Shown: positions 1-32,000 of the stretch, one piece after another
Layout of the letters: each line of letters opens with the position of its first letter
How positions within the stretch are numbered: position 1 is the stretch's first letter
Assembly (NCBI GenBank): GCA_963675515.1
Contig: OY776328.1
Coordinates: 2,580,001-2,612,000 of the forward strand
Direction: 5' to 3'
Origin: Coprobacillaceae bacterium
Lineage (GTDB): Bacteria > Bacillota_I > Bacilli_A > Erysipelotrichales > Coprobacillaceae
DNA: 32,000 nt
Notes under the pieces: model-generated
The model's database searches: none
What the model saw: only the letters and a program-made list of their open reading frames with translations
Told to the model about the DNA's origin: nothing
Program-made: the position numbers and the translations under genes

Positions 1-328
1 TATGGTATTCAGTCCATGCGTTCAGGTAGCCTCAACGCATCTTCTACATTAATAATACAAAAAGTAGATTATGTAATACAAGTGATATTATAATAAAATT
101 TGGATATCTGCTTTTTCTGTGGCCAGAGACGTTGAATGTATGGGATATAATGAAATACATCCACCAGTAAATACTGTGGCCAATGAATATGATCGCCTAG
201 AAAGATATCAGGAACATAAATTCAATTACAAAAAAACTTGATAGCCTCGTCTTTACAAGGTTCAAGCCTCATAGTTCGCATTATTATTGGAATCTCCACA
301 TTGCAGGAGTATGTCTTTGCCTAAATGT

Positions 329-348
329 AAAAAAGAGCCTTGCGGCTC
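329..348 (-). terminator. Candidate rho-independent terminator of the flavodoxin-like gene
   Basis: On the minus strand, GAGCC-GCAA-GGCTC hairpin (335-348) overlaps the TGA stop and is followed by T6 (329-334). The stem is only 5 bp. Confidence 0.4.
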
Positions 349-772
349 AGTAATAATCGCGGACAATATTCACCATATCTTCCAGATAAACCCTGGCGTC
401 GTCAATCACATCTGTCTCAATCTCGTTTCGCTTGAACAGAGATTGCTTGAAGCAGTATTGCTGGCGCATCAGCGGAATATCGTATTTATATGCCAAATCG
501 ACTGTGGATTTCAATTTCTTGCTGTTAAAATAATACCCGGTAATAAAAATCACATTCTTGACCTTGTAGCGACTTACCTTCTGGATAAATCGTTCCAGCT
601 CTTTGTCCTTGCCAAAGCCATCCCCGAACGTGATGATCAAAAGGTCGATCTTTTCATCAAACTTGAAATCGGCCATTTTGCTTGCCCGGACATTCAAAAA
701 ACGGGCCAATTCGTTAGCGATAGTTTCTATATACGGCGTTTTATGCGAGTAAACAATTTTTATGACCATCAT
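347..772 (-). CDS. Small flavodoxin-like fold protein (141 aa)
   Basis: The ORF has a GGAAGGTGG SD just upstream of a tandem ATG. An alternating beta-alpha pattern (MVIKIVYS..., IDLLIITFGDG..., VIFITGYY) resembles flavodoxin-like domains. The function call is weak. Confidence 0.5.
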   Translation of the reverse strand: MMVIKIVYSHKTPYIETIANELARFLNVRASKMADFKFDEKIDLLIITFGDGFGKDKELERFIQKVSRYKVKNVIFITGYYFNSKKLKSTVDLAYKYDIPLMRQQYCFKQSLFKRNEIETDVIDDARVYLEDMVNIVRDYY

Positions 773-897
773 ACCACCTTCCCATAAACATAATATTACA
801 CGATTATGAACTAAAAATTAAGTACTTTTGTAATTTTTGATTGTTGTCAAGGGCTAAAAAGTTTGTTATTATGCTTATGAATGATAAGGAGATTTTT

Positions 898-2133
898 ATG
901 AATAAAAGAAATTGTATTATCGGCCAGTCGGGCGGTCCGACTGTCGCCATCAACGCGACATTAGCCGGCATCATATCCAAAGCCAAGCTCTCGGGCGAAT
1001 ATGAAAACATTTACGGGATGATCAATGGAATCCAGGGGTTGATCGAGAGGCGTATCATCAACTTGCTCGATGAATTCGCAACTGACAACCAGATCGACTG
1101 TCTCAAGACGACTCCGGCCATGTATCTAGGATCATGCCGCTTCAAGTTGGAAGACCATACCAAAGATGACAGCCAGTTCCAAAAAATCTTCCTGATCCTG
1201 CAGGAACTCAACATCACCGATTTCTTCTATATCGGGGGCAACGACTCGATGGATACAGTCATGAAACTCAACCGCTACGCCAAGTTCATCGGTGTTGCCA
1301 TCAACTTCATCGGATTGCCAAAGACAATCGACAACGACCTTTTTGGCACCGACCACACCCCGGGATTCGGCTCGGCAGCCAAATACGTGGCCAGCTCGAT
1401 GCTCGAAGTCGTCCATGACAGTTCCATCTATGACCTTCCATCGATCACGATTGTCGAAGTGATGGGCCGCAATGCCGGCTGGCTTACAGCTTCAAGCGCC
1501 CTGAGCCGCAATGAATACAATGGTGCTCCGGATCTGATCTATTTGCCTGAGGTTGAATTCGACAAGGACCGTTTTTTATCCGACATCGAGAACGTGATGA
1601 AACAAAAGCGTTTCGTTGTCGTTGCCGTTTCCGAAGGGATCCGCGATGAAGATGGCAATTATCTCGATGCCGACAGCCGCTATGTCAAAAAGGACGCCTT
1701 TGGCCACATCCTCCATTCGGGGACCGGAAAGGTCCTGGAAACCCTGGTCTACAACCGGTTCCACTGCAAAGTCCGGTCAATCGAACTCAATGTCCTGCAA
1801 CGCTGCGCGATGCACATCGCATCAAAGTGCGACCTTGACGAATCTTTCAACTGCGGGATGCACGCCATCGAGTGCGCCTTGAACAATCTCAGCGGCCAGG
1901 TCGTTTCCATGAAAAGAGTTTCCAACAACCCATACACGATCGAATACATCCATAACGATGTTGAAAATGTGGCTAACCTGGAACAGAAAATGCCACGTCA
2001 TTACATCAACGAACAAGGCAACGATATCACTCAAGACGCCATCGAATATCTAAAACCCCTTATTCAAGGAGAAGTCGCGCTCAAATATGAAAACGGAATC
2101 CCGACATATATGAGCTGCAAGCACCTTCTGTGA
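898..2133 (+). CDS. pfp: Phosphofructokinase, probably PPi-dependent (diphosphate--fructose-6-phosphate 1-phosphotransferase)
   Basis: AAGGAG SD lies 8 nt before the ATG at 898; the TTG at 841 was rejected. N-terminus is GQSGGPTVAINA. GGNDS replaces GGDGS and PKTIDND replaces PGTIDND, the Asp/Lys pair associated with PPi donor specificity. Confidence 0.85.
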   Translation: MNKRNCIIGQSGGPTVAINATLAGIISKAKLSGEYENIYGMINGIQGLIERRIINLLDEFATDNQIDCLKTTPAMYLGSCRFKLEDHTKDDSQFQKIFLILQELNITDFFYIGGNDSMDTVMKLNRYAKFIGVAINFIGLPKTIDNDLFGTDHTPGFGSAAKYVASSMLEVVHDSSIYDLPSITIVEVMGRNAGWLTASSALSRNEYNGAPDLIYLPEVEFDKDRFLSDIENVMKQKRFVVVAVSEGIRDEDGNYLDADSRYVKKDAFGHILHSGTGKVLETLVYNRFHCKVRSIELNVLQRCAMHIASKCDLDESFNCGMHAIECALNNLSGQVVSMKRVSNNPYTIEYIHNDVENVANLEQKMPRHYINEQGNDITQDAIEYLKPLIQGEVALKYENGIPTYMSCKHLL

Positions 2134-3452
2134 TGGCAATCGAACTTTTTTATCAAAGAATGGCGGATATTCTTCAAGAGGAATATCCCCAATTTGAAAA
2201 AGCCCTTGAACAACAAGATTCGAAGGGCTTTTATTTGAATACATTGAAGAGTGATATCCTCTTTCATCTTGACAAAACAAAAATAACCGCCCATGAATTC
2301 ATCGAAAACGGCTACCGCTACGACCACACCGACTATTTTTTAGGAAAGCACCCCTATTTCGATCTGGGTCTTTACTACATCCAGGATCCAGGAGCCATGG
2401 TTGTCGCAAGCACGGTCGCAGTGGATAAAGATGATTATGTGCTCGACATGTGTGGAGCTCCCGGAGGCAAATCATGCAAAATCGCCATGTCCCTGTCGAA
2501 CCAGGGCCTGCTTGTCGCCAATGACATCTCCCCGCTTCGGGCCAGGATCCTATCGGGCAATATCGAAAGGATGGGGATAACCAACACCATCGTGACCAAC
2601 GGTGATCCGGTCAACTTCACCAAAGAACTGGGCGGATTTTTCGACAAGGTCTTTCTCGATGCCCCGTGCTCGGGAGAAGGCATGTTCCGCAAAACTGACA
2701 AAGCCATTGAGACCTGGTCACCTGAAAAGGTTGCCGAGTGCGCCACCATCCAGAGAAAGCTATTGGATAGCGCCTACGAGCTGTTGAAAGAGGATGGCCT
2801 GCTTGTCTATTCAACCTGCACCTATTCGCTCGAGGAAAACGAGGATCAGGTCAGATACATGCTGGAACACTATCCAGTTGAGCTTGTCAAGATCGACATG
2901 CTTCCAGGAATGAGTCCCGGCATCGATCTTGAAGGGACAGTCCGGATGTATCCCCACAAATACCAAGGCGAAGGGCAGTTCATCGCGATCCTGAAAAAAC
3001 TCGAAGGAAAAAAAGCGAAAGTCCAACGGTTGAATGACAATGTCGCCAAAGACCAGCGCGAGCTGGTAAGAATGTTCTACAAGGAAAATCTCAATATCGA
3101 TGTTCCAGAACACCTGTTCAATTCCAACGGCCACATCTATGCGATCCAGGAAAATTTCATCAAAATACCCAGCTTCAAGATCCTGCGCAGCGGACTATAT
3201 CTGGGCGAGTGCAAGAAAAACCGTTTCGAACCTTCCCATTCGCTGGCCCGGACGTTGACCAAAGACCAGGTCAGACGCTTCGTCGATTTCCCGGTCGATT
3301 CGAAAGAGTTCGCCGATTATCTTTCCGGACTCACCCTGGAGCCACAAGGCAAAAAGGGCTATGGCGTCATATTTGGCGACGGTTACCCTCTTTCATTCTA
3401 CAAGGAAAGTGACCAGATCAAGAATCTCTACCCGAAAGGACTTAGAAGATGA
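2133..3452 (+). CDS. NOL1/NOP2/Sun (RsmB/RsmF) family SAM-dependent rRNA m5C methyltransferase
   Basis: Motifs MCGAPGGKS, DAPCSGEGMFRK and YSTCT are present. The start overlaps the pfp stop (GTGATG), implying translational coupling. Confidence 0.85.
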   Translation: MAIELFYQRMADILQEEYPQFEKALEQQDSKGFYLNTLKSDILFHLDKTKITAHEFIENGYRYDHTDYFLGKHPYFDLGLYYIQDPGAMVVASTVAVDKDDYVLDMCGAPGGKSCKIAMSLSNQGLLVANDISPLRARILSGNIERMGITNTIVTNGDPVNFTKELGGFFDKVFLDAPCSGEGMFRKTDKAIETWSPEKVAECATIQRKLLDSAYELLKEDGLLVYSTCTYSLEENEDQVRYMLEHYPVELVKIDMLPGMSPGIDLEGTVRMYPHKYQGEGQFIAILKKLEGKKAKVQRLNDNVAKDQRELVRMFYKENLNIDVPEHLFNSNGHIYAIQENFIKIPSFKILRSGLYLGECKKNRFEPSHSLARTLTKDQVRRFVDFPVDSKEFADYLSGLTLEPQGKKGYGVIFGDGYPLSFYKESDQIKNLYPKGLRR

Positions 3453-3913
3453 ACCGATACGAAATCATAAAAGACCTGTTCTTCACCGATTTGAACAAGC
3501 GTTGCTTCGGTTTCAACCTGAATGAAGCGATGTTCCACCTTGTCCAGGTATCCACGTTCAATATCCTGATAGGCAAAAAGGAAGGTTTCGACATCGAACT
3601 TTGCGCCATCGCGGGACTGCTCCACGACAGCGCCACATACATCAATGGCACCAGCTTCAACCACGCTTTGCTTTCAAGCGAATACACAAAAAAACTCCTT
3701 GACAAGAGCGGCCTGTTCGAACAAGCGGAAACCGAAATGATTGTCAGGGCAATCGCCAACCATTCAAGCAAGAAACAGGTTGACGACAAATTCAGTGAAA
3801 TATTAAAAGCCAGCGATGTCGCCAGCTCTTATCTGCTTAATGGCTGCAACCTGGTCGCGCGAAAGCACGAACCATACCTGCAGTATTTGAAAAAACTCAG
3901 TCTTCTTGATTGA
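3449..3913 (+). CDS. HD-domain phosphohydrolase-like protein
   Basis: The H...HD signature (FHLVQVS...AGLLHDSATY) is present. ATGA overlap with the upstream methyltransferase stop. Confidence 0.65.
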   Translation: MNRYEIIKDLFFTDLNKRCFGFNLNEAMFHLVQVSTFNILIGKKEGFDIELCAIAGLLHDSATYINGTSFNHALLSSEYTKKLLDKSGLFEQAETEMIVRAIANHSSKKQVDDKFSEILKASDVASSYLLNGCNLVARKHEPYLQYLKKLSLLD

Positions 3914-4253
3914 TCTTGGAACACCGGTCCATCCGGTGTCCTTTTTTGCGTCTTGGGCAGTCCTTGTTTATCTGGTAATTGCCCCCGGCCACATTCAACA
4001 TCGCCCCCTCGACCAGGTAGGTCGCAATCTTTTTGCGGGCGATATCGTAAAGCCGCTGCACCGTGGTCCGGCCCACATTGAGCACATCGGCGCATTCCTG
4101 CTGGGTCATCCCCTCATAGTCGATCAGCCGGATGCACTCGTACTCCTCGACGCTCATCACAATCGACTTTTCATTGCCGTGATTGCGGCATGTCTTGAAC
4201 GCGGTGAACTCCGGGAGCTGTTCGATATTTTTAATTCTCGCTGGTCTTACCAT
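3897..4253 (-). CDS. DUF134/UPF0251 family predicted DNA-binding protein
   Basis: PEFTAFKTCR...MSVEEYECIRLIDYEGMTQQECADVLNVGRTTVQRLYDIARKKIA matches the sigma70-region-4-like HTH layout of DUF134. The 3' end converges on and overlaps the HD gene by 17 nt. Confidence 0.7.
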   Translation of the reverse strand: MVRPARIKNIEQLPEFTAFKTCRNHGNEKSIVMSVEEYECIRLIDYEGMTQQECADVLNVGRTTVQRLYDIARKKIATYLVEGAMLNVAGGNYQINKDCPRRKKGHRMDRCSKINQED

Positions 4254-4971
4254 CTCTTATCCTTATTAACTCCTCGATTCCTTTTTTTACCCGGTTTTCA
4301 ACTTCCTGGGCCAGCTCATTGGTCTTGAGCTTCTCGTATTCCTCATAGTGGATCGGTTCCAGGTATTTCAGGTAAACTGTGGTTTTTTTGATATTGTTGC
4401 TTTCGAACACCTTGAAACTGTCTACGATCGCCACCGGCACGATCGGTGCCTTGGCTACGGTCGCCATCTTGAATGTGCCCCATTTGAACTCATTGATCTC
4501 GTTGCCCTTTTTCGACCGGGTACCTTCCGGGAAGACCAGGTAGTTGATCCCCTCTTCGAGTTCCTTGGCGACGGCCTTGATTGTCTTGACAGCCTTGCGG
4601 TTGTCCTGGCGGTCGATTGGCATGTATTCAAGCATCTGGATGACTTTACCGATAAGCGGAGCAGTAACCAGTTCCTTTTTAACAACACCCTTGTAGATGT
4701 TCTTGTGCGATGCGAAGATCGCCAGCGGGTCCGCAAATCCCTGGTGGTTTGGCGTAAGCAGGTAGCCTTGCTTTTCGGGCAGATTCTCCATCCCTGAAGC
4801 GATAACTTCAATCCGGCCGGTCTGCAATAGTTTGCGGTCAACTCCGCAGATGTAATCATAGCGCTTCTGGAGCGATACAGTGTCCTTGTTGCGGTAGTAT
4901 TTTTTCACCCGCGCCATCCAAAATGGAATTATCAGCATGCAGCGGATTACTATCAATGCAATTCTTTTCAT
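4231..4971 (-). CDS. plsC: 1-acyl-sn-glycerol-3-phosphate acyltransferase
   Basis: N-terminal TM segment, HX4D motif (NHQGFAD) and FPEGTRS motif. ATGA overlap with the folA stop. Confidence 0.85.
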   Translation of the reverse strand: MKRIALIVIRCMLIIPFWMARVKKYYRNKDTVSLQKRYDYICGVDRKLLQTGRIEVIASGMENLPEKQGYLLTPNHQGFADPLAIFASHKNIYKGVVKKELVTAPLIGKVIQMLEYMPIDRQDNRKAVKTIKAVAKELEEGINYLVFPEGTRSKKGNEINEFKWGTFKMATVAKAPIVPVAIVDSFKVFESNNIKKTTVYLKYLEPIHYEEYEKLKTNELAQEVENRVKKGIEELIRIRDGKTSEN

Positions 4972-5441
4972 GTTAACCTCTCATATGTTTCTAATTTGAA
5001 AGTCTCGAAATCGGTCGTATCGACAAGTCCGAACTTCTCTTCGTCAATCTCTGGAAAATGTGTTTCCCCCTGGTAGTCTCCAGGAATCCGGGAAACAAGG
5101 ATCCTGTGGGCATAATCCATCGTCTGGGAATAGACACTCGCTCCGCCACACACATAAAGCGTTTCCGGGCTGTCCTGGTACTGCTTTAGAAGTACGCCAA
5201 GGTCATGGACAACTTCGATTCCGGGAACATCGAGTTCCTTGGAAGTCAACACCAGGTTCCTGCGGTCCTTGAGGGGCCGTTTCATAGCCGCAAAGGTCGT
5301 CGACCCCATAAGGATAGCATGATTGAGGGTCGTATTGCGGAAATGTTGCAGGTCTTCCTTATTGTGCCAGGGCATGCCAAAGTGGCCTTTTTCACTGCCG
5401 ATAAGGTTGTTCTTGTCCATGGCTACAATCAAGACGATCAT
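4968..5441 (-). CDS. folA: Dihydrofolate reductase
   Basis: [23 protein letters not shown]...LMGSTTF is typical of DHFR. The start shares one base with the thyA stop (TGATG). Confidence 0.9.
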   Translation of the reverse strand: MIVLIVAMDKNNLIGSEKGHFGMPWHNKEDLQHFRNTTLNHAILMGSTTFAAMKRPLKDRRNLVLTSKELDVPGIEVVHDLGVLLKQYQDSPETLYVCGGASVYSQTMDYAHRILVSRIPGDYQGETHFPEIDEEKFGLVDTTDFETFKLETYERLT

Positions 5442-6319
5442 CAGACAGCCACCTCGCCGGTGAGCTTGCCATGCGACTGGTAGCCGCTGACCTTGATATC
5501 ATCGATGGTGAAATCGAAGATCGACTTGACTTGGGGATTGAGTTCAAGTTTGCACAGCGCCAGCGGTTCGCGGGCGATCTGGGTCTCCATCACTTCGAAG
5601 TGGTTCGAATAGATGTGGGCGTCGCCGATTGTATGGATGAACTCCTTGGCGACAAGGTTGGTGACCTGGGCGATCATCGCAGTGAACAGGGCGTATGAAG
5701 CGATATTGAAAGGCACTCCCAGGAATATATCGGCCGAGCGCTGGTAAAGCTGGCACGAAAGATACTTGCCATCGCCACTGACATAGAACTGCAAGAACGA
5801 GTGGCATGGTGGCAGTTTCATCTTGTCGACCTGGGCGGGATTCCAGGCTGAAATGATGTGCCTTCTTGAATTGGGGTTGGTTTTGAGCGATTCGATCACA
5901 TTGGCCAGCTGGTCGATGCCCTCATTGTTGAAGTTGCGCCACTGGGCCCCGTAGACCGGACCGAGATTGCCATGCTTCTTGGCGAACTCATCATCGTTTC
6001 TGATTTTTTCGATGAATTCATCCAGGGTCTCGTTCTGGTAATCGGGATGGTTCTTGTAGTCATCATAAGGCCATTCGTTCCAGATATTGACTTTGCGGTC
6101 GACCAGGTACTTGATGTTCGTGTCGCCCTTGATGAACCAAAGCAGCTCTTCTGCAATCGGTCTAAGATACATCTTCTTGGTCGTCATCAGCGGGAAACCA
6201 TCGAGCAGGTTGTAGCGGGTCTGGTATCCAAAAATCGATCGGGTCCCCGTGTTGGTCCTGTCCCCACGGTCTTCGCCGCTTTCCAGAACGTATCGGGCCA
6301 TCTCTAAGTACTGTTTCAT
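5441..6319 (-). CDS. thyA: Thymidylate synthase (292 aa)
   Basis: [31 protein letters not shown] and PPCH..FQFYV motifs. The ATG at 6319 is preceded by AAGGAGGATAA; the longer ORF start at 6391 was rejected. Confidence 0.92.
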
Positions 6320-6433
6320 CTTATCCTCCTTGACTGCCGGGATAATCTTTCCGGCAAGTTGTGTATGAATGATCCGCCATGACTTATTCATGGTTCTAAG
6401 ACGGCGATGTGTAGTGCCATCTTGATAGTCCTT

Positions 6434-6442
6434 ATTATAACA
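6434..6442 (-). promoter_or_regulatory. Candidate extended -10 (TGTTATAAT) promoter for thyA-folA-plsC-DUF134
   Basis: TGTTATAAT lies on the minus strand about 115 nt upstream of the thyA ATG. No convincing -35 was found. Confidence 0.3.
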
Positions 6443-6480
6443 TTTTTAGCCTCTTTGCGGTATCCAAAATGCAAAGTAAA

Positions 6481-6503
6481 AGCTAGGCAATCGAAACCTA
6501 GCT
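6481..6503 (-). terminator. thrS rho-independent terminator
   Basis: AGCTAGG...CCTAGCT 7-bp stem lies immediately after the thrS stop, followed on the minus strand by TTTTACTTTGCATTTT. Confidence 0.55.
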
Positions 6504-6511
6504 TCCAAAAA

Positions 6512-8413
6512 CTATTTCAGACCGGCGATTTGCGATTTGACCATTGCCACAAAATCGGCGAAGCTTACAGTGATCTGTTCCTGTTTGCCGTGTTCACGGT
6601 AAGTAACAGTCTTTTCGTCGCGCTCATTATCACCTAAAACCAGAATATAAGGGACTTTCTGGATTTGGGCGTCACGCATCTTCTTGCCAAGCTTTTCTTC
6701 CCGCTCGTCAAGTTCAACCCGGATTCCCTGGGCCTTGAGATTTTCCATTACTTCCTTGGCATACTCGCCGTGGTATTGGTTGTTTACCCCAAGGACTTTT
6801 ACCTGGATTGGAGCCAGCCAGGTCGGGAAATTTCCGGCATAATGTTCGATCAGGATTCCGATGAATCGTTCGATCGATCCATAGACAACGCGATGGACCA
6901 TTACCGGACGGTGTTTTTCCCCGTCTTCACCGATGTAGTTCATATCGAAACGCTCAGGCAGGTTGAAGTCAAGCTGGATTGTCCCGCATTGCCAAGTCCG
7001 GCCGATTGCATCTTTGATCTTGAAGTCCAGTTTGGGACCATAGAACGCACCATCACCAGGATTGAGGACATAGTCGATGCCCCGTTTTTCCAGCACGTTT
7101 TGCAGGGCGCTCTCCGCCTTTTCCCAGATCTCATCGGAACCTATCGCTTTTTCTTCCGGTTTGGTCGAAAGTTCGATATGGTAATCGAAGCCGAAGATAT
7201 CCTTGTAGAAATGGTCAATCAGATCGATCACGCCATTGACTTCCTGTTCTATCTGGTCAGGGAGCATGAAGATATGGGCATCATCCTGAGTGAAAGATCG
7301 AACCCTGAACAAACCATGGAGCGCTCCCGAGTATTCGTGGCGGTGCACCTGTCCCAGTTCTCCCACGCGCATCGGAAACTCCTTGTACGAGTGCAAAGCA
7401 TTCTTATAAACCAGGATCGATCCCGGACAGTTCATCGGCTTGATCGCGAAGATGTTCTCGTCGATCTCAGATGTGTACATATTTTCACGGTAATTGTACC
7501 AGTGACCCGATGTCTCCCAAAGATCCTTGTTCAACATTATCGGAGTCTTGATTTCCTGATATCCGGCTTTTTCATGTTCCTTGCGCCACAGGTTTTCAAG
7601 CTCATTGCGCACAATCATTCCCTTAGGCAGGAAGAACGGGAATCCCGGACCATATTCGGAAACGAAGAAAAGATCCAGGTCTTTTCCCAGTTTGCGGTGG
7701 TCGCGTTTGGCAGCCTCTTCCAGGAATTTCAGGTGGTTGTCAAGATCTTCCTTGGAAAAGAAGCTCACCCCGTAGATTCTCTGGAGCATCGGATTGTTCG
7801 AGTCCCCGCGCCAGTAGGCCCCGGCCAGTGACATCAGCTTGAAATGTTTGATTACCGAAGTAGCCACCACGTGGGGCCCCCGGCAAAGATCGGTGAATTT
7901 CCCCTGGCTGTACAGGGTGATTGTTCCGTCTTCAAGATTCTCGATTAGCTCACTCTTGTATGGGTCGTTTTTGAACATCGCCAAAGCGTCAGCCTTCGAT
8001 ACTTCGCTTCTTGTTATCTTCGCCCCTGCTGCGACAATCCGTTTCATTTCCTTTTCGATTCTAGGAAGATCCGCCTCGGTAATCAATGGATCGGTTTCCA
8101 CGTCGTAATAGAATCCAGTTTCGATATTAGGTCCCACCCCGAATTTGGCACCAGGGTACAAATTGGTGATCGCCTCTGCCATCAGATGGGCAGTCGAGTG
8201 GTTCAACACGTCGATTGCCTGTGCGTCATCCTTGGTGATCAGCTGCAAAGTCGCATCGTTTTCGATTGGCCGGTTGAGATCGACCACTTCGTCATTGACC
8301 TTCGCTGCCACGCACTTTTTCGCCAGTGAGCTTGAAATCGACTTGGCGATTTCCAAAGCCGAAGTTCCAGCTTCGAATTCTTTGATGTTGCCATCTAAAA
8401 ATGTGATTTTCAT
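6512..8413 (-). CDS. thrS: Threonine--tRNA ligase (633 aa)
   Basis: TGS-domain start MKITFLDG, class II aaRS motifs and full length. The ATG at 8413 is preceded by GAGGAGGAATTTT; the ORF-track start at 8494 falls inside the IS right end and was rejected. Confidence 0.95.
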   Translation of the reverse strand: MKITFLDGNIKEFEAGTSALEIAKSISSSLAKKCVAAKVNDEVVDLNRPIENDATLQLITKDDAQAIDVLNHSTAHLMAEAITNLYPGAKFGVGPNIETGFYYDVETDPLITEADLPRIEKEMKRIVAAGAKITRSEVSKADALAMFKNDPYKSELIENLEDGTITLYSQGKFTDLCRGPHVVATSVIKHFKLMSLAGAYWRGDSNNPMLQRIYGVSFFSKEDLDNHLKFLEEAAKRDHRKLGKDLDLFFVSEYGPGFPFFLPKGMIVRNELENLWRKEHEKAGYQEIKTPIMLNKDLWETSGHWYNYRENMYTSEIDENIFAIKPMNCPGSILVYKNALHSYKEFPMRVGELGQVHRHEYSGALHGLFRVRSFTQDDAHIFMLPDQIEQEVNGVIDLIDHFYKDIFGFDYHIELSTKPEEKAIGSDEIWEKAESALQNVLEKRGIDYVLNPGDGAFYGPKLDFKIKDAIGRTWQCGTIQLDFNLPERFDMNYIGEDGEKHRPVMVHRVVYGSIERFIGILIEHYAGNFPTWLAPIQVKVLGVNNQYHGEYAKEVMENLKAQGIRVELDEREEKLGKKMRDAQIQKVPYILVLGDNERDEKTVTYREHGKQEQITVSFADFVAMVKSQIAGLK

Positions 8414-8700
8414 AAAATTCCTCCTCAATTTGAACCTCCCATGACTTAAGTCACGGGATTCTTGGGAACAGAGCTTACTTGATGTATGGTGCATCCACCA
8501 TAATCAGCGGTTTCTCTTGTTTACCAAGCCATCCCCGTAGTCCCTACGGTTTAGTAATTATCTAGGACTGTGCTATTATGCGCAGTCCTTCTTTCAGGAT
8601 GTTCTTGCTCGCATTTATGTCCCTGTCATTGGTGCTGCCACAATTAGGACAAGCCCATTCCCTGATGTGGAGTGGCTTCTTGCCATCCTTGTGGCCACAT
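8410..8700 (-). ncRNA. Candidate omega RNA (reRNA) of TnpB: tnpB 3' end + right-end scaffold + flank-derived guide
   Basis: This is a positional inference from characterised IS200/IS605 elements. Hairpins are visible at 8535-8549 (CCGTAG/CTACGG), 8486-8501 (ATGGTG/CACCAT) and 8438-8457 (RE hairpin). The 5' boundary is not determinable by eye. Confidence 0.4.
8438..8457 (-). repeat. IS200/IS605 right-end (RE) subterminal hairpin
   Basis: Imperfect palindrome CCCGTGACTT/AAGTCATGGG, followed by AGGTTCAA and then the thrS SD. Confidence 0.7.
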
Positions 8701-9710
8701 CCATGGCAAATCTGGCTGGACTCATACCAACGGTCCACCTTGATGATTTCTCTACCATACCATTCAGCCTTGTAGATGAGCTTGTCCACAAATGCCGACC
8801 AGGATACATCGGATATGCTTTTAGCCAGTCTATGATTACGCAACATCCCTTTTGTGTTTAGGTTTTCGACACAGATAACATCGTGGTTTTTGATGATCTG
8901 GGTTGTCAACTTGTTCAAAAAGTCATTGCGTTGGTTCATTACTTTTTCATGAAGCCCTGCCACTTTGCGTCTTTGTTTCTGGTAGTTCTTTGCTCCAAGA
9001 AGATTGATTCCTTTGCTTTTGGCAAGGAGCGCCCGTCTTGACAGCTTTTTCTGTTCGCGGATAAGTTTCTTTTCCATTTGGTTGGTAAACTTATGATTAG
9101 CGACTTTTCTACCATTTGAAAATATCGCAAAGTCACGGATGCCAAGATCAATACCTACTGTCGAATTCGTTTTGGGCAATTGCTCGATCTTTTCTTCAAC
9201 AACAACGGCAATGAAGTATTTGTCACTGGGATTTTTCCGGATAGTCGCTTTAATGATCCTGCCTTTTATCTCCCGGCTCTTGGCGAATCTTACCAGACCT
9301 AACTTAGGCAGCTTGATCGACTTGCCAATTACGGCAATACTGTTGTTAACATTCTTGGTGGTGTAGCTTTGAACCGGATTCTTCTTGCTCTTGTATCGCG
9401 GGTGGCTGTTTTGCTTAGTGAAGAACCTTGCGAATGAATCGGAGAGATTCTTCACCGATGATTGAAGGGCAATGCTGTCTACTTCTTTTAGCCACTGTGT
9501 ATTTTCATCCCGTTTCATCTGAGGAAGCATGGCGGAGCAGGAATTGTAAGACAGACCCTTTCCAGTACCAGCATACTCCTCATTCCACAAATTCAAAAAG
9601 TGATTGTAGACAAATCGGGCACATCCGATCGTTTTACAGATCAGTATCTCCTGTTCACTATTAGGGTAGATCCTGAACTTGTATGCCTTATGGTGCAACA
9701 TCATCATCAC
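8562..9710 (-). CDS. tnpB: TnpB (IS200/IS605 OrfB) RuvC-like RNA-guided endonuclease
   Basis: N-terminus YKFRIYPN. RuvC contexts GIDLGIRDF, VCVENLN and NDRDINASKNI. Zn ribbon CHGCGH...CPNCG. Full length with no frameshifts. Confidence 0.92.
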   Translation of the reverse strand: MMMMLHHKAYKFRIYPNSEQEILICKTIGCARFVYNHFLNLWNEEYAGTGKGLSYNSCSAMLPQMKRDENTQWLKEVDSIALQSSVKNLSDSFARFFTKQNSHPRYKSKKNPVQSYTTKNVNNSIAVIGKSIKLPKLGLVRFAKSREIKGRIIKATIRKNPSDKYFIAVVVEEKIEQLPKTNSTVGIDLGIRDFAIFSNGRKVANHKFTNQMEKKLIREQKKLSRRALLAKSKGINLLGAKNYQKQRRKVAGLHEKVMNQRNDFLNKLTTQIIKNHDVICVENLNTKGMLRNHRLAKSISDVSWSAFVDKLIYKAEWYGREIIKVDRWYESSQICHGCGHKDGKKPLHIREWACPNCGSTNDRDINASKNILKEGLRIIAQS

Positions 9711-10116
9711 CGGATTTCTTTTTCTGACTTTTTATATAATCTCTTATTTGCTGTTGAGTATTATCGCTAACAGTAGCAACAAAGTAACTAGGATTCCACA
9801 AATGACCTTTCCATAGACGACTTTTAAGCTCAGGATGTTGCTTAAACAAGAATCTTGCAGATAACCCTTTGAATGCTTTTACCATACTGGGAATATGGTG
9901 TTGGGGCTTGCAATCGATAAGCAAGTGGATATGGTCCTTATCCGATTCCATTTCAATGATATTTATGTCATTATCAGCTGCAATCTTAGCCAACAATTTC
10001 TTAACATCATCGTCAACTTGACCAGTCAAAATATCGTGACGGTATTTCACACACCAGACCAGATGGTATTGAATTGAATAGACATAACCACGTCCGTAAT
10101 TAATATCAGACATCAT
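9688..10116 (-). CDS. tnpA: TnpA Y1 (HUH) transposase, IS200/IS605 family
   Basis: YHLVWCVKYR, HUH motif DHIHLLI and catalytic Tyr context NPSYFVATV. Overlaps the tnpB start by 23 nt. Confidence 0.92.
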   Translation of the reverse strand: MMSDINYGRGYVYSIQYHLVWCVKYRHDILTGQVDDDVKKLLAKIAADNDINIIEMESDKDHIHLLIDCKPQHHIPSMVKAFKGLSARFLFKQHPELKSRLWKGHLWNPSYFVATVSDNTQQQIRDYIKSQKKKSGDDDVAP

Positions 10117-10249
10117 TTATCACCTCACATACATTGTAACATATGGTTGCTGAAAATTACAGCTTTAAAGCACTTTTAGTCCATAATTTTTAACAATATA
10201 TGTAGGCCATAGAACACAGTTGAAAAGAGTCACAAGAAAGTCGATTCAT

Positions 10250-10269
10250 CTCCATGCTAAAGTCACGAG
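10250..10269 (-). repeat. IS200/IS605 left-end (LE) subterminal hairpin
   Basis: CTCGTGACTTTAGCATGGAG is similar to the RE hairpin and lies about 15-20 nt downstream of the T-box terminator U-tract. Confidence 0.65.
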
Positions 10270-10285
10270 TGTTCTCGACCAGATA

Positions 10286-10490
10286 ATAAAAAGGCCTCCG
10301 TCAAAGGACGAAGACCGTGGTACCACCTTTATTCGCGGCTTAAAGCCGCCTCAAGACCTTAACGCAGTCAACGGCCAGGCTTTTACTGGCAGCTAATAGG
10401 GAGTACCAAACAAGAGCCGCCAAGATTTTCACCAACCATCTTTTCGCTGTTCCGACCTGCTTGTTCAACGTGTCCTATATTATCGCTTGT
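10286..10490 (-). promoter_or_regulatory. T-box riboswitch leader (tRNA-Thr sensing, belongs to thrS)
   Basis: Minus-strand elements: AGCGA (AG bulge), distal loop GGUGAAA, stem III GCGGC-UUUAA-GCCGC and T-box motif AAAGGUGGUACCACGG (10315-10330). Terminator GGUCUUCGUC-CUUU-GACGGAGGCC + UUUUUAUUAU lies at 10286-10316. The specifier loop GGUACUCC contains ACU (Thr). Confidence 0.85.
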
Positions 10491-10496
10491 AATTAA

Positions 10497-10524
10497 ATCA
10501 TATACTTTTATTGGTTTTTGTCAA
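10497..10524 (-). promoter_or_regulatory. Sigma-A type promoter driving the T-box leader
   Basis: TTGACA (10519-10524), 16-nt spacer, TATGAT (10497-10502) on the minus strand. Confidence 0.65.
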
Positions 10525-10553
10525 TAGTTTTGCTTCGATTGCCCTGGCATCGC

Positions 10554-11282
10554 CTAGAATTTCTTTCCGCTGGCCAGTTTTTTAAGATCCTTGACTTCCT
10601 GAGGCTTGAGCATCCGGTATGTTCCCGGTGTCATGTATTTCAAATCGACGCAACCGACTTTCAGGCGGTGGAGCCGTTTGACCGGATGACCGACGCTTTC
10701 GAACATCTTCTTGACCTGACGGTTCTTGCCTTCATAAAGCTTGATCTGGAGCATGGTTGTCTTATGCTCGATATCCTTGCCGATGATCTTGATCTTGCAT
10801 GGCAGGGTTTTGACCCCTTCAAGATAGACCCCTTTTTCAAGCTTGCGGATCGTTTCGCCTTTTAGAAGGCCTTTGATCGATACTTCATAGATCTTTTCAA
10901 GATGGGAACGCGGGTGGGTGATCATATTCGTGAAATCCCCGTCGTTGCTCATAAGCAACACTCCGGTCGTATCGAAGTCCAGCCGGCCGACCGGATAGAT
11001 CCGTTCAGGAACATCAGTGAAATAATCGGTAACCAAAGGACGGCCATGTTCATCCTTCAATGAACAGATTGTACCTTTTGGTTTGTAAAAAACATAATAA
11101 ACTTTGTTTTCGCCTTTAAGTGGTTTTCCATCAACTAAAACAATATCTCCCGATTTTACTTTAGTTCCTAGTGTAGTGACAGTTTCTCCATTTACACTGA
11201 CGCGTCCTTCGACAATCAAGTCTTCGGCTTTGCGTCGCGATGTATAGCCACTTTTTGCGATATATTTTTGTAATCTTTCCAA
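10554..11282 (-). CDS. rluB: RsuA/RluB-family pseudouridine synthase with N-terminal S4 domain
   Basis: S4 domain LQKYIAKSGYTSRRKAEDLIVEGRVSVNG and catalytic motif GRLDFDTTGVLL. TTG start with an AGAGG SD. Confidence 0.8.
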   Translation of the reverse strand: MERLQKYIAKSGYTSRRKAEDLIVEGRVSVNGETVTTLGTKVKSGDIVLVDGKPLKGENKVYYVFYKPKGTICSLKDEHGRPLVTDYFTDVPERIYPVGRLDFDTTGVLLMSNDGDFTNMITHPRSHLEKIYEVSIKGLLKGETIRKLEKGVYLEGVKTLPCKIKIIGKDIEHKTTMLQIKLYEGKNRQVKKMFESVGHPVKRLHRLKVGCVDLKYMTPGTYRMLKPQEVKDLKKLASGKKF

Positions 11283-11513
11283 GTCACTACCTCTTTCTAT
11301 TAGATACGAATCAATAATAACCTAAACTTTCGCAATAAACAATACTAATTTAATTTATAGCGCGATACAATTTCTTGTATTCATACACCATCTTATCTAT
11401 ATCTTAACATTTTTTGTTAAATACGCAAATTATATTGGCATTATCTTCACTATTTCTTCATTATGTTTTTCTACCGGGCACATTTTCGGGCACTATATCC
11501 CCTATATAATATA

Positions 11514-11566
11514 AAGAGCTACACGGCCATTTGATCCATTTCTAACCAAATAGCCGTATAGCTCTT
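11514..11566 (-). terminator. Long imperfect hairpin, possible terminator of the minus-strand orphan operon
   Basis: AAGAGCTACACGGC (11514-11527) pairs with GCCGTATAGCTCTT (11553-11566) in 13 of 14 positions, plus a 5-bp inner extension. On the minus strand it is followed by TATATTATAT. It lies about 240 nt past the 165-aa gene stop, so the assignment is uncertain. Confidence 0.3.
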
Positions 11567-11804
11567 AAAGTGATAATTTACAGCAACAAAATGCTTAAGA
11601 ATAGGATAAAGGTATCAATTAATTCGCAAATAGTATTACTAAACTGAATTAATAAACTCTTCAATATTCAAGATTAGACACTTAAACCATTTATGTAAGA
11701 CATACCTTTAACCTTAAATTAATGTTTGTTTCACAATTATCATCGTGGGAAAAAGTTTTCTAGGTATTTCTGTCTGTTTTAGGTAAATATTGATTTCTAA
11801 TGTT

Positions 11805-12302
11805 CTAAGACCATTCTCCTAATTTGGCTATTACTCTCGCATAGATTTCAGACTCATTATTGTCCTGATCAGTAATTTTTACAGGATAAGATGTTAAAGT
11901 TGAATAGTCAAAATTAGGTTGTTCACTAAAGACAAAAAAATCATAGTAATCACCCGGATTTAGTTCAATGTAACTAGATAATATTTCCTCAGTATAAATT
12001 GAATTGTTTTCAAAATCAATCAATCTAGAATCTTCTATGTTTTCTAAGTTAATATAGAAATTATAATCCCCGTTATTAACTTCTAAGTCATCACTAGAAA
12101 CTACTAGCATGCAAATATATACATTTTCATCACTGAATTCAATGTTCAATTCATTGTCACCATATTTATATATGTACATTGAAGCACTCATACTGGAAGA
12201 ATAATCTGTAATAGCAGCTTCCTTGTCTTGAGTTAAAAAATATATACAAATAATTAATAGAGCAAAAACCACAATTATTGCAGCTTTTTTTGTTTTCTTC
12301 AA
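11805..12302 (-). CDS. Orphan membrane-anchored, highly acidic Asp/Asn/Tyr-rich protein (165 aa)
   Basis: TTG start 9 nt after an AGGAGG SD. N-terminus MKKTKK + TM helix AAIIVVFALLIICIYFL. No family recognised. Confidence 0.6.
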   Translation of the reverse strand: MKKTKKAAIIVVFALLIICIYFLTQDKEAAITDYSSSMSASMYIYKYGDNELNIEFSDENVYICMLVVSSDDLEVNNGDYNFYINLENIEDSRLIDFENNSIYTEEILSSYIELNPGDYYDFFVFSEQPNFDYSTLTSYPVKITDQDNNESEIYARVIAKLGEWS

Positions 12303-12338
12303 TATATTTTGCCTCCTAATGATACATTATTACTTTAA

Positions 12339-12476
12339 TCACTGATAGTATACATAAATATATGTTTCATCTTCATCCGGGACATCAATTGTACCAGTGT
12401 AAGTATTTTGAAGTGTATAGTACCCAATTGCTGTATCATAGTAAGTACTAGTGATTGTAACAGATATATTATAATG
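12339..12476 (-). pseudogene. 3' fragment of the secreted beta-hairpin protein gene split by ISL3
   Basis: It continues the frame of 15068-15477 across the 8-bp TSD: ...HYNISVTITSTYYDTAIGYYTLQNTYTGTIDVPDEDETYIYVYYQ*. The stop TGA is at 12339-12341. Confidence 0.75.
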
Positions 12477-12508
12477 GGCTCTTCGCTGTTTGGTGTGGGT
12501 AACTGCCA

Positions 12509-13747
12509 TTAAGCCTTTGCGACAACCGCTTCAAGATTGAGCTTGCCACACACCAAATATATCAGTGTTTTGAAGTATTCGTCATTCCGAAATCCTCTTG
12601 CCCTGGTCTTGACGTTTTGGATAATACTGTTCATTCCTTCTAGAATTGCATTGGTGTACCTGAACCGGAAATAGTTGAGAATCTCCTCCCAGTGATTACG
12701 GATTAACTTCGCGAATTTCTTCATTGGTTCGAGTCTGGAATGCATCATCCATGAGCACAGTTTTTTGAGTCCTCTGGTTGCCTCTTCAACGGTGTCGCTG
12801 GATTCATAAACATCTTGTAGTGCGAGTCGCATATTATAGGCTCGGGCTGTCTTAAGGTTTAACTTGGCTAAATCAAATTTCTTCTGCTTTTGATTCTCGG
12901 TCAAGTTACTCTCATTCTTTAACCAGATGTACTTGGTTTTCTTTAATAAGAAATTGGTGCGCACTTCATCTTTACGGACTTTGTCTACTGCCTCGTTGGC
13001 GTGTTTTACTACATGAAATTTATCGATAACAGTATTGCTGTTTTTGAAATTTTCTTTGATACCTTTTTTGAAACCTAACGACATGTCGCAAGTAATGATG
13101 TTGATAAGATCAGGATCACCGCCATGCTCCTTGAAGTCCACTACGAAATTATCCACTGTTTTTGAGTCTTTTCCTGGTGTTACGTTGATTACCTTGCGCT
13201 TGGCAAGATCAACGGCAACGGTGATGTAGTTGTGGCCCTTCTTGCTTGTTTCGTCGATACCTATGGCTGTAACATCTGAATAATCTTCTAGTTTACGAGA
13301 CTCATTGACGTAATGCTTGATGAAGCGCCAAAGCCGTGTGTCATGTTCATCGATCATTTGAGCAATGCGAGAAACCGGAAGATGCTTAGCCAACTCTACT
13401 ACCCAACCTTCAAAAAGCAGGGTAAAACCTGATCCCGGTCTTGCCCATGGCACTTTAACAGTTTGGGGACCATGATTATCGCAATTTACACGTGGCAAAT
13501 CAGCATGGATGAATGTCTTGTACTGGAAGAAATTAAGATGTCTCCAGGTCCTTTTGGTTGTATCGTATGCAGTTCCACTTTCTTTACAACCATCAACCGG
13601 GCAAGGGAATTTACCACCCTTGGTAAAACTGATATTTATATGCAATTCCATGCCCTTGTCGGTATCCAGAAAATTGACATCGGAAACAGTCCAAGGTTCA
13701 CCTAAGTTAAGAGCTTTTGTAAATAAGTCCAAAGTATCCATAATCAT
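12509..13747 (-). CDS. ISL3-family transposase (412 aa)
   Basis: The N-terminal Zn-finger-like region (PCPVDGCKESGTAYDTTKRTWRHLNFFQYKTFIHADLPRVNC) and overall layout are typical of ISL3 transposases. The ORF is intact. Confidence 0.9.
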   Translation of the reverse strand: MIMDTLDLFTKALNLGEPWTVSDVNFLDTDKGMELHINISFTKGGKFPCPVDGCKESGTAYDTTKRTWRHLNFFQYKTFIHADLPRVNCDNHGPQTVKVPWARPGSGFTLLFEGWVVELAKHLPVSRIAQMIDEHDTRLWRFIKHYVNESRKLEDYSDVTAIGIDETSKKGHNYITVAVDLAKRKVINVTPGKDSKTVDNFVVDFKEHGGDPDLINIITCDMSLGFKKGIKENFKNSNTVIDKFHVVKHANEAVDKVRKDEVRTNFLLKKTKYIWLKNESNLTENQKQKKFDLAKLNLKTARAYNMRLALQDVYESSDTVEEATRGLKKLCSWMMHSRLEPMKKFAKLIRNHWEEILNYFRFRYTNAILEGMNSIIQNVKTRARGFRNDEYFKTLIYLVCGKLNLEAVVAKA

Positions 13748-13894
13748 TACCTCGTTATCGTTAGTAGTTTATGGATACAATTTTAGGTCATTTTAACTAG
13801 AAGCACAAGAGGCTATACTGGATAGGTTACAATAAATTAGACAAGATTATAAGGACATGATAAAATCTTGTTAAATTTGTGGAGGATATTCAAA

Positions 13895-14188
13895 ATGACA
13901 AAACGCAGACCTAAACGTACTTACACCGATGAATTCAGAATCAAAATGGTTCAACTTTACAACAATGGGAAACCCAGAGCGGAAATAATCCGTGAATACG
14001 ATTTGACAGCTTCAGCGTTCAATAAATGGGTTAAACGCTTCAATGACACGGGTTCGTTTACTGAAGCCGACAATCGATCAGATCATGACAAGGCGCTTAT
14101 CAAGCTCCAAAAAGAAAACGAACGACTGAAGATGGAAAATGATATTTTAAAGCAAGCGGCGCTGATAATGGGACGAAAAGACAAGTAA
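13895..14188 (+). CDS. IS3-family transposase OrfA (HTH, leucine-zipper end)
   Basis: GGAGG SD lies 9 nt upstream. The sequence reads MTKRRPKRTYTDEFRIKMVQLY...LKKENERLKMENDILKQAA. Confidence 0.9.
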   Translation: MTKRRPKRTYTDEFRIKMVQLYNNGKPRAEIIREYDLTASAFNKWVKRFNDTGSFTEADNRSDHDKALIKLQKENERLKMENDILKQAALIMGRKDK

Positions 14189-14223
14189 TCTTTGCCAATA
14201 AACACAAATACTCTATCAGCGCT

Positions 14224-15003
14224 ATGTGCAAAGTCTTGAAAATCTCTCGGGCAACTCTCTACTACAAACCCAAAGGGCGTAAAGTGGATTCGAAGCTTGA
14301 AGATGAAGTAATAAAATCATTCAAAAACAGCAAGAAGAATTATGGAACACGCAAGATAAAAGATGACTTGGATGATTTAAACATGGTTGCCAGCAGAAGA
14401 AAAATTGCTCAAATCATGGACAAATACGGCTTGATTAGTAAATACACCATCAAGCAACGACCAAAGCATTATGGCAAAGTAAATAATGACGATATTGAAA
14501 ATATGATCAATAGAAAATTCCAAGCAGAGCGGCCAATGCAATATTTAACCAGCGACTTGACCTACATCAAGGTGGCTGGAAAATGGAACTATATTTGTCT
14601 GATAATTGATTTGTACAATCGTGAAATCGTTGGTAAATCTAGTGGTCAAAACAAAGACGCCAACTTGGTTATTAAGGCATTAAACGATATAAAAAGTGAT
14701 CTCAGTGATGTCGAGATATTTCATTCAGACCGAGGATCGGAGTTCAAAAACGAGATGATTGATGGGATATTGGCATTGCATGGAATCAAGAGATCGTTGA
14801 GTGCCAAAGGAAAACCGATTGATAACGCGGTATCAGAATCAATGTATAAAATACTCAAAACAGAATTCGCATTCAATCGACAATTCCGCAGTATCGACGA
14901 ATTGTCATTGGAACTGTATGATTATGTCAACTGGTTCAACAACAAAAGGAAGCATGGGAGCCTTAATTACAAAACACCCGTACAATACAGGCTGTCCTTA
15001 TAA
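14224..15003 (+). CDS. IS3-family transposase OrfB (DDE/RNaseH catalytic domain), probably made as an OrfAB fusion by -1 frameshift
   Basis: OrfB is in the -1 frame relative to OrfA. That frame is open back through an A AAA G slippery motif at 14176-14180, reading KRQVIFANKHKYSISAMCKVL. DDE contexts are LTSDLTYI, HSDRGSEF and NAVSESMYKILKTE. Confidence 0.9.
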   Translation: MCKVLKISRATLYYKPKGRKVDSKLEDEVIKSFKNSKKNYGTRKIKDDLDDLNMVASRRKIAQIMDKYGLISKYTIKQRPKHYGKVNNDDIENMINRKFQAERPMQYLTSDLTYIKVAGKWNYICLIIDLYNREIVGKSSGQNKDANLVIKALNDIKSDLSDVEIFHSDRGSEFKNEMIDGILALHGIKRSLSAKGKPIDNAVSESMYKILKTEFAFNRQFRSIDELSLELYDYVNWFNNKRKHGSLNYKTPVQYRLSL

Positions 15004-15067
15004 AAATTGTCTAAAAAAGTGTTGACTATCCATACTCCTGCTTACCCATAGTAAACAGCGAAAGGCC

Positions 15068-15477
15068 TTATAATGTCTTACCAAAGCCTTAAATCGTAAC
15101 TTAGAATTTCTAGATGAATCCGCTGGAATTTCAGTTCCAATTTCAGATGAAGTGGATACACTAGTACCATAAGTAATACCAAAAGAAGCACTTAAATCTG
15201 GCTTCATTATGGTTGAAACTGTAGCAGACAGAGTGGTAGACGATTCAACAGTAACGGATGTAGTCACAGTATACTGTGATGCTTTTACCCAATTTTCCGT
15301 TAGCCATTCATATTCCCAATAAGAATATGATAGATTACAATAATTTACATCTGCACTTGTCGATATCAATCCCCCTGACATTGGTTGAACTTGCATGGCA
15401 TTTACTTCAGCAATGTTTGAAAGCGAAATAAACATTACTAAACCAGCAACTTACAATTTTTAAAATAGTTTCTTCAT
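15068..15477 (-). pseudogene. 5' fragment of the secreted amphipathic beta-hairpin protein gene, with two in-frame TAA codons in the signal peptide
   Basis: The ATG at 15477 sits 7 nt after a G8 SD. The signal peptide reads MKKLF*KL*VAGLVMFISLSNIAEVNA, followed by a Ser/Thr-rich mature region. The gene is truncated by ISL3 at the TSD. Confidence 0.75.
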
Positions 15478-15484
15478 TTTAATT

Positions 15485-15492
15485 CCCCCCCC
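15485..15492 (-). repeat. G8 homopolymer serving as the Shine-Dalgarno of the secreted-protein gene
   Basis: A run of 8 C on the plus strand lies in an otherwise AT-rich island, 7 nt upstream of the ATG at 15477. Confidence 0.8.
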
Positions 15493-15575
15493 TTTTATTT
15501 TTTAGCAAATAACATTTTTGTACAATTTACCTCACCAAGACGATTAAGCTCCAGAAAATCGCTCCCACATGTTAT

Positions 15576-15604
15576 ATTATACACATTTAACTTAATTTTC
15601 ACAA
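15576..15604 (-). promoter_or_regulatory. Strong sigma-A type promoter of the secreted-protein operon
   Basis: TTGTGA (15599-15604), 17-nt spacer, TATAAT (15576-15581) on the minus strand. This gives a 5' UTR of about 90 nt. Confidence 0.6.
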
Positions 15605-15650
15605 GTGTTTAAGTTTTTTTAGGCTTATTTCAAACACCCCGCCACTAGCA

Positions 15651-15712
15651 TCAGTCAGTGAAATTATAAAGATAAATCAAGGACGATGGGAGATTGAAGA
15701 ATCCTTTAGAAT
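15651..15712 (+). pseudogene. IS4/IS1634-like transposase gene remnant, part 1 (5'-truncated)
   Basis: Reads ...EIIKINQGRWEIEESFRI up to the TSD of the inserted element. There is no upstream transposase sequence, and the left limit is approximate. Confidence 0.65.
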
Positions 15713-15740
15713 CCTAAAAGTTAGATAACCTGTACTCAAA

Positions 15741-17525
15741 TCATAACCCCGATTTTAGCCCAAGTTTTTCAATAAACATGTTGTCTCTCTTTGTGATTTC
15801 AGTAGTCCACCGCTTGGCTTGTAACGCTGAAGATATTTCAACTCCTTCGATGGCATCAAACCATTGAAGTTGCAAATATATTGGCGTATTATCAAGCCAA
15901 CTTTTGAGTTTCTTTTCTTGATCCAGGTTTACTTTCAGGTCATGGTCATGATTACCGTTTGGTACACCAAGCGACAACTTCATTTTTCTAACAGCTTCGC
16001 TATAGTATTCGTAGTAGCATAAAGCTATGAATTGTACAAACATTCTACCGCGAAGGGTTTCTGCGTCCCATACCCTGATTCGCATACTATCGGCATGTTG
16101 CTTGGATGAACGGAAATATCCCTCGATATGCTCGCGTTTTCTATACTTTGAAAGTGCAACAAACGTTTCTTTTTCTTTACTGGAAACCAATGTGAAGTAC
16201 CCGTGGTATTGCTTGGCTTCGGCACATGCCTTTTCGTTGAAGCTTATTACCGTCTTCTTGCCCCAATTCCTGATGATCAGATACTTCTTCACCTTTTTTT
16301 GCGCCGCATCATTTAAATCACCTACTGGCGTTCCGTCCTCAAGTCTATTTTTAAGAGCGAGCAATTCCCGCTCAAATGCCTGATCTTCATCAACCTTTCG
16401 GGTAGTGCTGCAGTATATATGGAGATACACGCGACGGGTAAAGGTTTCTTCCTCACCTTGGGCAGCTCCAGTCTTTTTATTGGCATATTTACGTATCTTG
16501 GTGAAGTCACGCATGAGCGTAACCGTGATTCCACGGGTGGTTGGGTCATATGGACAGACGCTTGAAAGTCGATCTAAATCTTTTAGGTGACTGTCGATTT
16601 GAGACCTGATCCATTTGAGACCTGGCTTGGCCAGAGTGATAAAATCAAAATGGGCCTGGTACATTTTAGATATGTTCTGTTCAGAATAATAGCCATTGTC
16701 TGTTATTATTTCTGCGTCTGACACCCCAAGTGCCAACAGTTGGTTTAATGCATTCTCGACCGCCAACATGTCAGGCAAATCACCCGGTTGCTTAGTAAAT
16801 GCGATGGGCTGCCTTTTATCGATTGAATAGAGTGCAACATATTTAACTGTCTTTAAGCCATCACCGGCCTTATTGAAACCGTACCTGGCTTCTAACTGGT
16901 TCTCTGAGTAAGCGGAAAAAGTCGTTGAATCATAAGCGATACCGGAACCACCATTCAATGCTTCACACCGGCATTTGAAATAGTTCTGCTGCAAATTTTC
17001 GTCAAGCCCCACATCTTTAAAGAGCCGGTGGTAAATCTCTTCGGAGATGCCCTCACTGTAAGGCAAAGGATGATTGTATTGCCAGGTCGCTATTCCAGGC
17101 AGGCTTTGCCCGTCTGATGCAAATAGATATCTAGCCAAGGATATGATTTTTTGTGCAGTCCCCGAATCGGTATTTGCATATATGGCAGAGTCTATTCCTG
17201 AGGTCTTACCTATATGGTCTATGATGTTCATCATTCCCACTCGGTTACGCGATGCGGACATTTGAGGGCTCAAAGGAACGTGTTTTTCAGACACTTCACT
17301 CGACACAATTACAGACTTTTCCGTCTTTTGTGTTCGTTTTGGTCGTGTTGGGACTGAAATTTCTGAGCCTTTTGGAATTTTGGACAACAACTTTGTCGAT
17401 AGCACTCTGTTATATTTTTTTACTGGATCATACATGGTTTTTCGTTCAAGAACGTAGATATCACCGTTCTTTTGTGGACTGTGGATAATGCGGGTTTTAA
17501 TTTCACCGGATGATTTTGCAGGCAT
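15741..17525 (-). CDS. IS4-superfamily (IS1634-like) DDE transposase, 594 aa, apparently intact
   Basis: The ATG at 17525 lies 8 nt after a GAGGTG SD. Motifs include YDSTTFSAY, ITDNGYYSEQN and an exact Y(2)R(3)E(6)K signature in YRKREHIEGYFRSSK. Confidence 0.85.
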   Translation of the reverse strand: MPAKSSGEIKTRIIHSPQKNGDIYVLERKTMYDPVKKYNRVLSTKLLSKIPKGSEISVPTRPKRTQKTEKSVIVSSEVSEKHVPLSPQMSASRNRVGMMNIIDHIGKTSGIDSAIYANTDSGTAQKIISLARYLFASDGQSLPGIATWQYNHPLPYSEGISEEIYHRLFKDVGLDENLQQNYFKCRCEALNGGSGIAYDSTTFSAYSENQLEARYGFNKAGDGLKTVKYVALYSIDKRQPIAFTKQPGDLPDMLAVENALNQLLALGVSDAEIITDNGYYSEQNISKMYQAHFDFITLAKPGLKWIRSQIDSHLKDLDRLSSVCPYDPTTRGITVTLMRDFTKIRKYANKKTGAAQGEEETFTRRVYLHIYCSTTRKVDEDQAFERELLALKNRLEDGTPVGDLNDAAQKKVKKYLIIRNWGKKTVISFNEKACAEAKQYHGYFTLVSSKEKETFVALSKYRKREHIEGYFRSSKQHADSMRIRVWDAETLRGRMFVQFIALCYYEYYSEAVRKMKLSLGVPNGNHDHDLKVNLDQEKKLKSWLDNTPIYLQLQWFDAIEGVEISSALQAKRWTTEITKRDNMFIEKLGLKSGL

Positions 17526-17540
17526 TTCTAGCACCTCACT

Positions 17541-17572
17541 TTGAGTATATATTAATTATAATATATACTCAA
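17541..17572. repeat. Perfect 14-bp-stem palindrome abutting the transposase SD
   Basis: TTGAGTATATATTA-ATTA-TAATATATACTCAA. Confidence 0.85.
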
Positions 17573-17675
17573 ATAAAAATCAACATAAATCCAGTAAAAT
17601 AAAGGGTTTCAGGCCTATTTGAGAGAGAATATTTGTACTCATAATGATTTGAGTACATGAAATCAAACTTTTAGG

Positions 17676-17983
17676 TTAGAATAATGAAAACTGAATTTAA
17701 AGCAAGACCCGTTTACTTGGAAAGACAAGATCGGATAAAGGCACACTTCTTGGTATGTTATCTATCATTGGTGATATTCAGAATACTTGAAAAGAAATTA
17801 TCTGAGAAGTACACCGCAGGGACAATAATTAAGACATTACGCAACATGAACTTCAAACACTATGACGGTTACGGATACATCCCAACTTATACCAGAACCA
17901 ATCTGACCGATGAATTACACGATATTTTTGGCTTTAGGACCGACACCCAAATAGTAAGTGAAAAAAATATGAAAAAAATTTAA
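17676..17983 (+). pseudogene. IS4/IS1634-like transposase gene remnant, part 2 (C-terminus)
   Basis: Removing the insert and one TSD copy restores RWEIEESFRIMKTEFKARPVYLERQDRIKAHFLVCYLSL..., with an R(3)E(6)K signature. The 3' IS terminus was not located. Confidence 0.75.
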
Positions 17984-18036
17984 AAAAAAAGTTAGAGCAT
18001 AGAAAAAATACTACATTTTTCATCAAATCAAAAAAA

Positions 18037-18072
18037 CCGGAAACCTTTTGTGTACAAGGATTTCCGGGTTTT
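18037..18072 (+). terminator. Rho-independent terminator
   Basis: CCGGAAACCTT...AAGGATTTCCGG hairpin followed by GTTTT and preceded by A7, so it could act bidirectionally. Confidence 0.6.
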
Positions 18073-18144
18073 AGCTATTGATTAAGTGTCAAAGACAGGA
18101 TTTTATCATGACTATCTTAAAATTAAAAGAAAGGAATGATAATT

Positions 18145-18853
18145 ATGGCAATTTCAAAACGCGGTGACGTCTGGCAGGTGAGCTTCAGATACAAGGACCG
18201 GTACGGTCGCCACAAGAGATACCGCAAAAGTGGTTTCAAGAGGCAGAAAGATGCGGCCAACCACGAAACGAAGATGAAGAACGAACTGCTGGACACCGGA
18301 ATCATCTACCAGCGCAAGAAAATGACAATCAACGATGTCTGGGACGAGTTCAGCAAGAATGATCATACTCTGGCCATCTCGACTAAAGAAAACTATGAAA
18401 TGTACTTCAACAGGCATATTCGTAATAGTATCAGGCAAACATATATTGATACTGTCGACTACAAACTCATGCAGGACTTTTTCGCCGACCTAGGTCGCAA
18501 TAATCCAAAGTCTACCTGTGATGGTGTATACCGGGTCTGCAATAAGCTCTTCAAGTACGCATATAACCTCGAATACATCCAAAGGCTACCATACACATCA
18601 ATGGTGATAAAAGGCCGCCCTAGAGCGAAAAAACGCAAGGAACATATAATCTCACATGAACAGTATCAGGAGATATGCGACTTCATCAGAAATTCTTACC
18701 GGATCCACACCCCAAGACGGCGTTCGGCTTTGATAGCTGTTGAGCTTGGATATTATACCGGGATGCGTATTGGGGAGATCCTCGCACTTGACAAGGATGA
18801 TTTGGACTTCAATCTGATGCAGATTAACGTGGACAAGTCGCTGGCTTATTTAC
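18145..18853 (+). pseudogene. int: Tyrosine recombinase (phage/ICE-type integrase), 5' part, split by an IS
   Basis: Arm-binding type N-terminus MAISKRGDVWQVSFRYKDRYGRHKRYRKSGF, a core-binding domain and YTGMRIGEILAL (catalytic Arg). It ends at the TSD ATTTAC. Confidence 0.85.
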
Positions 18854-20632
18854 CCTGGATTCTCGGCCACTCATAACGATGTAGGAACCGGTACATTCAG
18901 TGCTTCATAGATCTCATTTTGCTTAGCCAAAATCTCACCTATTCTTAGCGAATGGCCTGGATCTTCGAAACATTCGATCACATCAAGTTTATCAAGTAGT
19001 CGTGACATGGTGTATTTGTCATATGGTTTTGCTTCCTTAATCTTATGATCGAGATGAGAAATCAGTATAAGCGCTACGAATTACGCAAATATCTTACCTT
19101 CAAGACTACGTTCGGATGAAACAAGCAATCTTCTTAGGTTGAGGCGCTCTTTTAGATTGCCAAAACCTTTCTCAACCACATCCTTCATCCGGTATAGATG
19201 CAGGGCTGTGAAGGCGTCCATCTTCTCGTTGGAAATGAGTGCGAAATACCCTAGATACCGTCTGGCTTTACGGATTGCTTCTTCGTTGTAGGTTACGGTT
19301 ATGCCTCTCTTGGGTGACTTCTTGACTTCGAAGAATTCAGCGTATGCCTTTTCGTGGGAATCGACTCGTTTGCCTTCCTTAAGTTCCTTGTATAATCTGG
19401 CGATACGTCTATCAAATGCAGACTCTTCATCAGCTCCTTTGTCGATGCTGTAGTAATAATGGATATAAATCCTGCGTTTGCCTTTGATGACATCACCTTT
19501 ATAAGGGCGTTCTTGGGAATAGTTCCAGTCGGTTGCCACTGTATATCCATAGGTGTTTATGGATTCATCGAAGTTCATGAACATCCGGATATCATCGTAT
19601 ACGAAATCAAGGTTTTTCTTGATGAAGGAAAGCGAAAGCTTGACGCCGACAAGGAATTTAATGTGCTCGCGGTATAGGCCATTGATGTTCTGTTCCGAGT
19701 AGAAACCTCGATCCATAACGAACTTGGTCTTACCAAACCCAAGGATGTCGAGATCTTCAAGCAAATGCTTCACGGTTTTTGCATCAGGTATGTTGCCCGC
19801 AAGCTTGCGATAGTAAAATGGCAGACCTGATTTTTCTCCTAATACAAGCAACAAATTCAACTGTGGCAGATCATCACTTTCCTTGTTCTTGCCATACTGC
19901 ACCTGAGCAAGTGTTTCTAAGTAGCTTGAGATGCTTGTGCTGTCATACGCCCAGTACTCATCTTCTACACGACGCTTTGCCTGTAGGCGGAAGAATTTAC
20001 TGATCTGGTCATCGGTTATTTTCGAAAACAGTTCACTGCTCCTAGGCGAAGTGATATCTTCCCCATAAGGATGCTTATGGGTATGGTGCCATTTTTCAAA
20101 ACGGTAAAGAGGAGTGTTGTCCTCCAGGATCAGGTAAAAAGCAATTGACAGCAACTGTTTATAGATTTCCGGGAAACAGGCGCGAAGATCAGCAGTTAGT
20201 CCCAATTCTTCGGAAAATGATTCCAACAGGTAAGTCGCGCCATAGTACATGTGCCTTGAGCTAGAAGCAACAACCGGACCACGTTTGGCTGGAGCAGCAG
20301 GCTTAGCCGGTTTATCTTTTCTGCACCTACCATCAGTTGGAACAATCTCACCGGTATCGGTATCTACCCGGCCAATAAGTTTCCGCTTGCACCGAGACTG
20401 TTGTTTTTCCTTGTCCCAATGGTACGTAGCTTCGTATGCGTATGTAATACCTGAGCGTTTATCGTACTGCTTTACTATTGCCATATAGCTTTGCCTCGTT
20501 ATGTGTTTTCTTAAGCAAATTATAACACATGACGATAAAATGTTCAAGCGAATACCGCAAAAAACCTTATAAAATCAAGGTTTTTTGCAAACTTGGAATT
20601 GCAGATATCGTTACGAGTTCCGAGAATCCAGG
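18854..20632 (-). mobile_element. Second IS4/IS1634-like IS (1779 bp) inserted in the integrase gene
   Basis: IRs are CCTGGATTCTCGG..ACTC.TAACGAT at 18854- and the reverse complement of -20632. 6-bp TSD ATTTAC lies at 18848-18853 and 20633-20638. Confidence 0.9.
18871..20484 (-). pseudogene. IS4/IS1634-like transposase with a single in-frame TAA (19081-19083)
   Basis: Reads MAIVKQYDKRSGITYAYE..., YDSTSISSY, VMDRGFYSEQN and YRMKDVVEKGFGNLK. After the TAA the same frame stays open for 69 more codons (FVALILISHL...VPVPTSL*), ending 17 nt from the IS tip. Confidence 0.8.
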
Positions 20633-21021
20633 ATTTACCAAGGACAAAGGAGCTCATAATAAAATCACCAAAGAGTGCATCATCGGCTGCCAAGATTCCT
20701 CTACCAGAAGAAATCAAAGACGATCTGCTGGAATGGCTAGAGATATGCCCGACCACTTACCTGCTTTGCACCAACGACCTGGATTACATCAGACCAACGT
20801 CACTGATGAACTTTTTCTCATACATGTCCAAGCACATAGGATTCCCTTTCCACTTCCATATGCTCCGGCATACATTCGCGACAACACTCTGGCGAAACGA
20901 TGTCGATATCAAGTATGCTCAAAGGCTCCTGCGGCATGAGAATTACAGCACAACAATGGACGTCTACACAGAGATAGAAAACGAAAATTTAAACGATATT
21001 ACAAGCAACCTGAAACGCTAG
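20633..21021 (+). pseudogene. int: Tyrosine recombinase, 3' part (catalytic C-terminus)
   Basis: Reads PRTKELIIKSPKSASSAAKIPLP...HMLRHTFATTLW...LLRHENYSTTMDVYTEI (H-x-x-R, H and Y). Joining it to 18145-18853 minus one TSD copy gives an uninterrupted 363-codon ORF. Confidence 0.85.
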
Positions 21022-21054
21022 TGGACACAAATTGGCCACAATTCACAACTCTAT

Positions 21055-21087
21055 AATAAAAAATGGCTAAAATAGGCCATTTTTTTG
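21055..21087. terminator. Bidirectional terminator between int and the 79-aa gene
   Basis: A-run, ATGGC-loop-GCCAT hairpin, then T7. Confidence 0.55.
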
Positions 21088-21099
21088 CTATACACAACA

Positions 21100-21339
21100 T
21101 CAATTTACATAATGTTCCTGGTTTTCACTTGCCACCCTGATGATGAAATCACGGATCGGTTCGACAATGATGTCACGGGTGGAGATGTCAATATTGTTTT
21201 CCTTGCATTTCAGGTAAAAATTGTATATCGCCCAGTTGACGTCCTTGGAAAGGCAAAAGGAAATCAAATCGGAAAAATAAGTTGAAATAATCCGATAGTC
21301 GTCGATCTGGCTATCCGGTATCGCTTCGAAGCCTTTCAT
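21100..21339 (-). CDS. Orphan 79-aa protein
   Basis: GAAGGTGAG SD lies 4 nt before the ATG. AT-rich composition matches the island. No family recognised. Confidence 0.5.
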   Translation of the reverse strand: MKGFEAIPDSQIDDYRIISTYFSDLISFCLSKDVNWAIYNFYLKCKENNIDISTRDIIVEPIRDFIIRVASENQEHYVN

Positions 21340-21359
21340 GATCTCACCTTCTCTTTTCC

Positions 21360-21368
21360 ATTATAACA
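21360..21368 (-). promoter_or_regulatory. Candidate extended -10 promoter (TGTTATAAT) of the 79-aa gene
   Basis: TGTTATAAT lies on the minus strand about 20 nt upstream of the ATG. The -35 (TTTCAC) is weak. Confidence 0.3.
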
Positions 21369-21573
21369 CAATCATCGGACCAGTGAAATAATATGCATTC
21401 AAAGATATATCGAAAACTTATAACCAGATTTTGTGATTTGTTCAGCTTCAGGAAAGTACATTCTGATCCATTGACGATTGCCTGCAAATATGACAAGGCA
21501 AAAAAAATGATGCAGTTTCCATATCACCTGATGATCAAAGCAATGTTATTTGCGTGTTGCACAAATTCCAATC

Positions 21574-21604
21574 AAAAAATTGATGCCCGCCTTAAGGGGC
21601 GGGC
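21574..21604 (-). terminator. Alcohol dehydrogenase gene terminator
   Basis: GCCCGCC-loop-GGCGGGC 7-bp GC stem, followed on the minus strand by ATCAATTTTTTGAT. Confidence 0.7.
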
Positions 21605-21635
21605 ACTTGTCATTATAATAGAGGCAGGTAAGTTT

Positions 21636-22811
21636 CTACCCGTAGTAACATACTCTCAACAATTCTTCCATTTCCGATTGGGTCGGAATCCGCGGATTAG
21701 TTCCGGTGCAGGCATCGGCGATGGCGTTTTTCGCCACTTCAGGCAGTTTTTCCATAAACTCATATTCGTCAATGATTCCGCCTTCATAATCCTGGATGCA
21801 AGATGGGATGGCCAGCCGGGCATTCAACTCATTGATCCTTTCGATCAGGGCATCGACAAGCTCGTTTGTGGATTCACCCCCGAGGCCAAGGCGTCTTGCG
21901 ATTATCGCGTAACGCTGTGCCGCTTCATCATTTTCGGAATTGAACCTGATGACATTTGGCAGATACATCGCATTGGCGCAGCCATGGACGATATGGCCAC
22001 CGCTGTAGGCAGCTCCGGTCTTGTGAGCCATCGAATGCACTATTCCAAGCAAGGCGTTCGAGAATGCCATTCCCGCCAGACACTGGGCGTCATGCATCTG
22101 GCGTCTTGCTTCCTTGTCACCTTCATAAGAGGCAACAAGATTTTTATTGACCATCTCGATGGCGGCAAGCGCCAGCGGGTCGGTGTAGTTGGAGTGGATT
22201 GTCCCCACGAACGCTTCGATGGCATGGGTCAATGCATCCATCCCGGTATGGGCAGTCAGTTTCTTTGGCATGGTCAAGGCCAGATCGGGATCGACGATTG
22301 CCACATCAGGAGTGATATTGAAATCAGCCAACGGGTATTTGATTCCTTTCTGGTAGTCGGTGATAACCGCAAACGCAGTCACCTCGGTAGCCGTCCCTGA
22401 AGTCGAAGGGATTGCGCAGAATCTTGCCTTCGTTCTTAGTGTCGGGAACGAGAAAGGGGTGATAAGATCCTCGAATGAAACTTCAGGATATTCATATAGA
22501 GCCCACATCGCTTTGGCCGCATCGATTGGCGAACCGCCCCCGATGGAAACGATCCAGTCCGGCTCGAACTCAAGCATTGCTTTGGCTCCACGTTTCACGG
22601 TCTCCACTGATGGATCCGGTTCAACCCCCTCGAAAAGGGCGACTTCCATCCCGGCTTCGTTCAGGTAATCTGTCACCCGATCCAGGAAACCGAAGCGTTT
22701 CATCGAACCGCCACCGACAACGACCATCGCTTTTTTACCGCTGAGATTTTTCAAGTTTTCCAATGAACCTGCACCGTGATATATATCACGGGGTAATGTG
22801 AATCTAGACAT
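21636..22811 (-). CDS. Iron-containing (group III) alcohol dehydrogenase
   Basis: GGGSPIDAAKA and histidine-rich metal-site motifs (HSMAHKTGAAYSGGHIVHG). AAAGGAGGA SD. Substrate not inferable. Confidence 0.88.
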   Translation of the reverse strand: MSRFTLPRDIYHGAGSLENLKNLSGKKAMVVVGGGSMKRFGFLDRVTDYLNEAGMEVALFEGVEPDPSVETVKRGAKAMLEFEPDWIVSIGGGSPIDAAKAMWALYEYPEVSFEDLITPFSFPTLRTKARFCAIPSTSGTATEVTAFAVITDYQKGIKYPLADFNITPDVAIVDPDLALTMPKKLTAHTGMDALTHAIEAFVGTIHSNYTDPLALAAIEMVNKNLVASYEGDKEARRQMHDAQCLAGMAFSNALLGIVHSMAHKTGAAYSGGHIVHGCANAMYLPNVIRFNSENDEAAQRYAIIARRLGLGGESTNELVDALIERINELNARLAIPSCIQDYEGGIIDEYEFMEKLPEVAKNAIADACTGTNPRIPTQSEMEELLRVCYYG

Positions 22812-22848
22812 TTATTAGTCCTCCTTTTAACTCGTTAATATTTTAACA

Positions 22849-22862
22849 TGGAAGCGCTTATC
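22849..22862. promoter_or_regulatory. Possible cre (CcpA) operator upstream of the adh gene
   Basis: GATAAGCGCTTCCA on the minus strand matches 11 of 14 positions of the palindromic TGTAAGCGCTTACA, including the AAGCGCTT core. Confidence 0.25.
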
Positions 22863-22881
22863 ACGGTTATGCCTGTTCGAC

Positions 22882-22909
22882 AAAAAAGATATGCCAAATC
22901 AGGCATATC
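22882..22909 (-). terminator. LysR-gene terminator
   Basis: GATATGCC-loop-GGCATATC 8-bp stem followed by T6 on the minus strand. It abuts the TAG stop. Confidence 0.7.
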
Positions 22910-23826
22910 TAGAATAGGTTGATGTTCTTGTTCACAAGTTCGATAAAAAGATGGTCGTACTTACTCAGAGTGTAGTTGTCCCGGTATATGAGCAGATCGG
23001 TGTACTGGACACAGATGTTGTCAGCTTTTCGGGTGATCAGTCCATAGCGGTCAAGGATCGACTGGGGCATCGGCGAAACCCACATGAACGTGTCGGTCAA
23101 TGTCGAAAGCATCTCAAGCTGGCTGGCCCGCTCGTAGATCAGGATCCTCTTGGCAAAACGGTGGTTTTCCGGAGCATTGTCATAGTTGTGGGGCGAAAGG
23201 AAGAAATCATTGTCACCGTGATAGAGCTGGGTGTAATGTTCGAGATCATCAAGGTTGATGATTGGTTTTGATGCCAGCGGATGGTGTTTCGACATGAGTA
23301 TCTGGGCCTGGAAGACGCACAGCTTCTGGCTTTTCAGGTTCTTCTCATAAAGCAGATGGCCATAGTGTTTTTCCTGAAGTGCGCTGTAGCGGACAACTCC
23401 AAGATCGAACTGGGATTCGAGAATCAGTTTGATGACTTCCTCCGAGCTCGTCTCGAAGTAATTGAAATCGATTGCCGTATTGTTGAAGTCGATATGGGCA
23501 AGCAGGTCGGTGTAGGCTTTGGCCAGGTAGCTTGCCCGCGGCAGAGCCACCTGGAGCCTGATCGAGGTCGGGTATTGGTAGAAAAGCATCTGCAAGTCAT
23601 CGAGCTCTCCCATCACCTGGCGGGCCTTGTCGAGGAAAATCCGGCCCTTGAGTGTCGGCTTAACCCCTTTCGAGGTCCTCTCGAAAAGCTGGGTTGATAT
23701 TTCCTCCTCGAGCGAGTGGATCGTCCGGGAAAGATAGGGCTGGTTGACATTGAGGCTCTGGGCCGCCTGCTTGATCGATCCGACCCGGGCGACCTCAAGG
23801 ACGTATTTGAGCTGAAGGAATTTCAT
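22909..23826 (-). CDS. LysR-family transcriptional regulator (305 aa)
   Basis: HTH is MKFLQLKYVLEVARVGSIKQAAQSLNVNQPYLSRTIHSLEEE. The ATG at 23826 overlaps the upstream stop (ATGA); the ORF-track start at 24012 was rejected. Confidence 0.88.
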   Translation of the reverse strand: MKFLQLKYVLEVARVGSIKQAAQSLNVNQPYLSRTIHSLEEEISTQLFERTSKGVKPTLKGRIFLDKARQVMGELDDLQMLFYQYPTSIRLQVALPRASYLAKAYTDLLAHIDFNNTAIDFNYFETSSEEVIKLILESQFDLGVVRYSALQEKHYGHLLYEKNLKSQKLCVFQAQILMSKHHPLASKPIINLDDLEHYTQLYHGDNDFFLSPHNYDNAPENHRFAKRILIYERASQLEMLSTLTDTFMWVSPMPQSILDRYGLITRKADNICVQYTDLLIYRDNYTLSKYDHLFIELVNKNINLF

Positions 23827-24350
23827 TTCAGGTATTCCTTCTTGATATATTTTAGGGTCGAATCCATGTCGCTTTTTGCGAGATATTCGAGCAGTTCGAC
23901 CAACAGAGCCTCGGTTTCGGGATGGAAGATGCAATAATTCCTGGTCCTGATATAGTATTTGAGCGGATCGCCAGAAGAGAAACTGCCCTTGTTGTAGACC
24001 ATGCTCGCGCACACCCGGTCGATAAACATCACGATGACATAGACATCGGGCATCCTGGAAGCCACAGTTCCCTCGCCGGTGAAATCGACCCAGAATTCCC
24101 AGTGGTGGCGGTTGCGACCCTTGTGGTGGAGCCAGGCCAATGAATAGCCGTTTTCCTTTCGCTCGATTCCATTGGGTGATTTCTGGCCGTTATAGTATCT
24201 GATTCCGGTTTTGAATTCGATCAATGCATACTTGGACAGATCGTGCATGATGCCCTGCTTGTAAAGACCGCACTTGAAGCAGAACCGGGCGACATGGTAC
24301 TTGTGGCTGGTTATCAGATGGAAATGGCGCCAGGTATTTTTAATACTCAT
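23823..24350 (-). CDS. DUF5662-like small protein (often mis-annotated as catalase)
   Basis: HFHLITSHKYHV..CFKCGLYKQGIMHDLSKY...YSLAWLHHKGRNRHHWEFW matches my recollection of that family. Start chosen at MSIKNTW. Confidence 0.55.
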   Translation of the reverse strand: MSIKNTWRHFHLITSHKYHVARFCFKCGLYKQGIMHDLSKYALIEFKTGIRYYNGQKSPNGIERKENGYSLAWLHHKGRNRHHWEFWVDFTGEGTVASRMPDVYVIVMFIDRVCASMVYNKGSFSSGDPLKYYIRTRNYCIFHPETEALLVELLEYLAKSDMDSTLKYIKKEYLK

Positions 24351-24927
24351 CGTATTCCTCGATTGTCTCGTGGTAGCGGGTCGCGAAGATGTCGACATTG
24401 TTCGAAGCGCGGACATCTTCGAGTTGCGGCAATTCATCGAGAGACGTCAGGTTGAAGGCATCGAAAAACTCGTCGGTGACACCGTAGAGAATCGGCATGC
24501 CCGGGAGATCGGCCCGGCCGTAGTCCTTGATAAGGGCCCGGGCGACAAGATTGCGGATAGTCGCGTCGCAGCCCACCCCCCTGATCTCTTCGATATCGTT
24601 GCGGGTTATCGGCTGGTTGTAGGCGACAATCGCCAGCGTTTCCATAGCCGCATTCGAAAGACGGGCCTTGCTCTGGTCGGACATTTTCCGGTAGTAGGCT
24701 ATATGCTTGGGATTGGTCGCCATCTTGTAGATGTTGTTGAAATTGACCACAACCAGTCCCTGATCCCCGGCTCTTTTATGTTCAAGATAATTGTCCAGAA
24801 GGATCTGGGCCTGTCTCTTGTCAAGGTCCAGCACCCCCTGGATCTCTCTTAAATCAACGCCATCGTCGCCGCGCAAAAAAAGCATTCCGTCGATGATTTC
24901 AAAATATTCCAATTCGTTCATGGTCAT
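24340..24927 (-). CDS. scpB: Segregation and condensation protein B
   Basis: Reads EAIVYNQPITRNDIEEIRGV...LIKDYGRADLPGMPILYGVTDEFFDAF. Overlaps the scpA 3' end. The start (24927 or 24921) is uncertain. Confidence 0.85.
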   Translation of the reverse strand: MTMNELEYFEIIDGMLFLRGDDGVDLREIQGVLDLDKRQAQILLDNYLEHKRAGDQGLVVVNFNNIYKMATNPKHIAYYRKMSDQSKARLSNAAMETLAIVAYNQPITRNDIEEIRGVGCDATIRNLVARALIKDYGRADLPGMPILYGVTDEFFDAFNLTSLDELPQLEDVRASNNVDIFATRYHETIEEYDEY

Positions 24928-25651
24928 ACCCCCAAACATACATTTTATCAAACAATTGATCCTGCTCGATGACAACCTTCTGGTCCTTGCACAAAACCAG
25001 TACCGCCAGAAAGGTCACCACATAATTGATTTTGCTGTCATCATCTTCCATAAGCATCTCGAGTTCAACCCTTTGGCCCTTCCTGCTGGCAAAGAAGTCC
25101 TCTATCTGCTCACAGCGCTGATCGATCGAGATGTCGACCCGGGCGATATGGGTAGTCAGCGGCCGGGACAGTTCAAGTCGCTGATACATTTTTTTCATCG
25201 CCTTGATAAGTTGGTACACATCGAGATTGTCGGGAATGATGGTCGAAGTGTCGACAACGAATTCCTCCATCGAGCTGGCCGGCTTGATGATCATCGTCTG
25301 GCGACTTTCATATTTTTCCCTGAGCTGGTCAAGCACGTCCTTGTAGCGCTTGTATTCGATCAGACGGCGGATCAGCGCTTCCCGGGGATCTTCTTCATAT
25401 TCGCTCTCAAGGGTGATTGCCGGTTTGGGCAGAAGCAATTTCGATTTCATTTCCAGCAAGTTGGCCGCCATCACCAGATATTCCGAGAGGACGTTGAGAT
25501 TCTGGTTTTGCATCTGGGTGACGTAGCTGACATACTGGTCGCACACCTTGGCCAGCTCGAGATTGGCAAGATCCATCTGTTTTTCCTTGATCAGATGGAG
25601 AAGCAGATCAAGGGGTCCCTCAAATTCTTCAAGCACTACCTGGTAATCCAT
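24899..25651 (-). CDS. scpA: Segregation and condensation protein A
   Basis: MDYQVVLEEFEGPLDLLLHLIKEKQMDL is the canonical ScpA N-terminus. GGAAGGTGG SD. Confidence 0.9.
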   Translation of the reverse strand: MDYQVVLEEFEGPLDLLLHLIKEKQMDLANLELAKVCDQYVSYVTQMQNQNLNVLSEYLVMAANLLEMKSKLLLPKPAITLESEYEEDPREALIRRLIEYKRYKDVLDQLREKYESRQTMIIKPASSMEEFVVDTSTIIPDNLDVYQLIKAMKKMYQRLELSRPLTTHIARVDISIDQRCEQIEDFFASRKGQRVELEMLMEDDDSKINYVVTFLAVLVLCKDQKVVIEQDQLFDKMYVWGYDHERIGIF

Positions 25652-25667
25652 ATTGCCACCTTCCCTT

Positions 25668-26816
25668 TCATTGTTGTCGGGCTTTGAAATGCCGGTAAAT
25701 CTTCAAAGCGAAATGCAACGAACCGCAGACAACAGTCATCTTATTTTGCCCGATCAGGCTTTCGAGCTGCTTGATACTGGAGATCGATTCCCCTTCAAGA
25801 TCCCCGGGCCTGATCGATCTGGGATGGTCATCGTAGTAGATTACAACCCTGAATTTGTTTTGTTCAAGCATTCGATACATTTTTTTGTATTCCTTGTCAA
25901 AGAAGCTGTTGAACACCACCAGAGGATCTTCGAAATCCTTGAGGTTTCCCATAAGCGCCTCGATTCCTGCCACATTGTGGGCTCCGTCCACAATCAAGCT
26001 GTCAGATACCCGGGAAAACCTTCCAGGCAGGGTGGCAGTTTCAATTGCCCTAATTATAGCATCATTTCGTAAAATCGTCCCTTTTTTTCTTAAAAATTCG
26101 ACCGCCGCGAGCACCAAGGCGATATTGGCGGCCTGATAGCTGTTGCAAATCGGACCAATCCTGCAGCTGCGATATTCAAGAATCCCATCATGGATTACGG
26201 GGGCGACAACCGTCTCCAACGGGCAGTTTGCCTCAAGGGCGGCCTGCTTGAATATGGCAAGAACCTCCTTCTTTGTGGCAGTGGTGATCACCGGGGTGGC
26301 GTTCTTGATAATTCCCGCCTTGGCCGATGCGATCTGTTCGATCGAGTTGCCCAGATATTCCTGGTGATCCAATGACACATTGGTGATCATGGCCAGGTCG
26401 TAGTTGAGGACATTGGTGGGGTCCTTTTGCCCGCCCAGTCCCACTTCGATGATGATGAAATCGGGATTTTGTGTCTTGAAATAGGCGAAGGCGATTACCA
26501 GTTCCGCTTCGAATACGCAAAGCGAATACTTCTCAATTGCAAAAAAGTAGCGGTGGTACAGTTTATTAAAAATTTCAGGGTCGATCGGTAATTTGTCCAC
26601 CTGGATGATATCGCTACGCTCAAACAGTTCGGGGGTTTGAAACGTCGCAACCTTGTAATTGGTCATCAGTATCTCGCATAGATAATTGACGGTGGACCCT
26701 TTGCCGTTGGTGCCGCCGACATGGATCTTGAAACCCGGGAGACAATCCAGCTCCAGCTCCTTCAGGCAGGATTTGAAATTGTCCAGACCGATTGATATCC
26801 TTGGTAAGTTTTCCAT
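25668..26816 (-). CDS. folC: Folylpolyglutamate synthase/dihydrofolate synthase (Mur ligase family)
   Basis: HVGGTNGKGST P-loop and Mur-ligase middle and C-terminal domains. No obvious SD precedes the ATG at 26816. Confidence 0.8.
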   Translation of the reverse strand: MENLPRISIGLDNFKSCLKELELDCLPGFKIHVGGTNGKGSTVNYLCEILMTNYKVATFQTPELFERSDIIQVDKLPIDPEIFNKLYHRYFFAIEKYSLCVFEAELVIAFAYFKTQNPDFIIIEVGLGGQKDPTNVLNYDLAMITNVSLDHQEYLGNSIEQIASAKAGIIKNATPVITTATKKEVLAIFKQAALEANCPLETVVAPVIHDGILEYRSCRIGPICNSYQAANIALVLAAVEFLRKKGTILRNDAIIRAIETATLPGRFSRVSDSLIVDGAHNVAGIEALMGNLKDFEDPLVVFNSFFDKEYKKMYRMLEQNKFRVVIYYDDHPRSIRPGDLEGESISSIKQLESLIGQNKMTVVCGSLHFALKIYRHFKARQQ

Positions 26817-26840
26817 AAGAAAAAAGTAGCTGACGCTACT
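26817..26840 (-). terminator. Hairpin + T-run wedged between the darA stop and the folC start
   Basis: AGTAGC-GTCA-GCTACT followed by TTTTTTCTT and then the folC ATG on the minus strand. Confidence 0.45.
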
Positions 26841-27167
26841 TTAGAATTTCAAGAACTGGTCAACATCGAGAACGAATACGGTTGCCCCACCAACCAGAAC
26901 ATCGATCATCATCGGGTTGAAAAATTCGCCCATTTCCGTCGGTGGAATAGTCGGTTCCTTTTCCATCCGCTTGCTGGCATTTTCTTTGATGATGGCAACC
27001 ACCGCATCGACCTTGTCGTCATCAACCCCACTCATTAATGTGGTGTTGCCCTGGCGCAGGAAACCTCCGGTAGTTGACATCCTGGTCACAAAAAAGTTGC
27101 TTTTAGTCAATTCACTTTGAACATTATGGGCATCATCGTCATTGACGATGGCAATTACAAGTTTCAT
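26841..27167 (-). CDS. darA: PII-like cyclic-di-AMP receptor (DarA/PstA, DUF970)
   Basis: MKLVIAIVNDDDAHNVQSELTKSNFFVTRMSTTGGFLRQGNTTLM is typical of this family. 108 aa. Confidence 0.8.
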   Translation of the reverse strand: MKLVIAIVNDDDAHNVQSELTKSNFFVTRMSTTGGFLRQGNTTLMSGVDDDKVDAVVAIIKENASKRMEKEPTIPPTEMGEFFNPMMIDVLVGGATVFVLDVDQFLKF

Positions 27168-27216
27168 AAGAATCCCTCCTTTTCCACATTATAACATTTA
27201 ATAGCTAAAGTGTTAA

Positions 27217-27879
27217 TTAATTTTCAGTATCCAGCTCACGAATTTTGCTTACTTCACCCATGACCAGGACCTTGTCTCCCTTGTTGAATACATATTGGCT
27301 ATCAGGAATCGCATCAAGCTGCATCGCATCGCGTTTTTTGTAGCCAAGCACATTCATATTGTAGTTCTGGCGGACATCCAGCTGGGCCAGATTTTTCCCG
27401 ACCCATTCCTTTGGCACCGTTATTTCCACAATCGCGAAGCGGTCGTTGAGTTCGATGAAGTCCGTGATGGTGGTGCGCGTCAACGAACGGCCCACCCGGA
27501 CACCCATTTCCTTTTCCGCCCGGATTACCCGGTCGGCTCCGACTTTTTCCAGGATCATCTTGGCAGTCTTGTTTTTGGCCTTGGCAATGACCAAAGGAAC
27601 TCCAAGTTCCTTGAGGTGCAGGATGGCAAGAATGGACTCCTCGAGATGGTTCGACAAAGCGACAACCGCTGCATCGAACTCCCCGATTCCAAGCTCCTCC
27701 AACTGGGCCAGATCAGTGACATCTGCCTGGACCGCCTTGGTGACCTCGACAACGACACGGTCGACACAGGAAAGGTCATTGTCGATGGCAAGGACCTCGA
27801 CTCCCTCTTCTTCCAAGGTTGTGGCCACTGTCGAACCAAAAACTCCCAAACCTAGAACGGCACATTGTTTTATTTTCAT
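27217..27879 (-). CDS. ktrA: K+ uptake system gating subunit (RCK_N/RCK_C; KtrA/TrkA)
   Basis: Rossmann motif GLGVFG followed by a C-terminal RCK_C domain. 220 aa. Confidence 0.88.
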   Translation of the reverse strand: MKIKQCAVLGLGVFGSTVATTLEEEGVEVLAIDNDLSCVDRVVVEVTKAVQADVTDLAQLEELGIGEFDAAVVALSNHLEESILAILHLKELGVPLVIAKAKNKTAKMILEKVGADRVIRAEKEMGVRVGRSLTRTTITDFIELNDRFAIVEITVPKEWVGKNLAQLDVRQNYNMNVLGYKKRDAMQLDAIPDSQYVFNKGDKVLVMGEVSKIRELDTEN

Positions 27880-27887
27880 ATTATCTC

Positions 27888-29306
27888 CTATCCGATCAAC
27901 ACATTATCATCGACATAGCGAATCTTGTTTTCACTATAAACGCTGTTCGATTTTTTGACAAAACTGATAAGCATCGTGATCGGCCCGATCCGGCCGATAT
28001 ACATCAACACTATTATGACATACTTGCCGATTTCACTCAAGCCCCCGGTCACCCCGGCCGAAAGGCCGACGGTTCCAAACGCCGAGAAAACCTCGAAGAT
28101 CAGATTGATGACCGACTGGCTTTCCGTTGTGAAGACGATGAACATTCCAATAATCGTCAAAGCGAGCGCAATGATGAAGATGGAAAATGCCCGCAAAACC
28201 TGCCGTTTCTTGATCCGGCGGTTGAAGACGATTACATCGCTGTTACCTTTGTAGATCGAAACGATCATCAAGACGATCAGCCCGAAGGTGACAGTCTTTA
28301 TCCCTCCTGCCGTTCCCGCCGGTGAACCGCCGATGAACATGAACAGACAGAAAATCAGTTTCGCCCCCGGCATCAGACTGGCCATGTCGATTGTCGCAAA
28401 GCCCGCCGTCCGCAAAGTGACCGAAGTGAATCCGGATATCACCAGCTTGTCGAACAGGCTATGAGTGCCCAGGGTTCCGGGATTGTTGTATTCGATGATG
28501 AAGGTCAAAACGGCTCCGGCAAAAAGCAGGATGCCCGTAACCGAAAGGGCGATCTTCGAATGGACTGAAAGATGGGTCAAGTAGTGGGTCAGCGAGAACT
28601 TAGAGGGACGCTTGCGTTCCTTGACAAAACTGTCGTAAAGCTCGAACCAGACAATGAAGCCCAGACCGCCGGTTATGATAAGCAGGGCGATGACCACATT
28701 GACATAGTAGTTGGTCACGTAACCGATAAGCGAACTGGATCCAAGCAGATCGAATCCGGCGTTGCAAAAGGCCGAAATCGAATGGAATACGCTCAAGTAC
28801 AGACCTTTGGCCAGGCCGAATTCAGGCACGAACTGGAAAGACAAGGCAATAGCGCCAATGAGTTCGACCGCCAGGGTAAACCGCAGGATGCGATTGACAA
28901 AAGCCCCCAGGCCGTTGAGCGTCTTCTGGTTGAGCGATTCCTGCAGGACAATCCGGGTCGACAGGGTCAGCTTCCGCTGGACCTGGGCGAGCATGAAACT
29001 AAGCAGGGTCATGAAACCCAGACCTCCGATCTGGATCATGGCCAGAATCACGAGCTGGCCAAATACCGTATATTGTTCCACCACGGTCAAAGGCGTCAGT
29101 CCGGTAACGCACGTTGCCGATGTCGCGATGAAAAAATTGTCGACAAACGGCCGGATGGCCCCATTATTGGAAACCGGCAAAGAAAGCAGCCCGGAACCGA
29201 TGAAAATCACCATCAAAAAACTAGCGGCAATCTGCTGGGTCCCGGTGAAGTTCTTGGTCAGCTTGATGTTCAATTTCTGTATTATCTTCAATTTGTTACC
29301 CTCCAA
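27888..29306 (-). CDS. ktrB: K+ transporter membrane subunit (KtrB/TrkH family)
   Basis: Polytopic membrane protein with repeated selectivity-filter-like motifs TGL, GGLG, TAGF and GTVGLS. Confidence 0.88.
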   Translation of the reverse strand: MEGNKLKIIQKLNIKLTKNFTGTQQIAASFLMVIFIGSGLLSLPVSNNGAIRPFVDNFFIATSATCVTGLTPLTVVEQYTVFGQLVILAMIQIGGLGFMTLLSFMLAQVQRKLTLSTRIVLQESLNQKTLNGLGAFVNRILRFTLAVELIGAIALSFQFVPEFGLAKGLYLSVFHSISAFCNAGFDLLGSSSLIGYVTNYYVNVVIALLIITGGLGFIVWFELYDSFVKERKRPSKFSLTHYLTHLSVHSKIALSVTGILLFAGAVLTFIIEYNNPGTLGTHSLFDKLVISGFTSVTLRTAGFATIDMASLMPGAKLIFCLFMFIGGSPAGTAGGIKTVTFGLIVLMIVSIYKGNSDVIVFNRRIKKRQVLRAFSIFIIALALTIIGMFIVFTTESQSVINLIFEVFSAFGTVGLSAGVTGGLSEIGKYVIIVLMYIGRIGPITMLISFVKKSNSVYSENKIRYVDDNVLIG

Positions 29307-30849
29307 CTACAAACTCACTGCACTTAAGTCCGTCAATGGCGCTTGACATGATTCCTCCGGAATAACCGGCCCCTTCACCAATGGGGTATATTCCCGCGAT
29401 ACTTGAACTGTAGGACTGATCCCTCTTGATGCGGATCGGTGAAGATGAACGGGTTTCAATTCCCGAAAGAACCGCATTGGCGGTGAATCCGGGAATCTTA
29501 TGTTCCATCAACAAAAGCCCCTTTTTCAAGGCATCATTTATTTCCCGGGAAAACAGGGATGAAAGATCCTGGTAGCTGTAACCGGGCTGGACACTTGGAA
29601 CCAGACTGGTTTCACCTTCGATGCCAAGGTAATCCTCGATTTTTTCCACTGGCACATGGTAGTTGCCCCCACCCAGGACGAAGGCCTGCTTTTCGAGAGC
29701 CTCCTGGAATTTGAGACCGGAGAACAGCTCATGACCATAGTCTTCATGGTTCACAGTCACCAGTATGGCGCTATTGGAATTGTCGCGGTCGCGCATGTAA
29801 TCGCTCATCCCGTTGACAACGAGTTTTCCTTCGTGACTCGAAGAATTGATGACGACTCCTCCGGGGCACATGCAAAAAGTATAGACACCACGATCATCAG
29901 GATGGACCGCCAGCTTGTAGCTGGCCGCCTTCAAGCTGGGATGGTTGGCGAACTTGCCATACTGGCTTTCGTTGATGAACTCCCGGCTGTGTTCGATTCT
30001 AAGTCCCACTGCAAAAGGTTTGGCCTCCATCTCGACTCCAAGTCGATAAAGCAGATGGAAGCTGTCCCGGGCGCTATGTCCCAAAGCAAGAACCAGCTTG
30101 TCGCATTCTTGTGTCTCCATCCCCCGGTTTGACATGGTCCTTATCGCCCTGACGCGGTTGTCCTTTGCGATTATGTCGACCATCTTCGTATTGAAAAGGA
30201 TCTCGCCGCCCATTTCAAGGATGGACTTTCTCATGTTTTTGAGGATATTCACCAGCACATCCGAACCGATATGCGGTTTGGCGTCGTAAAGGATGTCTTC
30301 ATGGGCTCCGTATTTCACAAACGTTTCCAGGATGAAATCCTTGCGCAAGTCCTTTACTCCGGTTGTAAGCTTCCCGTCCGAGAATGTTCCGGCCCCGCCT
30401 TCGCCAAACTGGACATTGCTTGATGGATTGAGCAGACCGGTCTCCAGGAATGATTCCACGTCTTTTTGGCGTTGTTCCACCGGAGCCCCCTGTTCAATAA
30501 GTAGCACCTTCTGGCCCCCGCGCGCCAGATTGTAGGCGCAAAACAAGCCCGCCGGCCCGCTGCCCACGACAATCACCCGATCTTGATTCGGTTTGATCTT
30601 GGGATAATGGTAGGCTTGCACGCTTTGCAGGTTGAGCTTGCGGTTCGCCTTGATGACCTGTGGCTCGTTGTCCGTTTCAAACGTGAACGAGCAGATGAAC
30701 GCCAGCTTGTTTTTCCGCCGGGCATCGACCGACTGTTTTACCAGTCTTACGTCTTTTATCTTGTTTTTTTGCAGGTTCAATAGCTGCGAAATTATCTGGC
30801 GATAATTGCGGTCATCAAGACCCACTTTGACATTGTTTATTTTAAGCAT
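29296..30849 (-). CDS. Uncharacterised FAD-dependent oxidoreductase (COG2509-type)
   Basis: VIVVGSGPAGLFCAY dinucleotide-binding motif after an N-terminal domain of about 85 aa. Overlaps the ktrB start by 11 nt. Confidence 0.75.
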   Translation of the reverse strand: MLKINNVKVGLDDRNYRQIISQLLNLQKNKIKDVRLVKQSVDARRKNKLAFICSFTFETDNEPQVIKANRKLNLQSVQAYHYPKIKPNQDRVIVVGSGPAGLFCAYNLARGGQKVLLIEQGAPVEQRQKDVESFLETGLLNPSSNVQFGEGGAGTFSDGKLTTGVKDLRKDFILETFVKYGAHEDILYDAKPHIGSDVLVNILKNMRKSILEMGGEILFNTKMVDIIAKDNRVRAIRTMSNRGMETQECDKLVLALGHSARDSFHLLYRLGVEMEAKPFAVGLRIEHSREFINESQYGKFANHPSLKAASYKLAVHPDDRGVYTFCMCPGGVVINSSSHEGKLVVNGMSDYMRDRDNSNSAILVTVNHEDYGHELFSGLKFQEALEKQAFVLGGGNYHVPVEKIEDYLGIEGETSLVPSVQPGYSYQDLSSLFSREINDALKKGLLLMEHKIPGFTANAVLSGIETRSSSPIRIKRDQSYSSSIAGIYPIGEGAGYSGGIMSSAIDGLKCSEFVVGG

Positions 30850-31960
30850 TTTTCATTGCCTCCATAATGGCCTGACACGCCTTTTTTGCCGATGTGAAGG
30901 CGAAATGGAGATTATATCCGCCACAATCGCCATCCACATCCAAAGCCTCACCTATTATATAATAATTGGGCCACGATTTTAAAGAGAAATCGTCATTGAT
31001 ATCCCCGATATCGACGCCCCCCCGCATCACCTGGGCCCTGGAAAAATCCAGGGTTCCGGTTACTTGGAAACCAAAGTTCTTGTAGTCGGTGATATTCGCT
31101 GCTTTGAGCACATTGGCCAGCTTCTCGACAAAGATAAGCTTGCGGTAATCCCCGCCGAACCGTTCAAGATGTTCCTCGTGCAGCTTTATGGCCTGTTCCC
31201 GCGAAAAATTGGGGAGGAGATCGACCACGACTTCAACTTTCGAGTTTTTATATTCATTGTAATAGCGGCTCAACTCCATGATGCAGATACCCGACAGGCC
31301 GGTTTCATTGAACAGCACCTCTCCGATGCGCCACGTGATTTCCCGGTTGTCCGCTTTCAGGGTCACCTTGGCCTTGACCCGGACCCCTTTTAGCTGGGGA
31401 TAGACCGGACTGGTTTTTAACATGACAAGTACCGGCTGCCACGGAATGATATGCACCGGCAACGAGGCGTTGAGACTTTCGACAATCGGATTGTATCCGC
31501 CGGCAATCGAACCCGTCGCATTGATCACGAAATCGCAAACCAGGACACCCTTGTTGGTTTCGACAAGGAATGCCTCGTTTTTTTTCACCGCAAATACCTG
31601 GGTTTCAAGCATTACTTCGACATTGTCCATATTCATCAAAAAGGCTTCAAGCACGGTCTTGGCGCTTGAAGAATATGGGTAGACCAGGTTGTTGTCGAAA
31701 CGCACCGGCATTCCCAGCCGGTCGAATTCTTCCACAACCTTAAATGAGCTAAGATCCTTCAAAAAACGCTCCCCATTGTAATATCTGGTCTGGTCAATTG
31801 CCATATTGGATATGTTGCCCCGGCCGTTCCCGGTCGCCAGGAGTTTTTTTCCCAGCTTGTTGTTCTGTTCGATCAAGATCACGCGACAGCCACTTGAATT
31901 GAGCTGGCTGGCCGCAAAAAGTCCGGCTGCCCCACCGCCGATTATTATTATTGTTTTCAT
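30842..31960 (-). CDS. HI0933/BaiN-like NAD(P)/FAD-dependent oxidoreductase (372 aa)
   Basis: MKTIIIIGGGAAGLFAA. The ATG at 31960 is preceded by GAGGAG; the TTG at 31972 was rejected. C-terminus GYNLHFAFTSA. Confidence 0.78.
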   Translation of the reverse strand: MKTIIIIGGGAAGLFAASQLNSSGCRVILIEQNNKLGKKLLATGNGRGNISNMAIDQTRYYNGERFLKDLSSFKVVEEFDRLGMPVRFDNNLVYPYSSSAKTVLEAFLMNMDNVEVMLETQVFAVKKNEAFLVETNKGVLVCDFVINATGSIAGGYNPIVESLNASLPVHIIPWQPVLVMLKTSPVYPQLKGVRVKAKVTLKADNREITWRIGEVLFNETGLSGICIMELSRYYNEYKNSKVEVVVDLLPNFSREQAIKLHEEHLERFGGDYRKLIFVEKLANVLKAANITDYKNFGFQVTGTLDFSRAQVMRGGVDIGDINDDFSLKSWPNYYIIGEALDVDGDCGGYNLHFAFTSAKKACQAIMEAMKNA

Positions 31961-32000
31961 AAGACTCCTCAATTGCTACCCATATATTTTACCACATTCA

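Follow-up and report, generated by a model that had tools for sequence, protein, structure and literature searches.

In ISDra2 of Deinococcus radiodurans, tnpA is followed by tnpB, the 408-aa TnpB has a D/E/D catalytic triad and a CCCC zinc finger, and the right end reads ...GAAT-hairpin-(G)AGGTTCAA. The guide carried by the ISDra2 omega RNA (also called reRNA) is the flank directly beyond the right end (Karvelis 2021), and 5' processing of the tnpB mRNA has been described (Nety 2023). ISGst2 of Geobacillus stearothermophilus is an IS605-type element of a Bacillota host, and experiments with its nuclease, GstTnpB2, gave 5'-TTTAT as the TAM and showed that GstTnpB2 and its omega RNA cleave the donor joint that TnpA excision leaves behind, after which recombination restores the element (Meers 2023). 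In the same study, the TnpB of Helicobacter pylori IS608 (HpyTnpB) was inactive in interference assays; IS608 itself transposes by 'peel and paste' of a single strand. The literature also holds TnpB-derived repressors, the TldRs, which are nuclease-dead, lack the RuvC residues and the transposon context, and have guides complementary to the promoter or 5' region of a gene.

Here we describe an element that shares gene order, catalytic residues and right-end layout with ISDra2 and, by description, host phylum, element type and TTTAT motif with ISGst2. It lies in a 32,000-nucleotide stretch of DNA (the window) from an Erysipelotrichaceae-like genome, with a T-box riboswitch on one side and the thrS ribosome-binding site on the other, and parts the riboswitch from thrS by 1.86 kb (Table 1). 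We think it very probable that this is a complete IS605-group element of the ISDra2/ISGst2 type, moved by TnpA and retained by TnpB and its omega RNA.

Boundaries of the element and its insertion site

The IS200/IS605-family element is 1856 bp long and carries tnpA and tnpB. Both of its ends were placed by comparison. BLAST alignments with two IS-free loci (L026 and L030) break at 10286 and 8429, and three other copies of the IS (L025, L002 and L020, with nucleotide identities of 89%, 79% and 70%) align from about 10293-10276 to exactly 8430. The homology of six other copies likewise stops at 8430, at GGTTCAA, and not upstream of 8460, in agreement with the right end proposed in the first-pass annotation.

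The thrS loci of close relatives that lack the IS read ...CCTTTTTAT|ATTGAGGAGGAAT..., and in five IS-free loci TTTAT is joined straight to ATTGAGGAGG (junction ...GGCCTTTTTAT|ATTGAGGAGGAAT...). Comparison of the empty site, TTTAT|ATTGAGG, with the occupied site places the IS exactly after TTTAT with no duplication, and TTTAT stands at the same register in all six IS copies whose left flank could be read. The element thus has the hallmarks of the IS605 group: it is inserted 3' of a specific 4-5-nt motif, lacks terminal inverted repeats, and bears similar, imperfect subterminal hairpins, CTCGTGAC..CATGGAG at the left end and CCCGTGAC..GTCATGGG at the right. As in IS608, the right end terminates in TCAA and GAAT lies 5' of the hairpin foot, whereas the IS608 target is TTAC. 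Under the rule by which the IS608 left-end guide pairs with its target, the left-end guide AACA presumably fits TTAT. TnpA matches Pfam Y1_Tnp over profile positions 2-121 of 121 (E 1.1e-42), and its translation shows a HIH motif and the tyrosine of NPSYF.

Table 1. Positions of the features in the window (position 1 is its first nucleotide)
Feature	Position	Strand	Details and basis
Promoter-like site of the T-box/thrS leader	10497..10524	(-)	TTGACA-16-TATGAT, 11/12
T-box leader	10301..10492	(-)	Rfam RF00230; relatives without the IS conserve it upstream of thrS
T-box terminator hairpin	10316-10293	(-)	GGTCTTCGTC-CTTT-GACGGAGGCC, then TTTTTAT; terminator scan
TTTAT, insertion target and putative TAM	10286..10290	(-)	In the T-tract of the T-box terminator; empty sites
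Whole IS	8430..10285	(-)	Left end 10285, right end 8430; no target-site duplication
Left-end DNA guide and subterminal hairpin	10250..10276	(-)	GAGAACA; CTCGTGAC-TTTA-G.CATGGAG; comparison with other copies
Candidate extended -10 for tnpA	10133..10141	(-)	TGtTACAAT; relaxed scan, consensus match only
tnpA, Y1 (HUH) transposase	9688..10116	(-)	142 aa; Pfam Y1_Tnp
tnpB, predicted RNA-guided nuclease	8562..9704	(-)	380 aa; Pfam, structure-sequence alignment, paralogue alignment
Omega RNA scaffold (predicted)	8430..8553	(-)	124 nt, nearly all downstream of the tnpB stop; fold, covariation, covariance model
Scaffold stem 1	8549-8535	(-)	CCGTAG-GGA-CTACGG, 6 bp
Scaffold candidate pseudoknot strand	8535-8531	(-)	GGGAU, positions -106..-102
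Scaffold stem 2	8528-8524 with 8465-8461	(-)	CUUGG paired with CCAAG
Scaffold inner helix	8517-8514 with 8473-8470	(-)	AGAG paired with CUCU
Scaffold variable hairpin	8507-8478	(-)	Contains ATGGTG-GATG-CACCAT, 6 bp, 8501-8486
Scaffold stem 4 (RE hairpin)	8457-8438	(-)	CCCGTGAC-TTAA-GTCATGGG
Scaffold 3' end	8436-8430	(-)	GGUUCAA
TTCAA at the right-end cleavage site	8430..8434	(-)	Transposon-encoded; stands in for the TAM at the resident junction
Predicted guide	8414..8429	(-)	ATTGAGGAGGAATTTT, 16 nt; abuts the right end; 20 nt would reach 8410
thrS, threonine-tRNA ligase	6512..8413	(-)	633 aa; Pfam; ATG 8413-8411

The element appears to be an ordinary, intact IS. Its mobility is suggested indirectly by the host genome, where TnpB variants number at least 10 and TnpA variants at least seven, the TnpB copies being near-identical, and by the empty thrS site in relatives: every related thrS locus that was examined is without the IS, making the insertion unique to the present genome among the loci compared. 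Self-BLAST found no second IS copy inside the window, and the sole relative in the phage and plasmid collections is one from Paenibacillus larvae with 72% identity. Look-ups by exact protein sequence gave no entry for TnpB or ThrS of the window, nor for the paralogues P0001 and P0002.

One feature of the left end raises the possibility that the copy at thrS is immobilised or decaying. Its hairpin has a private 1-nt deletion, with one T gone from the 3' arm (G.CATGGAG versus GTC... in the six other copies, which have GAC-TT[TA]A-GTC), and two loop-proximal pairs are lost. If this deletion blocked excision by TnpA, the IS could no longer leave its place between T-box and thrS, and no donor joint would arise there for the nuclease, which could serve other copies through the protein only and not through the guide; the absence of the IS from all related thrS loci seen, with no sign of movement in or out, fits such an arrest. 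The deletion might indeed impair excision and make homing moot at the thrS locus. However, the arms can still pair into a bulged 6-bp stem, the DNA guide of the left end is intact, as are the TAM, the right end and both genes, tnpA and tnpB, and the deletion may be a sequencing error. We therefore regard immobilisation as unlikely, though still worth bearing in mind, and favor a complete and probably mobile element.

TnpB and the predicted omega RNA scaffold

The tnpB open reading frame extends from 9710 or 9704 to 8562 on the (-) strand, and the 9704 start is that of the database gene call. Pfam domains HTH_OrfB_IS605, OrfB_IS605 and Cas12f1-like_TNB are present, and residues 2-372 align end-to-end with ISDra2 TnpB (structures 8bf8/8exa/8h1j; E 5.3e-88). 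In this alignment GIDLGI, VCVENL and DRDINAS coincide with ISDra2 D191, E278 and D361, and CxxC...CxxC with the zinc finger. The corresponding residues here, D186/E280/D362 and C333/C336/C352/C355, are invariant in an alignment of 12 TnpBs, of which 10 are paralogues encoded by the host genome and two, P0003 and P0008, have other origins. The earlier description of a full-length TnpB with RuvC contexts and a CxxC...CxxC ribbon thus holds, and its catalytic positions carry no substitution, nor do those of at least 10 paralogues that the same genome encodes. By homology, TnpB would be an RNA-guided RuvC nuclease. Intact motifs do not guarantee activity, since the interference assay showed none for HpyTnpB of IS608; activity is experimental for GstTnpB2 and predicted for the TnpB described here.

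At 380 aa, TnpB is shorter than its ISDra2 counterpart and has no disordered C-terminal domain, and the scaffold consequently lies after the stop codon rather than inside the reading frame. The two perfect 6-bp hairpins (8535-8549 and 8486-8501) from which a folded RNA had first been proposed are present, as is the RE hairpin (8457-8438), and several tests point to RNA-level structure in this tail. A 291-nt RNA fold gave z = -4.45, with none of 200 shuffles equally stable. Across 24 homologous loci (RNAalifold, pair counts), 96% of the cells are paired as against 27-53% in slid controls, and compensatory, double-sided changes occur in seven pairs and 36 cells. With the window sequence left out, a covariance model of seven other copies matches 8553-8430 (121.9 bits, E 4.8e-25) and has no other strong match in the window; the match ends at the IS boundary, as expected if the scaffold consists of the tnpB 3' region plus RE.

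The tail also matches the published ISDra2 coordinates, with the tetraloop at -20..-17, GAA at -32..-30, UUC at -5..-3, GGGAU at -106..-102 and the 3' strand of stem 2 at -35..-32; the same features are matched in an ISDra2-like element of D. aquaticus. The candidate pseudoknot sequences (3' UUC and upstream GGGAU) are positioned as in ISDra2, and both strands are invariant and hence give no covariation signal. Two differences from ISDra2 stand out: stem 1 is a local hairpin that does not map onto ISDra2 stem 1, and between stem 2 and the variable stem 3 the present scaffold has one more helix, the inner one (AGAG/CUCU). Searches of Rfam found no match in the window at gathering thresholds, and for the scaffold relaxed thresholds gave noise only; in 17 related loci there was no relevant match, just tRNAs and rli28. 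A weak match to the Enterococcus sRNA Ref70 at 8477-8555 (21 bits, E 1.4) raised the idea that Ref70 is itself an omega RNA of Enterococcus, but the Enterococcus loci L014, L019 and L022 do not match Ref70 even at E 0.01, and the match was dropped as noise. Overall, the tail appears to form an RNA-type scaffold, conserved and covarying, with homology to the omega RNA of ISDra2, the transcript itself being a prediction.

Could the structured tail instead be a DNA-level signal only, composed of the TnpA hairpin and right-end sequences, or a transcription attenuator? A subterminal hairpin with GAAT and TCAA motifs reportedly serves TnpA in IS608-type elements, and the conservation of the scaffold does have a partly non-RNA cause, the right-end hairpin being also a TnpA DNA signal. 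Conservation and compensatory changes nevertheless reach about 95 nt upstream of the hairpin (stems 1, 2 and 3), where TnpA has no need of them, G-U pairs are tolerated in large number only on the tnpB-sense strand, and the 3' part has the layout that cryo-EM shows for the ISDra2 omega RNA. Nor did the terminator scan find a terminator-like site in the tail. Such a reading is hardly credible, and a scaffold that acts as RNA is preferred.

The predicted thrS-derived guide and its target

The first-pass annotation took the flank beyond RE, namely the thrS SD and start codon, as the guide, and the IS-free loci and copy ends, which set the boundary at 8430, bear this out. The predicted 16-nt guide contains the thrS SD, GAGGAGG, at 8426-8420 and stops just 5' of the ATG; a 20-nt version would take in ATGA. 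The guide spells the thrS leader and SD because a guide is always the DNA beyond the right end of its element. The match is an automatic result of where the IS sits rather than a special function. From the insertion sites, the TAM would be TTTAT, compared with TTGAT in ISDra2. A search of the window for TAM plus guide returned the resident junction as its sole match, with TTCAA instead of TTTAT, and since TTCAA stands where the TAM should be, thrS would not be self-targeted in the present genome. The predicted target is an empty site after excision or an IS-free allele; the allele of the relatives has A at guide position 14.

By analogy with its family, the element would work as follows. TnpA would transpose it as single-stranded DNA, inserting it 3' of TTTAT without duplication. 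The omega RNA would be cut from the tnpB transcript and would comprise the scaffold of about 120 nt (8553-8430) and about 16 nt of flank (ATTGAGGAGGAATTTT). TnpB and this RNA would recognise TTTAT plus the 16-mer, a combination expected only where the IS is absent, either at the donor joint that TnpA excision leaves without a scar or in an allele that lacks the IS. The cut, 15-21 bp from the TAM, would lie in the thrS start region, and repair off an IS-bearing sister chromosome would restore the element, consistent with a homing/retention model; the resident junction would be protected by TTCAA in place of the TAM.

A guide that covers an SD could also suggest a domesticated, TldR-like regulator in which TnpB and omega RNA repress or modulate thrS, all the more as the scaffold is probably within the thrS 5' UTR transcript and TnpB-derived repressors have precedent. 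Whereas TldRs have lost RuvC residues, ends and TnpA, the present element retains the triad, tnpA and both ends. Moreover, mobile copies that are nearly identical number at least 10 in the host genome, none of the related loci compared shares the insertion, and the DNA target is without a TAM. Domestication is accordingly very improbable, and a self-retaining transposon remains the preferred explanation.

Probable read-through transcription and the meaning of the site

ThrS is 100% identical to database protein P0121. The T-box matches RF00230 with 74.7 bits (E 9.5e-16), under the gathering score of 93. The relaxed scan of the (-) strand of the IS gave as promoter-like sites only the candidate upstream of tnpA (10133..10141) and a weak one at about 9126; neither strict nor relaxed consensus scans found a promoter near the right end that could drive thrS or the omega RNA on its own. 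The terminator scan found none on the (-) strand inside the IS. With no terminator found on this strand and no promoter-like site near the right end, thrS is probably transcribed by read-through across the omega RNA, from the T-box and/or the tnpA promoter.

Since the IS points the same way as the T-box terminator and the thrS SD on either side of it, it is possible, if rather doubtful, that T-box antitermination-driven expression of the IS, a shared thrS/omega RNA transcript and limited escape are coupled. In that case, uncharged tRNA-Thr would lead to antitermination and transcription of tnpA, tnpB and the omega RNA, making transposition and homing responsive to amino-acid starvation, and thrS would be expressed solely from the 3' part of a transcript with the omega RNA as its 5' UTR. 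Guide and SD being one, binding by TnpB or trimming of the guide would compete with thrS translation. The homing target would overlap the SD and start of an essential gene, constraining escape mutations and rendering the site unusually 'addictive'.

The present case is textbook TnpB/omega RNA biology and leaves current understanding unchanged. It adds a well-delimited ISDra2/ISGst2-like element with exact ends, a putative TTTAT TAM, a 380-aa TnpB and a predicted scaffold of about 124 nt outside the reading frame, in an Erysipelotrichaceae-like host with at least 10 copies. Screens for genome editing can draw on compact TnpBs of this kind, with TAM and scaffold defined, as raw material. Since sister strains have the matching empty site, the locus offers a clean natural example of donor-joint logic, and the tolerated position of the IS, with a riboswitch on one side and an essential gene on the other, may provide a system for the interplay of read-through, omega RNA processing and downstream expression.

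Limits of the element and its surroundings

The first-pass annotation had placed the right end of this IS200/IS605-type element, and with it the guide, at the thrS SD, and both placements proved correct. In the thrS loci of close relatives (L026-L030; ThrS 95% and 91% identical to that of the window), rluB, the T-box leader and thrS are all present without the IS, and the junction reads ...GACGGAGGCCTTTTTAT followed directly by ATTGAGGAGGAATATTATG. Since BLAST alignments of these IS-free loci break at 10286 and 8429, the element is exactly 10285-8430 (1856 bp), inserted 3' of TTTAT with zero target duplication. Homology of the IS copies L025, L002 and L020 (89%, 79% and 70% nucleotide identity) ends precisely at ...GGAGGTTCAA, window position 8430, as does that of two further copies, L032 and L033. 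The whole metagenome contig of L033 (1860 bp) consists of TTTAT plus the IS and nothing else, terminating at GGTTCAA; its assembly stopped at the IS ends, which is the expected behaviour of a repeat present in many copies, and this break marks both boundaries independently. TTTAT stands at the same register in all six copies with a readable left flank.

Compared with six other copies (L001, L002, L020, L025, L032 and L033), the left-end hairpin carries a private 1-nt deletion of the T of GTC (GAC-TTTA-G.C versus GAC-TT[TA]A-GTC), which costs two loop-proximal pairs. A sequencing error may explain the deletion; otherwise, it may weaken recognition by TnpA and lower mobility.

Relatives L026 and L030 lack about 9.7 kb lying here between rluB and the 79-aa ORF/Fe-ADH side; judging from overlapping BLAST segments, an 18-bp repeat (11352-11335 and 21107-21090) appears to flank this segment.

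Features of the locus, of the RNA scaffold and of the neighbouring segment
Feature	Window position	Strand	Remarks
rluB-like pseudouridine synthase gene	11282-10554	minus	
Sigma-70-like promoter	10524-10497	minus	TTGACA-16-TATGAT
T-box leader	10492-10301	minus	Rfam RF00230, 74.7 bits, E 9.5e-16
T-box terminator hairpin	10316-10293	minus	followed by TTTTTAT
Left-end hairpin	10250-10269	minus	
tnpA	10116-9688	minus	
tnpB	9704-8562	minus	
Non-coding tail		minus	131 nt, 3' of tnpB
Scaffold 5' hairpin	8549-8535	minus	RNAalifold element 1
Scaffold long-range helix		minus	RNAalifold element 2, CUUGG/CCAAG
Scaffold inner helix		minus	RNAalifold element 3, AGAG/CUCU
Scaffold hypervariable hairpin	8501-8486, extended	minus	RNAalifold element 4
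Right-end hairpin	8457-8438	minus	
thrS SD	8426-8420	minus	GAGGAGG
thrS ATG	8413	minus	
~9.7-kb segment	11353-21089		
ISL3 transposase	12509-13747		in segment
rve (IS3-like) integrase	14224-15003		in segment
DDE_Tnp_1 transposase	15741-17534		in segment
Truncated phage-type integrase	18136-18876		in segment
DDE_Tnp_1 transposase	19081-20547		in segment

TnpA, TnpB and the RNA scaffold

TnpA covers the whole Pfam Y1_Tnp profile (E 1.1e-42) and retains the HUH (HIH) and tyrosine motifs. TnpB contains the three Pfam domains of its family, and its residues 2-372 align with the ISDra2 TnpB structures 8bf8, 8exa and 8h1j (E about 5e-88). The catalytic contexts and zinc-ribbon cysteines recognized in the first-pass annotation are present: D186, E280 and D362 correspond to ISDra2 D191, E278 and D361, and four cysteines to C331, C334, C351 and C354. 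ISDra2 TnpB has 408 residues and a disordered C-terminal domain, whereas the 380-residue window protein lacks that domain. This IS family is represented on the host contig (2,881,239 bp), which also codes for a 100%-identical ThrS (P0121), by no fewer than 10 different full-length TnpB paralogues of 380 aa and by seven or more TnpA variants. The TnpB paralogues outside the window (P0001, P0002, P0004, P0006, P0007 and P0241-P0245) are, where aligned, 91-97% identical to the window TnpB, and the catalytic and zinc residues are intact and invariant in an alignment of 10 paralogues and two relatives from other sources. The element belongs to a proliferated IS family under purifying selection.

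The suggestion that the tail beyond tnpB is a folded RNA is supported, and the two inner hairpins and the right-end hairpin are all present as described there. Conservation of the 124-nt stretch at 8553-8430 spans 24 loci from Erysipelotrichaceae, Bacillaceae, Paenibacillus, Enterococcus, Ligilactobacillus and others, in which RNAalifold folds four elements (see table). In these loci 96% of cells were paired, versus 27-53% with slid partners; double-sided changes affect seven pairs (36 cells), and none of 500 shuffles reached the observed covariation score. The further copy L032 shows G-C as a third type of pair in stem 1. Both strands of the putative pseudoknot are invariant, and covariation is uninformative for them. 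When a covariance model was trained on seven other copies, with the window left out, it matched 8553-8430 at full length (121.9 bits, E 4.8e-25), the sole strong match in the 32 kb. No omega RNA family was found in Rfam; a weak match to the Enterococcus sRNA Ref70 (8477-8555, minus strand; 21 bits, E 1.4) is put down to chance and did not recur in Enterococcus TnpB loci.

Measured from the guide, the scaffold shares with the ISDra2 omega RNA (Nakagawa et al., PMC10097598) and with an ISDra2-like D. aquaticus element the stem-4 tetraloop (-20 to -17), GAA (-32 to -30), the 3' strand of stem 2 (-35 to -32) and the pseudoknot-strand sequences UUC (-5 to -3) and GGGAU (-106 to -102), but its stem 1 is a local hairpin and it has an additional inner helix. 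The tnpB stop of this subfamily precedes the conserved scaffold by about 10 nt (8554-8564, minus strand), and protein and RNA therefore do not overlap, unlike in the D. aquaticus element, whose ORF stops no more than 10 nt short of the right end. All the testable features that define IS605-group elements and TnpB-omega RNA modules were found, and those of a nuclease-dead TldR were not. The element is an unnamed new IS whose protein and RNA architecture is nearest to that of ISDra2 and whose predicted TAM is nearest to that of ISGst2; in phage and plasmid collections its only relative was from Paenibacillus larvae (72% identical).

The predicted guide and its target

ISDra2 TnpB binds an RNA matching the tnpB 3' end, the right end and about 16 nt of flank, and its cleavage, 15-21 bp from the TAM, requires both TAM and guide match (Karvelis 2021). 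TnpB makes omega RNA by 5' processing of its own mRNA (Nety 2023), and in Geobacillus, where the TAM of GstTnpB2 is TTTAT, cleavage of the donor joint that TnpA leaves on excision raises transposon retention (Meers 2023). By analogy, the guide would be ATTGAGGAGGAATTTT (8429-8414) and the target TTTAT followed by that sequence, with cleavage falling on the thrS start region. Sister strains have this predicted target as their empty site, apart from a single TAM-distal mismatch at guide position 14. The only match in the window carries TTCAA where TTTAT would stand, so thrS is predicted not to be self-targeted. Thus, the identity of the guide with the thrS SD region is a by-product of the insertion site and not a dedicated function.

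The thrS 5' UTR differs by one base at 8416 (minus strand; the TAM-distal guide position 14) from all five relatives, reading GGAATTTTATG versus GGAATATTATG.

Insertion between a T-box and thrS

The T-box leader scores below the RF00230 gathering score of 93 and is therefore missed at default thresholds; it is also kept upstream of thrS in the IS-free relatives. By eye, a possible ACU (Thr) specifier can be read within ...GGUACUCCC... The T-box terminator ends in the TTTAT that served as insertion target; terminator and T-tract are preserved, with the riboswitch now split from thrS by the IS and 1.86 kb away. A terminator scan found none inside the IS on the thrS strand, and on that strand just two promoter-like sites were seen, an extended -10 ahead of tnpA (10141-10133) and a weak one near 9126; a consensus scan found none near the right end. 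Because of this, polymerases reading through tnpA, tnpB and the omega RNA probably transcribe thrS, and T-box antitermination would drive transcription into the IS.

The setting of the IS, with a T-box on one side and an essential gene on the other, is a curiosity rather than a discovery. The L025 copy (2395-2425) likewise directly follows a hairpin and TTTTTAT (GGCAGA-TTGA-TTCTGTC-TTTTTAT), at a site downstream of a gene for an MFS transporter, and the two copies together suggest that T-rich terminator tails are natural and frequent landing sites of this TTTAT-specific IS family.

What the first reader, a model, noticed from the sequence alone, without database searches (positions are those of the whole stretch)
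8414..10524. IS200/IS605 element inserted precisely between the thrS T-box terminator and the thrS ribosome-binding site
A promoter (TTGACA-16-TATGAT) and a complete T-box leader lie at 10286-10524 on the minus strand, with the motif AAAGGUGGUACCACGG, a terminator and a Thr ACU in the specifier loop. The thrS ATG is 1.87 kb further on. The gap is filled by tnpA-tnpB in the same orientation. The LE hairpin starts ~15-20 nt after the terminator U-tract, and the RE hairpin ends ~24 nt before the thrS ATG. T-box read-through transcripts must therefore cross the whole IS to reach thrS, or thrS now depends on an IS-borne promoter. It would also place transposase and TnpB expression under tRNA-Thr charging control.
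Basis: partly seen in the sequence, partly recalled or inferred. Interest (0 to 1): 0.7.

Follow-up and report, generated by a model that had tools for sequence, protein, structure and literature searches.

The report
IS605 transposon splitting thrS from its T-box
A 1.86-kb IS200/IS605 transposon (tnpA-tnpB) has landed exactly between the threonine-sensing T-box riboswitch and the threonyl-tRNA synthetase gene it controls, which close relatives lacking the insert confirm; it is a clean natural example of an ordinary kind of event, not a new system.

Summary
A promoter, a full-length Thr (ACU) T-box leader and its terminator lie at 10286-10524(-). RF00230 matches at E=9e-16 and 74.7 bits, below Rfam's cut-off of 93. 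thrS starts at 8413. The DNA between is a 1856-bp IS605-group element (8430-10285, minus strand) with tnpA and tnpB.

- **Empty site:** Five fetched loci from relatives (ThrS 87-95% identical) keep rluB-T-box-thrS-thyA without the IS. They read GGCC-TTTTTAT|ATTGAGGAGG-ATG. The IS sits after TTTAT, the tail of the terminator U-tract, 3 nt before the thrS Shine-Dalgarno.
- **Element ends:** Sister copies share the same ends (TTTAT| ... GAGGTTCAA|). TTTAT is also the TAM of ISGst2 TnpB.
- **Read-through:** No intrinsic terminator lies on the thrS strand inside the IS. A conserved extended -10 tnpA promoter points toward thrS. The leader is still strongly conserved.
- **Precedent:** A related clade has a natural T-box-GNAT-thrS operon.

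Most likely thrS is transcribed through the IS, both by T-box read-through and from the tnpA promoter.

Two new points emerged. This copy alone has a 1-nt deletion that destroys its left-end hairpin, so it is probably locked in place. The ωRNA guide would be the thrS SD and ATG. Terminator tails are not a preferred target of this family (2 of 43 sites). This is a new member of a known kind, of moderate interest.

The parts
10497..10524 (-). Sigma-70-type promoter of the thrS leader (TTGACA-16-TATGAT)
   Evidence: matches 11 of 12 consensus positions. It is invariant in the -35 and nearly so in the -10 across orthologues.
10301..10492 (-). T-box leader (Stem I through antiterminator/terminator)
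   Evidence: RF00230, full model 1-219, 74.7 bits, E=9.1e-16, below the gathering score of 93. Orthologues score 67.7-88 bits. A distant clade scores 114 bits.
10402..10404 (-). Specifier codon ACU (Thr)
   Evidence: It aligns to the specifier position of the model. GNUACUCCC is invariant in four orthologues. AAUACUCCC occurs in the 79% clade.
10315..10330 (-). T-box sequence AAAGGTGGTACCACGG (antiterminator 5' side with UGGU bulge)
   Evidence: Sequence. It is invariant in the orthologues.
10286..10316 (-). Leader terminator: 10-pair stem (10316-10293) plus U-tract TTTTTAT (10292-10286). The last five bases, TTTAT (10290-10286), are the IS target site and presumptive TAM.
   Evidence: for the terminator. 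Searches show TTTAT abutting the IS here and in the sister copies. TTTAT is the wild-type TAM of ISGst2 TnpB2 (bioRxiv 10.1101/2023.03.14.532601).
8430..10285 (-). IS200/IS605-family element (IS605 group, tnpA-tnpB), 1856 bp, TATCTGG...GAGGTTCAA
   Evidence: Empty-site alignment. Homology with L087, L088 and L089 ends exactly at 8430. Ten sister right ends from the collected loci, aligned with the window's, all end in GAGGTTCAA.
10250..10269 (-). LE subterminal hairpin position, defective here: 1-nt deletion between 10257 and 10256 (GACTTTAG-CATGG instead of GACTTTAGTCATGG)
   Evidence: One search gives the alignment; no hairpin forms, MFE -1.5 kcal/mol against -3.4 to -5.8 for sister LEs; all 32 distinct sister LEs have the T, and the window has 1 contiguous stem pair where 8 is typical.
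10133..10141 (-). Presumptive tnpA promoter, extended -10 TGTTACAAT, pointing toward tnpA, tnpB and thrS
   Evidence: TGTTA(C/A)AAT-like box at a fixed distance from the tnpA SD in six diverged full-length copies. This is an inference and was not tested.
9688..10116 (-). tnpA (Y1/HUH transposase), 142 aa. The usual stop TAA has become TCC, adding 8 aa and overlapping tnpB.
   Evidence: PF01797, E=1e-42. HUH motif and Tyr127 conserved, C-terminal extension present. One search shows the junction DNA.
8562..9704 (-). tnpB (RNA-guided nuclease), 380 aa
   Evidence: for the three Pfam domains. D184, E278, D360 and both CxxC pairs are invariant; differences from L087 are 27, 12 and 85 at codon positions 1, 2 and 3, indicating purifying selection.
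8430..8590 (-). Right end and presumptive ωRNA scaffold, including hairpin 8549-8535, a long-range helix and the RE hairpin 8457-8438
   Evidence: fold z-score -4.57; 12 of 19 consensus pairs carry compensatory changes across 11 copies; the RE non-coding region is 92% identical to L087, against 78% identity at tnpB third-codon positions.
8410..8429 (-). RE-flanking 20 nt, ATTGAGGAGGAATTTTATGA. This is the presumptive ωRNA guide and contains the thrS SD (8425-8419) and start codon (8413-8411).
   Evidence: Position directly 3' of the RE. The guide role is inferred from the TnpB mechanism (PMC8612924; bioRxiv 10.1101/2023.03.14.532601). The first 16 nt (8414-8429) are unique in the window.
6512..8413 (-). 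thrS, 633 aa, intact
   Evidence: TGS, tRNA_SAD, tRNA-synt_2b and HGTP_anticodon domains all present; 95% identity to its nearest relatives.
10554..11282 (-). rluB-like pseudouridine synthase, the conserved upstream neighbour
   Evidence: Synteny with the relatives.

Best explanation
An autonomous IS605-group element transposed into the thrS leader on the terminal branch leading to this genome. It carries a Y1 transposase TnpA, the RNA-guided nuclease TnpB and an ωRNA, and it targets TTTAT like ISGst2. It inserted 3' of TTTAT at the end of the T-box terminator's U-tract, 3 nt upstream of the thrS Shine-Dalgarno. No target duplication was made.

- Shown: the T-box, its promoter and thrS are all intact.
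- Inferred: thrS is now transcribed through the 1.86-kb element. Two kinds of transcript contribute. One is T-box read-through made when uncharged tRNA-Thr stabilises the antiterminator. The other starts at the element's own extended -10 tnpA promoter. Nothing on that strand looks like a terminator. Thr control of thrS would therefore be retained but diluted by a constitutive IS-driven component. tnpA, tnpB and the ωRNA would gain a Thr-starvation-inducible component.
- Shown: this copy has a 1-nt deletion that abolishes its left-end hairpin, and its tnpA stop codon has changed.
- Inferred: both changes arose after insertion, because an element needs an intact LE hairpin to transpose. The hairpin loss probably prevents TnpA-mediated excision, so the insertion is fixed in place.
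- Inferred: the ωRNA guide of this copy is the thrS SD and AUG. A precise excision would recreate TTTAT plus that guide match, which is a TnpB target. This is the standard homing logic.

My confidence in the structural part is about 0.95. My confidence in the dual-promoter read-through model is about 0.55.
For: - Empty sites in syntenic relatives define both junctions to the base.
- Sister copies share TTTAT| ... GAGGTTCAA|.
- Pfam domains and catalytic residues are intact, and tnpB is under purifying selection.
- TTTAT is the wild-type TAM of ISGst2 TnpB2. TnpA and TnpB use the same motif, and the donor joint is the TAM plus the RE flank.
- The only minus-strand terminator-like site in 8300-10700 is the T-box terminator itself.
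- The extended -10 box before tnpA is conserved in six diverged copies.
- The leader and promoter have 3 substitutions in 245 nt on the window's branch, against at least 84 in 634 third-codon positions of thrS on the same branch.
- A related clade (ThrS 79% identical) has T-box(ACU)-GNAT-thrS. A Thr T-box driving thrS across an intervening ORF is therefore natural in this family.
- The LE hairpin defect is unique among 33 distinct left ends.
- The ωRNA scaffold is supported by covariation and a fold z-score of -4.57.
Against: - No expression data exist, so transcript starts and read-through are inferred.
- Conservation of the leader covers the whole branch. It would look the same if the insertion were very recent and the T-box were already decoupled.
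- Rho-dependent or RNase-mediated breaks inside the IS cannot be seen from sequence.
- ωRNA maturation may cut transcripts at or near the thrS SD and reduce productive thrS mRNA.
- A second thrS gene elsewhere in the 2.88-Mb genome could not be checked, because the contig is not in the position index.
- The LE deletion could in principle be an assembly error.
Confidence: 0.6

Rival explanations
1. The T-box is already orphaned. Transcripts that pass the T-box do not reach thrS in useful amounts, because of length, processing at the ωRNA or Rho. thrS is expressed constitutively from the tnpA promoter or another IS-internal promoter. The leader looks conserved only because the insertion is recent.
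For: - A conserved IS promoter faces thrS.
- The insertion is confined to this terminal branch and absent from all relatives, so it may be young.
- The genome carries many IS elements at this locus, consistent with weak selection against such insertions.
Against: - No terminator is predicted between the T-box and thrS.
- T-box-ORF-thrS operons exist in relatives.
- The copy has had time to acquire three private lesions in its mobility and junction sequences while the 245-nt leader took only 3 substitutions.
- No sigma-70 match of at least 9 of 12 positions lies on the thrS strand near the RE.
Confidence: 0.25
2. The arrangement has been co-opted. Either the T-box makes transposase, TnpB and ωRNA expression respond to threonine starvation as a selected trait. 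Or TnpB bound to its ωRNA scaffold sits on the thrS 5' UTR, whose SD and AUG form the guide segment, and modulates thrS translation or mRNA stability.
For: - The guide segment coincides with the thrS SD and AUG.
- TnpB is intact and under purifying selection.
- The LE defect would fix the element in place.
- TnpB processes its own mRNA into ωRNA (PMC10278001, listed; abstract only). Domesticated TnpB-derived regulators are also known (bioRxiv 10.1101/2023.11.30.569447, listed; abstract only).
Against: - The arrangement is found in one genome only.
- No recurrence of T-box plus this LE was found in metagenomes.
- The TnpB nuclease residues are retained, unlike domesticated TldR-type proteins.
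- Every feature is what a selfish IS produces at any insertion site.
- The other same-genome copies are equally well conserved.
Confidence: 0.08
3. Assembly artefact: a repeated IS was wrongly placed into the thrS leader by the assembler.
For: The genome holds at least five other copies of the family. The source reads were not available.
Against: - Both junctions obey the family's rules to the base: TTTAT on the left, GAGGTTCAA on the right, no duplication, and scarless flanks matching the empty site.
- This copy's TnpB differs from every other same-genome copy by 6.6-8.9% and has private lesions. It is therefore not a collapsed or borrowed repeat.
Confidence: 0.02
4. IStron-like element: the IS is removed from the thrS transcript by self-splicing, which restores a short T-box-thrS leader at the RNA level.
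For: IStrons are IS605-type elements with TnpB that splice out of host RNA (PMC13521648; bioRxiv 10.1101/2023.11.20.567912, found).
Against: - No group I intron match appears, even in the permissive Rfam scan of 8300-10700.
- The left non-coding part is only 169 nt and is occupied by the LE and the tnpA promoter.
- The insertion is in a leader, where splicing is not needed.
Confidence: 0.01

Closest known systems
ISGst2-type IS605-group elements of Geobacillus stearothermophilus (Meers et al., bioRxiv 10.1101/2023.03.14.532601)
   Same: Both have tnpA plus tnpB in the same orientation, TTTAT as the shared target site and TAM, subterminal hairpins, an ωRNA overlapping the tnpB 3' end and RE with its guide taken from the RE flank, and scarless insertion without duplication.
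   Different: Direct sequence relatedness to ISGst2 was not measured here. The nearest named TnpBs are enterococcal, Isachenkonia and Siminovitchia proteins at 71-74% identity. This copy has a broken LE hairpin and a read-through tnpA stop.
IS608 (Helicobacter pylori) and ISDra2 (Deinococcus radiodurans), the mechanistic models of the family
   Same: Both use peel-and-paste single-strand transposition 3' of a fixed 4-5 nt motif (TTAC or TTGAT from my own knowledge, TTTAT here). The RE ends in TCAA, as I recall for IS608. The HUH motif and catalytic Tyr127 are conserved.
   Different: The target motif differs and the ends are only distantly related. Nothing comparable about a riboswitch-gene junction has been described for these elements, as far as my two literature searches show.
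thrS/thrZ T-box leaders of Bacillus subtilis (RF00230)
   Same: Both have a Thr specifier, the T-box sequence with a UGGU bulge, mutually exclusive antiterminator and terminator, and a location in front of thrS.
   Different: The match scores below Rfam's gathering threshold. The Stem I GA/K-turn motif is degenerate (GAUAA where the consensus has UGA). The specifier is ACU followed by C rather than a purine. The regulated ORF is 1.87 kb away.
T-box-GNAT-thrS operon of the 79%-identity Erysipelotrichaceae/Beduini-like clade (L133-L137)
   Same: A Thr (ACU) T-box controls thrS across an intervening ORF in the same orientation.
   Different: The intervening gene there is a 178-aa acetyltransferase overlapping thrS by 8 nt, giving a compact and presumably selected operon. 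It is not a 1.86-kb mobile element with its own promoter and guide RNA.
IStrons (for example CdISt1 of Clostridioides difficile)
   Same: These are IS605-type elements with TnpB and ωRNA that sit inside host transcription units and must coexist with host gene expression.
   Different: No group I intron is present here, and RNA-level removal is neither possible nor required.

Membership tests
T-box leader (RF00230) | Full-length match to the covariance model at or above the curated gathering score | tested here: not met
   The match is 74.7 bits against a gathering score of 93, although E=9.1e-16 and the full model 1-219 is covered. Orthologues score 67.7-88 bits. The more distant orthologue L134 scores 114 bits. 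The family assignment rests on the E-value, on orthology and on the features in the other T-box rows.
T-box leader (RF00230) | Specifier codon in the Stem I specifier loop that matches the amino acid of the downstream gene | tested here: met
   ACU (Thr) at 10404-10402 sits at the model's specifier position. It is invariant in the orthologues, which all precede thrS.
T-box leader (RF00230) | Conserved T-box sequence forming an antiterminator with a UGGN bulge, mutually exclusive with an intrinsic terminator | tested here: met
   AAAGGUGGUACCACGG is at 10330-10315. The terminator stem 10316-10293 overlaps the 3' half of the antiterminator and is followed by a U-tract.
T-box leader (RF00230) | Stem I K-turn (GA motif) and distal AG-bulge/loop platform for the tRNA elbow | tested here: inconclusive
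   The distal motifs ACAGCGA and GGUUGGUGAAA align well. The basal GA motif reads GAUAA where the consensus has UGA.
T-box leader (RF00230) | Binding of uncharged tRNA-Thr and read-through in response | not testable with these tools
   There is no tRNA gene in the window and no expression data.
IS200/IS605 family, IS605 group | Y1 (HUH) transposase TnpA with the catalytic tyrosine | tested here: met
   PF01797, E=1e-42. H62-I-H64 and Y127 are conserved.
IS200/IS605 family, IS605 group | TnpB with the RuvC D-E-D triad and zinc-finger cysteines | tested here: met
   Three Pfam domains are present. D184, E278, D360 and both CxxC pairs are invariant across six homologues.
IS200/IS605 family, IS605 group | Insertion 3' of a fixed short motif, without target-site duplication or terminal inverted repeats | tested here: met
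   The empty site reads TTTTTAT|ATTGAGG and the occupied site reads TTTTTAT[IS]ATTGAGG. TTTAT flanks the sister copies.
IS200/IS605 family, IS605 group | Subterminal imperfect hairpins at both LE and RE, recognised by TnpA | tested here: not met
   The RE hairpin is intact (8457-8438, -7.1 kcal/mol). The LE hairpin is destroyed by a 1-nt deletion found in this copy alone. The element is a family member by descent, but this copy is probably not mobile.
IS200/IS605 family, IS605 group | Structured ωRNA overlapping the tnpB 3' end and RE, ending at the element boundary | tested here: met
   The fold z-score is -4.57. 12 of 19 pairs have compensatory changes. Conservation stops at GAGGTTCAA. Expression of the RNA was not tested.
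IStron | Group I intron fused to the 5' side of the IS605-like element | tested here: not met
   No Intron_gpI match appears in the permissive Rfam scan of 8300-10700.

The most novel reading that the evidence does not exclude
The insertion has become a fixed, functional composite. The T-box makes TnpA, TnpB and ωRNA expression respond to threonine starvation. TnpB bound to the ωRNA scaffold on thrS-linked transcripts gates thrS translation or mRNA stability, because the guide segment is the thrS Shine-Dalgarno and start codon. The element is held in place by its broken LE hairpin. This would be a first natural case of a riboswitch-controlled transposon, and of a TnpB RNP acting in cis on the mRNA of an essential host gene.
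Probability: 0.08. Interest if true: 0.7.

Novelty: new member of a known kind. Interest (0 to 1): 0.35.

Why it matters
The locus is a natural experiment. A transcription-attenuation riboswitch has been separated from its essential target gene by 1.86 kb of mobile DNA that carries its own promoter, two ORFs and a guide RNA.

- If RNA-seq shows T-box read-through still feeds thrS, it measures how far T-box control can act. It also shows how a transposon's expression can be captured by a host sensor.
- If not, it shows an essential aminoacyl-tRNA synthetase surviving on a transposon promoter.
- The locus also provides a ready test case for ωRNA biogenesis where the guide and its 3' extension are a translated host mRNA.
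- It provides a natural LE-hairpin mutant for testing excision requirements.

None of this changes current understanding of either system. Each component behaves as its family predicts.

Tried and rejected
- **Exact-protein look-ups failed.** Look-ups of the window's TnpB, ThrS and TnpA, and of P0001, P0121 and P0122 from the 2.88-Mb source contig, all returned nothing. That contig is not in the position index. I could not read the other same-genome IS copies as DNA, and I could not look for a second thrS.
- **Species-representative genomes were too distant.** The genome-contig scan with ThrS gave only relatives of 65% identity or less, which are useless as empty sites. The large protein collection was needed instead.
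- **A dedicated terminator or riboswitch target was rejected.** I asked whether this IS family targets T-box or terminator tails.
  - A pattern linking the T-box motif to the LE found nothing in metagenomes.
  - Only 2 of 43 sister insertion sites meet a strict hairpin-plus-U-tract test, against 1.45% of 1722 control TTTAT sites.
  - About five more sites sit a few nt past a terminator, judged by eye.
  - The family targets TTTAT, and U-tract tails are an occasional source of that motif.
- **IStron was rejected**.
- **No strong internal promoter near the RE.** The best candidates match only 8 of 12 consensus positions.
- **tnpA SD sequestration not supported.** The MFE fold of the T-box-LE read-through RNA pairs the tnpA SD with the junction sequence. 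I saw no supporting covariation in the sister LE alignment, so I do not claim it.
- **No tRNA gene in the window.** The discriminator base and anticodon could not be checked.
- **Relative age could not be resolved.** All same-genome copies differ by 7-9%, and this copy is not an outlier. The insertion cannot be dated.
Full report
**1. What is in the sequence**

All features lie on the minus strand. In order, they are as follows.

- An rluB-like pseudouridine synthase gene occupies 10554-11282.
- A near-consensus promoter, TTGACA-16-TATGAT, lies at 10524-10497 and matches 11 of 12 positions.
- A T-box leader follows. RF00230 matches 10301-10492 over the whole model (positions 1-219), at E=9.1e-16 and 74.7 bits. 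Rfam's gathering score is 93, so the default scan of the window returned nothing.
- The T-box sequence AAAGGUGGUACCACGG is at 10330-10315.
- The terminator is a 10-pair stem (10316-10293) followed by TTTTTAT.
- The triplet at the model's specifier position is ACU (10404-10402).
- thrS (633 aa, all four domains) starts at 8413 and is preceded by GAGGAGG at 8425-8419.
- tnpA (Y1_Tnp) and tnpB (HTH_OrfB_IS605, OrfB_IS605, Cas12f1-like_TNB) lie between the leader and thrS, in the same orientation.

**2. Proof of insertion**

The species-representative genome collection held nothing closer than 65% ThrS identity. The large protein collection did hold closer relatives, with ThrS at 95%, 91% and 87% identity, from Erysipelotrichaceae-type MAGs.

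Their contigs (L081-L086) have the same gene order: Fe-ADH, a small ORF, rluB, thrS, then thyA-folA. In L085 a radical-SAM gene sits between thrS and thyA. The rluB-thrS gap is only about 270-290 nt and contains no IS.

The alignment shows both junctions.

- Relatives read ...GACGGAGGCC TTTTTAT|ATTGAGGAGGAATATTATG.
- The window reads ...GACGGAGGCC TTTTTAT[TATCTGGTCGAG...GGGAGGTTCAA]ATTGAGGAGGAATTTTATG.

The element is therefore 8430-10285, 1856 bp, with no target duplication. It lies after the last base of the terminator U-tract and 3 nt before the SD. The orthologous leaders are themselves full-length RF00230 matches at 67.7-88 bits.

**3. The element and its family**

Three sister copies from other samples were compared: L087 at 89% nt identity, and L088 and L089 at 79%. 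All align up to exactly 8430 and are flanked by TTTAT on the left and unrelated DNA after GAGGTTCAA on the right. A left-end pattern scan retrieved 43 more loci with the same TTTAT-LE architecture.

TTTAT is the wild-type TAM of ISGst2 TnpB2. In that system TnpA and TnpB read the same motif, and the donor joint is the TAM plus the RE flank (bioRxiv 10.1101/2023.03.14.532601).

The coding capacity of this copy is intact.

- TnpA keeps the HUH motif and Tyr127.
- TnpB keeps D184, E278, D360 and both CxxC pairs.
- Against L087, tnpB differs at 27, 12 and 85 sites at codon positions 1, 2 and 3, which indicates purifying selection.

The last 160 nt fold far better than shuffles (z=-4.57). Across 11 copies, 12 of 19 consensus pairs carry compensatory changes, including a long-range helix. 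This is the ωRNA scaffold expected of a TnpB element. By position, its guide is ATTGAGGAGGAATTTT(ATGA), which is the thrS SD and start codon.

**4. How thrS can still be expressed**

- *Shown:* the only minus-strand terminator-like site between 10700 and 8300 is the T-box terminator.
- *Shown:* an extended -10 box (TGTTACAAT, 10141-10133) sits at a fixed distance from the tnpA SD in six diverged copies.
- *Shown:* nothing on that strand near the RE matches more than 8 of 12 promoter positions.
- *Inferred:* thrS is reached both by T-box read-through RNA and by tnpA-promoter RNA.

Two observations make the T-box route credible.

- The leader plus promoter took 3 substitutions in 245 nt on the window's branch, with L086 as outgroup. 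thrS third-codon positions took at least 84 in 634 on the same branch. The leader has therefore been under strong constraint for most or all of that time. This cannot separate the periods before and after insertion.
- In the 79%-identity clade the Thr T-box (114 bits, the same ACU context) lies upstream of a GNAT gene that overlaps thrS. T-box control of thrS across an intervening ORF is therefore natural in this group.

**5. New findings about this copy**

- **Broken LE hairpin.** The window reads GACTTTAG-CATGG where all 32 distinct sister left ends read GACTTTAGT(C/G). In 23 of the 32, the stem has 8 contiguous pairs. Here it has 1. As DNA the canonical hairpin no longer forms. The MFE is -1.5 kcal/mol, against -3.4 to -5.8 for sister LEs and -7.1 for this copy's own RE. 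TnpA recognises the end hairpins, so this copy is probably excision-defective. That is an inference.
- **Lost tnpA stop codon.** The stop TAA has become TCC. This adds 8 residues to TnpA and changes the tnpB SD from AAGGTGA to CCGGTGA.

An element needs an intact LE hairpin to transpose, so the hairpin deletion must have arisen after insertion. The tnpA stop change probably did too.

**6. Is the site special?**

No.

- A pattern joining the T-box motif to the LE found nothing in metagenomes.
- Only 2 of 43 sister sites abut a terminator by a strict test, against 1.45% of control TTTAT sites. A handful more lie a few nt beyond one.

The family targets TTTAT, and a U-tract ending in TTTAT is simply one such site. 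The genome is IS-rich here. About 10 kb of ISL3, IS3 and DDE_Tnp_1 transposase genes and an integrase remnant lie just upstream of rluB and are absent from relatives. This fits a lineage in which mildly deleterious insertions persist. Same-genome TnpB copies differ from one another by 7-9%, and this copy is not an outlier.

**7. Rivals**

- **Orphaned T-box, with thrS expressed from the IS promoter only.** This remains possible at about 0.25.
- **Co-opted regulatory composite.** This is not excluded, but nothing requires it (about 0.08).
- **Assembly artefact.** This is very unlikely given rule-perfect junctions and a unique copy sequence.
- **IStron.** This is excluded, because no group I intron is present.

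**8. Verdict**

The regulatory consequences remain inference. This is a new, well-documented instance of a known kind of event, with three extras worth a follow-up experiment:

- The riboswitch has been displaced 1.87 kb from its gene.
- The ωRNA guide is the SD and AUG of an essential gene.
- A natural LE-hairpin lesion probably locks the element in place.

Noticed in passing
window 11300-21600: About 10 kb of lower-GC DNA (31-43%) lies between rluB and the Fe-ADH gene and is absent from the syntenic relatives. It encodes an ISL3 transposase (12509-13747-), an IS3-type rve integrase (14224-15003+), two DDE_Tnp_1 transposases (15741-17534-, 19081-20547-) and a truncated phage integrase (18136-18876+). 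This is an IS pile-up next to the thrS locus.
   Followed up: partly
window 8477-8555 (-): There is a weak Rfam match to RF02841, 'Ref70 Enterococcus sRNA 70' (E=1.3), inside the ωRNA scaffold. This TnpB is about 73% identical to E. faecium and E. avium TnpBs. Ref70 may therefore be the ωRNA of an enterococcal IS605 element rather than a free-standing sRNA.
   Followed up: no
L092, L098, L104, L106, L107, L109, L113, L116, L121, L132 (LE-pattern matches): In 10 of 32 distinct left-end matches, the LE hairpin is followed immediately by GAGGTTCA(A), which is the RE terminus. These look like roughly 46-nt single-hairpin mini-elements. They could be 'solo' products of recombination between the LE and RE hairpins.
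   Followed up: no
L133-L137, 741-3408: In the clade with 79% ThrS identity, the Thr T-box (114 bits, specifier ACU) precedes a 178-aa GNAT acetyltransferase gene that overlaps thrS by 8 nt. This gives a T-box-GNAT-thrS operon.
   Followed up: partly
window 9686-9712 (-): The tnpA stop codon TAA, seen in L087, is TCC here. TnpA gains 8 residues and now overlaps tnpB. The tnpB Shine-Dalgarno AAGGTGA becomes CCGGTGA.
   Followed up: partly
L090, L094, L115, L117, L124, L125 (1380-1509 bp) and L103 (537 bp): Elements with the same TTTAT-LE and GAGGTTCAA ends are much shorter than the 1.85-kb tnpA-tnpB form. They are probably tnpB-only and MITE-like derivatives.
   Followed up: no
L087 1860-1920: The closest sister copy (89% nt) also sits directly after a terminator-like hairpin and TTTTTAT, downstream of an MFS transporter gene and about 100 nt upstream of a co-oriented EAL-domain gene.
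   Followed up: partly
window 10301-10492 (-) and L081, L085, L086: This clade's thrS T-boxes all score below Rfam's gathering threshold (67.7-88 bits against 93). Standard annotation pipelines would therefore miss them.
   Followed up: yes
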